From a virus (lineage: Duplodnaviria; Caudoviricetes): DNA of 64,000 bases. Under the pieces are notes generated by a model. That model ran no database searches, had not been told where the DNA came from, and worked only from the letters and a program-made list of their open reading frames with translations. The stretch's first letter is position 1; every line of letters begins with the position of its first letter. Location of the stretch: positions 1 to 64,000 of IMG/VR virus record IMGVR_UViG_3300010965_000005; one strand, 5' to 3'. This document shows, one piece after another, positions 1-64,000 of this stretch. Made by a program: the position numbers and the translations under genes.

Positions 1-1464
1 TTCGGGAAGAACTTTGCCGCCGTGATAATTGATGAATGTCACGGCCTGACACCCACCATCAAGGTTATCATAGATGCCATGCGGGACGCCAATGAGAACC
101 TGCGCGTGATCGGACTGTCGGCCACCCCATACCGCATGAACACGGGGTACATCTTCAACAAGTGGCCCGATGGGTCACCTGTGGCGGAATGGCAGACCAA
201 GAATCCGTATTTCGCGGCCTGTGTCCACAGGATCAGGGCGGGCGAGTTGATTGATGAAGGTTTCCTGACCAAGCCCGTGATCTCCGAGACTGGCGCTGAC
301 GGCTATGAGACGCTGAAAATGCAAATCAACAGGACTGGCAACTTCAACAGCGCCGACGTTGATATGGCATACCACGGTCACGGCAGAAAGACGTCCCTGA
401 TCGTGGCGGACATCGTGCGTCGGTCATCTGATCGGCGTGGCGTGATGATCTTCGCCGCCACCATCCAACACGCCGAAGAGGTCATGGCGAGCCTTCCGCC
501 CATCCTGTCGGCCTTGGTGACGGGTGAGACGCCAAAGGCAGAGCGGGACAGCATCCTGCGCCGCTTCAAGGCGCACCAGGTCAAGTATCTAGTCAACGTG
601 TCAGTCCTCACCACGGGGTTTGACGCGCCGCACGTTGATGTCGTGGCCCTACTTCGGGCCACTGAGAGCGTCGGCCTGCTTCAGCAGATGATTGGCCGTG
701 GCCTGCGGGTGGCGGATGGCAAGATAGACTGCCTGATCATGGATTATGCCGAAAACATCGAGCGCCACTGCCCAGATGGCGACATATTCAGCCCTGAAAT
801 CTCCGTCTCGGTCGTTGGGGGCGAGAAGTCAGAGATCAAGGCGGAATGCCCCCTGTGCGGCGCGGACAATCTATTTTCAGGAAGGCCGAATAACGAAGGC
901 TTCAAAATAGATCGCTTCGGACATTTCTTGGACCTTGACGGGAACCCAATCGAAACAGAGTGGGGGCCGATGCCCGCGCATTACGGTCGCCGCTGCCGAT
1001 CAACAGTCAATCTGGCGGGAAATGAGGTCCAGTGCCGCCACCGATGGACATTCAAAAAGTGCGGCCTGTGCGACACAGAAAATGACATCGCGGCCAGATA
1101 TTGCGAGGGATGCAAGGCCGAGATCGTTGACCCGAACCAGAAGCTGGCAATCGACTTCAAGAATTTGAAGAAAGACCCCACCCGACGCCAGACGGACAAG
1201 GTCGTTGAGTGGAGAGAGCGTGACCACATTTCCCACTCTGGAAAGGCCACGCGCAGGGTTGACGTTGTGACCCCATATAGGTCATTCTCGTTCTGGGTGC
1301 TGAAAGAGCCGACGTTCCACAAGGCTAGGGTCCAAAAGTCCCTCTTTAACGAACTCAAGGGCAGTATACCGCTTACGATTACATACATAAAAGATGCTGA
1401 CAGTGGCTTCTACAGCATCTTGGCTTACAATGAGGTTCCAGATGAAAGTTCCAGCGGACATTAG
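1..1464 (+). CDS. SF2 (DEAD/DEAH-box) helicase with C-terminal Cys-rich Zn-binding region, 5'-truncated by window edge
   Basis: Frame is open from base 1 (FGKNFAAVIIDECH). Motifs II DECH, III SAT, V VLTTGFDAP and VI QMIGRGLR are present, as are CxxC pairs (CPLC, CGLC, CEGC). Motif I is upstream of the window. Confidence 0.9.
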   Translation, partial: FGKNFAAVIIDECHGLTPTIKVIIDAMRDANENLRVIGLSATPYRMNTGYIFNKWPDGSPVAEWQTKNPYFAACVHRIRAGELIDEGFLTKPVISETGADGYETLKMQINRTGNFNSADVDMAYHGHGRKTSLIVADIVRRSSDRRGVMIFAATIQHAEEVMASLPPILSALVTGETPKAERDSILRRFKAHQVKYLVNVSVLTTGFDAPHVDVVALLRATESVGLLQQMIGRGLRVADGKIDCLIMDYAENIERHCPDGDIFSPEISVSVVGGEKSEIKAECPLCGADNLFSGRPNNEGFKIDRFGHFLDLDGNPIETEWGPMPAHYGRRCRSTVNLAGNEVQCRHRWTFKKCGLCDTENDIAARYCEGCKAEIVDPNQKLAIDFKNLKKDPTRRQTDKVVEWRERDHISHSGKATRRVDVVTPYRSFSFWVLKEPTFHKARVQKSLFNELKGSIPLTITYIKDADSGFYSILAYNEVPDESSSGH

Positions 1465-1849
1465 GATTTTTGGCGACATGGAGTTTCGGGGGCCATGCGC
1501 CTCCGAGGCTGCCGAGCAGGTGACTTTCTTTGCCCGCCTTCGGAAGCAATATCCGCAGTATGGCAAGATTGCGCTCCACCCACGCAATGAGGGGAAGCGG
1601 ACCCACCTGCAAGCCGCCAAGGAGAAGGCCGAGGGCATGGTGACGGGGGCCACTGACATCATCATCCCATCAAGCCCCAGCTTTGTGTGCGAACTGAAGC
1701 GCAGGAACCACACCCTGTCGTCGTTGCACAAGCCGCAAATAGACTATATGAGCGCGGCGCAGGCGGCTGGTTGCTTCGTGTGTGTCGCATTGGGGGCTGA
1801 CGCTGCGTGGGAGGCGTTTCTGGAGTGGTCTGATGCTAAAGCCCAGTGA
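1442..1849 (+). CDS. VRR-NUC domain nuclease (PD-(D/E)xK fold)
   Basis: GATDIII...CELKR...QIDY...GCFVCVA pattern, directly after the helicase. Start refined to ATG 1442 (track starts at 1394). Confidence 0.8.
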   Translation: MKVPADIRIFGDMEFRGPCASEAAEQVTFFARLRKQYPQYGKIALHPRNEGKRTHLQAAKEKAEGMVTGATDIIIPSSPSFVCELKRRNHTLSSLHKPQIDYMSAAQAAGCFVCVALGADAAWEAFLEWSDAKAQ

Positions 1850-2069
1850 ACGTGTCAGGCGCGTCCTGACGGGCGCTGTGAGGCTGGAAGACGAGGATGC
1901 GGCGATCCAGTCTGTGTGCAGCAAACATATCTATGATGCGGCAGTTTCCATCCTGAAGATGAAAGACAAAATTACGAGGCAGGCAGCCCTGAAAAAGCTG
2001 CCCGAATCCATCCGGCCCCACGTTGAAGATGAAGTGTGGCGGATTCACAAACAGAGGAATCCGAAATGA
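1833..2069 (+). CDS. hypothetical protein
   Basis: ATG 1833 preceded by GGAG; coupled to both neighbours in the + strand cluster. Confidence 0.6.
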   Translation: MLKPSERVRRVLTGAVRLEDEDAAIQSVCSKHIYDAAVSILKMKDKITRQAALKKLPESIRPHVEDEVWRIHKQRNPK

Positions 2070-2293
2070 GATTTTACATTACCATGAACATGCCATCGCG
2101 CAGCGGCAACTCCATTCACCAAATCATCGGTGAGCATCACGCCGTGTCCCTAAAAGAATTTCACGAAACCCTGAATGACGTTGATTTCATTGTGGTCGAA
2201 GAGTTCTACAAGAACCAGAGTGGCGGGTTTTACAGCGTTGGCGAGATCGTCTTGAACACCATGCACATCGGCAAGGTCAAGGTATCGGACTGA
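2066..2293 (+). CDS. hypothetical protein
   Basis: ATGA overlap with the upstream stop (MRFYITMNMP...). Confidence 0.65.
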   Translation: MRFYITMNMPSRSGNSIHQIIGEHHAVSLKEFHETLNDVDFIVVEEFYKNQSGGFYSVGEIVLNTMHIGKVKVSD

Positions 2294-2595
2294 TGACCAA
2301 GAAAAAGACGGTGGCGACCATCACACGCAGCGCGAAGCATCCACGGATCGCGTATATCATCATTCCCAAGGGGATGGTTCCAGACAGTGATCGAGTAGAT
2401 ATTTTGATGAATTCCAAGAAAGTCTTGGCATTTGACTTTCATGCCGAGGGAAAGACGTCAGTATACAAGACCAGCCGTGACGCCGCGACAGTCAGGATCA
2501 ACTTTCCCATCGCGGTGGTTGATGAAATCCCATACGGCGCAATGGACTGCACCCTGGCCCCCAGAGGGGGGCTATTCATCGTCACGGGGCAGTAG
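2293..2595 (+). CDS. hypothetical protein (last gene of + strand block, converges on the late block)
   Basis: TGATG coupling at 2293; ends overlapping the convergent - strand gene. Confidence 0.6.
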   Translation: MTKKKTVATITRSAKHPRIAYIIIPKGMVPDSDRVDILMNSKKVLAFDFHAEGKTSVYKTSRDAATVRINFPIAVVDEIPYGAMDCTLAPRGGLFIVTGQ

Positions 2596-2980
2596 GCCAA
2601 ACCACGTCATTGGGGAACCCAGCCTGCTGCGGGACGTCCAGAAGGGCGATGCGGTAGTCTGCCCACGCCTGCTGCTGATCTGCGCTCAGTGCATTCCAGC
2701 GGAGCGGGTTGCTTACCATAGGGTCAACTTCGGTTGCTAGGATGAAATTGCGCTGACTGCGTACCTGCTTCGCCGTCATCGCATCCAGTTCTTCCTGCGT
2801 CGGCGGGACGTATGGGGCGGTGTCTGGGTCTGCCTCAAGGCGAGCGTATAGCTCTTTGTTGTCAAACTGCTCGCCAGCTTTTGCAGCATCGCAGGTAAAT
2901 GGAATCCACCCAAGGTCTGGGTGATTGATCTCGCAGTCGATGCGGTTCTGGCCTATGTGCTTTGCGTTGCGATATTCCAT
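2582..2980 (-). CDS. tail fibre assembly chaperone
   Basis: VRSQRNFIL...W.DYR.AL.DVPQQ.GFP..VVWP.AP pattern; TAATG coupling to the fibre gene at 2980. Confidence 0.8.
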   Translation of the reverse strand: MEYRNAKHIGQNRIDCEINHPDLGWIPFTCDAAKAGEQFDNKELYARLEADPDTAPYVPPTQEELDAMTAKQVRSQRNFILATEVDPMVSNPLRWNALSADQQQAWADYRIALLDVPQQAGFPNDVVWPTAP

Positions 2981-4053
2981 TATCCTGCTACCTTCAAGAA
3001 TAGGCTTGTGAAATTGTTTCTGGCTGTGGTGAAGGTTTCCCCCATCAACTTCCAAGTTCCAGTTGGCGAGGATGCGTTGAAGTTAAGCTGCGCTGCGCTC
3101 GTCCCGCCGCTGTAATACTCCAATCTGAGCGATGCGTATTTCAGGCTGCTGCCAGCGACATTGGTTCCCAAGTTCAGGTTTATGGGGGTGACGTCCGCAC
3201 CCAAAAACGCATATGTCCCCACGGCATCAAGGGTTCCGCCAGCGATCTTGGACTGGACCAGTGCGGTGGTAACGCCAGCCCCAATTGACTCAAATGTCCG
3301 AAGCGGTGTCATCAGGGTGGTGTTGTTAGTCCCCGTGGTTGCCTCCGACTGGGTTGCCACGCCAGACACAGCGCCCCGTCCAGACAGGTTCAAGTTTGAT
3401 CCCAGAATCGCGCCATAATAAATGGAGCCAGCAACTGTCTGCGTTGTGAGGGTGGATGGGACGACGAAGGTCACCGAGCCGCCAGAAGATGCCGTCACCG
3501 TCCAAACGCCATTGTATCCCGCAGGCGTGACGCCCGTGACGCTGATGACTTGACCAACGGCGATCAGGTATCCACCAGAGAAAGTGATTGTCGCATTGGT
3601 GCCAGAGCATGACGCCCCAGACGTGGTGAAGCCGTTGCCGACTTGCAGGGTTTGCAAGGCAAATACCGACTGATCGTTGGAGAAAAACACCTTCGTTCCG
3701 TCGGAATATACAAGGCGCGTCTGGCCACTTGCAATTGATACGCTTGTGCCGCTGGCGGCATTCTTGACGATCAAGTTGTAATTGCTGGTCGCGCTCTGGT
3801 TTTGCACGATCCACTGGCCCGCCACGGTTGATGGTATTTCAAACGTCACGTCAGTGAGAAATACGCTTGTGTCGGATTTCAAGCACAGGCTTTGCACTTG
3901 AGTGGTGGAAAGGGATATGGTCCCGCTGGTCCCAGAGACAAGGGCGTAATCACCCAGCGCCCGATCAAGGATGTCGGCGTTATCATTCAAGGGAGTATTC
4001 CACCCCGTCGAACCCGCAAGCGGCTTATTCAGTCCTTTATTTGTAGTCATCAA
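2980..4053 (-). CDS. tail fibre / receptor-binding protein, paralog 2
   Basis: Thr/Ser/Gly-rich, contains the ATQ.EA..G..NT..MTPLRT fibre motif and a GTWKLMG tip; followed by a chaperone. Confidence 0.75.
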   Translation of the reverse strand: MMTTNKGLNKPLAGSTGWNTPLNDNADILDRALGDYALVSGTSGTISLSTTQVQSLCLKSDTSVFLTDVTFEIPSTVAGQWIVQNQSATSNYNLIVKNAASGTSVSIASGQTRLVYSDGTKVFFSNDQSVFALQTLQVGNGFTTSGASCSGTNATITFSGGYLIAVGQVISVTGVTPAGYNGVWTVTASSGGSVTFVVPSTLTTQTVAGSIYYGAILGSNLNLSGRGAVSGVATQSEATTGTNNTTLMTPLRTFESIGAGVTTALVQSKIAGGTLDAVGTYAFLGADVTPINLNLGTNVAGSSLKYASLRLEYYSGGTSAAQLNFNASSPTGTWKLMGETFTTARNNFTSLFLKVAG

Positions 4054-4078
4054 TCTACCTCATTGGGATTTTTCAGGC

Positions 4079-4996
4079 TTAACCGAATATTGCAACCGAA
4101 ACCAAGGCAAAGTTGAAGCGACCAGATGACGCGCCAGAACCTGTTTGCAGCGTATGGCTGGTGGTCGTGGACGACATTGACGATATGACTGCCCGCGTCG
4201 TGTCAGCGCCATTCACAGACTGGTTCCCGCCGTAGACCACCGCATAATTTGAATTTGGAAGGGCGGTGGAAAAGTTTACAACGTAAAGACCCGTTGACGA
4301 CCTTGTCACGCTGGATACGTTACCGCTGGAGCGGATTGTGGGTGGGTTTACGGTTCCATCAAAATTAACCCATGCGCGACACGCGAATATTGGCGCATCC
4401 CCAGAGGCATTTATGGCAGTCTTCACGAATGGGCTGTTCGATACTCCAACAGCCTGCTTCGTCCTTAGTGGCGTCATCACAAGCGTGTTATCAGACCCAT
4501 CCAACGCCTCAAGCTGAGTGGCGACACCATCAAGATCGCTGCCACTTAGAGCAAGTACGCCCCCAACCGTTAGGGTTCCGCTGACAGTCGCATTCACAAA
4601 CTCGCCACTGGATGGCGTATCGGCATAAACCACATTCGTGCCGTCCGAGTAGATTGATCGGACTGTGCCGATTGGTATTGTCACGGACGTGCCACCAGCC
4701 GCATTGTTGACGGTAAGGGTGAATGCGCTGCTGCCAGACTGGTTTTGGACCACCCACTGGCCCGCGATACCGCTGGGTATGCGGTATGTGACATTTGCAA
4801 GGAACGCGCTGGTGGTGGACTTGATGCACATATTCTGCACCTGATCAAGGGTAAGGCTCGTCACACCGCTGGTTGAGGAAATCGTGGTGAATGATCCGAA
4901 TGCCTTATCCAAGATGTCGCTATTTGCATTCAGCGGCACATCTCATGCCGTTGCCCCCACCGATGGAAGGTTCAGTCCCTTATTTGTGGTTGCCAT
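4079..4996 (-). pseudogene. tail fibre paralog 1 with in-frame TGA at codon 18 (pseudogene, readthrough or sequence error)
   Basis: ATG 4996 has a GGAG SD and TGATG coupling. It reads MATTNKGLNLPSVGATA*DVPLN, aligning to MTTNKGLNKPLAGSTGWNTPLN of the paralog. The C-terminus has the fibre-tip motif RAWVNFDG...SGNVSSV...GLYVVNF. Confidence 0.7.
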
Positions 4997-6936
4997 CAGA
5001 TGCTCCTATTCGCAATTTCCAGAGCGTTGGCCACGGTGTCGTCTGGCGTGTTAAGCAGCCCCTCTGTGTGGGCGCTCAGGCCCCTCTTAGCACGCTCTGC
5101 GGCCAAAACCAACTGGTCTGCCTCGGCCTCGTGTCCGCCCACCCTGCCGCCAGATTTGCGGCCCATGCGTTGGTCTATGGGGGTGACCGCCGCTCCAACT
5201 ACGCCGCCCGTAATAGGGCTTGCCCCGCTTGCTGGAACTTGGGAAAGACGTTTGATAGCGCCCTGAAGTGGCTCAGAGGCAAGGATATTTCTATATGCTG
5301 ATCCAGCGACATTACGGGCAGACCTAGATGCCGCGCCCGTGGCTGTACCCACGCCCCCAGCAAGCCAAGGGTTCTGTGGAAATATCTTGTTTCCCAACTG
5401 ATACCCCAGAAGGGCAGCACCAGCATCAACCGCATTTCCAATAATTCTCCCCGTCGTGCTTACACTTGGCTGGGGTATCTCCTCAAGTGGAGTGAGGCGC
5501 GCACGGCCAGCACGGGCAAGGTCCGCCATTTCACCTCGACGGCCACGCATAAAGGCTGTTTTTCCCTGATTCGTCAAAGAACCAACCAAATGCTTTGGCA
5601 TGAACATACCTTCATCGCCCATCTTTCCAGCCTTCAGGAGCGCCCCCTCTATGGCAAGGACATCACGATACTGAGAGCGGGCCTTTCCAAGAAGTTTTAT
5701 GTCATCAGCGCGACCAGCTTTGGCAAGCGACCTTCCCACCACATCGTCAAGTACTTTTAGAGTTTCAATTGCTGACTGACGCGCAACCGCAGATGGTGAG
5801 CGAGTCGCGGCGCTGACGGCGCTACGCCAGAGGCCAAGCTGCTTCGCTGGTATTGGCTTCCCAGTCAAATATGAATCTTCAACGGCCTTTTGAATATGGG
5901 AAATTGTCCCAGATTGTAGGCCAGCCTCGACGTCTGTGGAGTACGTTGAAGCTATGTTCTTCATCTTGGCGGAATTCAATCGGGACGGCACAATGTTCAG
6001 TCCCTGCGTCACGCGGGAATATGTGCTGCCACTCTGCCTGCGCGCCTGTTCAAGGACTTCGTTTACGGTCTGCGCCTCACTTGGAATTGCAACGCCAGCA
6101 TTTTTCAAAACTGCATTGCGGAACTGGATCGGCTGGTCTTTTAAGATTTGTGCGGTCCTTGGAGCCTGAGCCTCTCTGGACAAAAGCTGCTGATCCCGTG
6201 TGACATTTCCCGCAGTAGTTTTGACGCCACTTCGATTCAAGACGGAAATCATAGGGTCAATCTTTGACGGTGATGTCGCGGCGCGAATTCCAGTCTCCAA
6301 TCCCGATCCAAGGGGTCCGCCAGCGAATGCCCCAAAAAGGCGCGCATACGCCTCGGCGCTTTCATTATCGGGGAAAAGTTTCTGTGCCGCGAGGCCAGCC
6401 GTTTCACTTGTGATAGCTGGCGCAACAACGTTTCTTGCAAGCCTTGTGAGTGCGGGGCCGAGCAGTTTTCCCTTGCCAGCGGGGAGCGCCATCCCAGGGA
6501 AAAATTCAGCCCCAGTTTGGACGTATCCGCCAGCGGTTGATGTGGGCTTGTAATTCATAACCCCAGGCATCGCCTCCTGATAGAGGTCAGTAACTGGCGA
6601 TAGAGGTTTCGCACTTGCCTCAAGTGCTGGCCGCATGGCGGCAAAATTTTCCTCTTTGGTTTTGCTGGAATCCCAAGCTGGATAATCTTGAGGGGATGGC
6701 CTGCCGCCAGTGAGCGCCGAGTCAATTGCACCAACAATCCCACGCACCAAACCAGTGCCTCCGCTCTTTGCAACATCCGCACTGTCCCACCACGGGCGTG
6801 GCGGTGGGGGCGCTGGCTTTGCGACTTGATATTTGAAATCAGGCGCAGCGTCTTGGGGGACTTCCGCCTGATTTGAGTCTGGGGTTACAACCCTGTATTT
6901 GAATGGGATTTCACCATCCTGATCGAGATCAGCCAT
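4996..6936 (-). CDS. putative internal virion / DNA ejection protein
   Basis: Large Ala/Gly-rich helical protein following the transglycosylase-bearing gene; RKSGGRV motif near the C-terminus. Confidence 0.6.
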   Translation of the reverse strand: MADLDQDGEIPFKYRVVTPDSNQAEVPQDAAPDFKYQVAKPAPPPPRPWWDSADVAKSGGTGLVRGIVGAIDSALTGGRPSPQDYPAWDSSKTKEENFAAMRPALEASAKPLSPVTDLYQEAMPGVMNYKPTSTAGGYVQTGAEFFPGMALPAGKGKLLGPALTRLARNVVAPAITSETAGLAAQKLFPDNESAEAYARLFGAFAGGPLGSGLETGIRAATSPSKIDPMISVLNRSGVKTTAGNVTRDQQLLSREAQAPRTAQILKDQPIQFRNAVLKNAGVAIPSEAQTVNEVLEQARRQSGSTYSRVTQGLNIVPSRLNSAKMKNIASTYSTDVEAGLQSGTISHIQKAVEDSYLTGKPIPAKQLGLWRSAVSAATRSPSAVARQSAIETLKVLDDVVGRSLAKAGRADDIKLLGKARSQYRDVLAIEGALLKAGKMGDEGMFMPKHLVGSLTNQGKTAFMRGRRGEMADLARAGRARLTPLEEIPQPSVSTTGRIIGNAVDAGAALLGYQLGNKIFPQNPWLAGGVGTATGAASRSARNVAGSAYRNILASEPLQGAIKRLSQVPASGASPITGGVVGAAVTPIDQRMGRKSGGRVGGHEAEADQLVLAAERAKRGLSAHTEGLLNTPDDTVANALEIANRSI

Positions 6937-9900
6937 TATTCCTGCCTTTGCCCAATGCTGCCATCTGGCAGAGTGAAGTATCTGTTGACTCCAATTTCAG
7001 AAGGCGGAGTTCCCTTTGGATAAGGTTTCTGCTCCGAACCTGTCTCACCCGCAAAAACTGGCATTTTTTCTTCAACCCCCTTGGTGTAAGAATCAAGTGG
7101 ATGATTTTCAGCAAACCACTTTTCATATTCGTTCACGTCGTAAGGGTTCTCAGCCTGAGCCTGCCATTCCTGATGAAGGCTGTCGTGATCAAGCTGCCTC
7201 ATAAGTGATGACTTTTCAATCACAAGAAGTTTCTTGATTGCATCTGGCTGAAGGCTTGGGCCTGCGGAAGACGTATCAATAAAACTCTTTGCAAAGTCTG
7301 TGGATTCACCGCTTCCCCCGCGAGAGATCACGCCACGGGCTTTTTCTTTGAGGGCCTCCTGAACCAATGCTGCCTGTTCGGCGCTGGTGGCATCGCCATA
7401 GTTGATACCCAATGCTCTGGCCAATGCGCTGATCTGCGCGGTAGGCTCCGCGAGAGCGCCAGCCTCCAGTGTTGAGTATATATTGGCCTGACGATCAACG
7501 GCAGCCATTTGCGGACCAATGGTCGGAATTTCCTGAGCGGCCTTAGTTCGGAAATCTTGAGTATTTTGCACGTTTTGCTGGTCAGTCAGGGCCGCGCCAA
7601 GCCTTGCGCGAGCGGATGCCACTGGGACATTGACCGTCTGGCCTGTCTTTTCATCAATCCCAGTGGTGTATCCGCTTGCCTCAATCTCTTTGATTTTGAC
7701 GTCCGCCTGCTCGGCAGCCCTGCGTTGTGGGGAGCCTTCTGGGGCATTTTTCCATTCATTTGAAACGCGCGTCAGAGACGCATAATCGTTCATAAATGGA
7801 ATTTTGATCCCATCACCCGAATCAACATATCCGCGAGTGTCTTGCAGGGTAATGGGTTTGCCTTCGGCCCCTCTTGGACTTTCGTACACTCCACCGCTTG
7901 GAAGCATATAGCCCAAGCCATTTTTCTGAGCAAACTCCTCCAAGGTCATCCCAGCATATTCTGGATTTGTGAACATGAACTTGTTGTAAAGATCGGATAG
8001 TTTGTCCAAGTTACCAATGTTCGTCTCATTGATTTTTGCCAACTGCCCTTGGCGCGCCATGTAGGTGTTGGCTGCGCCAGACATACCCGCGCCGATGGTG
8101 GGCAGCAGGAATGGCGATGGGTTCGACAGCATATCCCCGATGCCCGCAAACAGCGACAGCATGGCGTCCTTGTTCATCGAGCCGTCTTCTGGGTTGTGCA
8201 TGACCTTGCCCAGCCAGTTGCGGTCCTCGTATGGCTTCACGCCGCCCGCTGGCTGTTGATCGCCGTCCATAGTTGAGAGTGACAGCCTGCTGCCGCCATC
8301 TAAGCCGCCAACGACATCCCCACCCAATCCAGTTGTGGCTTTGATGTAATTTTTTGTCTCGTCTGGCAGATAGTCCATGTAGGAGCCGCCGTGAATGGCT
8401 GCGTTCTCCATCGCCCTGCGAAGCCTTCCTGGCCCAGCATTGTAGGCAGCGGCAGCCTTATCAAGGGAGCCAAACTTGTGGTATTGATGAAGAAAGTAAG
8501 CCTCACCGATGGCCTTGTTATATTCTGTATCATTCAGCCAGCGGTTTTCATCCCATTCTTTTCCTGCAAGAGCGGCTGCCTCTGGGCCAGTCGGCTTGGT
8601 GACTTGAGCGATGCCAGCGGCCCCCTTGGGCGACATGATTGTCTCGCCAGTCTTTGGGTCAAATTGCCGATTTCCGCTCTCTTGATTTAGCATTTTCGTG
8701 TTAAAAAACTCACGAGCGGCATCGTCACCAGATGCAGGCTCCACCGTTGCAACGCCAAGTCCCTCTGGCCGTACCACAGGGCGAATTGACGTGGTGGGAG
8801 CCAGCGGGGAAACGTCCGTGGCGACTGGCGTCTGCGCCACGGGGACTTCTGCCGCAGCCAGACCTTGAGGTCTTACCGCAGGGCGAATGGACGTAGTGGG
8901 GGCCAGCGGGGAGACACCCGTGGCGACTGGTGTTTGATTTGGCTCAGGTCGGACGACTGGGCGAATTGACTCTTTGGGTGCGAAGGGAGAGACTGGCGTT
9001 TCCGTGCCTGGGTCAACAGCGCCATCCGTCTGATACCCGTGACGCCCCCCCGCCACGCCGCCACTGGCGAACTTGTGGGCTTGGCTGTAATCTACGGTCT
9101 TGTATCCTTGGGATTGGCCCACGGCCTCTGGGTGCTTGCGCTCGACCTCGTCCGCCATGAAGCCGACGTGGGTCTGCTGGGCGTCGTCACCCTTGTATTT
9201 GAACGTGTAGATCGGCAGCCCGTTGTGGGTCTTCCCGATTTCCTTGATGTCATGCTTCAGTCGGCGGTCGGAGAACAGGGATGCAATTGTAGCAATTGAC
9301 CCCAGCGTACTGGCGACATCGCTCAGGCCAGATTGCTGCTGACCGTTTCCACCTGCGGACTGGGGTGGGGTCGGTTGCTTTTTGCTGGCCTCTTGATTGG
9401 CGATGATGGAGTCAAGGTATCCACGGTGCTGCTGTGGCGCTACGCCCTGAGCCACGATTGGGGCGGGGATAAGACCACCATCGACGCCGCCACCGTAGGC
9501 TTTTTTACTGTCAAAGATTTTGTAGAACTTGCCATTCTTGCCAAAGGTGTCGCTCAATTGGCTCAGGTCTTTGCCTGCGCCTGCGGCGGCAGACAACATA
9601 TCCGCCAAGCCCTGCTGCTGCTGGCTCAAGAAATTTGGATCGGCAACCATCACGTCGCCAACAGGCAGATAACCCTCTGGCACATATCCCGCAGAGCCTG
9701 GCTGCGAACCTACGGGGGAGCCATACGGCCCCGCAACGCCACCCGACGCAAACGCCTCGCCACGGTGGTGGGGATGGACGCCGCCGCCCATGCTCTCGGT
9801 AGCCTTGTCGTAGTTGACGGTCTTGTAGCCGCTGGGGTCGAGGCCGACAGCCTCTGGATGCTTCTTCTCAACCTCGTCGGCCATGAAACCGACATGGGTC

Positions 9901-10682
9901 TGCGCTTGGGGGTCACCCTTGTATTTGAAGGTGTAAATAGGCATCCCGTCGTGGGACGTGCCGATTTCCTTGATGTCGTGCTTCAGGCGGCGATCCGACC
10001 AGAAGGACGCGGGTTGAACTGCGGTCGTGGTCGATCCAGACTGAGCGCCAGTCCCCAAGGCGATGTTTGCCAGCCAGCTTGCCACTTGGAACGGGTAGCC
10101 CTGCTCCTGCTGGAACTGGTTAATAAGCGCGTCCTTGCCAGCCTGCTCGGTCTGCTGCATCTGCGTCCCCATCGCAAGCTGATTGCCCGCGAGGCCCGCC
10201 ATGCGATTCAGGTCATTCATGTTTGCGTTGGTGGCCTGATCGAATCCTTGGCTGTAGATGTTCGCCATAGTGGAACCCATCGCCATATTCTGCTGGTTGG
10301 CGAGGTTTGCCGCAGCCACGCCAGCGCGGTCACCGCCGAAAGCGCCAGACTGTGCGGCGGTGCCGAGAGCGCCAGATTGTGCCTGCTCGTTGGCCTGCTC
10401 CATCTGCTTCCGCGTGGTGTCGGCCACATTTGTCAGATACGGATTTAGATAATTTTGAACGGTGTTGTAGCTTGGGCCAGACGATGCAATGGCGTTCAGG
10501 CCGGAGATACCCTTCTGCTGTTGCTCGTTCATCTGAGCGACAAAGTCGGAGGCGTCAGTTCCGTATTTCTGGAACGGGTTGTTGGAGATACCCTCGGCCT
10601 TGGTGTTGATCGCATTATACCGATCCATAACCTCCTTGGGGATGGTTACGGTATTCGTGCTAGTCGTTGTCTTGCCGCCCAT
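6936..10682 (-). CDS. ejection polyprotein: Gln-rich N-terminus, two S74-type autocleaving chaperone domains, SxRPxxRP repeats, SLT lytic transglycosylase
   Basis: SDRRLKHDIKEIG occurs at aa 229 and 471. SLT motifs: QESG, SPKGAAGIAQ, AAYNAGPG, ETKNY. Confidence 0.8.
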   Translation of the reverse strand: MGGKTTTSTNTVTIPKEVMDRYNAINTKAEGISNNPFQKYGTDASDFVAQMNEQQQKGISGLNAIASSGPSYNTVQNYLNPYLTNVADTTRKQMEQANEQAQSGALGTAAQSGAFGGDRAGVAAANLANQQNMAMGSTMANIYSQGFDQATNANMNDLNRMAGLAGNQLAMGTQMQQTEQAGKDALINQFQQEQGYPFQVASWLANIALGTGAQSGSTTTAVQPASFWSDRRLKHDIKEIGTSHDGMPIYTFKYKGDPQAQTHVGFMADEVEKKHPEAVGLDPSGYKTVNYDKATESMGGGVHPHHRGEAFASGGVAGPYGSPVGSQPGSAGYVPEGYLPVGDVMVADPNFLSQQQQGLADMLSAAAGAGKDLSQLSDTFGKNGKFYKIFDSKKAYGGGVDGGLIPAPIVAQGVAPQQHRGYLDSIIANQEASKKQPTPPQSAGGNGQQQSGLSDVASTLGSIATIASLFSDRRLKHDIKEIGKTHNGLPIYTFKYKGDDAQQTHVGFMADEVERKHPEAVGQSQGYKTVDYSQAHKFASGGVAGGRHGYQTDGAVDPGTETPVSPFAPKESIRPVVRPEPNQTPVATGVSPLAPTTSIRPAVRPQGLAAAEVPVAQTPVATDVSPLAPTTSIRPVVRPEGLGVATVEPASGDDAAREFFNTKMLNQESGNRQFDPKTGETIMSPKGAAGIAQVTKPTGPEAAALAGKEWDENRWLNDTEYNKAIGEAYFLHQYHKFGSLDKAAAAYNAGPGRLRRAMENAAIHGGSYMDYLPDETKNYIKATTGLGGDVVGGLDGGSRLSLSTMDGDQQPAGGVKPYEDRNWLGKVMHNPEDGSMNKDAMLSLFAGIGDMLSNPSPFLLPTIGAGMSGAANTYMARQGQLAKINETNIGNLDKLSDLYNKFMFTNPEYAGMTLEEFAQKNGLGYMLPSGGVYESPRGAEGKPITLQDTRGYVDSGDGIKIPFMNDYASLTRVSNEWKNAPEGSPQRRAAEQADVKIKEIEASGYTTGIDEKTGQTVNVPVASARARLGAALTDQQNVQNTQDFRTKAAQEIPTIGPQMAAVDRQANIYSTLEAGALAEPTAQISALARALGINYGDATSAEQAALVQEALKEKARGVISRGGSGESTDFAKSFIDTSSAGPSLQPDAIKKLLVIEKSSLMRQLDHDSLHQEWQAQAENPYDVNEYEKWFAENHPLDSYTKGVEEKMPVFAGETGSEQKPYPKGTPPSEIGVNRYFTLPDGSIGQRQE
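8765..9000 (-). repeat. three imperfect in-frame repeats (VSP[LF]APxxSIRPxVRP)
   Basis: PVSPFAPKESIRPVVRP, GVSPLAPTTSIRPAVRP and DVSPLAPTTSIRPVVRP; also similar at DNA level. Confidence 0.9.
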
Positions 10683-11179
10683 TAGGTTTCCCCTTCGATT
10701 TCTGGCGGAATGCCAGTCTTGGCGTTGTAAAGGAAGTATACTCCAGCGGGAGGTCCGAATGTTCTTTCGTATAGGCGAATTTTTGCCTTGGTCCGTTCAT
10801 TGGATAATACACCAATTGCGAGTGGCAATTCAAGGTTTTCCGCCATAACCTTAGCAAACTCCGCCAGTTTGCGCGCCCGACCACCCTTTGCGGCACGGAA
10901 TTCTGGGTCAACGTAGATTGCCTTTTCCTCAAGGACTGGCTCTGCGCTATACCAGACGGGGCCGATGTTCAGCAGGATCGCGCCCTCAAGCGGCCCACCG
11001 ACTTTGTTTCCTATGACACCAACAGCGCCACGTTGCATGGTTAGGGAGGCCCACACTTGGTTTGCCAGCATCGCCAGATCTGGGACGACGAAGGCATTTT
11101 CCTCTGTGGCGGCTACAGCCAGCCGCATCATTTCTTCAAAGTCTGCGGCGACACCGAGGCGAACTGTAATTTCATCCAT
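10682..11179 (-). CDS. GNAT-family acetyltransferase
   Basis: VRL...D..EM..L N-terminus and YVDPEFRAAKGG acyl-CoA-binding motif; lies just before the ejection genes, a usual position in podoviruses. Confidence 0.75.
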   Translation of the reverse strand: MDEITVRLGVAADFEEMMRLAVAATEENAFVVPDLAMLANQVWASLTMQRGAVGVIGNKVGGPLEGAILLNIGPVWYSAEPVLEEKAIYVDPEFRAAKGGRARKLAEFAKVMAENLELPLAIGVLSNERTKAKIRLYERTFGPPAGVYFLYNAKTGIPPEIEGET

Positions 11180-11182
11180 AAT

Positions 11183-11758
11183 TTAATCCTTTTTGGGGCC
11201 AGGAAGGCTCTGAAGGGTCTTGATCGTCTTCTGGCGCATTTTCTTTACGAAGGCATCGAGAATCTTGTGGCCATGATCAACGTCACCTTTGCCAATCTCC
11301 GCGACGTCTTCGGGTGGTATCACATATTCTCCGCCAGCCGCAACGATAGGCACAGACTCAACCTCACCGCCGTCAGCCCTGCGGGGCGCGGGAACCCCGT
11401 AGGGCAGGCCCTGCGCGCCGTATGGCATACCGCTCTGGCCGTATGGCCCCTTGTGCGAGAAGATGTTCTTGGCCACCTTGAAGCCCGCCATGCTGTTCCC
11501 CTCGCCCATCGCTGAAATGATGTCGGCGGGAATAACGTAGGAGCCGGAGGCGACGTGCATGGGCAGGTGATCGGTGCGGCCAGCCACAGAGGAGTGGATC
11601 GCCCCCTTGTGGACTCTCGTCCGCCCCCCGCGCGCACGGCCTTGGCGGGCCGTATTCAACGCCGCCGCGATGGCCTGATCTTGCGGGTGGCCCGCGTTGA
11701 CCATTTCGGAAATGTTGCTGGAGACAGTATCCTGCGACGATCCATGTTTCAGCGGCAT
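11183..11758 (-). CDS. conserved virion-module protein with duplicated GG...G(S/E)YVIP module
   Basis: RARGG...[12 protein letters not shown] and RADGG...[12 protein letters not shown]. Confidence 0.7.
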
Positions 11759-11759
11759 A

Positions 11760-12110
11760 TTACGCTCCCTCAGAATATGTGACGACGACAGTCATGCCAG
11801 TGCCTGGAACGACGACGAGGCCATTGTTGTATGGCATGTTGATAACGGTCACGCCAATGGCGTTTGTTACGGCAGCCAAGGCGTTGGTGGCGCTTGCGGT
11901 GCTGTTGCTGTCGTAGATCACGCAGGCGGTGCTTCCCGCAATGACGACACTGACAGATGCGATACGCCCCTGACCGCTCGCCACGAGGGTGGATGATGTC
12001 ATTGTGACAGACCGAGCCGTTCCTTGAACTCTCAGGTAGGTAAGTCCAAGCTGGTTTACCGAGGTCACCACGTTCTTTGCGGCGGTAAGGATGTCTGATA
12101 AAGATGCCAT
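11760..12110 (-). CDS. hypothetical structural protein
   Basis: TGATG-coupled to the upstream tail gene; beta-rich composition. Confidence 0.7.
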
Positions 12111-14665
12111 CAGTATTTTCCATCTGGTTGGAGGCGGTATCGGATATTCCCCATCCGCCAGAACGTGCCGATCTGATCGCCCGTGACCCTGATTGAGATT
12201 AACCTTGCCCTGATACGCGGCGAGATATACTCGGTCTGCTGACTGATGTTGTATGGGCCGTAGACGATGGCTTCTTGGCCTGGGTAATCAACCGCGTAGA
12301 ACGTGATCTGCACCGTGGCATTGTTTGCTCCGCCGTAATAGCCCCACTTCATGTCTGGCCAGACCTGATCAATGAAGGACTTTGAGTCCCCCTCGTCAAG
12401 CGCGAAGTAACCAGTCTGAACGTAGGCGTCCATCGAAAAGCCGTTGGCGTCGGTTGATGTCTCGTGCTGATAGATATTCAGATCAGACGACGCGCCGATT
12501 GGTGGCCCGAAGACGCCCTGATCAATCCACGCGGTGCGCGTCAGCGTCCCGAAGTCCCACTGCTGCAACAGCGTGTTGTATTTTACGTATTTGGTGGGGA
12601 CGCCATTTGACCCTGTGGTTGGGTAATACCACGAAATTTCACCGAAGCGGCTGTTTGGCGCGCAGCGCACGTTGCCCCAGTAATCTGTGTCAATGTCTTG
12701 AAAGATCACGTCCCACACGGGGCATGGCAGTGGCTGGACACCGCCGCCCGCCAGCATGTAGAACTGGCTCTGCGACATCCAGTAGACGACGCCGCCCATC
12801 GTTCCCATCGCCTTCCGACCGACAAGGCCGCAGCCCGATCCAATTTCGTTGAACGAGTAGACCAGAGGCAGGTTGATATATTGCATTGACCACAGGTTGG
12901 TGTCAGTCCAAATCAGGCCCTGCTGCGGACCCTGCATCGCGCCAACAATCCTTGACCCCTTCGGGATACGGAATGATCCGGCCTGATTGCTGACAGTGGC
13001 CACCCAACTGGTAAGATTGCCAATGTCAGTCCAGCGCACCAGAAGGGGGTCTTGGATGCCATTGAACGTGGAGCCGTAGGCGATGATCTGACGCTCAGGC
13101 ATGGCAACGAAGCAGCCCTCATTGACGCTGGGGGCGTATGGGATGACATTGGCATGTCTTGAGCCGCCGAGTGGGTCATAATAGAATATGCCCGCCTTTG
13201 CGGGGTTTGCGATTAGGTATCCGCCCCAGTTGTCAAGCGACCAATCGTTTACCTCAAATGGCGCAATGTTGTTACCAGCGGTGTCGTAGACACCGGGTGG
13301 GAATCCCCAACTTACCATCGTAACGGTGCCGGACGTTTCTGTCGCCGCAGATGATTGGACGGGGAATGAAAACGTGCTTGTCGCTCCAGCGGTCGCCGCC
13401 GTTGAGGTGAACGTCCCGTTGTAATTTGTCGTGCCACTGATTGTGAACTGAGAGGTCGGGGCGATGAATATCTCTTGGTTGATCGTAACTGTCGCCACAA
13501 GCCCGACGGTGGAGATTGACGCAATGGAAAATTGACGACCCCCGCTTGATGTTACGCCAGTACCAAAACCGCCAAAGCCGTAAGTCCCGTCCCCGAAGCC
13601 CGTGGGGCTTGGGGTGTTCTGCTTTCCAATGTAATATTCAATCCGCGCCTTTCCGCCATTCATTGACACTGTGGCGGCTGAAGACGCGGAGTATGTGGAC
13701 GAAATTACAAAGGTGTTTGTGGTCGGGGCTGGACTTTCTAGGACCAAATAGTTGCCATATAGCGTAATTCCGCCCACCGTCGTTGGCACAAGGATAGGGA
13801 ATGTAGAGCCTGCGGAGTAGCCGTGATTTGGAAAGGTCACAGTAACATTGCTCTGGTCGCTCCCCGTGGTGAAGGATGGGACGACGCCACCAGTGGCCGA
13901 CGTTGATACAAAAGTTCCAGCCACCGTCAGGGGGCCAAGGTTGGTCGCGCCAGTTGAGAATGTAAACGTCCCCGCAGAGGACGTCAAAACCGTCCATGTG
14001 GCATTATACCCCGCTGGGGTGACGCCAGAAAACGTGACCGTAGACCCTACTGTCACCACTAGGTTGGATGTTGAGCATGTGGCCGTAGCAATAAAATTTG
14101 GGGTCGTCCCAGATACCGTGATTGCTGTAACGGAAAAGACGTTGGTTGCTGGCGTCTGAAGACCAATGATGTTTCGCGCGACAACCTGATAGCTGTCATC
14201 GGTCACAGCGATTGGCGGGTAATACCCAAACAGGACAATGCCGCCAACACTGATTGGTGTCAGGATATTTACGCCATCAAAAGACGACACGTTTGAGTTT
14301 GTGTCGTTGATCAGGACCGTGGCGGAGTTGTTGTTGGTGAGGGCGGAAACGGCCAAGTTGTACGTGTAATAGTCTGGAGAAATATCAACGGAATCGGTGT
14401 TTCCCTCGGCGTACAGGAGGGCCTGCTCGGTGCCAATTGCAAGATAGGACGTGCCATTGGTGTCCGCCCAAGAGTGAAGGGCGCGGATTATGGCCGTCTG
14501 AGTTGAGGCAAACTTCGTCCACCCGCCCAGCTTTTGAGCCAGACCAAGGCCCTGCCGATCTGGAACAAACCTGATCAGATTGCTGTTGGAAATAGCCGCC
14601 TCGTTAAGGGCTGGCGTTCTGTTCTGATCAACGCCTGGGATCAGTTTAAGGCTGGCGTGTGGCAT
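12110..14665 (-). CDS. tail tubular/nozzle protein (P22 gp10 / T7 gp12-like)
   Basis: 851 aa beta-propeller-like (WSLDNWG, LLVRWTD, YWMSQSQFY, DFGTLTRTAW, GTFWRMGNIRY); position in the tail module. Confidence 0.75.
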   Translation of the reverse strand: MPHASLKLIPGVDQNRTPALNEAAISNSNLIRFVPDRQGLGLAQKLGGWTKFASTQTAIIRALHSWADTNGTSYLAIGTEQALLYAEGNTDSVDISPDYYTYNLAVSALTNNNSATVLINDTNSNVSSFDGVNILTPISVGGIVLFGYYPPIAVTDDSYQVVARNIIGLQTPATNVFSVTAITVSGTTPNFIATATCSTSNLVVTVGSTVTFSGVTPAGYNATWTVLTSSAGTFTFSTGATNLGPLTVAGTFVSTSATGGVVPSFTTGSDQSNVTVTFPNHGYSAGSTFPILVPTTVGGITLYGNYLVLESPAPTTNTFVISSTYSASSAATVSMNGGKARIEYYIGKQNTPSPTGFGDGTYGFGGFGTGVTSSGGRQFSIASISTVGLVATVTINQEIFIAPTSQFTISGTTNYNGTFTSTAATAGATSTFSFPVQSSAATETSGTVTMVSWGFPPGVYDTAGNNIAPFEVNDWSLDNWGGYLIANPAKAGIFYYDPLGGSRHANVIPYAPSVNEGCFVAMPERQIIAYGSTFNGIQDPLLVRWTDIGNLTSWVATVSNQAGSFRIPKGSRIVGAMQGPQQGLIWTDTNLWSMQYINLPLVYSFNEIGSGCGLVGRKAMGTMGGVVYWMSQSQFYMLAGGGVQPLPCPVWDVIFQDIDTDYWGNVRCAPNSRFGEISWYYPTTGSNGVPTKYVKYNTLLQQWDFGTLTRTAWIDQGVFGPPIGASSDLNIYQHETSTDANGFSMDAYVQTGYFALDEGDSKSFIDQVWPDMKWGYYGGANNATVQITFYAVDYPGQEAIVYGPYNISQQTEYISPRIRARLISIRVTGDQIGTFWRMGNIRYRLQPDGKY

Positions 14666-14668
14666 GTA

Positions 14669-15637
14669 TTACCCTCGCGTCGGTGATGCGACTTGGGCGG
14701 GTGATTGAGACGACCACGCCGCAGCCTCGAATTTCTTGCGGGCCTCCTCAACCGTCGCGGACTTGAGAAGTGCCTGATATTGACCCTCGTAGCTTTGAGC
14801 CATCTGGGGGTCATCGGACTGACGTCCGAAGTTCCGCTGATAGGCCGAAATGTAAATCATTGACGCCATGATCAGAAGGTCTGGAAGATACTGGCTGATG
14901 AAAGATACGCCATTACCATTTCCAGCCGACCCGATGACGGTGGCACCCGTAGGGGATGCCACGGAGTTGGGCAGTGTTATCGTGATCGCTGAATCACCAG
15001 ATACGGTCGCGGTGAATGTCCCATTCCACGTAGATGGCGTAAACCCCGTCAGGGTCACCTGCGCCCCGTTGGCGATGCCGTGCGGTGACGTGAAGACAAT
15101 GGAACCACTCGTGAGGGTCTGAATTGCCGAGGTAATCTGCGGCGTGAACCCCAATATTGCGGGCCTGACGGTCCCGACGACCTCAACGTAATAGTCAACA
15201 TCTGGAACGGGGCCAACCAAGAACAGCGTGTCGTTGAACGGAACGAAGTATTTCGGCTGCGCCCTGTTTGCGGAAAGAGAGGAGCCGAAGACGGCGTCAA
15301 GATATTCCTTTGTCGCGGGCAGCAACGGAATGCGTTCATTTAAATCTGGATCAGTCTGCCCCGCTGGGGAGATCAAGTTGATCTGCTCGCTGACAACAAA
15401 ATACGACCCATCAGACAGATTTTGACTGAATGACAGCCTCCTGTCGCCAGCCGTCAACTTGTAGCTTGGGCCAGTCAGGGAAGCTGACGTGTCCATCAGG
15501 TCCAAGTCACGGTTGATGCGCAAGGTGGCGTAATCAATCATCATCTGGAGGATTGACAGGAAGTTTGTATCATTTGGTGATACAACCGCCATTTCCGCGA
15601 CTTGGTTCTTGTATGTCTCGTATGTCAGTCCGACCAT
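14669..15637 (-). CDS. tail adaptor/tubular protein with inserted beta-module
   Basis: TY..YK..V, A.LRINRDL, RAQPKYF and YLPDLLIMASM pattern; adjacent to the nozzle gene. Confidence 0.6.
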   Translation of the reverse strand: MVGLTYETYKNQVAEMAVVSPNDTNFLSILQMMIDYATLRINRDLDLMDTSASLTGPSYKLTAGDRRLSFSQNLSDGSYFVVSEQINLISPAGQTDPDLNERIPLLPATKEYLDAVFGSSLSANRAQPKYFVPFNDTLFLVGPVPDVDYYVEVVGTVRPAILGFTPQITSAIQTLTSGSIVFTSPHGIANGAQVTLTGFTPSTWNGTFTATVSGDSAITITLPNSVASPTGATVIGSAGNGNGVSFISQYLPDLLIMASMIYISAYQRNFGRQSDDPQMAQSYEGQYQALLKSATVEEARKKFEAAAWSSQSPAQVASPTRG

Positions 15638-15661
15638 GATGCCACCTTACGTTTCAGGGCC

Positions 15662-15690
15662 ACTATAGACCAAATATTCGTTTCAACCAA
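15662..15690 (-). promoter_or_regulatory. possible sigma70-type promoter for the tail/ejection genes
   Basis: TTGGTT-N17-TATAGT on the - strand upstream of 15637. Confidence 0.3.
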
Positions 15691-15952
15691 TAGACGTCGC
15701 AATGTCCCCGCCACACGCGAAGTATCCCGCGCCATCCACCCAATTGTCGGCGTGTCCCTCGTTTTCCTTGATGCGGGCTGTCTTCAGAAGCGCCATCATC
15801 ACGGCCACGTCGGTCGCTGTCACGTATACGTCCAGATGGATAGACCAATAGGCCGCGATGGTTTCAAAGTTCCGCTCCATGTCGCCATGCGTGGCAGCCC
15901 TATCTCTGGTGACATATGCCTTGGCGGTGTCGAGAATTTCAGAGCGGTTCAT
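15683..15952 (-). CDS. DUF6378-like phage protein
   Basis: R.EILD.A...V..DR...HG....NF..IA..W...L......DVA.MM.LLK.AR......DNWVD.AGY.A. Confidence 0.75.
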   Translation of the reverse strand: MNRSEILDTAKAYVTRDRAATHGDMERNFETIAAYWSIHLDVYVTATDVAVMMALLKTARIKENEGHADNWVDGAGYFACGGDIATSIG

Positions 15953-15965
15953 ATGTCTTTCCCTA

Positions 15966-16163
15966 CTATTTACAGGCTTTGTCAAGCATCATAATCAGTT
16001 TTGCGCCAGTTACAATGGAGGCGTCCCCGCCGTCCTCGGCCAGAGCCGCCGCGTGTTTTGTTCGCGCAGCGTAGGTTCCGTCGCAGATTGCGGGCTTACT
16101 TGCCACGCTCACGCAGCCAGTCACGAAGGACAGCAGGATCGCTGCTGATATTGTTTTCAACAT
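15966..16163 (-). CDS. o-spanin (Rz1-like lipoprotein)
   Basis: Signal peptide with lipobox VTGC; overlaps the i-spanin in another frame. Confidence 0.7.
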   Translation of the reverse strand: MLKTISAAILLSFVTGCVSVASKPAICDGTYAARTKHAAALAEDGGDASIVTGAKLIMMLDKACK

Positions 16164-16314
16164 CGTCAATTTCCTTTCGGGTTTTTGCATAGCCTTCCGC
16201 CGCCTTCAGGGCGGTCTGCTGTCGCTGATCGCGCTTCCCAGCCATCCACGCCGCAAAGATTACCGCGATAGCGCCAGCGGCCCACAGGGCGGCGCGCTTG
16301 AGCCATCCAAACAT
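16096..16314 (-). CDS. i-spanin (Rz-like)
   Basis: N-terminal TM helix plus helical tail; TGATG-coupled to the endolysin. Confidence 0.7.
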   Translation of the reverse strand: MFGWLKRAALWAAGAIAVIFAAWMAGKRDQRQQTALKAAEGYAKTRKEIDDVENNISSDPAVLRDWLRERGK

Positions 16315-17015
16315 CAACGATCCCCCTCTGCCCACTTGCGCAGGCGCTCACGCATGATCCACAGCGCGGCCAGCACCACCACGCCACAGAAAGCCATAGC
16401 CACGATCTGGGCAGTCCCGCTGAGAGCGGAAACGGCGGAAATGCCAGCGCCAGCCGCAGACGCGATCTGAATAGCGCCAGCCTGCATGGTGCTGGACTCT
16501 GCGGGCGTGTCGCGCGGCATGTCTGGGGCGGCAACCGTTTCGCGGGTTTCGGTGCGCGTGGCAACGGCCAGAGACTCGGTCAAGAATAAATCACGCTCGG
16601 CAATGCGACGGCGCGTAAGGCCAGCCAGAACCTTACCGCTGGCCTTGTTCCACATCAGGATGGCATCTGCCGCTTTTGCGTGATCGCCAGCGTTAAAATA
16701 ACGCAGCGCCGACGACTTCTTGAACGCGCCAAGGCCGATGTTGTAGGCCAGAGAAACAAACGCCCCAAACTCGTTCTGGGTGGCGGCGCGCGTCATCATC
16801 TTCACCACTTCAGTGGCAAAGTTCTCAATGGTGATATTGAAGTAGTGGTCGGCCTGCGCTTGGGTGATCTTCATCCCCTCGTGAGGCACAACGCCAACGC
16901 CAGCGGCGGCGGTCGTGCCGTAGCCGATGGTCCAGATGCCTGCGGGGCATTTGTACGCCTTTAGGCTGCAACCCTCAAAGGATTTAATCAGCGCGATAGA
17001 TGCCTTGTTGATCAT
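16314..17015 (-). CDS. GH24 lysozyme endolysin with hydrophobic C-terminal extension
   Basis: IKSFEG...YKCPAGIWTIGYG (E-x8-C-x5-T) and ILMWNKA.GKVLAGLTRRR; C-terminal TM-like helices. Confidence 0.9.
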   Translation of the reverse strand: MINKASIALIKSFEGCSLKAYKCPAGIWTIGYGTTAAAGVGVVPHEGMKITQAQADHYFNITIENFATEVVKMMTRAATQNEFGAFVSLAYNIGLGAFKKSSALRYFNAGDHAKAADAILMWNKASGKVLAGLTRRRIAERDLFLTESLAVATRTETRETVAAPDMPRDTPAESSTMQAGAIQIASAAGAGISAVSALSGTAQIVAMAFCGVVVLAALWIMRERLRKWAEGDR

Positions 17016-17236
17016 TTGCGTAACGCCTCCTCGATATTGGATAGTTTGTCAAACACGGTCTGGAACGATGCCTGTATCTGCTTGAATTCACGGTCGTGGG
17101 CTTCTTTGTTGGCGGATGCGGTGGCCTTCAAGACAGCAATGTCGGTGTCATGCGACTGCTGCTTGTTGTAAATCAGAAACACAAAGCCAATGACTGGAGC
17201 CACTGCCCACTTCATAAGAAACTCCAGAACGTCCAT
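17012..17236 (-). CDS. putative holin / single-TM membrane protein
   Basis: MDVLEFLMKWAVAPVIGFVFLIY TM segment directly upstream of the endolysin. Start refined to 17236. Confidence 0.5.
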   Translation of the reverse strand: MDVLEFLMKWAVAPVIGFVFLIYNKQQSHDTDIAVLKATASANKEAHDREFKQIQASFQTVFDKLSNIEEALRK

Positions 17237-17252
17237 TTTACACCTCGTTTTA

Positions 17253-18113
17253 CTACAGAAGATAGCGGATGATGATGATGCCGGAGCCGCCAGCGGTTCC
17301 AGTGCCACCGCCAGTATTATTGCCGCCACCACCGCCGCCTGTGTTTGCGACTCCAGCTATACCCAAGCCGCCACCGCCACCAGAACCACCAGCTTTCGGC
17401 GTTCCATTCACGACTATGCCGCCGCCACCACCACCTGCAATGTAGTAGGTTCCAGATACGTTTACGCCATACCCAGCCATTTGAAGAAGAGCGCTGTATG
17501 CGCTGGTCCCAACGCCAGCGTTTCCCGCCGTAAGGAGTACGCCAGCGGCACCTGCGCCGCCCGCACCGCCGCCGCCGCCGCCAGTTCCGCTTGCTCCGCC
17601 ATCGTTAGTTCCAGCGCCACCAGCATTTCCCTGACCCGCCGTACCAGTTCCTGCGGTAAACGCGGGGGCTGTCTGTCCAGCGCCACCGCCACCAGAACCG
17701 CCGTTGCCGCCAGCGATTATTGGGGAAAGCCTTGACGCCCCGCCACCGCCCCCGACCGCATTTGACAGTCCCGTCATTGACGATAGGGTTCCATTGACTG
17801 GAGTGCTAGTTGTCGCTCCAGCGCCTCCGCCCCCGACAGACAAGCTGTACGAGGTAAACCCAGACGCCACACTCAAGGCGGCATTGTAGACAACACCGCC
17901 CGCGCCGCCACCGCCGCCACCATTTGCGCCGCCGCCGCCGCCACCCCCGACCATCAGCACTTCGATGGTCTTCGTGCCTTGGGCCAAGTTGGTCGTAAAC
18001 GTGTCAGCCCCAACAGTAGTGAAGACGTGAATGCGATACCCACTGGTGTCAGTGACTGTCCCGCCAGTGGCGTAAAATGGTGTGTTTGATAGCAACCCTA
18101 CAGAACTTGGCAT
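17253..18113 (-). CDS. glycine-rich tail-associated protein
   Basis: YRIHVFT...F..., EVLMVGGGGGG, many GGGGG turns, GGSGIIIIRY terminus. Confidence 0.8.
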   Translation of the reverse strand: MPSSVGLLSNTPFYATGGTVTDTSGYRIHVFTTVGADTFTTNLAQGTKTIEVLMVGGGGGGGANGGGGGGAGGVVYNAALSVASGFTSYSLSVGGGGAGATTSTPVNGTLSSMTGLSNAVGGGGGASRLSPIIAGGNGGSGGGGAGQTAPAFTAGTGTAGQGNAGGAGTNDGGASGTGGGGGGAGGAGAAGVLLTAGNAGVGTSAYSALLQMAGYGVNVSGTYYIAGGGGGGIVVNGTPKAGGSGGGGGLGIAGVANTGGGGGGNNTGGGTGTAGGSGIIIIRYLL

Positions 18114-18490
18114 TAGGTCAATCCCGCCCCAGACACGACAAACTCATTCGATGCCACGCAGATAATAGTGCAGATGCCGCGCAGGGCCAGAGTGCGGTTC
18201 CCCGTGGTGGCCGATCCAGCCAGACGCAGCGTCACGCCAGAGCCTTGGGTGATGGTCTGCGACGAAGCACTGTTGTTGTAGATGGTGATGTTGTTGCCTG
18301 CGGAGAAAATTCCAGAGTTTACCGTCACACCTCCCGTGGTGATGTTGATTATATCTCCGTTATCCGCCAACGCCAAGATGTACGCAGACGTCTTGACGTT
18401 GTTTATAAGGTTACGGACATCGCCGGAGGCATCAGCAACAGTACCTGTATTTGCGTTGATACCTGAAGTTCCGTCAAGTACGATTGACAT
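18113..18490 (-). CDS. tail fibre-associated protein
   Basis: ITQGSGVTL...TGNRTLALRG.CT..C..SNEFV motif. Confidence 0.7.
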   Translation of the reverse strand: MSIVLDGTSGINANTGTVADASGDVRNLINNVKTSAYILALADNGDIINITTGGVTVNSGIFSAGNNITIYNNSASSQTITQGSGVTLRLAGSATTGNRTLALRGICTIICVASNEFVVSGAGLT

Positions 18491-18837
18491 CAGATCACCT
18501 CATTCGGAGAGATTGGCCACACTACCGATGCGGGGAAGCCATCTTGTCCCGTTATATCACGAAGCGCCTGCCTGTAGATAGCCCATGCGGCTTGATCAAC
18601 AGGAGAGTCTGCAACCTGCGTCCAGTCACACGATGCCAGAAGTTGGTTACGTTCAGCGCGGACCTGTTCGGCTGTCTTGGTTGGCTCAACGTAAGGCGAG
18701 ATGACCACGCCCCGTTCGATCATGGCATCGTAATGGCGGTTTCCGCCCACGGCTGGGATAGCCATCTCCACACCGTCTACCGTTGCGGTGATGGAGCCAG
18801 AAGCGGTGTAACGGGCGTCAGTTATATCCATGATCAT
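18490..18837 (-). CDS. tail fibre assembly chaperone
   Basis: VRAERNQLLASCDWTQVAD...W..YRQALRDI..Q.GFP..VVWP. Confidence 0.85.
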   Translation of the reverse strand: MIMDITDARYTASGSITATVDGVEMAIPAVGGNRHYDAMIERGVVISPYVEPTKTAEQVRAERNQLLASCDWTQVADSPVDQAAWAIYRQALRDITGQDGFPASVVWPISPNEVI

Positions 18838-19895
18838 AGCTCCGCATCTGCTGCCCAGAAGAACGAAATTCTCCCGGCAGCGGTAAAAAGCTTAAACCCG
18901 GAGTCGGAAAAATTATCAAACGCGACCGGGGTTTGGTTGGGGGTCGACCCATTCAAGGTATATTTGCCGGAATTCCCAGCATCATCCCAAATCGCGTAGG
19001 CGGGAGTCGTCCTCATTCTCTGGAGGATTCTAACAAGGGAAATGCTACTAAACCCGCCGCCATCGTAAATGCCGCCATTCATTCCGGATGGATTACCGGG
19101 GTTTACGGCAAGTGGATATAATTTCTGGTAGTAACGCTGACACCGTTCCAACTCTGGCCCTTGCTCAGGCCGCTTGTAGAGGTCAACCGCCGCCGTGGTC
19201 TGAGTTCCAAGTTTGATATGGACGCCCCACAGGTCAACGGCGATGGTTTGCAGGCCGAGGGAGTTTGAGCGGGCGTCGAGGGTTGAGCCTGCGGATGCCC
19301 AGAAGTTTATGGCCAGATAATCGTTAAGGTTAGTGCCAAGCGTTTTTCCCGTAATTGACGGGATGGTCATGGTGACCGCAAATGCGGCCCATGATGTTGT
19401 CAGGGTAACGGTGGTCGGGGAAATAGACGTGACGCTTGCCGATGGCGATCCGCCCGTGCCAAAGCTTTGTTCTGCCTCCAAGGCCATGTTGCCCGTACCA
19501 GTGGCTCGCTTGGCCCAGCCTAAAACTGTAATGGTCTGGCCAGCGTAGCTGCGGACGCCTTCAATGCGTTGTGTGGTAACGGCATACTGCGCTGACGTTG
19601 TCTGCCCAGTCACATTCTGCCGCAAGAAATAAGTAGGGCTGGTAGAGCCAATTGTATCGCCAACTGTAAATGCCTGACGGGACTGCGTAACCGTACCTCC
19701 AGATAGACCATTGAACCACCGATCAGCGCCATATACACCAGTGGTGAAGCTAGTTCCCCGCTGCCAGAAGTCAAACGCGCCATTGATGATGAGGTTTTGC
19801 GGGTCCAAGACGCCCTGACGCAGTGGGATGCCGTTGATTGTTGCCGTGTTACCGCCAGAGGCGTCTACTATGGCATTAACGCTTACAGTGGACAT
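18834..19895 (-). CDS. tail fibre / carbohydrate-binding receptor protein
   Basis: NLIING.FDFWQRGTS...Y.ADRW and E...CQRYY motifs. Confidence 0.8.
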   Translation of the reverse strand: MSTVSVNAIVDASGGNTATINGIPLRQGVLDPQNLIINGAFDFWQRGTSFTTGVYGADRWFNGLSGGTVTQSRQAFTVGDTIGSTSPTYFLRQNVTGQTTSAQYAVTTQRIEGVRSYAGQTITVLGWAKRATGTGNMALEAEQSFGTGGSPSASVTSISPTTVTLTTSWAAFAVTMTIPSITGKTLGTNLNDYLAINFWASAGSTLDARSNSLGLQTIAVDLWGVHIKLGTQTTAAVDLYKRPEQGPELERCQRYYQKLYPLAVNPGNPSGMNGGIYDGGGFSSISLVRILQRMRTTPAYAIWDDAGNSGKYTLNGSTPNQTPVAFDNFSDSGFKLFTAAGRISFFWAADAEL

Positions 19896-19898
19896 AAA

Positions 19899-20123
19899 TC
19901 AAACCCCACTTGTTGATGCTAGAATGTAATAGGTCGTCCCACCAATCACAACCGCAATTTTATTCGTCACGGTGTTGGTCGTGGATGATGATGGCGTGCC
20001 GCCAACAAGGACTGTCCCAGTGGCATCAGGCAGTGTCAGTGTCTGATTGGTGTTGCTGTTTGGTGATGCAATGGTGAATGCGCCAGTGCCAGATGCGTTG
20101 GGGGTAAGTGCGATGCTGCTCAT
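19899..20123 (-). CDS. small tail-associated protein
   Basis: TI.SPNSN...TLTLPDATGT motif within the fibre cluster. Confidence 0.7.
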   Translation of the reverse strand: MSSIALTPNASGTGAFTIASPNSNTNQTLTLPDATGTVLVGGTPSSSTTNTVTNKIAVVIGGTTYYILASTSGV

Positions 20124-20179
20124 GTTGTGGACTCCACTGGGTAGGTGTAACGAAGTTTAATCCTGATTGTAATAGGCAT

Positions 20180-21262
20180 TTACAGTACCACCCATCTTGC
20201 GCCAGCGGTGACCGTTACGGTCGCTCCTGCGTTGATTGTAATTGGGCCAGTTGACATAGCGTTCTTGTTTGCTGGGATTGCATAACTTGTCGTAACGACC
20301 TGACCGTTTTCAACAAAAATTTCATCCGACCCACCGCCAGTGGCCCCACCGCCGCCGCCAATTGCACCCCATGCAGTGCCGCTGTAACCCTCAAATTGAG
20401 AGGCGGTGGTGTTAAAGCGGAGGTATCCAGCGGCTGGGCTGACATCACGCTGGGCCTGTGTCCCCGTGGGGATTCCGGCTGATCCTGTTACTGCCGTCTG
20501 GGGTACATATGCGGTGCTATTTGTTGTGGCTGCCGTGCCAAGGCCAAGGTTTGTTCGAGCGGTGGCGGCATCAGAAGCGCCAGTACCACCATCCGCTATG
20601 GCAAGGTCAGTGATCCCAGTAATTGAACCGCCCGTAATGGTTACAGAAGATGCGGATTGTGTTGCAATGGAGCCAAGGCCAAGGTTGGTTCTGGCACCAG
20701 CAGCATCAGACGCGCCCGTACCGCCATCAGCCACCGCAAGATCAGTGATTCCAGTGATTGAGCCGCCCGTAATGGCAACAGAATTGGCACTCTGCGTTGA
20801 CATAGTGCCAAGGCCAGTGATGTCAGTACTTGGAATTGAAGCAACACCCGTCAATGCAACTGTGCCAGCGCCCTTGATATACCCCGTAAGCGTTGACGCT
20901 CCAGTTCCTCCATCGGCAACGGCCAGATCAGTGATTCCAGTAATTGAGCCACCCGTAATAGCAACGGCGTTAGCATTTTGGGTCGCCATCGTGCCAACGC
21001 CAGTGATGTCGGACGCCGGGATGGTAGGTGACGCCGTGAACGCTGCGGTTCCATTTCCCTTGATGTATCCAGTCAGGGTCGTCGCCCCGGTCCCGCCGAA
21101 GTCAACTGGGAAAGGAAGAGTTGTCGGCGTTCCCGTTCTGGCGGCGGCAATGACCTGATCCAAGCTGATCTTGACGGATGTTCCAGATTGGACGCCCTCG
21201 AACAGTTCCTGCCCAGACAGAGATGCTACGGCTGGAAGGTTGGGGATTTGAATGTTTGCCAT
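20180..21262 (-). CDS. repeat-containing tail fibre / L-shaped fibre protein
   Basis: Repeated ITGGSITGITDLA(V/I)ADGGTGAS units, PTGT.AQR...G..RFN motif, NAMSTGPITIN C-terminus. Confidence 0.8.
   Translation of the reverse strand: MANIQIPNLPAVASLSGQELFEGVQSGTSVKISLDQVIAAARTGTPTTLPFPVDFGGTGATTLTGYIKGNGTAAFTASPTIPASDITGVGTMATQNANAVAITGGSITGITDLAVADGGTGASTLTGYIKGAGTVALTGVASIPSTDITGLGTMSTQSANSVAITGGSITGITDLAVADGGTGASDAAGARTNLGLGSIATQSASSVTITGGSITGITDLAIADGGTGASDAATARTNLGLGTAATTNSTAYVPQTAVTGSAGIPTGTQAQRDVSPAAGYLRFNTTASQFEGYSGTAWGAIGGGGGATGGGSDEIFVENGQVVTTSYAIPANKNAMSTGPITINAGATVTVTAGARWVVL
20545..21100 (-). repeat. in-frame fibre repeats (3x ATQ...ITGGSITGITDLA.ADGGTGAS, 2x TLTGYIKG.GT.A.T....IP..DITG)
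   Basis: Visible in the translation and as imperfect DNA repeats. Confidence 0.85.
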
Positions 21263-21771
21263 CAGATCGGTCCTGTCTCTGGAACTTCGGTGTTACCATA
21301 CGGCAATCCGGCCTCGGTGGCTAGGGGTGGGGTCTGCGCGGCGGGGTCCGTGCCTGGCTGTTGGTTTAAGCTGCCATCAGCGCCGCCAGTCTGCTGGACG
21401 ACGCGCTTCTTGTCATTCTCGGTGATGCGGGTGTCACCATCGGGGACCATCAGGCCAGTCTTGACGTTCATGGTGGCGGGCAGGCTGGTCAGGCGATAGT
21501 CCGTCTCGGCGTTGACGAATTGCTCTGGCCGCGCATTCATAATTGGCGTCGGATCGGCTGGCAGCACGATAGACCGAAGCTGCTGCTGCGGGTCATCCAT
21601 GCAGGTGTTGCACACCAGAAGGCGCTTGTTGATCATCGACGCGCCAGCCCAGTCGTATTGCCAGCCCAGATCGACGTGGTTGTAGCGGCCACCGCAGCGG
21701 TCGCATATGGCGTGTGCCTGCGGGGATACCCGTGATGTCCTCGCCTTTCCTGCCCTCGATGCGTATGCCAT
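21262..21771 (-). CDS. conserved Cys-motif (Zn-binding) virion-module protein
   Basis: CDRCG...LVCNTC.D.PQ.QL. Confidence 0.7.
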   Translation of the reverse strand: MAYASRAGKARTSRVSPQAHAICDRCGGRYNHVDLGWQYDWAGASMINKRLLVCNTCMDDPQQQLRSIVLPADPTPIMNARPEQFVNAETDYRLTSLPATMNVKTGLMVPDGDTRITENDKKRVVQQTGGADGSLNQQPGTDPAAQTPPLATEAGLPYGNTEVPETGPI

Positions 21772-22451
21772 TATCGGAAATACCCGCCAATCATGGGTGA
21801 AATATACATCCCAACATTCTCGACGTTCTGGTTTGACGCGATCATGTAGCTTTCATCGGCCTGACCCTTGAGGGGAACGGCCAGTTGGGGGTTCCAGATG
21901 CGCGCCAGACGATACGTCAGGCCGTCCGCAAACGCCTCCAGCCACAAATAGGGAATTTCTACATTTTCGTTATTTCTGAGGTTCGAGTCCTGAATCTGGC
22001 GGACACGGTAATACTTCAGGATCGTGGCCGACGTGCCGTCTGGCACGGGCCACAGGGTGATGGTGGGGGAGATCAGGCGGTCATACCAGAACGATGTGGG
22101 GAAGCCCTGCTGGGCCTTGTTTGGGTAGGACGCATACTCGGTGCGGCTGATCGGCATGATCACGCGGTCAATGCCCTGATCGGTCGTGGTATAGGCATCA
22201 AGGATCATCACCGTGTTGCCCTCAACGGCGTAGGTGGACTGCCCCTCAATCAGGGGAGTGGTGACCAGATCGACGGCCCATAAATTGACCCCCTGGTTCG
22301 CCCAGCGCGACAGCATCATGTTTGTTGCCATGCGGGCGCTGTCCATATGCTCTTGCAACAGTGAAGTCGGGCGGATGCCCAAATTCATGTATGCGTAGAG
22401 GACAATCTCGCCCAGCCCTGGGTTAAATGCGTATGTGCCGCTGGTGGTCAT
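21771..22451 (-). CDS. head-to-tail adaptor (P22 gp4 / T7 gp11-like)
   Basis: MTTSGT..F, W.N.GVNLW, ISRTEY...PNK...G.P...W.DR, LWPVPD, EIPYLWLEA...GL.YRLA. Confidence 0.7.
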   Translation of the reverse strand: MTTSGTYAFNPGLGEIVLYAYMNLGIRPTSLLQEHMDSARMATNMMLSRWANQGVNLWAVDLVTTPLIEGQSTYAVEGNTVMILDAYTTTDQGIDRVIMPISRTEYASYPNKAQQGFPTSFWYDRLISPTITLWPVPDGTSATILKYYRVRQIQDSNLRNNENVEIPYLWLEAFADGLTYRLARIWNPQLAVPLKGQADESYMIASNQNVENVGMYISPMIGGYFR

Positions 22452-22455
22452 CTGA

Positions 22456-22707
22456 TCAACACTTCCATGCTTTTAGGGACAGCGCCTTGCGGGTCGGCTT
22501 TCCACTCTCGTCTTTCATGGGGCCTTCCATTCCAGACATTCTGGCACAGAAAGATTTCTTGCGCGCGGCGTCTTTTTCGGTCTTTGGACTTGGCGCTGGC
22601 GGCTTCAGGTTCATGCCTTGAGCCTTGGCCGACGCCCTGCCCTTTGCGTTAAGGCCACCCTTGGGGTCTTGGCCTTCCTTGCGGGTCCAAGCGGGTGATT
22701 TTGCCAT
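22456..22707 (-). CDS. small basic conserved phage protein (recalled as DUF6321-like)
   Basis: AWTRKEG..PKGGLNAKGRAS...R.KSFCARM.G...KAWKC. Confidence 0.7.
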   Translation of the reverse strand: MAKSPAWTRKEGQDPKGGLNAKGRASAKAQGMNLKPPAPSPKTEKDAARKKSFCARMSGMEGPMKDESGKPTRKALSLKAWKC

Positions 22708-23015
22708 TACCGAGCACCAGCCTGAACGATATATGCCGTGACCGTGCCGGAACCAGACGTGACGTTGATTGACAGCGCGTGGTGTGGGACGGTGATGGAG
22801 CCGTTGATTGACGCGGTCTTTGCGGAAAAACCAGTGTCCACAGCCCAGACGGTGGGGGCCGCAAGCATCGGGTCATCCATAGAAATCTCAATGTTGAAAG
22901 TTGCCGTGCCAGTCACGACAATGACCAAGCCGACGTTGAATGGATTTTGGAAGCTGTCCGAGGCGATGACCGCGCTCCGCCCAGTGCCAGTTTTTGAAAT
23001 TGTAATGGGGGTCAT
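22707..23015 (-). CDS. hypothetical structural protein
   Basis: Beta-rich; TAATG-coupled to the downstream gene. Confidence 0.7.
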   Translation of the reverse strand: MTPITISKTGTGRSAVIASDSFQNPFNVGLVIVVTGTATFNIEISMDDPMLAAPTVWAVDTGFSAKTASINGSITVPHHALSINVTSGSGTVTAYIVQAGAR

Positions 23016-23037
23016 CGCATTCTCCTGTAAGGGTGGA

Positions 23038-23056
23038 GGGGGCCGAAGCCCCCCCG
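23038..23056 (-). terminator. GC hairpin with UUCG tetraloop (weak U tract)
   Basis: GGGGGC-TTCG-GCCCCC on the - strand right after the stop at 23059. Confidence 0.45.
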
Positions 23057-23058
23057 TG

Positions 23059-23247
23059 TTACTTTGCCTTGGCGGCGGCTGCTGACATCAATGGCATACC
23101 ATAGACTGGCTGGCCACCGATAACTGTGCGGCTGCCACTCGTGGTGTGGGGCGTCACGTTTTCAGTTGCCGAAGGCTTGCCAGTGTCGACCGATTTGTCG
23201 ATGGTCATTGAGGGTTTTTTGTTCCCAACGCGGATGCCATTTTCCAT
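23059..23247 (-). CDS. hypothetical protein
   Basis: TAATG coupling at 23247; followed by a hairpin. Confidence 0.6.
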   Translation of the reverse strand: MENGIRVGNKKPSMTIDKSVDTGKPSATENVTPHTTSGSRTVIGGQPVYGMPLMSAAAAKAK

Positions 23248-23702
23248 TAGGGCAGATCGTGCGCTTGGATGTAACGGACGGTGATCGTGCCGACGCCCGT
23301 GCCAGTGTTTGCTGAAATGACCCAGATACGGTCATCCGTGGTTCCAGTGTCGTCCCATAGGCCAGTCCGAGTTGCGTCAGTGCCTGGATTCAACGCAACG
23401 AGGCCAACGGGCATTGAGGTCAGCGCCACCAGTTCGGTCGCGGTTGCCGAGGTGCCAACGCTCAGAGTCGTCGCAGCACCGCTCCACGCGGCGGTGTTCA
23501 GCATCTGAATGTTCATAATGTGGCTGTTTGCGGGCAGAACGATTGGGGTGGCCAATGCGGTTGCGGTGCCAGCTTGAGTGATTGGATAGGTCTGAACCAT
23601 GACAACCGAGCCGACGTTCTTGACGTCTTGGCCTAGGGTGGTGCCGGAGGTTTGAAGAATGTTGCCCGCGCGAATCGGACCAGTGAAGGTAGTCTTGCCC
23701 AT
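23247..23702 (-). CDS. capsid-associated structural protein
   Basis: MGKTTFTGPIRAG start with AAGGAG SD; LPANS.I..I motif; immediately follows the capsid gene. Confidence 0.7.
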   Translation of the reverse strand: MGKTTFTGPIRAGNILQTSGTTLGQDVKNVGSVVMVQTYPITQAGTATALATPIVLPANSHIMNIQMLNTAAWSGAATTLSVGTSATATELVALTSMPVGLVALNPGTDATRTGLWDDTGTTDDRIWVISANTGTGVGTITVRYIQAHDLP

Positions 23703-23714
23703 ATCAGGCTCCTT

Positions 23715-23759
23715 TTGCACAATGCGCCGCGCTGTCTGTGCAAGGTCCGCTGGGCGCGG
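23715..23759 (-). ncRNA. candidate H-type pseudoknot downstream of the major capsid gene (possible Mu-gpT-DE-like motif)
   Basis: CCGCGC(23759-54)/GCGCGG(23732-27) and TTGCACA(23743-37)/TGTGCAA(23721-15) are interleaved stems, abutting the SD. Confidence 0.55.
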
Positions 23760-23780
23760 TCAGGGCGGCAATAAGACCCA

Positions 23781-23811
23781 GAAGAGAAGAAGGGGGCCGA
23801 AGCCCCCTTTT
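23781..23811 (-). terminator. rho-independent terminator after the major capsid gene
   Basis: AAGGGGGC-TTCG-GCCCCCTT followed by CTTCTCTTC. Confidence 0.75.
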
Positions 23812-23819
23812 GACGTGGC

Positions 23820-24731
23820 TTAGGTTGGGAACGAGCCGTAGATCGAGCGCCAGTTGTAGTATCCGAAAGAATACCGCTCATAGCCTTTCACCAGCAAGTT
23901 GTCCGTAACAAAGTCAACTTGCATATCCGTTTCGAACTTCACCCGCTCCATGTAGGACAGGCCGTCGATGTTGGTCAGCAAGAACCATGCACCAGTCGAG
24001 GTCAGATAGTCATTGACCATGTAGCCCTCTGGCAAGCCGCCAGCGGTGGACATGATCGCATTGACGTCATTGTCTGCGGTGCCTGGGCGCAATTCGGTCT
24101 TCGTCAGACGAATGGCGATTGGCTCCAACTGTGGGGGAACAACCAGCTTGCGGCCACGGGCGAAGACCTTCAGGCCAGCCTGATCGCGGAAGTTGGTACG
24201 AATCGAGATCATGCCGTTCAGCAGGGTGGCCTCGTTCAGTTCGACATCGGTCGTCGGACGGTTCGCAACCGTTCCACCGTCAATTGGGTGGTTGGTGGCA
24301 ATCAGCGCAACGCCGTCACCGCCGATGGCACCGTTGTAGGTGGTCGCGGTGTTCAGGACGTTTGCGCCGTAGATTTCCTTGGTCTGCTGGAACGATTCCA
24401 CCAAGCCCAAGTTTGAGGGAGCAAACTGCGTTTTGTACAGGTTGTCGTCAATGGCTTTGCGGGTGATCGCATAGCCCAAGCCGATTTCCGTATGCTCTTG
24501 GTTGTAGATGAACCGCTCGCCAGCCGCGTTGTCAAAGGAGGTCTGGCCACCCTCGGTCTTCAGTTGCGCGTAGCCCAAGAAGCGCATTTCTGCGGTGCGC
24601 TCAAGCGCCATCTTGGAGTTGTGCTTCGTGAAGATTTTGTCGTACTGCGACGGAATCTGCTCGTATTTGCCTTCGATACCACGCAAGCCCGGCAACAGAA
24701 GGTCTTTGATTGCTGATAGATTAACAGCCAT
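23820..24731 (-). CDS. major capsid protein (HK97 fold; family often annotated Mu gpT-like)
   Basis: LLPGL...G..Y, EG....DN, GLGYAITRKAIDDNLY, A.VLN, GDGV.L..T.HP, L.VP.QL, A...T..L, YL.....WFL.T, L.VKG.ERYSFG..NWR.I.GS. Confidence 0.9.
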   Translation of the reverse strand: MAVNLSAIKDLLLPGLRGIEGKYEQIPSQYDKIFTKHNSKMALERTAEMRFLGYAQLKTEGGQTSFDNAAGERFIYNQEHTEIGLGYAITRKAIDDNLYKTQFAPSNLGLVESFQQTKEIYGANVLNTATTYNGAIGGDGVALIATNHPIDGGTVANRPTTDVELNEATLLNGMISIRTNFRDQAGLKVFARGRKLVVPPQLEPIAIRLTKTELRPGTADNDVNAIMSTAGGLPEGYMVNDYLTSTGAWFLLTNIDGLSYMERVKFETDMQVDFVTDNLLVKGYERYSFGYYNWRSIYGSFPT

Positions 24732-24742
24732 TTCTTATCCCC

Positions 24743-25333
24743 TTACACGCCAGTCAATTGCTTGGTAGCAACCGAGTTGAAGGCAACGATTGCCCGATTG
24801 TACGCACCAGCCTCAGTGCCTGGCGAGCCAGGGGGAGTGGTGAGCAGCGAAATGACGCGGAATGGCAGCGTCGAGGTGGTCGCAATGGTCGCACCCAAGA
24901 ATGCGCCAGAGATACCAGTCGAGGCATTGCCCGTGCCAGTGTTGTAGCTGATGTTTGCGTTGATCGCAGCCTGCGTCAGGCCAGTCGAATCCGACTGCAC
25001 AACCCACTTGGCGTTTGGATCATTGACGATGTAACCCGTGACGGTGTTACCCGATGCAACATCAGAGCCAGGCCAGTAGTTCGACCACACGGTGCGCTTC
25101 TGCGACACCGACAGGTATTTACAGCCTTGGAAGATGCCAGCGATTGTGGCGGTGACTTCGGTCGATGCGGCTGCACCCACAGTCACATAGCCGTTTGCGT
25201 CGTTGATTACGGGGTCGCCGTAATAGATTGCGGAAGCGTTATACACGATGTCAACCGCGACCTGCTCATAGGTCGGGGCGGAACCCGTGCCGCTGTATTG
25301 CCGAAAGCCGAAGGGCGTATTTGAATTCGCCAT
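24743..25333 (-). CDS. capsid decoration/cement protein
   Basis: MAN.N.PFG.R, IY.GDPV, GIF.GC.Y, V.DP...W.VQ; directly upstream of the capsid gene. Confidence 0.75.
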   Translation of the reverse strand: MANSNTPFGFRQYSGTGSAPTYEQVAVDIVYNASAIYYGDPVINDANGYVTVGAAASTEVTATIAGIFQGCKYLSVSQKRTVWSNYWPGSDVASGNTVTGYIVNDPNAKWVVQSDSTGLTQAAINANISYNTGTGNASTGISGAFLGATIATTSTLPFRVISLLTTPPGSPGTEAGAYNRAIVAFNSVATKQLTGV

Positions 25334-25341
25334 GCGGAAAT

Positions 25342-25387
25342 CTCCTTTACAGGAGGTCTATTTCGCGCACCGAGGCGATTTAGGACC
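25342..25387 (-). promoter_or_regulatory. structured 5' leader; GNRA hairpin sequesters the SD
   Basis: CTCCT-GTAA-AGGAG (25355-25342), 8 nt before ATG 25333, with an upstream weaker stem-loop. Confidence 0.5.
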
Positions 25388-25428
25388 AAGGGATGATGGG
25401 CCTCCCCGCCGGGGGGATGGATGCGGAT

Positions 25429-25457
25429 ACAATACGGGTATTTTTATACAAAGTAAA
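25429..25457 (-). promoter_or_regulatory. possible promoter for the decoration/capsid genes
   Basis: TTTACT-N17-TATTGT in an AT-rich patch. Confidence 0.4.
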
Positions 25458-25623
25458 GAGCGTGGCCCTGACGTGATTTTAAGGGGGCAACCCCCCACCA
25501 AAAACTGTCCTTTCAGCGGTTGCGCCGCACCATCCCCATTACTGGGCGGAACCATTTTTGGCGTTCCTGTCCCCCGTCAGGTGGGGTCTTGCGGTCTTTA
25601 CCCTTCGCCACGCAGGACGTGTA

Positions 25624-25840
25624 TTACATTTCAAATTTTGAACAGGCAATGGCAAACTTGCCATCGAAAGACTTTCCGACTTTTCGAGTGTGGGCCTTCA
25701 CGAGGGCGCATTTCCCAAGGAGCGGCTTGGCGGGGTCTTTTTTTGAAGTGCGCGCAGTCAACGCACTTCTTGCCAAGGTCGGGGCTTGCCCACGTTAGCT
25801 GCCCCTGAACCGTCATGTTAATCCGTTCTTGAAGTTCCAT
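25624..25840 (-). pseudogene. small Cys-rich protein split by a +1 shift at an A7 run
   Basis: Removing one A at 25738-25744 gives ...CVDCAHFKKDPAKPLLGKCALVKAHTRKVGKSFDGKFAIACSKFEM*. Confidence 0.6.
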
Positions 25841-25854
25841 CCGGCCCCCTGATG

Positions 25855-25880
25855 TGAAAATGGGGGACCGAAGCCCCCCA
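25855..25880 (-). terminator. rho-independent terminator
   Basis: TGGGGGGC-TTCG-GTCCCCCA-TTTT. Confidence 0.7.
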
Positions 25881-25943
25881 TTACGCTTTTAATCACCTGA
25901 TGAAGGAGGCCACTACGCTTTCTTCAACGTAATCCACATACGA

Positions 25944-26099
25944 TCATTTTGTGGCCCTGTCAACATCATCACCGCTGAAAAACACCGAAACGTGCGGCTC
26001 CAACTTTTCCCACGCCTCTTGGATGGCGGGCGTCCCCTCGGCCCTGATGGCTTTGCGGAGACGCCCGATGTAGTTGTAAATAGTGATTGCCTTGATCAC
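25944..26099 (-). CDS. 51-aa hypothetical protein (below ORF-track cut-off)
   Basis: GTGA overlap with the upstream stop; VIKAITIYNYIGRLRKAIRAEGTPAIQEAWEKLEPHV... Confidence 0.5.
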   Translation of the reverse strand: MIKAITIYNYIGRLRKAIRAEGTPAIQEAWEKLEPHVSVFFSGDDVDRATK

Positions 26100-26632
26100 T
26101 CAGGGATAGGCATGGCTTCATACCCCTTCTTGATCTTCGTCAGATCATTGCCGTTGTTGTCGCGGCCAAACTCGCCCGGCTTCGACGCGGAAAGCTGCTC
26201 TTCCTTGGCGCGGACCTGAAGGCGGGCGCGGCGCTTTTCGGCGTTGCGGGCCTCCTCAGTGATGGTCAGCGGGCGTTCCATCAAAACCATGCCCTTGCGG
26301 GTGATCATGGCATCCTTGTAGCCCAGCGGCATCATTTCGGGGTGGCGGGACGCGGGGACCATTTCCCAACCCTTGCGCTGCAACGCCACTTGGTGTGCGG
26401 GGTCTTCCGCACCGAGGACGAGTCGGGTCTTCCACTCGTAGGACCAGCCGTCGGGGATGATACCCGGCTCCACAAAGAATTCATCCAGACCGTCGTCTGT
26501 GTCCGAGTGGCCGCGAAGTTCTGCGGCCCGCCGCTCGGCGCGCTCCCGTGGGGTTTCCTCGGTGGTCATAGCAGCCCTGACACTTGGGCGAAGCTTCTTC
26601 TCAATTGGCTTAAAGTCATCATTTTCCATCAT
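26096..26632 (-). CDS. conserved head-module protein
   Basis: P.GWSYEW, L.RKGWE.VP..RHPE, G.VLMERP; lies between scaffold and decoration genes. Confidence 0.75.
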   Translation of the reverse strand: MMENDDFKPIEKKLRPSVRAAMTTEETPRERAERRAAELRGHSDTDDGLDEFFVEPGIIPDGWSYEWKTRLVLGAEDPAHQVALQRKGWEMVPASRHPEMMPLGYKDAMITRKGMVLMERPLTITEEARNAEKRRARLQVRAKEEQLSASKPGEFGRDNNGNDLTKIKKGYEAMPIPE

Positions 26633-27459
26633 TTCATTTTACCTTCCTTGATCAAGTCAATTTTGTTTTTGGCGTAAGCCTCTGGGGTCATCCCCATGTC
26701 GGCTGCCGCCTCGCGCTCTGCCGCCGTCAGCCTGACCGTGTTCTTGCTGTTGGAACCCGTGCCACGACTCACTGGGGCAGCCGCTGGGGCGGCGTCACGG
26801 CGCTGGGTGACCTTGGATGCGAACTGATCGCCAGTGTCATTGCTGGGGGCGGCCTTAGACACTCCCAGCTTGCTCTCAATAGCCGCGAAGTATGCGGGCG
26901 TGTCTGGGGCGATACCATCATCAACCGCGTCTTCGTGCGCTCTGATCATCTTGCGGTTCAGGCGGGGGTCGGTGACGAACTGGGGGTTATTGCGGACCCA
27001 ATTGGCCGAGATCGGCGTCAGCCGCGCCGCGAAGGCCTCCACGGGGTCGGCGGGCGTATACTGCGGTTCGGGAGTCTTCGGCTTGGAGTTCATCGCCTCA
27101 AGGCCGTTGCGAAGCTGGAGCAATTGCGCCGACTTCTCGCCCATCAACTGCTGAATTTCAGCCGCGCCAGCGAAGTCCTGATTCTGCATGGCAATCTGGT
27201 AATTGCTCTTTAGAATCTCGGCGTCCCGCGTGACACTGTCAATGGCGCTGGACACCAACTGGATTTCGGTGTCGTCCTTTTCGCTGCTGGCGTGGTGCGC
27301 CCGCTTTTCGGCGGCAATGCGAGCCTGACGCTCAACGTCAATCTGGCGCTTCAGTTCAGAGATTGACTCTTGAATGTCGGGGACTTGGATTTCCTCGGCC
27401 TCGGCAATTTCATCATCAACGATAATTTCGATTTCTTCATCCATGTCGTTCACCTTCAA
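26629..27459 (-). CDS. scaffolding protein
   Basis: Acidic N-terminus, long coiled coil, W...N, and C-terminal VRLT..E...A..MGMT.E.YAK.K helix-turn-helix. Confidence 0.75.
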   Translation of the reverse strand: MKVNDMDEEIEIIVDDEIAEAEEIQVPDIQESISELKRQIDVERQARIAAEKRAHHASSEKDDTEIQLVSSAIDSVTRDAEILKSNYQIAMQNQDFAGAAEIQQLMGEKSAQLLQLRNGLEAMNSKPKTPEPQYTPADPVEAFAARLTPISANWVRNNPQFVTDPRLNRKMIRAHEDAVDDGIAPDTPAYFAAIESKLGVSKAAPSNDTGDQFASKVTQRRDAAPAAAPVSRGTGSNSKNTVRLTAAEREAAADMGMTPEAYAKNKIDLIKEGKMK

Positions 27460-27845
27460 TAAACGGAATCAGGGTGTGGGGCGCGGCCTTTGATGCTGAT
27501 GTCGTCAAAGATTCGGCACAAGACGCCATTTACGGTAATTGACCAGCCGTCAGACGGGCGGAAGATCAGCCATTCGTGGTCTTGGAACGTCATCCCCGTG
27601 AACCAGTTGCCGTCCTGCTCAAAGGCCAGCGGGCCACGCTTGATCAGAAGCCCGACTTTGGACTGGTAGCGGTCTTCATCAAGGTGGTCAGCGGTCAGGA
27701 TTAAGCCAGATTTGGTCTTTTCTGGCCGTAAATAGACAGCAAGAAGGACTTGATTGTGGAACAATTCGATTTCCGAAATGTCCCCAATTTGTTCAAGCAG
27801 GGCTTCCTTGGGGTCTTTTTCGTGGCTCATGGGCATATGGGGCAT
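27456..27845 (-). CDS. groES: GroES/Cpn10-like co-chaperonin
   Basis: L.H.QVLL......KTKSGLIL.........G.L.K.GP.AF (mobile-loop TKSG motif). Confidence 0.8.
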   Translation of the reverse strand: MPHMPMSHEKDPKEALLEQIGDISEIELFHNQVLLAVYLRPEKTKSGLILTADHLDEDRYQSKVGLLIKRGPLAFEQDGNWFTGMTFQDHEWLIFRPSDGWSITVNGVLCRIFDDISIKGRAPHPDSVY

Positions 27846-27854
27846 TGGTAATCC

Positions 27855-28061
27855 TTACATGGTCTTGTTAATGTTTGTGGAAACCTCGTCGCAAAGCGAG
27901 ATCACCTCATTGAACGCGGAAATTTTTCCGACGGATTCACGATATTCTTCAATGGTCTTTATGGCAAGTCCGCCAGCCATGTTGCCGATGATCTCGGCGC
28001 AGCGCTCGATGATAAGTTTGAGGAGTTCCCGCTCAAAGGCGGTGCTGACGGTCGTGATCAT
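27855..28061 (-). CDS. hypothetical protein
   Basis: AGG SD; helical EEYRESVGKI.AF family. Confidence 0.65.
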   Translation of the reverse strand: MITTVSTAFERELLKLIIERCAEIIGNMAGGLAIKTIEEYRESVGKISAFNEVISLCDEVSTNINKTM

Positions 28062-28085
28062 GGATAATCCTAATTTTCATGGGGT

Positions 28086-28136
28086 GGGGGCCAGTTTTTG
28101 TCTGGCCCCCGTAAGCCGAAGGGAGGGGTCGGCTTA
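28086..28136 (-). terminator. two tandem hairpins after the 456-aa gene
   Basis: TAAGCCGA...TCGGCTTA and GGGGGCCAG...CTGGCCCCC. Confidence 0.55.
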
Positions 28137-29504
28137 TTTCTTGAGGTCTTTGTTCATCGTCTCACCGTAGGCATCAACCTTTTCGAGGCGAGCCTTGCCA
28201 CCGCCAGCGCCGCCAGTGATTGGGTATGCCACGCGGCCACCAGCCTTGCGGCCCATCATGGGCGGGCCACCTGCGGGTGGCATGGGTCCAGCGCCAGCAG
28301 CGCCAGCCAGAGCCTGCTGCAAGCCTGGGGGAAGGGACATGTGAGCGGGTGGAGGCGCAGAGGGCATGGGAGATGGTGCAGGCATCGGTGGGCGCATCAT
28401 TGGGGGTGGCATAGCGCCGCCGCCCATCGGGGGCATGGGTGGCATACCGCCCGCTGGGGGCATAGCGCCAGGCTTCTCGGCGTTGTGCGGGAAGATGTTG
28501 ATGCTGATGTTGCTTTTGCCGACCTTGCCACCCGTGGCGCGTGACGTGCGGGCCGCGTCCTCAAATGCCTTGGCGGTTGGCGCACCCTTCTCGCCAGCCT
28601 CACGCATTTTTTCACCGCGCTTGCGCTTGGCGTTGATGTTGGCATACAGACCGCCGCCACGCTTCATGGCCGAGCCGCCGCAAGCTTTGCAGTCACAGCC
28701 TTCTTCGTGGGCTTCCTCGGCCTTGCCGCCTTTTTTGTAACCACGCGCCATTGGTGCCATTTGCATCATTGGGGCTTGCATACCCATGCCGCCGCCGCCC
28801 ATCTTTGCGGTGCGACCCCCGTCTTTCAGGCCCTTCATGGATTCCTGCTTGTCGTGCTTGTCGTCAGCCTCGGATGCTTCCCACTCGGCCATCGTCATCT
28901 TGCGCTTGGCAGCCAGCTTCTTGTCCTGCATCTGGTCCTTGGCCGAACCTTCAAACTTTTCAGCCTTGCCGCCGCGCTTGTATACGCCAGACATCGTCTT
29001 GTCTTCCATGTCCGGGCGAGTCTTGGGCCGTGGGGAGGTCCGTGGGGCCATTTGCGAGCGGTAATTATCTGGCTGCTCGGTGAGATCAGCAAAGCCCTTC
29101 ATCATTTCGGCTGTGATCGGCTGGCCGTATTGATTCAATACAACTTCCTCGTCGGTGCCACCATTTGCGCGCTTCAGGCGACCGCCCTTGGCGAACCCGC
29201 CGACGTGCTTGATGCCTTCGCGTTCCTCGTTGGCGTCCTTGACGTTGCGGTTGACCAGAGCATCAGCGTAGGCCTTGCCACCCGACTGGCGGGGCTTGCG
29301 GCCTGCGTGGCTCATGGATTCAGCGCCATCGACCTTGCCGCCGACTTTGAATGCGCGGCGGGAGACTGGGCGAGCGCCCGTCTTTACGTCTGCGTTCAAT
29401 GGCTCGGATGGGGTCCAAGTCGAAGCATCAACTTTTTCGGAAGTGGCTCCAGAGAGGCGCTTGGCCTTCTCCTTCATCGCCTCGCGTAGGCTTTTGGCGT
29501 CCAT
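28134..29504 (-). CDS. low-complexity Lys/Gly/Met/Pro-rich protein with about 11 xxxGG motifs (putative internal virion protein)
   Basis: FKVGG, RQSGG, FAKGG, RANGG, YKRGG, LKDGG, AKMGG, YKKGG, MKRGG, RATGG, RKAGG. Confidence 0.8.
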   Translation of the reverse strand: MDAKSLREAMKEKAKRLSGATSEKVDASTWTPSEPLNADVKTGARPVSRRAFKVGGKVDGAESMSHAGRKPRQSGGKAYADALVNRNVKDANEEREGIKHVGGFAKGGRLKRANGGTDEEVVLNQYGQPITAEMMKGFADLTEQPDNYRSQMAPRTSPRPKTRPDMEDKTMSGVYKRGGKAEKFEGSAKDQMQDKKLAAKRKMTMAEWEASEADDKHDKQESMKGLKDGGRTAKMGGGGMGMQAPMMQMAPMARGYKKGGKAEEAHEEGCDCKACGGSAMKRGGGLYANINAKRKRGEKMREAGEKGAPTAKAFEDAARTSRATGGKVGKSNISINIFPHNAEKPGAMPPAGGMPPMPPMGGGAMPPPMMRPPMPAPSPMPSAPPPAHMSLPPGLQQALAGAAGAGPMPPAGGPPMMGRKAGGRVAYPITGGAGGGKARLEKVDAYGETMNKDLKK

Positions 29505-29587
29505 TTTTACAATCCTCTGAGGTTACACGGCGTCCCGTTTGTGCTTTGCATTGTATACCGAAGTCAGGGACAATGCACGATCAATGT

Positions 29588-29797
29588 TCACATCCCCACC
29601 GTCAGCCGTAGAGCCTTGTCAACAGCATGGTGCTTATGTTTTTTCTTGCTCCTGTAATCAGGATGTGGATGGCGAGACGGGGTCTTAGTCTGGTAAGCAA
29701 CATCTGAAGGGACATAGTCATGTTCCTGATCTGTCAGGTGCTTTTCGTGATTGTGAAACTGCGCGTAGAACGAATCCACATCAAGTTTTTTGTCCAT
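29588..29797 (-). CDS. His-rich hypothetical protein (possible -1 frame extension to 29523)
   Basis: TAATG-coupled to the gp88-like gene; ends VDKALRLT. Confidence 0.6.
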   Translation of the reverse strand: MDKKLDVDSFYAQFHNHEKHLTDQEHDYVPSDVAYQTKTPSRHPHPDYRSKKKHKHHAVDKALRLTVGM

Positions 29798-31074
29798 TAC
29801 GATTTCCCTTCATTGTCTTTTAAGGAAAGCTGCTTTCCCTGCGGTGCAATCCGAACTTCAAAGTTGGTTGGAATTGTTGGGCCTTTCAAAGGATTACCAT
29901 TCTTGTCCAGTCCTTGGCTTGGGCCTCTTTGATATGTACCATCTGGGTTCTTCAAGGCTTTTGGATTGTAGCGAACAAAGAAGCCTTTGCTTTCTTTGGT
30001 GGCTCCTTCAACCGTTCCAGTTGCCTTCTTGTTTTTCAAACCAACGATGACGCCGTCGGTGCCTTCGGGCTGAATATCGAGGGGTCGGAAATCGTGCTTG
30101 TCGCCGTTGACAACCTTGTATTTCTTTCCAGTCTCTTCATCAACGACAACCTCTGGCAAATGTTCTTTGTGGGAGAATGCCATTGCCACGTTGTCGCCGC
30201 CATCAAGGCGACGGCGCATCTGCTTCCAGTTCGTGTGTTCATTGGACACGGCAATTTCTGGATCGGAAACACCAGTTGAGGAATATGTGTAGTGATGGTT
30301 TGCAGCAACAGGGTTTGAGTTGTTCTTTGTGTAATCGTAAAAACTGACATCAGGATGCGCTTCTATCAAAGACTTGTGGACCAATGGGTTGATGTCAGAA
30401 AGGGTGTTAAGGCGTACCCCAAGGTGGTTTCCATTGCGCGCTGCTTCTTCCTTTGCTCGGTCAATCTCGTCATACAATCGAACAGCAAAAGCTTCTGGTT
30501 CACGCATCATTGCGTTTGTTTTCTTTAGGCTGTTCAGGCGAGGCCCTTTGAATGCCGTCAAATCTCGACCGCCGCCAACTTTGAAATAATTGCCGCTGGT
30601 CTTTCCAAGGCACTCGTCCTTGCATGACGCGCTGTTGGGGCAGGTTGAGAATTTTCCTTCCTGATATGCTGGAGCGAGCGCCAATCCAGTTGTCTCAACG
30701 CCACGACCGTCTGGCAGCTTTACTGGTTCCTCGTCGCCATATCCTGTTTCGGACTTCATAAGCTTGGCGTTCTTCGTAAACATTGGCGCAGCGCCTTTTC
30801 CAGAACTGCTTGGGACGTGCTGCGCAAGCCTGCGGTCTGCGGCCATTGCATTCTGAATGCGCTCTTCTCGATTTAGAGAAACATGGTTTGCAATTGCCGA
30901 ATCAAAAGCGTCTTTTAAGCTTCTCATCGTGGGTGTCTGATCGTGCGTTTGAAAAACACCAACCTTTCCCTTTGTCGGCGCTTGAGTTCCTTGTGGGGAA
31001 ATACTGAAACGCGGCGTAGGCGCTTTCGGCATTGGTGATGTCAGGCTCAAAGCCTTGTTTACGATGTCATCCAT
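29797..31074 (-). CDS. Gene-product-88 (GP88) family protein
   Basis: TCP....CK..CL..SG, RLN.LSDI, FYDYTK, Y.YS, N.AMAF, GD.HD.R.LD, G.IVGLK.K. Confidence 0.8.
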   Translation of the reverse strand: MDDIVNKALSLTSPMPKAPTPRFSISPQGTQAPTKGKVGVFQTHDQTPTMRSLKDAFDSAIANHVSLNREERIQNAMAADRRLAQHVPSSSGKGAAPMFTKNAKLMKSETGYGDEEPVKLPDGRGVETTGLALAPAYQEGKFSTCPNSASCKDECLGKTSGNYFKVGGGRDLTAFKGPRLNSLKKTNAMMREPEAFAVRLYDEIDRAKEEAARNGNHLGVRLNTLSDINPLVHKSLIEAHPDVSFYDYTKNNSNPVAANHHYTYSSTGVSDPEIAVSNEHTNWKQMRRRLDGGDNVAMAFSHKEHLPEVVVDEETGKKYKVVNGDKHDFRPLDIQPEGTDGVIVGLKNKKATGTVEGATKESKGFFVRYNPKALKNPDGTYQRGPSQGLDKNGNPLKGPTIPTNFEVRIAPQGKQLSLKDNEGKS

Positions 31075-31075
31075 G

Positions 31076-34000
31076 TCATTTCCCCTTGGGCTTGAGGGAA
31101 CCTATAGCAGACTTCCCATCTTTCGTAAATCCGCGCGTGAGGGCGAGGGCTTTGCTGACCGATCCGCCCGTGGCATACCCTGGGATCGTCATGGCGCTCC
31201 GTATGTCAAAGACGTTTGCTGGCTCGATGTGCCAATCCTCGTTGTCCATGCGGAAATTTAGGCCGTATCTTGCGGCATTTTCCTGCGCCCACTTCAGGGC
31301 CTCGTCGTCGGCGTAGGACAAGTCAGCAGCCAAACCGTAATTGTGGGATGAAGTCCCAGGGCGGGCGACCCAATTGTCCCTTACTTCAGGGTCTGGATAC
31401 TTTGCTGCTGCGGCCTCCCAAAGTTCTTGCTGCCGCTCTGGTGTCCGATAGCCAGACGCCACGGATATTTTGCCTGGGGCCTCCGCAATCATCCTGTCAA
31501 TGGCGCTCTGGAATGGGGCATACATGCCACTTGGCTGATACCCCTGCTCAGGTAGGGGAATCATGCCAGACGGCGTGTGGCCCTCGCTGGACGCGCTTGG
31601 CGTGGGTTCTTCGGGCTTGTTCTTTAACTCGTTGACCGTGTCCATCAGGGAGCCGAGGGATTGGCTGAAACCCCCCGCAGGCCGCTGCTGCTGGCGGGGG
31701 ACAATCGGGGCCACCGCCAACTGCCTGATCTGGATCGGCGCAGCCGGAACGTAGCCCATGACTGGCCCACCCGTGGCTCTGGTGACGGTGCCGCCGTATT
31801 CGTATTTGTTTAAGATGCTGACCAACTTATCATCGTAGACAACGTAATTATTGGTTCCGTCGTTGGCCTTAAATCTAGCGCCAGAAACTCCTCTATTAAG
31901 AAGGTCTTTTTCGCGGATTTTTCCGCTATCATACAACTCCCTAAAGGTATTATGTTGAGGGAAATCCAAAAAAGCATTTTTTACAATTTCGCTTTGTTGC
32001 GAAATAGGGGTATCCCAATCGGCAAAAGTTGACGGATGAGCATTTATTTTCACCTTATACATATTCGCGCCAAGTTTTACATCTTCACTGCCACGCGACC
32101 TTAGTTCGTCAATGACGTTCTGGTAATCGCGCCTTGCGGAAAACGGAAGTTCCTTGGAGCGGGCAAGAAGATCAGATTCTGCATCACTAGCAACGTCAGC
32201 AAGTGTTCCGCTTTTGCCTTGATCGTGTGCAAATTTCCATACAGATTCATAAGCATCATCCGACAAGCCAGCGGATCGCCCCTTTTTACCTCCAATAATG
32301 GGACTCGCACCTAACGCCTTGAAATGTTCTGCATTCTTCTCATTTTCTGAAAAATATAGCCCTTCGCTGAAAGCAGACGGCGCACCAACGCCAGTGCCGA
32401 CCTTACTCATATCAAACTTGTCAAAGCTGTGTGGGCTGCCGTGGTAGGCTGTGATGCCGTCCTCGTCGACTTCGCCACCATCCTCGCGGCGGATGCGGGG
32501 GTCTGTGGGGTCAAACGCCTCGGCCTCGGTGTGCTTGATGGTCTTGGGATCAAATGCCACGACCTCAGAGATGCCATTGGGGAGATGCCCGTGGTCAGTC
32601 TTGACGACAACGCCATCGTGGCCGCGTCTTTGCATTTCAGCCATAAACGGCTGGATATGGTGTGACTGGAGATTGTCCCACGGGTTCAATTCGTTTTTCT
32701 CACGCATGATTCCCATAGACTGCAAATCACGCAGGGTGCTGTGCGATTTGGTTTCACTCGAAACGTCCCAAACGTAGGGGTTTTTCAAGGCAGCGTGGAG
32801 CGGGCCGATAACAGCGCCCCTCCCCATTTCGTCTGGGTCAGCGTAACCTTCAGCGTTGCCCCTGAGTGGCGTCAGGTAATGACCTCGGCCATAGAAGCCA
32901 GCATCCCGCGCGCCAAGTTTGGCGTTGTCAAACGCTTCAAACTCTTTGGACTGCGTTGTCCCATGATACAGGTCAAGCGGTGCGCCGCTTTCGTTTTGCA
33001 GGCTCTCGTGGACACCCTGAAACATGGGTGCATTTGCTGCGCCACCATCTGCCTTGGTGATTGCTTGTTGCTGAATGGCGGATGGGTCTGTGACAATGTA
33101 AGAGTGATCTGGAGTGACGGAACTGGTCATCCGCCCCTCTTCCATGTCTTTCCATGTCGGGCCAGCGTCAAACTTGTTCATGTAGCGCAGGGCTTTGATG
33201 TTTGACTTGGACAGAGCATTGGAAAAGAGAACGTTCTGGGCCTTCATCGTCTCGTCAGGGTGGCTGATCCTATCTTCAATGTCCTGAAGGCCGTCATAGG
33301 TCTTGTTGAACGTATCAGAATCAATCTTGCCAGCCCCGTGAAGATGCTCAAGAATTTCATAGAAATCAAATCTGTTTGATGCGGCAGGGATGTCAACGAT
33401 CTGCTCTGGGCGCGCATTGATCTTGAACGCCTTTGGCGAAACCCTTTCCGCCATGTCTGGGCGACCCATCAGAGATTTGACGGCTGCGTTGTGTGCCAAG
33501 GCTGGGTTTGCTGCAAAGTGAATGCCAACATCGCGGGCGCTGGGACGAAACTGACCGACAATGTTTTCTGGGGAAGCGTGGTAGGCGGTGATGCCGTCAA
33601 CCTCACCGCCATCAGCGCGTTCAGTTGCGGAACGACCGTTTGCCTTGATAGCTTCATCCATATCTGCGAGCAGCGCCTTGATGGACTTGTCGCCACGTAG
33701 AAATGCTGCGGCTGCACGGTGGTTTCCGTCTCGCAAGTGGTGAATGCCGTTGATGCGCTCCACGAACGGAACGCCTTCTGCGGGGTTCCTGATCTTCGAT
33801 TTCCCGATTGCGCCAACATCTGTGACGATCTTGTCCATCGGCACGTCTTCGACCTTAGCCCCTGCGTGTGCCTTGTTGATCGCCACTCGCAACGGGTCGG
33901 CGTAGACCGATTTTGCTGGGGTCATGGACATGTACGGATATTCCATGCGGGGCAGCGGCGAAGCCACAGCTTCTTCAGGCGGAACACCGTTGCGGTTCTG

Positions 34001-34195
34001 TCCAACATGCGGCAGGGCGTTGATGGCATCTTCCACCTTACCCCCATCACCATGGACGGCGCGGGGAACGTTGGGCAGGTATTTGGACGGGGCGATCTGG
34101 CCGTCGGCGCGGGATACCGCCGTGGTGTGGCGGTTCTTTTCAAGCATACCACCGAGTGTCAGCTTCGCCGCGCGGATTGCCTTGTCTCTGTCCAT
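31076..34195 (-). CDS. polyvalent protein: ParB/Srx-like + three ADP-ribosyltransferase-like domains + M15 Zn-peptidase
   Basis: LRDGNHR; YHAS..GIHF; YHGT..GFYGRGHYLT..SEVVAF; YHGS..GLYFS..NYVVY; SGYRT..PGTSSHNYGLAAD..EDWH. Confidence 0.8.
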   Translation of the reverse strand: MDRDKAIRAAKLTLGGMLEKNRHTTAVSRADGQIAPSKYLPNVPRAVHGDGGKVEDAINALPHVGQNRNGVPPEEAVASPLPRMEYPYMSMTPAKSVYADPLRVAINKAHAGAKVEDVPMDKIVTDVGAIGKSKIRNPAEGVPFVERINGIHHLRDGNHRAAAAFLRGDKSIKALLADMDEAIKANGRSATERADGGEVDGITAYHASPENIVGQFRPSARDVGIHFAANPALAHNAAVKSLMGRPDMAERVSPKAFKINARPEQIVDIPAASNRFDFYEILEHLHGAGKIDSDTFNKTYDGLQDIEDRISHPDETMKAQNVLFSNALSKSNIKALRYMNKFDAGPTWKDMEEGRMTSSVTPDHSYIVTDPSAIQQQAITKADGGAANAPMFQGVHESLQNESGAPLDLYHGTTQSKEFEAFDNAKLGARDAGFYGRGHYLTPLRGNAEGYADPDEMGRGAVIGPLHAALKNPYVWDVSSETKSHSTLRDLQSMGIMREKNELNPWDNLQSHHIQPFMAEMQRRGHDGVVVKTDHGHLPNGISEVVAFDPKTIKHTEAEAFDPTDPRIRREDGGEVDEDGITAYHGSPHSFDKFDMSKVGTGVGAPSAFSEGLYFSENEKNAEHFKALGASPIIGGKKGRSAGLSDDAYESVWKFAHDQGKSGTLADVASDAESDLLARSKELPFSARRDYQNVIDELRSRGSEDVKLGANMYKVKINAHPSTFADWDTPISQQSEIVKNAFLDFPQHNTFRELYDSGKIREKDLLNRGVSGARFKANDGTNNYVVYDDKLVSILNKYEYGGTVTRATGGPVMGYVPAAPIQIRQLAVAPIVPRQQQRPAGGFSQSLGSLMDTVNELKNKPEEPTPSASSEGHTPSGMIPLPEQGYQPSGMYAPFQSAIDRMIAEAPGKISVASGYRTPERQQELWEAAAAKYPDPEVRDNWVARPGTSSHNYGLAADLSYADDEALKWAQENAARYGLNFRMDNEDWHIEPANVFDIRSAMTIPGYATGGSVSKALALTRGFTKDGKSAIGSLKPKGK

Positions 34196-36490
34196 TTACT
34201 GCCCCTGTTTGCGGAGTTGCATTGCCAGTTTGACCGCATCAGCGGCATGATCACGTTCCTGCATGTCGCGCTCGTGCTGCATCCGAACCGCATCATTCAT
34301 CTGGTCACGATCCATCCGCATTTGCTCAACCCGCAAATCCTTCTCGCGGTCGAGGTCGCGGTTCTGGTCGTTAATCTGGTCACGCTTCATGGCAAATTCC
34401 ATCTGGCGGGCCTTGTTTTGCTCCGCCGCCATCTTGGATGGGTCAACCGCAGCCTGCGCGGGGGCCTGAGCGCCCTGTGATGCCTGCGCCCGCACCATGT
34501 CAGCCTGAGCGCGCAGAGTGTCTGCATCGGCCTTCTGGTGGGCAATCTTGACGTCCTCAAGGCCCTTCAGCAATTCAGGTGGTGGCTGCCGATCCTGCGC
34601 CGATTTCAGGAACTGTTCGGGGTTTGACCAGCCAATGGCGCGCAACGCCGCCTTATCAACGGCATCACCGTCAAATGCGGACGGGTTAGCGGCCTGCAAC
34701 TGCTTCAGCGCCATGATCTTCATCACGCGCTGCGCGTGGCTGGACGTGTTCGGGTCGGCCTGCGGGACCAGTTCAACGTCATTCAGGGCCTGCATAAACA
34801 GTTCCTCATTCCACGCGATGGTGGGCCTGCGGTTCCGCTGCCAGAAACTTTCGGGATGCTCGCGGAAGCATTTCAGCAGCAGCGAGAATTCCTCGGCCTG
34901 CGCGCTGTGCATCCGCTTGTGGACGGCATTCATAATCTTGGTGGCCTGCTCGATCATCGCCAGCGTGGTGCCGACGGGCGCGTCGGAGCGTCCCTCACCC
35001 ACTTGGGCCTCAGATGTCCCGCCGACACGCATACCAGTCTGGGACATGTTCTCCACCAGCGCCATCAGTGCCTGCGACGGCTCCTTGTAGGGCAGCGGCA
35101 TGACAGCCTGATTGATTGGCTGCCCGCCCGTCTTGATCTGGGCCGATCCGCCTGGGGGAATGCGGAAGATGTTGGTGTTTTGGCGCGACCCCGTGTCGCT
35201 GACCAAGAACCCAGGGAAGTTGGCATACATACCAGCGTCCAGAAGTTCGCGCCACGCGGCGGTGATCGCGTTGGTGGTGTTGCCGAGGATGTGCAGCAGG
35301 CCGATGTCGTAGAAGCCTAGGCCTGGGACAAACGTATATTTGACGAAGTTCGTGCGGGCTTCGGGCAGATCGGCGGTGTCCTGATCAAAGTTGCGGGTGA
35401 TCGACAGGATTTTGCGCGACGACACGTCGATGGTCACGCGGTATGGGATTTCGAGGCCGCTCTTTTTCTTTTTGTATTTGTGTTCAAAGCCGCTGATGTC
35501 CAGTTCGCAGTAAACCTCGTAAATCTCGCGGTCGCGGTCATCAGGGTTTGACGATGTGGCGGTGATGCCCTGCTGCGCGCTCTTGGCGTCCTGCGCGGCA
35601 TCGGGGGTGACCTCATTGGGCGTGGACAGGTCGGTGTCACTGTAGACGCCGATGATCTGGAGCCGCTTGACGGTGCTGGGGCGCATATAGACGCGGTGCG
35701 TCACGCGCTTGGCGTTGGACAGATCGGTGGCGGCGCTGTTGACGATCAGATTGTCCGCGTCAACGCTCTCGCTGACGGGGCGGTTCCGCAGCGGGCAGAA
35801 GTAAATTTTCTTGAACGACGTGCCGCCGAAGCCCAGCATCAGCAGCATCCGATCTGTGTCGGGGTAGTATTCGCGCGCCGTGCTGGTCAGGTAGTGGTTC
35901 ATGTCCTTTTCGAGGGCGTTGGCGATCTCGTCACGCTGGACGGTGCTGCCGTTGGCGTCATCGCGGATTTTGACAGGGCCATCGGTGGGCAGCAATTCTG
36001 AACGCGCATTCGCTTGGAACCGCAGGACAGCCTCTTGCAGCAGAGGGTGGCGGACCTTGGACATGCCCTCGATGGGTGCGCCATCTGACGCGCCGTTGAG
36101 GCCGGGGATTTCAATTTTGAGGCCCAGCAGCTTGATGCCCTGCGCGCGGTCCTCGATCCACTCGCTGCGGCTTTCGAGGTCATCCTCAACGCCACGGATT
36201 AGGTCATCGGCAATGTTTTGGAGTTCGGTGTCGTCAATTTCATCAACCAGATTGTCAAACCACCCCATCGGGGGGCGCTTTTCGTTGTCGGGGTCTTGGA
36301 TCGGCTTGCCATCAAGGGACAGGGTGATCGAGCCGTCACCATGTTCAATCTTGAGGATCGCGCCGTCTTGGGAGATTTCGGGAATGTCTTCCGGCTCGGC
36401 GTCGTCATGCTCAACGGTCACGTCCATAGGGCCGATGGCCGCGTCGGCCTCGTCTTCATGCAATCGAATATTGGGGTTCAGTCCTGACAT
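34196..36490 (-). CDS. portal protein (P22-like)
   Basis: 764 aa; HPLL.EAV.RFQA.A..EL.P..GPVK, G..FKK.Y, FV.Y.F.PG.GFY..GL, LPYKEPS..L, long helical C-terminal barrel; first large gene after the terL cluster. Confidence 0.85.
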   Translation of the reverse strand: MSGLNPNIRLHEDEADAAIGPMDVTVEHDDAEPEDIPEISQDGAILKIEHGDGSITLSLDGKPIQDPDNEKRPPMGWFDNLVDEIDDTELQNIADDLIRGVEDDLESRSEWIEDRAQGIKLLGLKIEIPGLNGASDGAPIEGMSKVRHPLLQEAVLRFQANARSELLPTDGPVKIRDDANGSTVQRDEIANALEKDMNHYLTSTAREYYPDTDRMLLMLGFGGTSFKKIYFCPLRNRPVSESVDADNLIVNSAATDLSNAKRVTHRVYMRPSTVKRLQIIGVYSDTDLSTPNEVTPDAAQDAKSAQQGITATSSNPDDRDREIYEVYCELDISGFEHKYKKKKSGLEIPYRVTIDVSSRKILSITRNFDQDTADLPEARTNFVKYTFVPGLGFYDIGLLHILGNTTNAITAAWRELLDAGMYANFPGFLVSDTGSRQNTNIFRIPPGGSAQIKTGGQPINQAVMPLPYKEPSQALMALVENMSQTGMRVGGTSEAQVGEGRSDAPVGTTLAMIEQATKIMNAVHKRMHSAQAEEFSLLLKCFREHPESFWQRNRRPTIAWNEELFMQALNDVELVPQADPNTSSHAQRVMKIMALKQLQAANPSAFDGDAVDKAALRAIGWSNPEQFLKSAQDRQPPPELLKGLEDVKIAHQKADADTLRAQADMVRAQASQGAQAPAQAAVDPSKMAAEQNKARQMEFAMKRDQINDQNRDLDREKDLRVEQMRMDRDQMNDAVRMQHERDMQERDHAADAVKLAMQLRKQGQ

Positions 36491-36557
36491 CGGCGTCCCT
36501 CGGATATAATGGCTGCGCCCACGTTATCAGACGCAGCCACGAATATCAACGAGAAGC

Positions 36558-36809
36558 CTAATTGCCCTCGATCTGGAGGGTGACGGCGGCTTTTCTCTTC
36601 TTGCCGCTCACCCAAGAAGTGTTGGTGGAGGTGGTATCGCGGCCCTCACAAACCACGACAAGGACATAGTTGATGTTGCCATACGAGCCGACATCAGCGG
36701 CAACACAGCCATCGGGCAATTGACGGTTGATGGTTTCCAGCTCTCGTCTGTGTTCTTCTTCAAGGCAACCAGACAGCGCCAACACGGCGATCAATAATAG
36801 TTTTTTCAT
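36558..36809 (-). CDS. small lipoprotein
   Basis: MKKLLLIAVLALSGC lipobox. Confidence 0.7.
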   Translation of the reverse strand: MKKLLLIAVLALSGCLEEEHRRELETINRQLPDGCVAADVGSYGNINYVLVVVCEGRDTTSTNTSWVSGKKRKAAVTLQIEGN

Positions 36810-37024
36810 TCGGTTTTCTCCAGTTCAAGCAAAACTTTGCGAAAATCTTCGTATGTAAGATCACGCAAAACCCACTGCCGCATCATATCCAGAACGGCGA
36901 TTTCGGCCTTATCCAGTTTGGCTTTAAGGCTTTTGATTTCATCGCCCCTCCACTCATGGATAATACCAAGACATATCCCGATCCCCAAAGCGGCGATTAA
37001 CATCAAGATGTAAGGTAACGTCAC
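36806..37024 (-). CDS. membrane-anchored hypothetical protein
   Basis: GTGA coupling; N-terminal TM segment. Confidence 0.6.
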   Translation of the reverse strand: MTLPYILMLIAALGIGICLGIIHEWRGDEIKSLKAKLDKAEIAVLDMMRQWVLRDLTYEDFRKVLLELEKTE

Positions 37025-37503
37025 TCTTTCCCCTCCAGTTCGGCAAGAACGGATCGGGCTTCTTCGATGGGCCAAGCAGGAACTTTATTATACACGGAGT
37101 GACGGATTTGAGCGTCAATTGTCATACCACCAGCACCCAGTGAAACCATTTTGCCTTCATCACAGGCGTCTGTCACTAACCGCAAAGCATCAATAGCCTT
37201 AGCCAGCTTGGCCTCTGCTGTTTCTGTGCGGGCCAGCATCAAGGCAAATGTGCGGTCACGCTCGTCTAAGATAAACTTTCGATCCCTCACCAACTGCTCA
37301 ATGCGGTCTGCCATGACTTGCGCCGCTTTAAGCATCACACCAACGCGCTGCCTCCCCAAGAAATCAAGGTTGCTCATGCAGGAACATCCGCCATTCGTAT
37401 GCACCCCCACGGTCTTTGCAATGACGCAATATCCATCACTGCACCCGCCGTTGAGGGCCGCTTGTTGGTCACGATATTGCTGGATCAGTTCTTCATCGGT
37501 CAT
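37021..37503 (-). CDS. hypothetical protein
   Basis: ATGA coupling; GCSDGYC/GGCSC and ADRIEQL motifs. Confidence 0.65.
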   Translation of the reverse strand: MTDEELIQQYRDQQAALNGGCSDGYCVIAKTVGVHTNGGCSCMSNLDFLGRQRVGVMLKAAQVMADRIEQLVRDRKFILDERDRTFALMLARTETAEAKLAKAIDALRLVTDACDEGKMVSLGAGGMTIDAQIRHSVYNKVPAWPIEEARSVLAELEGKE

Positions 37504-37820
37504 TTCTTCTCTCCGATCAGGTCGAGGATTTCTTCTTCCGCATCAGCGCAATAAGTCCAACCCTGCATTAGCTTATACGCCTCACGCAGCGCAGCTTCAC
37601 GGATGGTAGCAGGGTCAACAGCACGGGTGTTCCATTCTGCGTCATCCCGCTCTTTCACCAACGCCTCAATGCGGTCGGCGGCTTGCTTTGTGATTGTAGG
37701 GATCATTTCATAGTCTGCACCGACCATCTGTTCTTGGTCGTAATCTTTTGTGACACGTCCTAAGTATTGCAGGGTTTTAATCAGTTCTTCATCGTTAAGC
37801 GCAGCTTCACTGCTAGTCAT
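37500..37820 (-). CDS. hypothetical protein sharing its C-terminal cassette with the Lar-like gene
   Basis: WNTRAVDPATIREAALREA...LIGEKK. Confidence 0.65.
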   Translation of the reverse strand: MTSSEAALNDEELIKTLQYLGRVTKDYDQEQMVGADYEMIPTITKQAADRIEALVKERDDAEWNTRAVDPATIREAALREAYKLMQGWTYCADAEEEILDLIGEKK

Positions 37821-38206
37821 TTCTTCTCTCCGATCAGGGTAAGGATGGCGGCAGCGACATCGCCAGCACCGTCTGACATCCCTTGATACTGAGGATCAGC
37901 GCGGTGCGGGGAGTGAATGTTTTTGTATTCAGCCCACCACTCAGATGACAGCGCCTCGGCCACAGCAGCAGCCTCACGCAGCGCATCCTCACGGATGGTG
38001 GCGGGGTCAACAGCGCGGGTGTTCCATGCGGCGATAGCCTGATCCATAGTGGGAAAGTAGCCATAGCCCAGTGTAAAGATTGCCCCGTGACATTCAGGGT
38101 ATCGGCAGGACACAGCATAGGAATCCCTGCCATCGTAATCTGTCTTGCAGATCGTGTTCTTGTCGCCCCCGCAGAACGGGCATGGCTTTAGGTCTGGCTG
38201 GGTCAT
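37817..38206 (-). CDS. lar: Lar-like restriction alleviation protein
   Basis: LKPCPFCGG...C...C...AIAAWNTR; start refined to 38206. Confidence 0.7.
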   Translation of the reverse strand: MTQPDLKPCPFCGGDKNTICKTDYDGRDSYAVSCRYPECHGAIFTLGYGYFPTMDQAIAAWNTRAVDPATIREDALREAAAVAEALSSEWWAEYKNIHSPHRADPQYQGMSDGAGDVAAAILTLIGEKK

Positions 38207-38538
38207 GCCAATGCTCTCACGATAGCCAAGAACAGCGCGTCCTTCTTGCGCTGAAACTCTGGCAAATCTGCATACGGGACCATGCAGGGGTGGGTCTTTG
38301 CCACGGCGTCCTTGACCTCGCCATACACCCATCCGTCCGCGATCTTGTCTGCCATCCAATTGCTGTGCATATCTTCTGGCGTAGCGTCTGGGTATTTCAG
38401 CGCGTGTTGAACGCCGTTGATGGCGCTGTCAACTTGCCACTGGGGAGCCTGACCCCAGTGCAACGGGAATGAATCGCCATTTAGGTGACACCACACTTTG
38501 TTGGCCTCGTGGCATATGATTGCGATGTTTTCGATCAT
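38203..38538 (-). CDS. RyR (ryanodine-receptor repeat) domain protein
   Basis: H..WM..K...GW.YG..KD...KTHPCMVPY..LPE.Q..KD. Confidence 0.8.
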   Translation of the reverse strand: MIENIAIICHEANKVWCHLNGDSFPLHWGQAPQWQVDSAINGVQHALKYPDATPEDMHSNWMADKIADGWVYGEVKDAVAKTHPCMVPYADLPEFQRKKDALFLAIVRALA

Positions 38539-38792
38539 TTCTTTTCCCTCAAGATAGTATTGCGCCGTTTCTTCAGAACTTCCCGCATGGTGCATCGCAA
38601 CATCAACTGATATTTGATGCGATTGACCCGATCTGTGTCACCCGCCCATTGCGCGTCCTCTTTTGCGGCAACCAGCGTGTCTATCACCTGCGACAGGCTG
38701 TTGGTTTCGCGGTTGATGTCGTCAATGTCGTACCCGACGCGGCCCAGTAACGACACCGCCTTGGCCCTCATGTCCCTACTGCTGGTTGCCAC
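38535..38792 (-). CDS. hypothetical protein
   Basis: Fills the operon; ATGA coupling downstream; start uncertain. Confidence 0.5.
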   Translation of the reverse strand: MATSSRDMRAKAVSLLGRVGYDIDDINRETNSLSQVIDTLVAAKEDAQWAGDTDRVNRIKYQLMLRCTMREVLKKRRNTILREKK

Positions 38793-39027
38793 GGGCAGCC
38801 CTCAGTCCGCTGATGCGGCGCACGAGAATGCGCGCCATGCAGTATAGGATTCGGATTTCCTTGTGGATTTTCCATTTATCCGATGCCTTGGCGGCGTAGG
38901 AAATTTCACGCTCCTGATTGTTGATCTGAGCCTTGACGTTGAGGTGCCGCGCGAGCAGCGCCCTAACATCGTCTTGCAATTCACCCAAACGCTGCCTTGC
39001 CTCGGCGGTCATAGATTTACTTGGCAT
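38776..39027 (-). CDS. hypothetical coiled-coil protein
   Basis: Fills the operon after the Endo VII gene. Confidence 0.5.
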   Translation of the reverse strand: MPSKSMTAEARQRLGELQDDVRALLARHLNVKAQINNQEREISYAAKASDKWKIHKEIRILYCMARILVRRISGLRAARGNQQ

Positions 39028-39781
39028 CTTCAAACACCGCCGAGACGGGCATATCAGCCTGATTTTGATACTTGCCGTCATAGTATGCGTTGGCGGATGT
39101 CTGGTGAAAGATAACCTGTGCTATGCCAGCGCCCGCTGGCTGGTCGGATAATTCTTCAATCATTTTCGCAGCTTTCCTCATTACATCTGGGTTGTCCTTG
39201 AACGATCCAAGTCCCCTGTTGCAGTGGGCGCACAAGATAAACCTGACGCGCCCACTTTTGTGACAATGATCAGTATTCCAGCCCGCCTTTGCGCCAGCGT
39301 CCTTGGATTCACAAATTGCGCACTTGCACCCTTGCGCCTCAAACATAGCCTGCCATCCTTCTGGAGTCATGCCATACTTGGCTTTCAACATAGACCTGCG
39401 TTTCTTCTCTGGGTCTGTATTTTTTCTTGCGTAATCACGAGAATATTCTCGGCTTTTTTCAAGGTTTTTGTAATAGTGCTTTTTTGACCTTTCCCTGCCA
39501 CTTTTTGCTTTATCCTCTTCACTCATGCGCGGCCTGCACTTTCTTCCATCTGGCTTGCCTATGCCCTCGCGTTTTGCTTTGCGGCGACCTACGGTGCGCT
39601 TTAAATGGCAGGATACACACCAAGGGATATGCCCACGAATAAGTTTTGGGTTTTTATAGAACCCGCATTCTGGGGAATTAACCCCGCAGTTGGCGCAGGT
39701 GTACTGTGCGTACACCCGCTTTTCATTTTCAATCAAAGATGGCTGGGGTGGGATCAGTTGATTGTCCTTGATATTTTCCAT
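39017..39781 (-). mobile_element. Endonuclease VII-family (HNH) homing endonuclease fused to a displaced dcd C-terminus
   Basis: YG.T...W..M...Q..KCAIC......DHCH.SG.VR.ILC..CN.GLG.FKDN, then PAGAGIAQVIFHQTS... Start uncertain. Confidence 0.85.
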
Positions 39782-40223
39782 TGTAAGATGCCCGTTCTGA
39801 TGTCTGGTGAAAGATCACTTGAGCTATCCCCGCTCCAGCAGGGATGTGTAGACCTTCCCGACCATGATATACAAGTTCAAGGGTAAGTCCACCGCAAAAT
39901 CCACTTTCGATCACGGTGTTGAACACCGACAACCCCTGACGCGCCCATGTGCTTTTGTCATGCACCACGCCCACCAGATTTGGCGGCATCTGGAACTCTT
40001 CTATGGCGCTGGCAAGGGTGAAGTCGCCTTGTGAAAATTTACCGTCTACAATCACCCCTGACAGGTAGTCTTTATCTGGCTTGTAGAACACAACATCCTG
40101 CTTGATGCGGATGTCGTAACCAGCCTCGGACAGGCCGAAAGAGACGCCATGCTGGCGCATCTTGTCGTTGATCATGCCCTTGATGGGCGCTACCTCAAGC
40201 AGGTGTCTGCCGTTGATGATCAT
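39729..40223 (-). CDS. dcd: dCTP deaminase / trimeric dUTPase-family protein
   Basis: GLSEAGYDIRI, LASAIEEF.MP, V.DKSTWAR.G, TVIE.G..G.LTLE, IAQVIF, Y.GKYQ.Q. Confidence 0.9.
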   Translation of the reverse strand: MIINGRHLLEVAPIKGMINDKMRQHGVSFGLSEAGYDIRIKQDVVFYKPDKDYLSGVIVDGKFSQGDFTLASAIEEFQMPPNLVGVVHDKSTWARQGLSVFNTVIESGFCGGLTLELVYHGREGLHIPAGAGIAQVIFHQTSERASYNGKYQGQSTDPTPAIFD

Positions 40224-40483
40224 TGCTTCAGCCCTTCCCGTGCGATGGCAGCCATGCGCTTTACTGTGGCAGTGCTGGTGGGCTTTTCCTCGTCAATGAT
40301 ACGTTGCAGGGCAATGTTCAGCTTGTCGGCGCGATCCAGCAGGCGGTGGATTTCATCTACGTGCCGTACGATCTCAAAACCCATTCCTTGGGTCACTTCC
40401 GACAGGTGGTCCTTGTCGCGGTTAAGTTTGACCGCCTCTTCACGCAGCCGCTTGATTTCTTTCCACGGGTTCCAGATCATCAT
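40220..40483 (-). CDS. hypothetical coiled-coil protein
   Basis: AGGAG SD; ATGA coupling to dcd. Confidence 0.7.
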   Translation of the reverse strand: MMIWNPWKEIKRLREEAVKLNRDKDHLSEVTQGMGFEIVRHVDEIHRLLDRADKLNIALQRIIDEEKPTSTATVKRMAAIAREGLKQ

Positions 40484-40502
40484 TAACTCCTAAAAAATAT
40501 CC

Positions 40503-40613
40503 CTGACGGTCCCCGACACGCCACAACGGCAATATCGTCATCAGGTCGCCACGGCATCAGCGAGACGCCGTGCGCGAATATCTCATATTATGGCTGTGGG
40601 GTCAACATATCAA
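40503..40613 (-). promoter_or_regulatory. internal promoter (TTGATA-N17-TAATAT) followed by a two-hairpin leader
   Basis: The only sizeable gap in this gene run; stems CACGGCGTC/GATGCCGTG and CGATATTGCC/GGCGTGTCG. Confidence 0.45.
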
Positions 40614-40619
40614 TCAGGC

Positions 40620-40817
40620 CTAGGCCGCGTCTTTCAGGGTCTGGGTCACGCTGTGGCCGCAGCTTGGGCATTTGTGGCATGGGATAACCTTCCCCGGCCC
40701 CCCAGCAGAGAACGTGCTGGCGCGTGTATCGTTGGGGAAATCTGGCATCCCCCCGACGTAGGTTTGGGCAGTGGCGATGCCCAGAACCATGTCAGTCTTG
40801 CACTTGCGGCAGATCAT
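40620..40817 (-). CDS. small Zn-finger-like protein
   Basis: CRKC...CHKCPSCG. Confidence 0.65.
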   Translation of the reverse strand: MICRKCKTDMVLGIATAQTYVGGMPDFPNDTRASTFSAGGPGKVIPCHKCPSCGHSVTQTLKDAA

Positions 40818-41158
40818 CTTGGCACCTCAACGATTCTGACACTTGGGACGCCATCCTTGATGTCCAACTGGATGATACCAAGGGCATCGCCAGAATATGC
40901 GCCCTTGAAGCGGTAAATGTCATCACGCCAGAATCCTGTCGGCCCAGTTGGATAGATCGCCGCCCAATGTGAAACCGTCACAGGGGCGGGCTTGCCACGG
41001 TATGCGAGCCGACCGATCCATTCTGGAAGGAAGGTTGTTTTCCAGCCCTCAGAGTTATAAACTTCCCACCCGTGCGGCCACGCCATCAGGGATGCCCGTT
41101 CCTCTTCTGTCAGCAATCCGTATGGGACACGATTCGTTGTTGGGTCAAAGTAACTCAC
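40814..41158 (-). CDS. hypothetical protein, tandem paralog B
   Basis: FDPTTNRVPYGLL...WPHGWE...YRGKPAP. Confidence 0.75.
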   Translation of the reverse strand: MSYFDPTTNRVPYGLLTEEERASLMAWPHGWEVYNSEGWKTTFLPEWIGRLAYRGKPAPVTVSHWAAIYPTGPTGFWRDDIYRFKGAYSGDALGIIQLDIKDGVPSVRIVEVPR

Positions 41159-41502
41159 TTCTCCATCTCCTCAAGATGCACCGTCGATACCCCATTGCAG
41201 GTGTCAACCCGCAAGACAGCGATGCGGTCACCATTGTGGCACTTGTCCGCTGCTTTCCTGTTTGAATGTCCGCGAGGCACCAGCCCATTTGGATAAACAT
41301 TGAACCACTTTGATGTCACCACAGGCGCGGGCTTGCCACGGTAGACAGCCTGCATTGCCCAAGCTGGCCCGGGGGCTGGAACCCATTCATCAACCCAACC
41401 TTTATGAAACTCCCACCCATGCGGCCAAGCCTTTAGCGCCTCTTGTTCCTCTGGGGTCAGCAGCCCAAACGGGATGCGGTTCGTTGTTGGATCAAATGTC
41501 AT
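41155..41502 (-). CDS. hypothetical protein, tandem paralog A
   Basis: FDPTTNRIPFGLL...WPHGWE...YRGKPAP. Confidence 0.75.
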   Translation of the reverse strand: MTFDPTTNRIPFGLLTPEEQEALKAWPHGWEFHKGWVDEWVPAPGPAWAMQAVYRGKPAPVVTSKWFNVYPNGLVPRGHSNRKAADKCHNGDRIAVLRVDTCNGVSTVHLEEMEK

Positions 41503-41672
41503 TCGTCATCCCCCAGCGTGTTGATGGATACATGATCATCTGCAACAACCAACACGCCGTCGATCTTTACCTGCACCCACGGGCTTCCGCAGCACCCGCA
41601 GCCTTTCACGCTGATCTGGATGCCGCGCTTCCGCAATTCTTCGCCCAATGCGTTTGTGTATGGAATGCTCAT
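41499..41672 (-). CDS. 57-aa protein with GCGCCG motif (below track cut-off)
   Basis: ATGA overlaps at both ends; MSIPYTNALGEELRKRGIQISVKGCGCCGSPW... Confidence 0.55.
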   Translation of the reverse strand: MSIPYTNALGEELRKRGIQISVKGCGCCGSPWVQVKIDGVLVVADDHVSINTLGDDE

Positions 41673-41881
41673 TTGTCATCCCCATTGATGATCTGGGTCA
41701 CCATCACCCACGGCCAAATCATAGCGAACCAGATGGTGAGGGCAGCCGCCAGTGGCCGCTCGACCTTATAGGTGGCCTGCGTGTCATCAACGACCATGTC
41801 GAAGTTGATCAAGAGCCAAAAGACTGGCACGATGTAGGTCATGGCCCACAAGATAGTCCAGATGTTCATATCACTGTCCAT
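41669..41881 (-). CDS. two-TM membrane protein
   Basis: GGAGG SD; two hydrophobic segments. Confidence 0.6.
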   Translation of the reverse strand: MDSDMNIWTILWAMTYIVPVFWLLINFDMVVDDTQATYKVERPLAAALTIWFAMIWPWVMVTQIINGDDK

Positions 41882-42041
41882 CATCAAATTCCTCCACGAA
41901 GCGGCGAATGCCTTCCATCGCCATTGCGGTTTCATCCTCGCCCTCAATCACATAGACGCGCGTCACGCCGCTGTAATCACCCACGCCGATCACGGTGACG
42001 GTGTCACCATCAATGGTGGCGTTGCACAAAACTCGATTCAT
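41871..42041 (-). CDS. 56-aa hypothetical protein (below track cut-off)
   Basis: MNRVLCNATIDGDTVTVIGVG...; fills the gap, GGGAAG upstream. Confidence 0.55.
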   Translation of the reverse strand: MNRVLCNATIDGDTVTVIGVGDYSGVTRVYVIEGEDETAMAMEGIRRFVEEFDDGQ

Positions 42042-42267
42042 CGTCTTCCCCCCCCGACAATTGTCTCAGAACCATATTGTTGATGATTTTCATCATAGAC
42101 AGCATGGCCTGCGCCTCCCGCCCATTTCTAGAAAGTTCCATCGTCATTCCCACGGTGACGCTGCACAGCGCCGTGATCATGTCTTCTGGCGTCACATCAA
42201 GTTCGGACGCGCATTCCACTGCCGCGTTCTGGATGGCCACAACCAGCTTGACCCCATCATTTTCCAT
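42010..42267 (-). CDS. hypothetical protein
   Basis: AGGA SD after the terL stop. Confidence 0.6.
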   Translation of the reverse strand: MENDGVKLVVAIQNAAVECASELDVTPEDMITALCSVTVGMTMELSRNGREAQAMLSMMKIINNMVLRQLSGGEDDESSFVQRHH

Positions 42268-42276
42268 CAGATAATC

Positions 42277-43917
42277 CTAAATGTTGTACAGCGGCTTCCC
42301 GCCATCATTGCCATGAAACGTCTTCGCGTCCTCAATCTCAGCCATTCTTTCGGGCGCTCTTGTGAGCATACCCATATCACGGAGGTGTTTCAAGCCCATT
42401 GAGACTGTATCCACAAGATCGTCATGCGCGCCACGGGGGAATGACGACACCTGGCGGATTACCATTTCGGCCCAGTCTTTGTTGGGCGCGTAGACCATCC
42501 CCTCGCTAAAAATGTGCTGGATTGAGTATAGGCGGGCCACCTTATCGAGGGTCTTGGGGTCATACATCTGGACAGAGAAATCCTCATTTCCGAACAGGCG
42601 TCGCATCTCCTGCGCCACGCTGTGTCCCGCTGCCTTGTTTTCGATCAGAAGTACATCGACCTTCATGCGCTTGCATATGTCGGCCACCTTCTCGGTCAGG
42701 TCATGCACCTCCAGCTTGCCCTGCCACGCATACATCAGCATAGCCTTCGGCACGGGGCCGAGGGATTCAGACTGAAAGCTGCGCGTGATGTCAATGCTGC
42801 GCCCGTATCGGTCCACCGACCGCGTGGCTGCCGAATCTGAACTGCCGCCGAACACGCCCCAGATCGTCAGGGCCGATGGGTCGTTCTCGGCCTTGGTGGT
42901 GTAGGCGGTGTCGAGGGATGCCACGATGTATTCGATCCCAGGGTATTCCGCCCGATCCCAAAGCTGCCACCACTCGTCCTTGATGATCCCGCCGCCACGG
43001 GGTTCGGGGGACTGGTTGTATTGCCCGGCGGTCGCGTATGGACCCATTGCGGCCTCGTCCCGCTCGACCACGTGGAGTGGGAACCGATCAGGGAACAGCA
43101 GTTCGCCATCCTCTTCGCGGGGATCGGCATAGCCCAGCCGCGTCGGGTGCGCCCGCAGCGGGTCATAGCGCATGGGCAGCATGATGTGGTCATAACCCAT
43201 GTCGTTGTCGAGGATGACGCCGCTGACGTCCTTCTCATGGAGGCGCTGCATCACCACCACGATGGCCGACTTGTCGGGGTTGTTCAGGCGCGAGGTCACG
43301 GCCTCCTTGAACAACTGCGTGACCGTAGTCCGTTTGGCATCGCTATTGGCATCGTCCACAGAGTGACAATCATCTACCAAAATTCTGTCGCCGCGATACC
43401 CTGTCACAGATGTGAAAGCGCAAGCTTGACGCGATCCTGTTGCGGTCGTCTCAAACTTACCCTTGGCGTTCTGGTCGCCCACTAGCTTTACGCGATCCCC
43501 CCAGTGGACCTGATACCAATCATCGGTCACAAGGCGGCGCATCCTCAAGCTGTCACGCAGCGCAAGTTCCAAAGAGTGCGATGTGCAGACATATCGCATG
43601 GACGGCATATTCTGCGGACCCCATTCCCACGCGGGCCAGAACACCCCCACCAGAAGCGATTTCATGGTGCCAGGTGGCACGTTGATCAGGAGGCGGTTGT
43701 AGTAGGTGCCATCACCGTTCAGTTCGCCCCGCGTGATCGCTTCGAGGTGGGCGCAGATGAAGTCAATGTGCCACCCGTGGCAGTATGGCTGCTCAGGCTC
43801 AATGACGTGCCACGCGGCCTTCACAAACTCGGCCAGAGACAGTTCGCACTTCCGCTTCTCAATCAGCCTGCGCTGCGCCTTGGCGTCTATGCCACGGGGC
43901 AGGTTAATTACTGTCAT
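42277..43917 (-). CDS. terL: terminase large subunit
   Basis: INVPPGTMKS (Walker A), ILVDD (Walker B), VVMQRLHE, SLDTA, IENKAAG, HDDLVD. Start refined to ATG 43917, overlapping the terS end. Confidence 0.95.
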   Translation of the reverse strand: MTVINLPRGIDAKAQRRLIEKRKCELSLAEFVKAAWHVIEPEQPYCHGWHIDFICAHLEAITRGELNGDGTYYNRLLINVPPGTMKSLLVGVFWPAWEWGPQNMPSMRYVCTSHSLELALRDSLRMRRLVTDDWYQVHWGDRVKLVGDQNAKGKFETTATGSRQACAFTSVTGYRGDRILVDDCHSVDDANSDAKRTTVTQLFKEAVTSRLNNPDKSAIVVVMQRLHEKDVSGVILDNDMGYDHIMLPMRYDPLRAHPTRLGYADPREEDGELLFPDRFPLHVVERDEAAMGPYATAGQYNQSPEPRGGGIIKDEWWQLWDRAEYPGIEYIVASLDTAYTTKAENDPSALTIWGVFGGSSDSAATRSVDRYGRSIDITRSFQSESLGPVPKAMLMYAWQGKLEVHDLTEKVADICKRMKVDVLLIENKAAGHSVAQEMRRLFGNEDFSVQMYDPKTLDKVARLYSIQHIFSEGMVYAPNKDWAEMVIRQVSSFPRGAHDDLVDTVSMGLKHLRDMGMLTRAPERMAEIEDAKTFHGNDGGKPLYNI

Positions 43918-44446
43918 CGGTGGCCCCGAAGACCTTCTCCAGTGTCTCCAGTTCCTCAAGGGACAGGTTCGACACGTCGATGGTGTTCTGCACCTTGATC
44001 GGCGCGTCATCGACGCCCCCGATGAATGTCTTCTCGCCATATTTCTTGGGGTTCATGCGGCCCAGCGCCCACTTGCGCGAATCAACCCGCAGCCTGCTTC
44101 GCTGGATATGCTCGCCATTCAGGATGACCGACGTCGGGTCATCGGCGTTCCGCAGCATGAAATCGTTGGTTCCATCGTCCGCAATATCGAGGATTTCCTC
44201 GAACATAGCATCGGCCCGCATCTGCATGGCGCGCGTGTATTGGTCAACTTTTTCAGGATTTGTGGAAAGAAACTTCATAAAGCCAGAAACAGTGGGCATA
44301 TGATCATCTTTGCAAATAGTGCGGACGCTCTGGCCTTCGACCATGCGCTCACAAATCTCTAGAAACAATTCATCCGTAATTCTAATCACAGCCGCCACCT
44401 TCTGATTGGGTGACGGCAATGTAGCATTGAATCGGAAAAGTTTCAA
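43904..44446 (-). CDS. terS: terminase small subunit (Sf6/P22-like)
   Basis: EICER..EG.S.R.IC....MP, QY..A...RAD...EEILDIAD, RLRVD.RKW...RM.PKKYG.K. True start may be a GTG about 57 nt downstream. Confidence 0.9.
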   Translation of the reverse strand: MKLFRFNATLPSPNQKVAAVIRITDELFLEICERMVEGQSVRTICKDDHMPTVSGFMKFLSTNPEKVDQYTRAMQMRADAMFEEILDIADDGTNDFMLRNADDPTSVILNGEHIQRSRLRVDSRKWALGRMNPKKYGEKTFIGGVDDAPIKVQNTIDVSNLSLEELETLEKVFGATDDSN

Positions 44447-44533
44447 TGCGCGGCCTCAGTGCAGAAAGCAGACACGTCGCCGCGCTGCCGTGGATTGCGC
44501 CAACAAACGCGGCTCTCACGGCTTACCATGCGT

Positions 44534-45064
44534 TCAGCGCCGACGCGCCGCCGTCTTGATCGCCTCGGCGGTGGCGTAGGGGACTGCCACCCTGCCGTTC
44601 TCGTAATTGATGACAGAGATCAGGGGAATCTTCAATGCCGTGGAGAAATCGCTGCGGGTCATCCCCATGTTGCTCCGCAGGGCCTTCAAGTCCCGTGCGG
44701 ACATCCACGGCTCCACCATCTTCAGTCGCTGCAACTCGGCCCGCGTGATGCCCTCGCCCAGTTCTGTCAGAAAGTAAATCCGCTGGCTCGTATCGTTTGC
44801 ATCGCCACGGGCCGCCATCAGCTTTTTACGAACCAAGAGCGACATTGCCACTGATGTCTGGCGGGAGGTCATTTCCAGTCGGCGGGACAACTCCACTGAC
44901 GTCCACGGCAGGAATTCCTTGCGGCCCTTGTGCCAAAAGACTGACATGTTGTGCAACGCCTCGGCGTCAATCTGGCGGAACATCCTGGAATTCAAGATGT
45001 CGCCCTCCATCGACTCCCGCAGCGCGTCCTCGTCGTAACTGTCAAAGTTGTTCATCATGTTCAT
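44534..45064 (-). CDS. dual-HTH transcriptional regulator (winged HTH + C-terminal XRE HTH)
   Basis: TSVELSRRLEMTSRQTS.AM..L..K.L and LKALR...GMT..DF...L.I....V..YE.G. Start refined via GGAG SD. Confidence 0.75.
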   Translation of the reverse strand: MNMMNNFDSYDEDALRESMEGDILNSRMFRQIDAEALHNMSVFWHKGRKEFLPWTSVELSRRLEMTSRQTSVAMSLLVRKKLMAARGDANDTSQRIYFLTELGEGITRAELQRLKMVEPWMSARDLKALRSNMGMTRSDFSTALKIPLISVINYENGRVAVPYATAEAIKTAARRR

Positions 45065-45232
45065 TTCTTTCTCTCCATTGAGTGAGGCACCATGCCCCAT
45101 AAGCGATCAGTATCATAGGCAATTGCCCCTAACAAGAACAAAATTGAGGGTGAAAGTGCCAAGAGTAGATTCCAAAATTTCACCTACAGACATTTTACCC
45201 CTAAGCCTTTGATTTTTATAACTTTTATACAT

Positions 45233-45350
<118 letters not shown>

Positions 45351-45518
45351 ATGTATAAAAGTTATAAAAATCAAAGGCTTAGGGGTAAAATGTCTGTAGG
45401 TGAAATTTTGGAATCTACTCTTGGCACTTTCACCCTCAATTTTGTTCTTGTTAGGGGCAATTGCCTATGATACTGATCGCTTATGGGGCATGGTGCCTCA
45501 CTCAATGGAGAGAAAGAA

Positions 45519-46049
45519 ATGAACATGATGAACAACTTTGACAGTTACGACGAGGACGCGCTGCGGGAGTCGATGGAGGGCGACATCTTGAATTCCAGGA
45601 TGTTCCGCCAGATTGACGCCGAGGCGTTGCACAACATGTCAGTCTTTTGGCACAAGGGCCGCAAGGAATTCCTGCCGTGGACGTCAGTGGAGTTGTCCCG
45701 CCGACTGGAAATGACCTCCCGCCAGACATCAGTGGCAATGTCGCTCTTGGTTCGTAAAAAGCTGATGGCGGCCCGTGGCGATGCAAACGATACGAGCCAG
45801 CGGATTTACTTTCTGACAGAACTGGGCGAGGGCATCACGCGGGCCGAGTTGCAGCGACTGAAGATGGTGGAGCCGTGGATGTCCGCACGGGACTTGAAGG
45901 CCCTGCGGAGCAACATGGGGATGACCCGCAGCGATTTCTCCACGGCATTGAAGATTCCCCTGATCTCTGTCATCAATTACGAGAACGGCAGGGTGGCAGT
46001 CCCCTACGCCACCGCCGAGGCGATCAAGACGGCGGCGCGTCGGCGCTGA
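45519..46049 (+). CDS. dual-HTH regulator (mirror copy)
   Basis: Reverse complement of 44534-45064. Confidence 0.7.
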   Translation: MNMMNNFDSYDEDALRESMEGDILNSRMFRQIDAEALHNMSVFWHKGRKEFLPWTSVELSRRLEMTSRQTSVAMSLLVRKKLMAARGDANDTSQRIYFLTELGEGITRAELQRLKMVEPWMSARDLKALRSNMGMTRSDFSTALKIPLISVINYENGRVAVPYATAEAIKTAARRR

Positions 46050-46136
46050 ACGCATGGTAAGCCGTGAGAGCCGCGTTTGTTGGCGCAATCCACGGCAGCG
46101 CGGCGACGTGTCTGCTTTCTGCACTGAGGCCGCGCA

Positions 46137-46679
46137 TTGAAACTTTTCCGATTCAATGCTACATTGCCGTCACCCAATCAGAAGGTGGCGGCTGTGATTA
46201 GAATTACGGATGAATTGTTTCTAGAGATTTGTGAGCGCATGGTCGAAGGCCAGAGCGTCCGCACTATTTGCAAAGATGATCATATGCCCACTGTTTCTGG
46301 CTTTATGAAGTTTCTTTCCACAAATCCTGAAAAAGTTGACCAATACACGCGCGCCATGCAGATGCGGGCCGATGCTATGTTCGAGGAAATCCTCGATATT
46401 GCGGACGATGGAACCAACGATTTCATGCTGCGGAACGCCGATGACCCGACGTCGGTCATCCTGAATGGCGAGCATATCCAGCGAAGCAGGCTGCGGGTTG
46501 ATTCGCGCAAGTGGGCGCTGGGCCGCATGAACCCCAAGAAATATGGCGAGAAGACATTCATCGGGGGCGTCGATGACGCGCCGATCAAGGTGCAGAACAC
46601 CATCGACGTGTCGAACCTGTCCCTTGAGGAACTGGAGACACTGGAGAAGGTCTTCGGGGCCACCGATGACAGTAATTAA
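46137..46679 (+). CDS. terS: terminase small subunit (mirror copy)
   Basis: Identical translation to 43904-44446. Confidence 0.85.
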   Translation: MKLFRFNATLPSPNQKVAAVIRITDELFLEICERMVEGQSVRTICKDDHMPTVSGFMKFLSTNPEKVDQYTRAMQMRADAMFEEILDIADDGTNDFMLRNADDPTSVILNGEHIQRSRLRVDSRKWALGRMNPKKYGEKTFIGGVDDAPIKVQNTIDVSNLSLEELETLEKVFGATDDSN

Positions 46680-48306
46680 CCTGCCCCGTGGCATAGACGC
46701 CAAGGCGCAGCGCAGGCTGATTGAGAAGCGGAAGTGCGAACTGTCTCTGGCCGAGTTTGTGAAGGCCGCGTGGCACGTCATTGAGCCTGAGCAGCCATAC
46801 TGCCACGGGTGGCACATTGACTTCATCTGCGCCCACCTCGAAGCGATCACGCGGGGCGAACTGAACGGTGATGGCACCTACTACAACCGCCTCCTGATCA
46901 ACGTGCCACCTGGCACCATGAAATCGCTTCTGGTGGGGGTGTTCTGGCCCGCGTGGGAATGGGGTCCGCAGAATATGCCGTCCATGCGATATGTCTGCAC
47001 ATCGCACTCTTTGGAACTTGCGCTGCGTGACAGCTTGAGGATGCGCCGCCTTGTGACCGATGATTGGTATCAGGTCCACTGGGGGGATCGCGTAAAGCTA
47101 GTGGGCGACCAGAACGCCAAGGGTAAGTTTGAGACGACCGCAACAGGATCGCGTCAAGCTTGCGCTTTCACATCTGTGACAGGGTATCGCGGCGACAGAA
47201 TTTTGGTAGATGATTGTCACTCTGTGGACGATGCCAATAGCGATGCCAAACGGACTACGGTCACGCAGTTGTTCAAGGAGGCCGTGACCTCGCGCCTGAA
47301 CAACCCCGACAAGTCGGCCATCGTGGTGGTGATGCAGCGCCTCCATGAGAAGGACGTCAGCGGCGTCATCCTCGACAACGACATGGGTTATGACCACATC
47401 ATGCTGCCCATGCGCTATGACCCGCTGCGGGCGCACCCGACGCGGCTGGGCTATGCCGATCCCCGCGAAGAGGATGGCGAACTGCTGTTCCCTGATCGGT
47501 TCCCACTCCACGTGGTCGAGCGGGACGAGGCCGCAATGGGTCCATACGCGACCGCCGGGCAATACAACCAGTCCCCCGAACCCCGTGGCGGCGGGATCAT
47601 CAAGGACGAGTGGTGGCAGCTTTGGGATCGGGCGGAATACCCTGGGATCGAATACATCGTGGCATCCCTCGACACCGCCTACACCACCAAGGCCGAGAAC
47701 GACCCATCGGCCCTGACGATCTGGGGCGTGTTCGGCGGCAGTTCAGATTCGGCAGCCACGCGGTCGGTGGACCGATACGGGCGCAGCATTGACATCACGC
47801 GCAGCTTTCAGTCTGAATCCCTCGGCCCCGTGCCGAAGGCTATGCTGATGTATGCGTGGCAGGGCAAGCTGGAGGTGCATGACCTGACCGAGAAGGTGGC
47901 CGACATATGCAAGCGCATGAAGGTCGATGTACTTCTGATCGAAAACAAGGCAGCGGGACACAGCGTGGCGCAGGAGATGCGACGCCTGTTCGGAAATGAG
48001 GATTTCTCTGTCCAGATGTATGACCCCAAGACCCTCGATAAGGTGGCCCGCCTATACTCAATCCAGCACATTTTTAGCGAGGGGATGGTCTACGCGCCCA
48101 ACAAAGACTGGGCCGAAATGGTAATCCGCCAGGTGTCGTCATTCCCCCGTGGCGCGCATGACGATCTTGTGGATACAGTCTCAATGGGCTTGAAACACCT
48201 CCGTGATATGGGTATGCTCACAAGAGCGCCCGAAAGAATGGCTGAGATTGAGGACGCGAAGACGTTTCATGGCAATGATGGCGGGAAGCCGCTGTACAAC
48301 ATTTAG
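46666..48306 (+). CDS. terL: terminase large subunit (mirror copy)
   Basis: Identical translation to 42277-43917. Confidence 0.9.
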   Translation: MTVINLPRGIDAKAQRRLIEKRKCELSLAEFVKAAWHVIEPEQPYCHGWHIDFICAHLEAITRGELNGDGTYYNRLLINVPPGTMKSLLVGVFWPAWEWGPQNMPSMRYVCTSHSLELALRDSLRMRRLVTDDWYQVHWGDRVKLVGDQNAKGKFETTATGSRQACAFTSVTGYRGDRILVDDCHSVDDANSDAKRTTVTQLFKEAVTSRLNNPDKSAIVVVMQRLHEKDVSGVILDNDMGYDHIMLPMRYDPLRAHPTRLGYADPREEDGELLFPDRFPLHVVERDEAAMGPYATAGQYNQSPEPRGGGIIKDEWWQLWDRAEYPGIEYIVASLDTAYTTKAENDPSALTIWGVFGGSSDSAATRSVDRYGRSIDITRSFQSESLGPVPKAMLMYAWQGKLEVHDLTEKVADICKRMKVDVLLIENKAAGHSVAQEMRRLFGNEDFSVQMYDPKTLDKVARLYSIQHIFSEGMVYAPNKDWAEMVIRQVSSFPRGAHDDLVDTVSMGLKHLRDMGMLTRAPERMAEIEDAKTFHGNDGGKPLYNI

Positions 48307-48315
48307 GATTATCTG

Positions 48316-50363
48316 ATGGAAAATGATGGGGTCAAGCTGGTTGTGGCCATCCAGAACGCGGCAGTGGAATGCGCGTCCGAACTTGATGTGACGCCAGAAG
48401 ACATGATCACGGCGCTGTGCAGCGTCACCGTGGGAATGACGATGGAACTTTCTAGAAATGGGCGGGAGGCGCAGGCCATGCTGTCTATGATGAAAATCAT
48501 CAACAATATGGTTCTGAGACAATTGTCGGGGGGGGAAGACGATGAATCGAGTTTTGTGCAACGCCACCATTGATGGTGACACCGTCACCGTGATCGGCGT
48601 GGGTGATTACAGCGGCGTGACGCGCGTCTATGTGATTGAGGGCGAGGATGAAACCGCAATGGCGATGGAAGGCATTCGCCGCTTCGTGGAGGAATTTGAT
48701 GATGGACAGTGATATGAACATCTGGACTATCTTGTGGGCCATGACCTACATCGTGCCAGTCTTTTGGCTCTTGATCAACTTCGACATGGTCGTTGATGAC
48801 ACGCAGGCCACCTATAAGGTCGAGCGGCCACTGGCGGCTGCCCTCACCATCTGGTTCGCTATGATTTGGCCGTGGGTGATGGTGACCCAGATCATCAATG
48901 GGGATGACAAATGAGCATTCCATACACAAACGCATTGGGCGAAGAATTGCGGAAGCGCGGCATCCAGATCAGCGTGAAAGGCTGCGGGTGCTGCGGAAGC
49001 CCGTGGGTGCAGGTAAAGATCGACGGCGTGTTGGTTGTTGCAGATGATCATGTATCCATCAACACGCTGGGGGATGACGAATGACATTTGATCCAACAAC
49101 GAACCGCATCCCGTTTGGGCTGCTGACCCCAGAGGAACAAGAGGCGCTAAAGGCTTGGCCGCATGGGTGGGAGTTTCATAAAGGTTGGGTTGATGAATGG
49201 GTTCCAGCCCCCGGGCCAGCTTGGGCAATGCAGGCTGTCTACCGTGGCAAGCCCGCGCCTGTGGTGACATCAAAGTGGTTCAATGTTTATCCAAATGGGC
49301 TGGTGCCTCGCGGACATTCAAACAGGAAAGCAGCGGACAAGTGCCACAATGGTGACCGCATCGCTGTCTTGCGGGTTGACACCTGCAATGGGGTATCGAC
49401 GGTGCATCTTGAGGAGATGGAGAAGTGAGTTACTTTGACCCAACAACGAATCGTGTCCCATACGGATTGCTGACAGAAGAGGAACGGGCATCCCTGATGG
49501 CGTGGCCGCACGGGTGGGAAGTTTATAACTCTGAGGGCTGGAAAACAACCTTCCTTCCAGAATGGATCGGTCGGCTCGCATACCGTGGCAAGCCCGCCCC
49601 TGTGACGGTTTCACATTGGGCGGCGATCTATCCAACTGGGCCGACAGGATTCTGGCGTGATGACATTTACCGCTTCAAGGGCGCATATTCTGGCGATGCC
49701 CTTGGTATCATCCAGTTGGACATCAAGGATGGCGTCCCAAGTGTCAGAATCGTTGAGGTGCCAAGATGATCTGCCGCAAGTGCAAGACTGACATGGTTCT
49801 GGGCATCGCCACTGCCCAAACCTACGTCGGGGGGATGCCAGATTTCCCCAACGATACACGCGCCAGCACGTTCTCTGCTGGGGGGCCGGGGAAGGTTATC
49901 CCATGCCACAAATGCCCAAGCTGCGGCCACAGCGTGACCCAGACCCTGAAAGACGCGGCCTAGGCCTGATTGATATGTTGACCCCACAGCCATAATATGA
50001 GATATTCGCGCACGGCGTCTCGCTGATGCCGTGGCGACCTGATGACGATATTGCCGTTGTGGCGTGTCGGGGACCGTCAGGGATATTTTTTAGGAGTTAA
50101 TGATGATCTGGAACCCGTGGAAAGAAATCAAGCGGCTGCGTGAAGAGGCGGTCAAACTTAACCGCGACAAGGACCACCTGTCGGAAGTGACCCAAGGAAT
50201 GGGTTTTGAGATCGTACGGCACGTAGATGAAATCCACCGCCTGCTGGATCGCGCCGACAAGCTGAACATTGCCCTGCAACGTATCATTGACGAGGAAAAG
50301 CCCACCAGCACTGCCACAGTAAAGCGCATGGCTGCCATCGCACGGGAAGGGCTGAAGCAATGA
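48316..50363 (+). other. mirror copy of the small hypothetical gene run 40220-42267
   Basis: ORFs at 48316, 48542, 48702, 48911, 49081, 49425, 49766 and 50100 mirror the - strand set. Confidence 0.8.
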
Positions 50364-50854
50364 TCATCAACGGCAGACACCTGCTTGAGGTAGCGCCCAT
50401 CAAGGGCATGATCAACGACAAGATGCGCCAGCATGGCGTCTCTTTCGGCCTGTCCGAGGCTGGTTACGACATCCGCATCAAGCAGGATGTTGTGTTCTAC
50501 AAGCCAGATAAAGACTACCTGTCAGGGGTGATTGTAGACGGTAAATTTTCACAAGGCGACTTCACCCTTGCCAGCGCCATAGAAGAGTTCCAGATGCCGC
50601 CAAATCTGGTGGGCGTGGTGCATGACAAAAGCACATGGGCGCGTCAGGGGTTGTCGGTGTTCAACACCGTGATCGAAAGTGGATTTTGCGGTGGACTTAC
50701 CCTTGAACTTGTATATCATGGTCGGGAAGGTCTACACATCCCTGCTGGAGCGGGGATAGCTCAAGTGATCTTTCACCAGACATCAGAACGGGCATCTTAC
50801 AATGGAAAATATCAAGGACAATCAACTGATCCCACCCCAGCCATCTTTGATTGA
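50360..50854 (+). CDS. dcd: dCTP deaminase (mirror copy)
   Basis: Identical translation. Confidence 0.85.
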   Translation: MIINGRHLLEVAPIKGMINDKMRQHGVSFGLSEAGYDIRIKQDVVFYKPDKDYLSGVIVDGKFSQGDFTLASAIEEFQMPPNLVGVVHDKSTWARQGLSVFNTVIESGFCGGLTLELVYHGREGLHIPAGAGIAQVIFHQTSERASYNGKYQGQSTDPTPAIFD

Positions 50855-51566
50855 AAATGAAAAGCGGGTGTACGCACAGTACACCTGCGCCAACTGCGGG
50901 GTTAATTCCCCAGAATGCGGGTTCTATAAAAACCCAAAACTTATTCGTGGGCATATCCCTTGGTGTGTATCCTGCCATTTAAAGCGCACCGTAGGTCGCC
51001 GCAAAGCAAAACGCGAGGGCATAGGCAAGCCAGATGGAAGAAAGTGCAGGCCGCGCATGAGTGAAGAGGATAAAGCAAAAAGTGGCAGGGAAAGGTCAAA
51101 AAAGCACTATTACAAAAACCTTGAAAAAAGCCGAGAATATTCTCGTGATTACGCAAGAAAAAATACAGACCCAGAGAAGAAACGCAGGTCTATGTTGAAA
51201 GCCAAGTATGGCATGACTCCAGAAGGATGGCAGGCTATGTTTGAGGCGCAAGGGTGCAAGTGCGCAATTTGTGAATCCAAGGACGCTGGCGCAAAGGCGG
51301 GCTGGAATACTGATCATTGTCACAAAAGTGGGCGCGTCAGGTTTATCTTGTGCGCCCACTGCAACAGGGGACTTGGATCGTTCAAGGACAACCCAGATGT
51401 AATGAGGAAAGCTGCGAAAATGATTGAAGAATTATCCGACCAGCCAGCGGGCGCTGGCATAGCACAGGTTATCTTTCACCAGACATCCGCCAACGCATAC
51501 TATGACGGCAAGTATCAAAATCAGGCTGATATGCCCGTCTCGGCGGTGTTTGAAGATGCCAAGTAA
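50802..51566 (+). mobile_element. Endo VII homing endonuclease (mirror copy)
   Basis: Identical translation. Confidence 0.8.
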
Positions 51567-52044
51567 ATCTATGACCGCCGAGGCAAGGCAGCGTTTGGGT
51601 GAATTGCAAGACGATGTTAGGGCGCTGCTCGCGCGGCACCTCAACGTCAAGGCTCAGATCAACAATCAGGAGCGTGAAATTTCCTACGCCGCCAAGGCAT
51701 CGGATAAATGGAAAATCCACAAGGAAATCCGAATCCTATACTGCATGGCGCGCATTCTCGTGCGCCGCATCAGCGGACTGAGGGCTGCCCGTGGCAACCA
51801 GCAGTAGGGACATGAGGGCCAAGGCGGTGTCGTTACTGGGCCGCGTCGGGTACGACATTGACGACATCAACCGCGAAACCAACAGCCTGTCGCAGGTGAT
51901 AGACACGCTGGTTGCCGCAAAAGAGGACGCGCAATGGGCGGGTGACACAGATCGGGTCAATCGCATCAAATATCAGTTGATGTTGCGATGCACCATGCGG
52001 GAAGTTCTGAAGAAACGGCGCAATACTATCTTGAGGGAAAAGAA

Positions 52045-52380
52045 ATGATCGAAAACATCGCAATCATATGCCACGAGGCCAACAAAGTGTGGTGTCACCT
52101 AAATGGCGATTCATTCCCGTTGCACTGGGGTCAGGCTCCCCAGTGGCAAGTTGACAGCGCCATCAACGGCGTTCAACACGCGCTGAAATACCCAGACGCT
52201 ACGCCAGAAGATATGCACAGCAATTGGATGGCAGACAAGATCGCGGACGGATGGGTGTATGGCGAGGTCAAGGACGCCGTGGCAAAGACCCACCCCTGCA
52301 TGGTCCCGTATGCAGATTTGCCAGAGTTTCAGCGCAAGAAGGACGCGCTGTTCTTGGCTATCGTGAGAGCATTGGCATGA
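52045..52380 (+). CDS. RyR-domain protein (mirror copy)
   Basis: Identical translation. Confidence 0.75.
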   Translation: MIENIAIICHEANKVWCHLNGDSFPLHWGQAPQWQVDSAINGVQHALKYPDATPEDMHSNWMADKIADGWVYGEVKDAVAKTHPCMVPYADLPEFQRKKDALFLAIVRALA

Positions 52381-52766
52381 CCCAGCCAGACCTAAAGCCA
52401 TGCCCGTTCTGCGGGGGCGACAAGAACACGATCTGCAAGACAGATTACGATGGCAGGGATTCCTATGCTGTGTCCTGCCGATACCCTGAATGTCACGGGG
52501 CAATCTTTACACTGGGCTATGGCTACTTTCCCACTATGGATCAGGCTATCGCCGCATGGAACACCCGCGCTGTTGACCCCGCCACCATCCGTGAGGATGC
52601 GCTGCGTGAGGCTGCTGCTGTGGCCGAGGCGCTGTCATCTGAGTGGTGGGCTGAATACAAAAACATTCACTCCCCGCACCGCGCTGATCCTCAGTATCAA
52701 GGGATGTCAGACGGTGCTGGCGATGTCGCTGCCGCCATCCTTACCCTGATCGGAGAGAAGAAATGA
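52377..52766 (+). CDS. lar: Lar-like protein (mirror copy)
   Basis: Identical translation. Confidence 0.65.
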   Translation: MTQPDLKPCPFCGGDKNTICKTDYDGRDSYAVSCRYPECHGAIFTLGYGYFPTMDQAIAAWNTRAVDPATIREDALREAAAVAEALSSEWWAEYKNIHSPHRADPQYQGMSDGAGDVAAAILTLIGEKK

Positions 52767-54025
52767 CTAGCAGTGAAGCTGCGCTTAACGATGAAGAACT
52801 GATTAAAACCCTGCAATACTTAGGACGTGTCACAAAAGATTACGACCAAGAACAGATGGTCGGTGCAGACTATGAAATGATCCCTACAATCACAAAGCAA
52901 GCCGCCGACCGCATTGAGGCGTTGGTGAAAGAGCGGGATGACGCAGAATGGAACACCCGTGCTGTTGACCCTGCTACCATCCGTGAAGCTGCGCTGCGTG
53001 AGGCGTATAAGCTAATGCAGGGTTGGACTTATTGCGCTGATGCGGAAGAAGAAATCCTCGACCTGATCGGAGAGAAGAAATGACCGATGAAGAACTGATC
53101 CAGCAATATCGTGACCAACAAGCGGCCCTCAACGGCGGGTGCAGTGATGGATATTGCGTCATTGCAAAGACCGTGGGGGTGCATACGAATGGCGGATGTT
53201 CCTGCATGAGCAACCTTGATTTCTTGGGGAGGCAGCGCGTTGGTGTGATGCTTAAAGCGGCGCAAGTCATGGCAGACCGCATTGAGCAGTTGGTGAGGGA
53301 TCGAAAGTTTATCTTAGACGAGCGTGACCGCACATTTGCCTTGATGCTGGCCCGCACAGAAACAGCAGAGGCCAAGCTGGCTAAGGCTATTGATGCTTTG
53401 CGGTTAGTGACAGACGCCTGTGATGAAGGCAAAATGGTTTCACTGGGTGCTGGTGGTATGACAATTGACGCTCAAATCCGTCACTCCGTGTATAATAAAG
53501 TTCCTGCTTGGCCCATCGAAGAAGCCCGATCCGTTCTTGCCGAACTGGAGGGGAAAGAGTGACGTTACCTTACATCTTGATGTTAATCGCCGCTTTGGGG
53601 ATCGGGATATGTCTTGGTATTATCCATGAGTGGAGGGGCGATGAAATCAAAAGCCTTAAAGCCAAACTGGATAAGGCCGAAATCGCCGTTCTGGATATGA
53701 TGCGGCAGTGGGTTTTGCGTGATCTTACATACGAAGATTTTCGCAAAGTTTTGCTTGAACTGGAGAAAACCGAATGAAAAAACTATTATTGATCGCCGTG
53801 TTGGCGCTGTCTGGTTGCCTTGAAGAAGAACACAGACGAGAGCTGGAAACCATCAACCGTCAATTGCCCGATGGCTGTGTTGCCGCTGATGTCGGCTCGT
53901 ATGGCAACATCAACTATGTCCTTGTCGTGGTTTGTGAGGGCCGCGATACCACCTCCACCAACACTTCTTGGGTGAGCGGCAAGAAGAGAAAAGCCGCCGT
54001 CACCCTCCAGATCGAGGGCAATTAG
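52763..54025 (+). other. mirror copy of four small genes 36558-37820 (including the lipoprotein)
   Basis: ORFs at 52763, 53080, 53559 and 53774. Confidence 0.75.
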
Positions 54026-54092
54026 GCTTCTCGTTGATATTCGTGGCTGCGTCTGATAACGTGGGCGCAGCCATTATATCCGAGGGACGCCG

Positions 54093-56387
54093 ATGTCAGG
54101 ACTGAACCCCAATATTCGATTGCATGAAGACGAGGCCGACGCGGCCATCGGCCCTATGGACGTGACCGTTGAGCATGACGACGCCGAGCCGGAAGACATT
54201 CCCGAAATCTCCCAAGACGGCGCGATCCTCAAGATTGAACATGGTGACGGCTCGATCACCCTGTCCCTTGATGGCAAGCCGATCCAAGACCCCGACAACG
54301 AAAAGCGCCCCCCGATGGGGTGGTTTGACAATCTGGTTGATGAAATTGACGACACCGAACTCCAAAACATTGCCGATGACCTAATCCGTGGCGTTGAGGA
54401 TGACCTCGAAAGCCGCAGCGAGTGGATCGAGGACCGCGCGCAGGGCATCAAGCTGCTGGGCCTCAAAATTGAAATCCCCGGCCTCAACGGCGCGTCAGAT
54501 GGCGCACCCATCGAGGGCATGTCCAAGGTCCGCCACCCTCTGCTGCAAGAGGCTGTCCTGCGGTTCCAAGCGAATGCGCGTTCAGAATTGCTGCCCACCG
54601 ATGGCCCTGTCAAAATCCGCGATGACGCCAACGGCAGCACCGTCCAGCGTGACGAGATCGCCAACGCCCTCGAAAAGGACATGAACCACTACCTGACCAG
54701 CACGGCGCGCGAATACTACCCCGACACAGATCGGATGCTGCTGATGCTGGGCTTCGGCGGCACGTCGTTCAAGAAAATTTACTTCTGCCCGCTGCGGAAC
54801 CGCCCCGTCAGCGAGAGCGTTGACGCGGACAATCTGATCGTCAACAGCGCCGCCACCGATCTGTCCAACGCCAAGCGCGTGACGCACCGCGTCTATATGC
54901 GCCCCAGCACCGTCAAGCGGCTCCAGATCATCGGCGTCTACAGTGACACCGACCTGTCCACGCCCAATGAGGTCACCCCCGATGCCGCGCAGGACGCCAA
55001 GAGCGCGCAGCAGGGCATCACCGCCACATCGTCAAACCCTGATGACCGCGACCGCGAGATTTACGAGGTTTACTGCGAACTGGACATCAGCGGCTTTGAA
55101 CACAAATACAAAAAGAAAAAGAGCGGCCTCGAAATCCCATACCGCGTGACCATCGACGTGTCGTCGCGCAAAATCCTGTCGATCACCCGCAACTTTGATC
55201 AGGACACCGCCGATCTGCCCGAAGCCCGCACGAACTTCGTCAAATATACGTTTGTCCCAGGCCTAGGCTTCTACGACATCGGCCTGCTGCACATCCTCGG
55301 CAACACCACCAACGCGATCACCGCCGCGTGGCGCGAACTTCTGGACGCTGGTATGTATGCCAACTTCCCTGGGTTCTTGGTCAGCGACACGGGGTCGCGC
55401 CAAAACACCAACATCTTCCGCATTCCCCCAGGCGGATCGGCCCAGATCAAGACGGGCGGGCAGCCAATCAATCAGGCTGTCATGCCGCTGCCCTACAAGG
55501 AGCCGTCGCAGGCACTGATGGCGCTGGTGGAGAACATGTCCCAGACTGGTATGCGTGTCGGCGGGACATCTGAGGCCCAAGTGGGTGAGGGACGCTCCGA
55601 CGCGCCCGTCGGCACCACGCTGGCGATGATCGAGCAGGCCACCAAGATTATGAATGCCGTCCACAAGCGGATGCACAGCGCGCAGGCCGAGGAATTCTCG
55701 CTGCTGCTGAAATGCTTCCGCGAGCATCCCGAAAGTTTCTGGCAGCGGAACCGCAGGCCCACCATCGCGTGGAATGAGGAACTGTTTATGCAGGCCCTGA
55801 ATGACGTTGAACTGGTCCCGCAGGCCGACCCGAACACGTCCAGCCACGCGCAGCGCGTGATGAAGATCATGGCGCTGAAGCAGTTGCAGGCCGCTAACCC
55901 GTCCGCATTTGACGGTGATGCCGTTGATAAGGCGGCGTTGCGCGCCATTGGCTGGTCAAACCCCGAACAGTTCCTGAAATCGGCGCAGGATCGGCAGCCA
56001 CCACCTGAATTGCTGAAGGGCCTTGAGGACGTCAAGATTGCCCACCAGAAGGCCGATGCAGACACTCTGCGCGCTCAGGCTGACATGGTGCGGGCGCAGG
56101 CATCACAGGGCGCTCAGGCCCCCGCGCAGGCTGCGGTTGACCCATCCAAGATGGCGGCGGAGCAAAACAAGGCCCGCCAGATGGAATTTGCCATGAAGCG
56201 TGACCAGATTAACGACCAGAACCGCGACCTCGACCGCGAGAAGGATTTGCGGGTTGAGCAAATGCGGATGGATCGTGACCAGATGAATGATGCGGTTCGG
56301 ATGCAGCACGAGCGCGACATGCAGGAACGTGATCATGCCGCTGATGCGGTCAAACTGGCAATGCAACTCCGCAAACAGGGGCAGTAA
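54093..56387 (+). CDS. portal protein (mirror copy)
   Basis: Identical translation. Confidence 0.85.
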   Translation: MSGLNPNIRLHEDEADAAIGPMDVTVEHDDAEPEDIPEISQDGAILKIEHGDGSITLSLDGKPIQDPDNEKRPPMGWFDNLVDEIDDTELQNIADDLIRGVEDDLESRSEWIEDRAQGIKLLGLKIEIPGLNGASDGAPIEGMSKVRHPLLQEAVLRFQANARSELLPTDGPVKIRDDANGSTVQRDEIANALEKDMNHYLTSTAREYYPDTDRMLLMLGFGGTSFKKIYFCPLRNRPVSESVDADNLIVNSAATDLSNAKRVTHRVYMRPSTVKRLQIIGVYSDTDLSTPNEVTPDAAQDAKSAQQGITATSSNPDDRDREIYEVYCELDISGFEHKYKKKKSGLEIPYRVTIDVSSRKILSITRNFDQDTADLPEARTNFVKYTFVPGLGFYDIGLLHILGNTTNAITAAWRELLDAGMYANFPGFLVSDTGSRQNTNIFRIPPGGSAQIKTGGQPINQAVMPLPYKEPSQALMALVENMSQTGMRVGGTSEAQVGEGRSDAPVGTTLAMIEQATKIMNAVHKRMHSAQAEEFSLLLKCFREHPESFWQRNRRPTIAWNEELFMQALNDVELVPQADPNTSSHAQRVMKIMALKQLQAANPSAFDGDAVDKAALRAIGWSNPEQFLKSAQDRQPPPELLKGLEDVKIAHQKADADTLRAQADMVRAQASQGAQAPAQAAVDPSKMAAEQNKARQMEFAMKRDQINDQNRDLDREKDLRVEQMRMDRDQMNDAVRMQHERDMQERDHAADAVKLAMQLRKQGQ

Positions 56388-59300
56388 ATGGACAGAGACA
56401 AGGCAATCCGCGCGGCGAAGCTGACACTCGGTGGTATGCTTGAAAAGAACCGCCACACCACGGCGGTATCCCGCGCCGACGGCCAGATCGCCCCGTCCAA
56501 ATACCTGCCCAACGTTCCCCGCGCCGTCCATGGTGATGGGGGTAAGGTGGAAGATGCCATCAACGCCCTGCCGCATGTTGGACAGAACCGCAACGGTGTT
56601 CCGCCTGAAGAAGCTGTGGCTTCGCCGCTGCCCCGCATGGAATATCCGTACATGTCCATGACCCCAGCAAAATCGGTCTACGCCGACCCGTTGCGAGTGG
56701 CGATCAACAAGGCACACGCAGGGGCTAAGGTCGAAGACGTGCCGATGGACAAGATCGTCACAGATGTTGGCGCAATCGGGAAATCGAAGATCAGGAACCC
56801 CGCAGAAGGCGTTCCGTTCGTGGAGCGCATCAACGGCATTCACCACTTGCGAGACGGAAACCACCGTGCAGCCGCAGCATTTCTACGTGGCGACAAGTCC
56901 ATCAAGGCGCTGCTCGCAGATATGGATGAAGCTATCAAGGCAAACGGTCGTTCCGCAACTGAACGCGCTGATGGCGGTGAGGTTGACGGCATCACCGCCT
57001 ACCACGCTTCCCCAGAAAACATTGTCGGTCAGTTTCGTCCCAGCGCCCGCGATGTTGGCATTCACTTTGCAGCAAACCCAGCCTTGGCACACAACGCAGC
57101 CGTCAAATCTCTGATGGGTCGCCCAGACATGGCGGAAAGGGTTTCGCCAAAGGCGTTCAAGATCAATGCGCGCCCAGAGCAGATCGTTGACATCCCTGCC
57201 GCATCAAACAGATTTGATTTCTATGAAATTCTTGAGCATCTTCACGGGGCTGGCAAGATTGATTCTGATACGTTCAACAAGACCTATGACGGCCTTCAGG
57301 ACATTGAAGATAGGATCAGCCACCCTGACGAGACGATGAAGGCCCAGAACGTTCTCTTTTCCAATGCTCTGTCCAAGTCAAACATCAAAGCCCTGCGCTA
57401 CATGAACAAGTTTGACGCTGGCCCGACATGGAAAGACATGGAAGAGGGGCGGATGACCAGTTCCGTCACTCCAGATCACTCTTACATTGTCACAGACCCA
57501 TCCGCCATTCAGCAACAAGCAATCACCAAGGCAGATGGTGGCGCAGCAAATGCACCCATGTTTCAGGGTGTCCACGAGAGCCTGCAAAACGAAAGCGGCG
57601 CACCGCTTGACCTGTATCATGGGACAACGCAGTCCAAAGAGTTTGAAGCGTTTGACAACGCCAAACTTGGCGCGCGGGATGCTGGCTTCTATGGCCGAGG
57701 TCATTACCTGACGCCACTCAGGGGCAACGCTGAAGGTTACGCTGACCCAGACGAAATGGGGAGGGGCGCTGTTATCGGCCCGCTCCACGCTGCCTTGAAA
57801 AACCCCTACGTTTGGGACGTTTCGAGTGAAACCAAATCGCACAGCACCCTGCGTGATTTGCAGTCTATGGGAATCATGCGTGAGAAAAACGAATTGAACC
57901 CGTGGGACAATCTCCAGTCACACCATATCCAGCCGTTTATGGCTGAAATGCAAAGACGCGGCCACGATGGCGTTGTCGTCAAGACTGACCACGGGCATCT
58001 CCCCAATGGCATCTCTGAGGTCGTGGCATTTGATCCCAAGACCATCAAGCACACCGAGGCCGAGGCGTTTGACCCCACAGACCCCCGCATCCGCCGCGAG
58101 GATGGTGGCGAAGTCGACGAGGACGGCATCACAGCCTACCACGGCAGCCCACACAGCTTTGACAAGTTTGATATGAGTAAGGTCGGCACTGGCGTTGGTG
58201 CGCCGTCTGCTTTCAGCGAAGGGCTATATTTTTCAGAAAATGAGAAGAATGCAGAACATTTCAAGGCGTTAGGTGCGAGTCCCATTATTGGAGGTAAAAA
58301 GGGGCGATCCGCTGGCTTGTCGGATGATGCTTATGAATCTGTATGGAAATTTGCACACGATCAAGGCAAAAGCGGAACACTTGCTGACGTTGCTAGTGAT
58401 GCAGAATCTGATCTTCTTGCCCGCTCCAAGGAACTTCCGTTTTCCGCAAGGCGCGATTACCAGAACGTCATTGACGAACTAAGGTCGCGTGGCAGTGAAG
58501 ATGTAAAACTTGGCGCGAATATGTATAAGGTGAAAATAAATGCTCATCCGTCAACTTTTGCCGATTGGGATACCCCTATTTCGCAACAAAGCGAAATTGT
58601 AAAAAATGCTTTTTTGGATTTCCCTCAACATAATACCTTTAGGGAGTTGTATGATAGCGGAAAAATCCGCGAAAAAGACCTTCTTAATAGAGGAGTTTCT
58701 GGCGCTAGATTTAAGGCCAACGACGGAACCAATAATTACGTTGTCTACGATGATAAGTTGGTCAGCATCTTAAACAAATACGAATACGGCGGCACCGTCA
58801 CCAGAGCCACGGGTGGGCCAGTCATGGGCTACGTTCCGGCTGCGCCGATCCAGATCAGGCAGTTGGCGGTGGCCCCGATTGTCCCCCGCCAGCAGCAGCG
58901 GCCTGCGGGGGGTTTCAGCCAATCCCTCGGCTCCCTGATGGACACGGTCAACGAGTTAAAGAACAAGCCCGAAGAACCCACGCCAAGCGCGTCCAGCGAG
59001 GGCCACACGCCGTCTGGCATGATTCCCCTACCTGAGCAGGGGTATCAGCCAAGTGGCATGTATGCCCCATTCCAGAGCGCCATTGACAGGATGATTGCGG
59101 AGGCCCCAGGCAAAATATCCGTGGCGTCTGGCTATCGGACACCAGAGCGGCAGCAAGAACTTTGGGAGGCCGCAGCAGCAAAGTATCCAGACCCTGAAGT
59201 AAGGGACAATTGGGTCGCCCGCCCTGGGACTTCATCCCACAATTACGGTTTGGCTGCTGACTTGTCCTACGCCGACGACGAGGCCCTGAAGTGGGCGCAG

Positions 59301-59507
59301 GAAAATGCCGCAAGATACGGCCTAAATTTCCGCATGGACAACGAGGATTGGCACATCGAGCCAGCAAACGTCTTTGACATACGGAGCGCCATGACGATCC
59401 CAGGGTATGCCACGGGCGGATCGGTCAGCAAAGCCCTCGCCCTCACGCGCGGATTTACGAAAGATGGGAAGTCTGCTATAGGTTCCCTCAAGCCCAAGGG
59501 GAAATGA
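56388..59507 (+). CDS. polyvalent ParB/ART x3/M15 protein (mirror copy)
   Basis: Identical translation. Confidence 0.8.
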   Translation: MDRDKAIRAAKLTLGGMLEKNRHTTAVSRADGQIAPSKYLPNVPRAVHGDGGKVEDAINALPHVGQNRNGVPPEEAVASPLPRMEYPYMSMTPAKSVYADPLRVAINKAHAGAKVEDVPMDKIVTDVGAIGKSKIRNPAEGVPFVERINGIHHLRDGNHRAAAAFLRGDKSIKALLADMDEAIKANGRSATERADGGEVDGITAYHASPENIVGQFRPSARDVGIHFAANPALAHNAAVKSLMGRPDMAERVSPKAFKINARPEQIVDIPAASNRFDFYEILEHLHGAGKIDSDTFNKTYDGLQDIEDRISHPDETMKAQNVLFSNALSKSNIKALRYMNKFDAGPTWKDMEEGRMTSSVTPDHSYIVTDPSAIQQQAITKADGGAANAPMFQGVHESLQNESGAPLDLYHGTTQSKEFEAFDNAKLGARDAGFYGRGHYLTPLRGNAEGYADPDEMGRGAVIGPLHAALKNPYVWDVSSETKSHSTLRDLQSMGIMREKNELNPWDNLQSHHIQPFMAEMQRRGHDGVVVKTDHGHLPNGISEVVAFDPKTIKHTEAEAFDPTDPRIRREDGGEVDEDGITAYHGSPHSFDKFDMSKVGTGVGAPSAFSEGLYFSENEKNAEHFKALGASPIIGGKKGRSAGLSDDAYESVWKFAHDQGKSGTLADVASDAESDLLARSKELPFSARRDYQNVIDELRSRGSEDVKLGANMYKVKINAHPSTFADWDTPISQQSEIVKNAFLDFPQHNTFRELYDSGKIREKDLLNRGVSGARFKANDGTNNYVVYDDKLVSILNKYEYGGTVTRATGGPVMGYVPAAPIQIRQLAVAPIVPRQQQRPAGGFSQSLGSLMDTVNELKNKPEEPTPSASSEGHTPSGMIPLPEQGYQPSGMYAPFQSAIDRMIAEAPGKISVASGYRTPERQQELWEAAAAKYPDPEVRDNWVARPGTSSHNYGLAADLSYADDEALKWAQENAARYGLNFRMDNEDWHIEPANVFDIRSAMTIPGYATGGSVSKALALTRGFTKDGKSAIGSLKPKGK

Positions 59508-59508
59508 C

Positions 59509-60786
59509 ATGGATGACATCGTAAACAAGGCTTTGAGCCTGACATCACCAATGCCGAAAGCGCCTACGCCGCGTTTCAGTATTTCCCCACAAGGAACTCA
59601 AGCGCCGACAAAGGGAAAGGTTGGTGTTTTTCAAACGCACGATCAGACACCCACGATGAGAAGCTTAAAAGACGCTTTTGATTCGGCAATTGCAAACCAT
59701 GTTTCTCTAAATCGAGAAGAGCGCATTCAGAATGCAATGGCCGCAGACCGCAGGCTTGCGCAGCACGTCCCAAGCAGTTCTGGAAAAGGCGCTGCGCCAA
59801 TGTTTACGAAGAACGCCAAGCTTATGAAGTCCGAAACAGGATATGGCGACGAGGAACCAGTAAAGCTGCCAGACGGTCGTGGCGTTGAGACAACTGGATT
59901 GGCGCTCGCTCCAGCATATCAGGAAGGAAAATTCTCAACCTGCCCCAACAGCGCGTCATGCAAGGACGAGTGCCTTGGAAAGACCAGCGGCAATTATTTC
60001 AAAGTTGGCGGCGGTCGAGATTTGACGGCATTCAAAGGGCCTCGCCTGAACAGCCTAAAGAAAACAAACGCAATGATGCGTGAACCAGAAGCTTTTGCTG
60101 TTCGATTGTATGACGAGATTGACCGAGCAAAGGAAGAAGCAGCGCGCAATGGAAACCACCTTGGGGTACGCCTTAACACCCTTTCTGACATCAACCCATT
60201 GGTCCACAAGTCTTTGATAGAAGCGCATCCTGATGTCAGTTTTTACGATTACACAAAGAACAACTCAAACCCTGTTGCTGCAAACCATCACTACACATAT
60301 TCCTCAACTGGTGTTTCCGATCCAGAAATTGCCGTGTCCAATGAACACACGAACTGGAAGCAGATGCGCCGTCGCCTTGATGGCGGCGACAACGTGGCAA
60401 TGGCATTCTCCCACAAAGAACATTTGCCAGAGGTTGTCGTTGATGAAGAGACTGGAAAGAAATACAAGGTTGTCAACGGCGACAAGCACGATTTCCGACC
60501 CCTCGATATTCAGCCCGAAGGCACCGACGGCGTCATCGTTGGTTTGAAAAACAAGAAGGCAACTGGAACGGTTGAAGGAGCCACCAAAGAAAGCAAAGGC
60601 TTCTTTGTTCGCTACAATCCAAAAGCCTTGAAGAACCCAGATGGTACATATCAAAGAGGCCCAAGCCAAGGACTGGACAAGAATGGTAATCCTTTGAAAG
60701 GCCCAACAATTCCAACCAACTTTGAAGTTCGGATTGCACCGCAGGGAAAGCAGCTTTCCTTAAAAGACAATGAAGGGAAATCGTAA
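59509..60786 (+). CDS. GP88-family protein (mirror copy)
   Basis: Identical translation. Confidence 0.75.
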   Translation: MDDIVNKALSLTSPMPKAPTPRFSISPQGTQAPTKGKVGVFQTHDQTPTMRSLKDAFDSAIANHVSLNREERIQNAMAADRRLAQHVPSSSGKGAAPMFTKNAKLMKSETGYGDEEPVKLPDGRGVETTGLALAPAYQEGKFSTCPNSASCKDECLGKTSGNYFKVGGGRDLTAFKGPRLNSLKKTNAMMREPEAFAVRLYDEIDRAKEEAARNGNHLGVRLNTLSDINPLVHKSLIEAHPDVSFYDYTKNNSNPVAANHHYTYSSTGVSDPEIAVSNEHTNWKQMRRRLDGGDNVAMAFSHKEHLPEVVVDEETGKKYKVVNGDKHDFRPLDIQPEGTDGVIVGLKNKKATGTVEGATKESKGFFVRYNPKALKNPDGTYQRGPSQGLDKNGNPLKGPTIPTNFEVRIAPQGKQLSLKDNEGKS

Positions 60787-60995
60787 TGGACAAAAAACTT
60801 GATGTGGATTCGTTCTACGCGCAGTTTCACAATCACGAAAAGCACCTGACAGATCAGGAACATGACTATGTCCCTTCAGATGTTGCTTACCAGACTAAGA
60901 CCCCGTCTCGCCATCCACATCCTGATTACAGGAGCAAGAAAAAACATAAGCACCATGCTGTTGACAAGGCTCTACGGCTGACGGTGGGGATGTGA
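60786..60995 (+). CDS. His-rich hypothetical protein (mirror copy)
   Basis: Identical translation. Confidence 0.55.
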   Translation: MDKKLDVDSFYAQFHNHEKHLTDQEHDYVPSDVAYQTKTPSRHPHPDYRSKKKHKHHAVDKALRLTVGM

Positions 60996-61078
60996 ACATT
61001 GATCGTGCATTGTCCCTGACTTCGGTATACAATGCAAAGCACAAACGGGACGCCGTGTAACCTCAGAGGATTGTAAAA

Positions 61079-62449
61079 ATGGACGCCAAAAGCCTACGCG
61101 AGGCGATGAAGGAGAAGGCCAAGCGCCTCTCTGGAGCCACTTCCGAAAAAGTTGATGCTTCGACTTGGACCCCATCCGAGCCATTGAACGCAGACGTAAA
61201 GACGGGCGCTCGCCCAGTCTCCCGCCGCGCATTCAAAGTCGGCGGCAAGGTCGATGGCGCTGAATCCATGAGCCACGCAGGCCGCAAGCCCCGCCAGTCG
61301 GGTGGCAAGGCCTACGCTGATGCTCTGGTCAACCGCAACGTCAAGGACGCCAACGAGGAACGCGAAGGCATCAAGCACGTCGGCGGGTTCGCCAAGGGCG
61401 GTCGCCTGAAGCGCGCAAATGGTGGCACCGACGAGGAAGTTGTATTGAATCAATACGGCCAGCCGATCACAGCCGAAATGATGAAGGGCTTTGCTGATCT
61501 CACCGAGCAGCCAGATAATTACCGCTCGCAAATGGCCCCACGGACCTCCCCACGGCCCAAGACTCGCCCGGACATGGAAGACAAGACGATGTCTGGCGTA
61601 TACAAGCGCGGCGGCAAGGCTGAAAAGTTTGAAGGTTCGGCCAAGGACCAGATGCAGGACAAGAAGCTGGCTGCCAAGCGCAAGATGACGATGGCCGAGT
61701 GGGAAGCATCCGAGGCTGACGACAAGCACGACAAGCAGGAATCCATGAAGGGCCTGAAAGACGGGGGTCGCACCGCAAAGATGGGCGGCGGCGGCATGGG
61801 TATGCAAGCCCCAATGATGCAAATGGCACCAATGGCGCGTGGTTACAAAAAAGGCGGCAAGGCCGAGGAAGCCCACGAAGAAGGCTGTGACTGCAAAGCT
61901 TGCGGCGGCTCGGCCATGAAGCGTGGCGGCGGTCTGTATGCCAACATCAACGCCAAGCGCAAGCGCGGTGAAAAAATGCGTGAGGCTGGCGAGAAGGGTG
62001 CGCCAACCGCCAAGGCATTTGAGGACGCGGCCCGCACGTCACGCGCCACGGGTGGCAAGGTCGGCAAAAGCAACATCAGCATCAACATCTTCCCGCACAA
62101 CGCCGAGAAGCCTGGCGCTATGCCCCCAGCGGGCGGTATGCCACCCATGCCCCCGATGGGCGGCGGCGCTATGCCACCCCCAATGATGCGCCCACCGATG
62201 CCTGCACCATCTCCCATGCCCTCTGCGCCTCCACCCGCTCACATGTCCCTTCCCCCAGGCTTGCAGCAGGCTCTGGCTGGCGCTGCTGGCGCTGGACCCA
62301 TGCCACCCGCAGGTGGCCCGCCCATGATGGGCCGCAAGGCTGGTGGCCGCGTGGCATACCCAATCACTGGCGGCGCTGGCGGTGGCAAGGCTCGCCTCGA
62401 AAAGGTTGATGCCTACGGTGAGACGATGAACAAAGACCTCAAGAAATAA
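61079..62449 (+). CDS. xxxGG-repeat low-complexity protein (mirror copy)
   Basis: Identical translation. Confidence 0.75.
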   Translation: MDAKSLREAMKEKAKRLSGATSEKVDASTWTPSEPLNADVKTGARPVSRRAFKVGGKVDGAESMSHAGRKPRQSGGKAYADALVNRNVKDANEEREGIKHVGGFAKGGRLKRANGGTDEEVVLNQYGQPITAEMMKGFADLTEQPDNYRSQMAPRTSPRPKTRPDMEDKTMSGVYKRGGKAEKFEGSAKDQMQDKKLAAKRKMTMAEWEASEADDKHDKQESMKGLKDGGRTAKMGGGGMGMQAPMMQMAPMARGYKKGGKAEEAHEEGCDCKACGGSAMKRGGGLYANINAKRKRGEKMREAGEKGAPTAKAFEDAARTSRATGGKVGKSNISINIFPHNAEKPGAMPPAGGMPPMPPMGGGAMPPPMMRPPMPAPSPMPSAPPPAHMSLPPGLQQALAGAAGAGPMPPAGGPPMMGRKAGGRVAYPITGGAGGGKARLEKVDAYGETMNKDLKK

Positions 62450-62521
62450 GCCGACCCCTCCCTTCGGCTTACGGGGGCCAGACAAAAACTGGCCCCCACC
62501 CCATGAAAATTAGGATTATCC

Positions 62522-62728
62522 ATGATCACGACCGTCAGCACCGCCTTTGAGCGGGAACTCCTCAAACTTATCATCGAGCGCTGCGCCGAGATCATCGGCA
62601 ACATGGCTGGCGGACTTGCCATAAAGACCATTGAAGAATATCGTGAATCCGTCGGAAAAATTTCCGCGTTCAATGAGGTGATCTCGCTTTGCGACGAGGT
62701 TTCCACAAACATTAACAAGACCATGTAA
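62522..62728 (+). CDS. hypothetical protein (mirror copy)
   Basis: Identical translation. Confidence 0.6.
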   Translation: MITTVSTAFERELLKLIIERCAEIIGNMAGGLAIKTIEEYRESVGKISAFNEVISLCDEVSTNINKTM

Positions 62729-62737
62729 GGATTACCA

Positions 62738-63127
62738 ATGCCCCATATGCCCATGAGCCACGAAAAAGACCCCAAGGAAGCCCTGCTTGAACAAATTGGG
62801 GACATTTCGGAAATCGAATTGTTCCACAATCAAGTCCTTCTTGCTGTCTATTTACGGCCAGAAAAGACCAAATCTGGCTTAATCCTGACCGCTGACCACC
62901 TTGATGAAGACCGCTACCAGTCCAAAGTCGGGCTTCTGATCAAGCGTGGCCCGCTGGCCTTTGAGCAGGACGGCAACTGGTTCACGGGGATGACGTTCCA
63001 AGACCACGAATGGCTGATCTTCCGCCCGTCTGACGGCTGGTCAATTACCGTAAATGGCGTCTTGTGCCGAATCTTTGACGACATCAGCATCAAAGGCCGC
63101 GCCCCACACCCTGATTCCGTTTATTGA
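62738..63127 (+). CDS. groES: GroES-like co-chaperonin (mirror copy)
   Basis: Identical translation. Confidence 0.75.
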   Translation: MPHMPMSHEKDPKEALLEQIGDISEIELFHNQVLLAVYLRPEKTKSGLILTADHLDEDRYQSKVGLLIKRGPLAFEQDGNWFTGMTFQDHEWLIFRPSDGWSITVNGVLCRIFDDISIKGRAPHPDSVY

Positions 63128-63954
63128 AGGTGAACGACATGGATGAAGAAATCGAAATTATCGTTGATGATGAAATTGCCGAGGCCGAGGAAATCCAAGT
63201 CCCCGACATTCAAGAGTCAATCTCTGAACTGAAGCGCCAGATTGACGTTGAGCGTCAGGCTCGCATTGCCGCCGAAAAGCGGGCGCACCACGCCAGCAGC
63301 GAAAAGGACGACACCGAAATCCAGTTGGTGTCCAGCGCCATTGACAGTGTCACGCGGGACGCCGAGATTCTAAAGAGCAATTACCAGATTGCCATGCAGA
63401 ATCAGGACTTCGCTGGCGCGGCTGAAATTCAGCAGTTGATGGGCGAGAAGTCGGCGCAATTGCTCCAGCTTCGCAACGGCCTTGAGGCGATGAACTCCAA
63501 GCCGAAGACTCCCGAACCGCAGTATACGCCCGCCGACCCCGTGGAGGCCTTCGCGGCGCGGCTGACGCCGATCTCGGCCAATTGGGTCCGCAATAACCCC
63601 CAGTTCGTCACCGACCCCCGCCTGAACCGCAAGATGATCAGAGCGCACGAAGACGCGGTTGATGATGGTATCGCCCCAGACACGCCCGCATACTTCGCGG
63701 CTATTGAGAGCAAGCTGGGAGTGTCTAAGGCCGCCCCCAGCAATGACACTGGCGATCAGTTCGCATCCAAGGTCACCCAGCGCCGTGACGCCGCCCCAGC
63801 GGCTGCCCCAGTGAGTCGTGGCACGGGTTCCAACAGCAAGAACACGGTCAGGCTGACGGCGGCAGAGCGCGAGGCGGCAGCCGACATGGGGATGACCCCA
63901 GAGGCTTACGCCAAAAACAAAATTGACTTGATCAAGGAAGGTAAAATGAAATGA
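63124..63954 (+). CDS. scaffolding protein (mirror copy)
   Basis: Identical translation. Confidence 0.7.
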   Translation: MKVNDMDEEIEIIVDDEIAEAEEIQVPDIQESISELKRQIDVERQARIAAEKRAHHASSEKDDTEIQLVSSAIDSVTRDAEILKSNYQIAMQNQDFAGAAEIQQLMGEKSAQLLQLRNGLEAMNSKPKTPEPQYTPADPVEAFAARLTPISANWVRNNPQFVTDPRLNRKMIRAHEDAVDDGIAPDTPAYFAAIESKLGVSKAAPSNDTGDQFASKVTQRRDAAPAAAPVSRGTGSNSKNTVRLTAAEREAAADMGMTPEAYAKNKIDLIKEGKMK

Positions 63955-64000
63955 TGGAAAATGATGACTTTAAGCCAATTGAGAAGAAGCTTCGCCCAAG
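63951..64000 (+). CDS. 5' fragment of the head-module protein (mirror of 26096-26632), cut by window end
   Basis: MMENDDFKPIEKKLRP... Confidence 0.7.
   Translation, partial: MMENDDFKPIEKKLRP

Follow-up and report, generated by a model that had tools for sequence, protein, structure and literature searches.

The window, by which we mean the whole 64,000-nucleotide stretch of viral DNA analyzed here, comes from a podovirus-like phage of ~60 kb. The record is a fold-back assembly artifact, which is why the gene described below is present twice, and its mirror copy was dropped as a genuine second gene; the record contains 45.3 kb of phage sequence, and ~15 kb is missing. Genes run in the order TerL, portal, array gene, GP88-like gene, GG-rich protein, candidate scaffold, and major head protein (Table 1). 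Homologues of the array protein (P0001) include tape-measure and internal virion proteins, and these relatives, together with the position of the gene, suggest that the protein probably travels inside the virus particle and enters the host by injection. No orphan cassettes matching its modules were found elsewhere in the window, and no immunity gene accompanying the array was evident.

Table 1. The array gene, its parts, and neighboring features in the window
Feature	Positions	Strand	Residues	Remarks
Array gene P0001	31076-34195	-	1039 aa	
Portal gene	34196-36490	-		phrog_1216, E 2e-27; directly upstream of array gene
TerL	42277-44040			
Mirror copy of array gene	56388-59507	+		Product of fold-back assembly
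N-terminal tag	34154-34195	-	1-14 (MDRDKAIRAAKLT..)	Common to nearly all arrays; 96/117 homologues
38-aa spacer	34040-34153	-	15-52 (..APSKYLPNVPRAVHGDGG)	Bounded by GG15-16 and GG51-52
Likely ParB/sulfiredoxin-fold module	33605-34039	-	53-197	Closes with seam RADGG
ART-like module 1	33041-33604	-	198-385	Closes with seam KADGG
ART-PolyVal module 2	32474-33040	-	386-574	Closes with seam REDGG
Module 3	31790-32473	-	575-802	Closes with KYEYGG
Double seam (YEYGG-TVTRATGG), then Pro/Gln-rich linker	31511-31789	-	803-895	
M15 (VanY-type) peptidase module	31163-31510	-	896-1011	Closes with seam YATGG
C-terminal tail and stop codon	31076-31162	-	1012-1039 (SVSKALALTRGFTKDG..LKPKGK)	Kept at end of most arrays

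A sequence-only reading had proposed that P0001 is a polyvalent protein whose autonomous modules are bracketed by a diglycine motif (here, the GG seam), and our analysis bears this out. It had also counted five enzyme modules, and these stood: a likely ParB/sulfiredoxin (Srx) fold, a diverged ADP-ribosyltransferase (ART) fold, a canonical ART-PolyVal domain, a third module that is partly ART-like, and an M15 peptidase.

The first module likely adopts a ParB/sulfiredoxin fold and may belong to that superfamily, though it gave no Pfam hit. Its core (~96-188, with DGNHR at 156-160) was modeled with a pLDDT of ~85 to 95. Foldseek matched it mostly to ParB, Srx, Noc, and KorB (probability ~1, E 5e-3 to 3e-2, TMt 0.58 to 0.65), VIA gave a Z score of 6.8 to sulfiredoxin, and the ESM Atlas gave aa 52-196 only weak leads, namely, unnamed viral clusters at 0.88 and, at rank 18, a ParB_N cluster. 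The same module occupies other array positions in two relatives (L027 and L060). The preceding 38-aa spacer also turns up at internal positions in other arrays (family F2, '.20' segments).

ART-like module 1 is a diverged ART fold, and it behaves as such rather than as a member of ART-PolyVal (PF18760). It gave no Pfam match and so falls below the ART-PolyVal gathering cut-off; hhalign against ART-PolyVal modules returned 84.7% probability (E 7e-6, 143 columns), with Ser at the consensus Glu position. VIA Z scores ranged from 6 to 7.7 (7.5 to diphtheria-toxin homologues, 6.7 to tankyrase, 6.1 to ParT). Foldseek with the two-domain model yielded nothing at E <= 0.001, and the ART fold of this module surfaced only in VIA-align, at middling Z. 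Module 2 is the canonical member, with a PF18760 match over aa 401-559 (E 5e-25; 89.3 bits, or 69.5 for the segment alone, versus a cut-off of 31.2), the residues H411, Y440, and E544, and 117 homologous clusters. Module 3 scored 29.0 bits to PF18760, under the 31.2 cut-off and with the match limited to its N-terminal 40 to 45 residues, and hhalign to ART-PolyVal gave 92.7% probability over 40 columns only. Like module 1, it lacks the Glu. Its homologues include the standalone phiGT1 gp5.

Module 3 had been thought AT-richer than its surroundings, and it is: GC3 is 0.43 overall and 0.17 to 0.47 within the module versus 0.6 to 0.8 in the flanks. The right edge of the low-GC block is KYEYGG, and its left edge lies ~25 codons inside the module, so at least one exchange bypassed the seam on the left side. 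Beyond it comes the double seam, whose intervening 8-aa piece recurs in many arrays; aa 803-895 had no secondary structure in a second AF2 model, itself of low confidence. The M15 module matches VanY (PF02557) over aa 907-989 with 46.8 to 50.5 bits versus a cut-off of 25, matches D-Ala-D-Ala carboxypeptidases in the PDB at E 2e-8, and retains both motifs intact (SxHxxGxAxD at 949-958, ExxH at 986-989).

All seven heptamers previously reported were found where claimed, beginning at residues 48, 193, 381, 570, 798, 806, and 1007. P0001 has three further GG pairs (residues 15, 635, and 841), and GG by itself shows no enrichment (10 observed versus 7.8 expected, P=0.25). The pattern [ADGTNSY]GG.[VAI] occurs 7 times versus 0.82 expected, a count reached in 0 of 2000 shuffles, and A.GG.[VAI] occurs 4 times versus 0.19. 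The seam peptide that closes each cassette is roughly [K/R/H/Y]-A-x-G-G-x-[V/I/A]. Across related arrays, A.GG.[VAI] was counted 144 times versus 9.8 in shuffles, a statistic inflated by the shared descent of these sequences, which are not independent.

If the motifs mark joints between domains, they should coincide with predicted domain boundaries, and for the three seams that could be modeled, they did. The AF2 model of aa 40-400 (pLDDT 81.7) fell below 50 only at aa 40-49, 89-97, 188-197, and 383-400; seams 196-197 and 384-385 lie inside such segments, and the 40-49 segment ends just before seam 51-52. These three seams lie in low-confidence linkers that are probably flexible. The second model (aa 560-1039) had a mean pLDDT of 49, too poor for the boundaries of the last four seams or for fold searches. 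When full-length P0001 and the module segments were put into one MAFFT alignment, many segments were wrongly placed against distant GG motifs, and this alignment was left out of folding.

To see how the array varies, we gathered 80 related loci by their portal and compared the portal-linked genes of 53 non-redundant relatives. These have their N and C termini in common and differ in module content; all 27 complete arrays had distinct module strings, drawn from 42 families. Arrays cut at the motif gave 264 segments in 61 families of consistent length, among which F4, F5, F8, and F19 are large and probably multidomain without an internal seam. Of the HSP ends, 32% lay no more than 4 aa from a GG, versus 9.5% for random positions. 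At the DNA level, homology with close relatives stops within 1 to 3 codons of GG motifs, with blastn breakpoints at aa 13, 52.3 (in five relatives), 200/385.7, 382/574.3, 801.0, and 1008-1016. Homology with L003, L005, and L058 stops at aa 13; it picks up again at aa 801.0 in L003 and at aa 1010-1016 in L005, L007, L011, and L058.

Individual relatives illustrate the extent of the exchange. L003 has 93% nucleotide identity in the portal region and 99% in the portal protein, and from the array it has only the termini, the spacer, and M15 in common. L005 carries a module 91% identical to ART-like module 1, with shared DNA running from aa 200.0 to 385.7. The array protein P0068 shares with P0001 only ART2 (98.5%) and M15 plus tail (92%), in blocks that run from seam to seam, and in P0005 two of the modules stand in reversed order. 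Split arrays end 3 to 4 aa after a GG in 36 clusters; in the loci inspected (L001, L042, and L040), the next open reading frame overlaps by ATGA and holds the C-terminal tail. Related phages therefore exchange, reorder, duplicate, and split cassettes at the GG seam, and the proposed plug-and-play array, with swaps exactly at GG, holds to within 1 to 3 codons.

The seam is conserved independently of what it joins. Of the 117 ART2 homologues, 113 retain GG at the left edge and 115 at the right (97 to 98%), while the domain cores have diverged to 55% identity and adjacent residues and modules vary. Standalone proteins distantly homologous to the ParB-like and ART-like-1 modules are without GG flanks, which makes the seam a property of the array and not of the folds. 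Likewise, M15 homologues in the unrelated phages RcZahn, RHph_I20, and vB_ThpS-P1 have no systematic GG flanks, so the seam is not a property of the M15 fold.

It had also been suggested that the GG linker is a recombination joint, with the junctions at residues 193 and 570 similar in DNA. The likeness is real: 22 of 23 nucleotides agree. However, this stretch encodes DGITAYH, the start of both ART-like modules, and its source is the homologous ART N termini and not the GG codons, which differ between the two junctions at synonymous positions. In general, the synonymous sites of the seam's Gly, Ala, and Val codons are variable, with a mild bias towards GGT-GGC. A DNA recombination site is ruled out by this variation, and the seam must therefore be kept as protein. 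The joint survives as a place of exchange between cassettes but not as a DNA-level recombination signal.

Taken together, we read P0001 as a polyvalent effector array whose seams are hinges and recombination joints and which is loaded into the capsid and ejected, and we put the probability of this whole explanation at roughly 0.78. Judging from gene position and relatives, the protein would most likely be packed into the capsid beside the portal and expelled into the host along with the DNA. A conserved N-terminal helix plus spacer and a conserved C-terminal tail frame a variable run of autonomous cassettes, here a putative ParB/sulfiredoxin fold, one canonical ADP-ribosyltransferase, two diverged ADP-ribosyltransferase-like modules, and an M15 cell wall peptidase. 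The seam is the place where cassettes are swapped, reordered, duplicated, deleted, or split among related phages, through which the lineage carries a combinatorial repertoire of putatively injected enzymes on a near-constant virion backbone. Since it is conserved as a peptide and not as a DNA site, the seam must act as protein; it probably serves as a hinge that keeps neighboring domains independent and marks the only joints where recombinants survive. It may in addition be recognized by a protease or a packaging partner. Seeing the seam as a hinge may not be the full account, since Ala at -2 and Val/Ile at +2 are conserved and a pure hinge would require neither.

A possible but on balance unlikely alternative is that P0001 is a true polyprotein, in which a phage or host protease cuts the GG seams and frees the enzymes in the procapsid or after ejection. 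Such cutting would be akin to the GG-X processing that adenovirus and African swine fever virus (ASFV) apply to their core polyproteins, or to the way T4 removes capsid-targeting peptides. It is consistent with a seam that is conserved as a peptide, has specific residues flanking GG, and sits in low-confidence linkers that are probably exposed. Motifs of the same type also occur in further proteins of this phage that are candidates for internal or ejection roles (456, 191, 646, and 1248 aa). Natural split arrays have termini within 3 to 5 residues of a seam, so the modules function as separate polypeptides. Autoproteolysis through an embedded metallopeptidase (MPTase) domain has been suggested for polyvalent proteins (Iyer, Burroughs, Anand, de Souza, and Aravind 2017, PMC5512222), whereas the array protein here is without an MPTase. 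Moreover, PHROGs and Pfam scans of the 28 further open reading frames of the window found no protease gene between the portal and capsid genes or elsewhere in the 45.3 kb present in the record, from which ~15 kb is missing; a Mu-like_Pro match (E 0.35) was too weak to carry meaning. Also against cutting, the head module includes a candidate scaffold protein, and some scaffold-using phages do without a maturation protease in head assembly. GG is frequently followed by Arg or Lys, which are destabilizing at the N terminus of proteins in bacteria.

A more specific and rather speculative version of this alternative is that the seam is read by a conserved phage factor, such as the SprT-like zinc metalloprotease that relatives conserve upstream of TerS, making the array a polyprotein magazine that is loaded by its tags, cut at its seams, and fired into the host. 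However, nothing ties the SprT-like protein to the array, and SprT-like proteins are not known to be specific for GG. If true, this would be a bacterial-virus counterpart of what adenovirus and ASFV do to their core polyproteins by GG-X processing.

Alternatively, though improbably, the seam could be a packaging or binding handle that docks to the portal, inner capsid, scaffold, or DNA, with proteins of many seams retained and ordered. In favor of a handle, the motif is concentrated in proteins of the head and ejection modules, and the terminase, portal, candidate scaffold, and lysis genes have almost none of it. The 456-aa protein, two genes downstream of the array, consists of little beyond a string of such motifs, and the seam is kept even at extreme C termini, where only 3 to 4 residues follow and it links nothing. 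However, such C-terminal seams can be explained as remnants of split arrays, and targeting would fall more plausibly to the terminal helix tags (DKAIRAAKLT and VSKALALT). Quite improbable is a functionless seam, with GG linkers tolerated and the motif homogenized by repeated cassette recombination as hitch-hiking microhomology: breakpoints do coincide with the seam, the codon bias is there, and M15 homologues of unrelated phages do without the flanking motif, but the varying synonymous sites indicate that DNA identity is not what is maintained, and GG persists beside diverged ART2 cores with adjacent linker residues free.

The preferred reading, an effector array with hinge-like seams, has several precedents in part. 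Phage polyvalent proteins, for which delivery with DNA was proposed and mosaicism noted (Iyer et al. 2017), likewise place many unrelated effector domains on one polypeptide beside the portal-terminase module, and ART-PolyVal, ParB-like, and cell wall peptidase domains are typical of their set. Such proteins carry 2 to 15 distinct effector domains on one polypeptide in this phage context; P0001 has five modules, with TerL and portal upstream and the major head protein downstream. That study describes no junction motif (linkers and glycine have 0 occurrences each) and proposes processing by embedded MPTase domains; here, by contrast, the exchange joints are mapped to 1 to 3 codons, and conserved terminal tags frame the array. 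We did not find the GG seam in the literature on ejection proteins, cargo proteins, and polyproteins, and a search with the seam peptide itself gave noise only.

In T4, Alt and the internal proteins are packaged in the head and injected, and their capsid-targeting sequence is removed by the gp21 prohead protease. As proposed for the array, Alt is a head-borne ADP-ribosyltransferase that enters the host with the DNA, and a short terminal peptide is thought to direct packaging. PMC9026906 gives background on T4. The T4 proteins, however, are single-domain and cut at L/I-x-E by the prohead protease, whereas P0001 has many domains and a GG motif, with no protease found. The MuF polymorphic toxins of temperate phages (Jamet et al. 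2017, PMC5576092) are also encoded next to the portal and join a conserved carrier to swappable toxic or enzymatic domains. They have one C-terminal toxin, whereas the array has many cassettes; the MuF domain (SPP1 gp7/Mu F) is absent, as aa 1-195 gave no Pfam match with the threshold relaxed to E 10.

Polymorphic toxins carry pretoxin motifs, VENN in CdiA and PxxxxDPxGL in Rhs. As in the array, a short conserved peptide marks the recombination joint for cassettes in these systems (Zhang et al. 2012, PMC3482391). In CdiA and Rhs a lone C-terminal toxin follows the only joint, and the systems include orphan cassettes and immunity genes, whereas here the motif stands at every boundary and order is free. 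The adenovirus protease and pS273R of ASFV are clan CE cysteine proteases that carry out GG-X processing of virion core polyproteins. There, too, xxGG recurs along proteins destined for the capsid interior, but those unrelated viruses have a known protease, whereas the phage motif is known from sequence and no such protease was found.

The general design, polyvalent proteins delivering anti-host enzymes, is thus published, and the seam grammar is new: tags conserved at both ends enclose the array, and a single short seam peptide connects all of its cassettes. On a near-identical virion backbone, each genome examined has its own selection and sequence of putatively injected enzymes. The seam may be cut, bound, or a hinge only, and if it is a processing signal, phages would be handling injected effectors as polyproteins in a way not described before. 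Of the 42 module families, most are without a Pfam match, and the seam, being a rule for cassette boundaries, is therefore also a rule for finding new effector domains.

With the portal as bait, we retrieved 80 viral contigs and took from each the gene that follows the portal gene. The array proteins collected in this way are between about 600 and 1921 aa long. They have in common the first ~13 residues (MDxDKAIRAAKLT) and usually also a C-terminal tail (..ALALTR..LKPKGK), and everything between differs. Cutting 53 nonredundant proteins at the seam, the short Gly-Gly peptide bounding each module, gave 264 segments in 61 families of consistent length. No two of the 27 complete arrays have the same string of modules, for which 42 families supply the parts; this supports the sequence-only reading of the gene as a plug-and-play effector array. 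Within these arrays, 13 different modules stand to the left of ART-PolyVal and 14 to its right.

The sharpest evidence for exchange at the seams comes from DNA-level breakpoints. The GG linker had been proposed as a recombination joint, and DNA homology with close relatives does break at or near the GG motifs. For the 1039-aa array protein under study (P0001), blastn breaks fall at residues 13, 52.3 (five relatives), 200.0/385.7, 382.0/574.3, 801.0, and 1008-1016, and its GG pairs lie at 51-52, 196-197, 384-385, 573-574, 801-802, and 1010-1011. Protein HSP ends lie ≤4 residues from a GG three times as often as random positions. For a relative with a 99% identical portal protein (L003), the shared parts of the array are limited to its termini, spacer, and M15 block; another array protein (P0068) has in common with P0001 only the ART-PolyVal block (98.5%) and M15 plus tail (92%), seam to seam, and a third (P0005) carries two modules in the opposite order. 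Of 117 cluster representatives holding the ART-PolyVal module, 113 have a GG at its left edge and 115 at its right, while the residues flanking it and the adjoining modules are variable. In a distant homolog of 747 aa (P0182), ART-PolyVal is fused directly to a portal protein (Phage_portal_2, PF05136). The slot behind the array, held here by a GP88-family gene, is itself replaceable: DNA homology with four related loci (L005, L007, L011, and L058) skips this gene, and 1.5-3.1 kb of different sequence stands there.

All seven GG heptamers previously reported in P0001 are present at their residues. Plain GG is not enriched in this protein (10 observed versus 7.8 expected); the pattern [ADGTNSY]GG.[VAI] occurs 7 times versus 0.82 expected, a count reached in 0 of 2000 shuffles, and across the array family A.GG.[VAI] occurs 144 times versus 9.8 in shuffles. 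The DNA similarity noted earlier between two junctions is real, but it does not lie in the GG codons, which differ at synonymous positions; the near-identical stretch (22/23 nt) codes for DGITAYH, with which two ART-like modules homologously begin. Also real is the AT-richness of module 3 (GC3 of 0.43 versus about 0.6-0.77), whose low-GC block has its right edge at KYEYGG and its left edge ~25 codons inside the module.

Two other accounts of the seam were rejected. It does not belong to the folds: it is absent from distant standalone homologs of the ParB-like module and of ART-like module 1, and M15 homologs in unrelated phages are not flanked by the motif. Nor is it a DNA site, since in 144 seams the third positions of the Gly, Ala, and Val codons vary. 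The seam is therefore a feature of the array as peptide, and selection on the protein maintains it.

Pfam names two modules of P0001, ART-PolyVal (residues 401-559, 89 bits) and VanY/M15 (residues 907-989, both catalytic motifs present). Module 3 scores 29.0 bits against ART-PolyVal, under the cutoff of 31.2 and over its first 45 residues only, and profile comparison confirmed homology for the N-terminal part only (92.7%). For residues 40-400, a full HMMER scan of 1.84 billion representatives found only 62 clusters, whose matches keep to module borders; the model folded from that alignment has a mean pLDDT of 81.7. Domain 1 (about 96-188, with DGNHR at 156-160) matches ParB/sulfiredoxin with a Foldseek probability of about 1, TMt of 0.58-0.65, and a VIA Z of 6.8, and is thus predicted to have that fold. 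For domain 2 (ART-like module 1, 198-382), structural alignments with ADP-ribosyltransferase folds span the full domain (diphtheria-toxin homologs, Z 7.5; tankyrase, 6.7; ParT, 6.1); it also aligns with the ART-PolyVal profile (84.7%), with Ser in place of that family's Glu. In this model pLDDT drops below 50 only at residues 40-49, 89-97, 188-197, and 383-400; seams 196-197 and 384-385 lie inside such segments and 51-52 just after one, in agreement, for these three seams, with the proposed match of domain borders to motifs. For residues 560-1039 the model was of too low quality for use. The modeled ART-like module 1 (P0001 residues 197-379) also aligns with residues 1418-1601 of PDB 9k3a chain B, a large protein of the cyanophage A4 pre-ejectosome, with a middling VIA Z of 7.7 over 134 residues; if the match is real, an ART-like domain would have been resolved inside a capsid. 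The pre-ejectosome section of the paper on 9k3a describes no such domain.

The GG linker had also been proposed as a cleavage site, which we consider doubtful. Consistent with cleavage, specific residues are conserved on both sides of GG, in modeled seams with low-confidence, probably exposed linkers, and further proteins of this phage that are candidates for an internal or ejection role carry the motif as well. Natural split forms point the same way: 36 of 117 clusters end 3-4 residues past a GG. At three loci with split arrays (L001, 8190-8230; L042; L040), the first ORF has its stop 3 residues beyond a seam (..HARGGVAK*) and the next ORF overlaps by ATGA, opens with the next module, and holds the C-terminal tail. 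In 16 related loci, the region upstream of TerS encodes a conserved zinc metalloprotease of SprT-like type (69-99% identity, HEMTH motif, C-terminal Cys4 ribbon), a candidate trans-acting processing enzyme; its gene position is beyond the end of this record. However, nothing ties this protein to the array, no protease gene was found in the record, including the stretch from portal to capsid genes, and the residue right after GG is often Arg or Lys.

ART-PolyVal was defined by Iyer et al. 2017 (PMC5512222), who proposed that polyvalent proteins are delivered together with the DNA and that embedded MPTase domains carry out autoproteolysis. P0001 shares the overall design of these proteins; linkers and glycine are nowhere mentioned in that paper. 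P0001 is functionally analogous to MuF toxins, to T4 Alt and internal proteins, and to polymorphic toxins with their pre-toxin motifs, but it is not a member of these families.

The portal gene beside the array (phrog_1216) encodes 764 aa, and the array ORF starts one base past its stop. The record is a fold-back assembly artifact of a 45.3-kb fragment, because positions 26583-45291 and 45292-64000 are perfectly complementary about a center at 45291/45292, all 90582 (2 x 45291) bases of the IMG/VR record form one perfect head-to-head palindrome, and the center is a (TA)n run that is its own reverse complement. IMG/VR classes this palindrome as "inverted terminal repeats." The "second copy" of the array gene at 56388-59507 is thus an artifact, and all genes right of 45291 are mirror copies. 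Contigs of relatives measure 55-63 kb, so ~15 kb is missing from the record and the true genome size is probably ~60 kb.

Features of the array region, motif-bearing proteins, and the candidate protease
Feature	Position	Strand	Length	Remarks
Array ORF (P0001)	31076-34195	minus	1039 aa	
GP88-family gene (PF17338)	29797-31074	minus	425 aa	follows array
Lys/Gly/Met/Pro-rich protein	28134-29504	minus	456 aa	two genes downstream of array; no Pfam family
Ejection protein	6936-10682	minus	1248 aa	FASGGVAG twice (aa 312, 539), beside tail-fiber-like repeats and lysozyme-like domain
191-aa protein	11183-11758	minus	191 aa	RRADGGEV and VAAGGEYV
SprT-like zinc metalloprotease (PF10263)	L038:2344-2952; L040:3892-4500; 14 other loci; MW202675.1 32571-33209		212 aa	
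Helix-like tag	31079-31162; 34154-34195; 31030-31074	minus		also in L011, L018, L036

The 456-aa protein contains 23 GG versus 9.3 expected and nine seam-type motifs with short charged peptides between them; it may be an internal core protein in which the seam motif is put to use. As the 1248-aa and 191-aa proteins carry it too, the seam-type motif is not confined to the polyvalent gene. Several termini also bear a tag that looks helical, [DS]-[IV]-V-x-K-A-L-x-L-T. In the array this tag comes after the last seam, at the C terminus, and it opens the next gene (MDDIVNKALSLTS); the array N terminus (DKAIRAAKLT) resembles it, and in L011 and L018 it stands at both ends of the 1054-1059-aa gene in the slot after the array; it may be a capsid-targeting signal.
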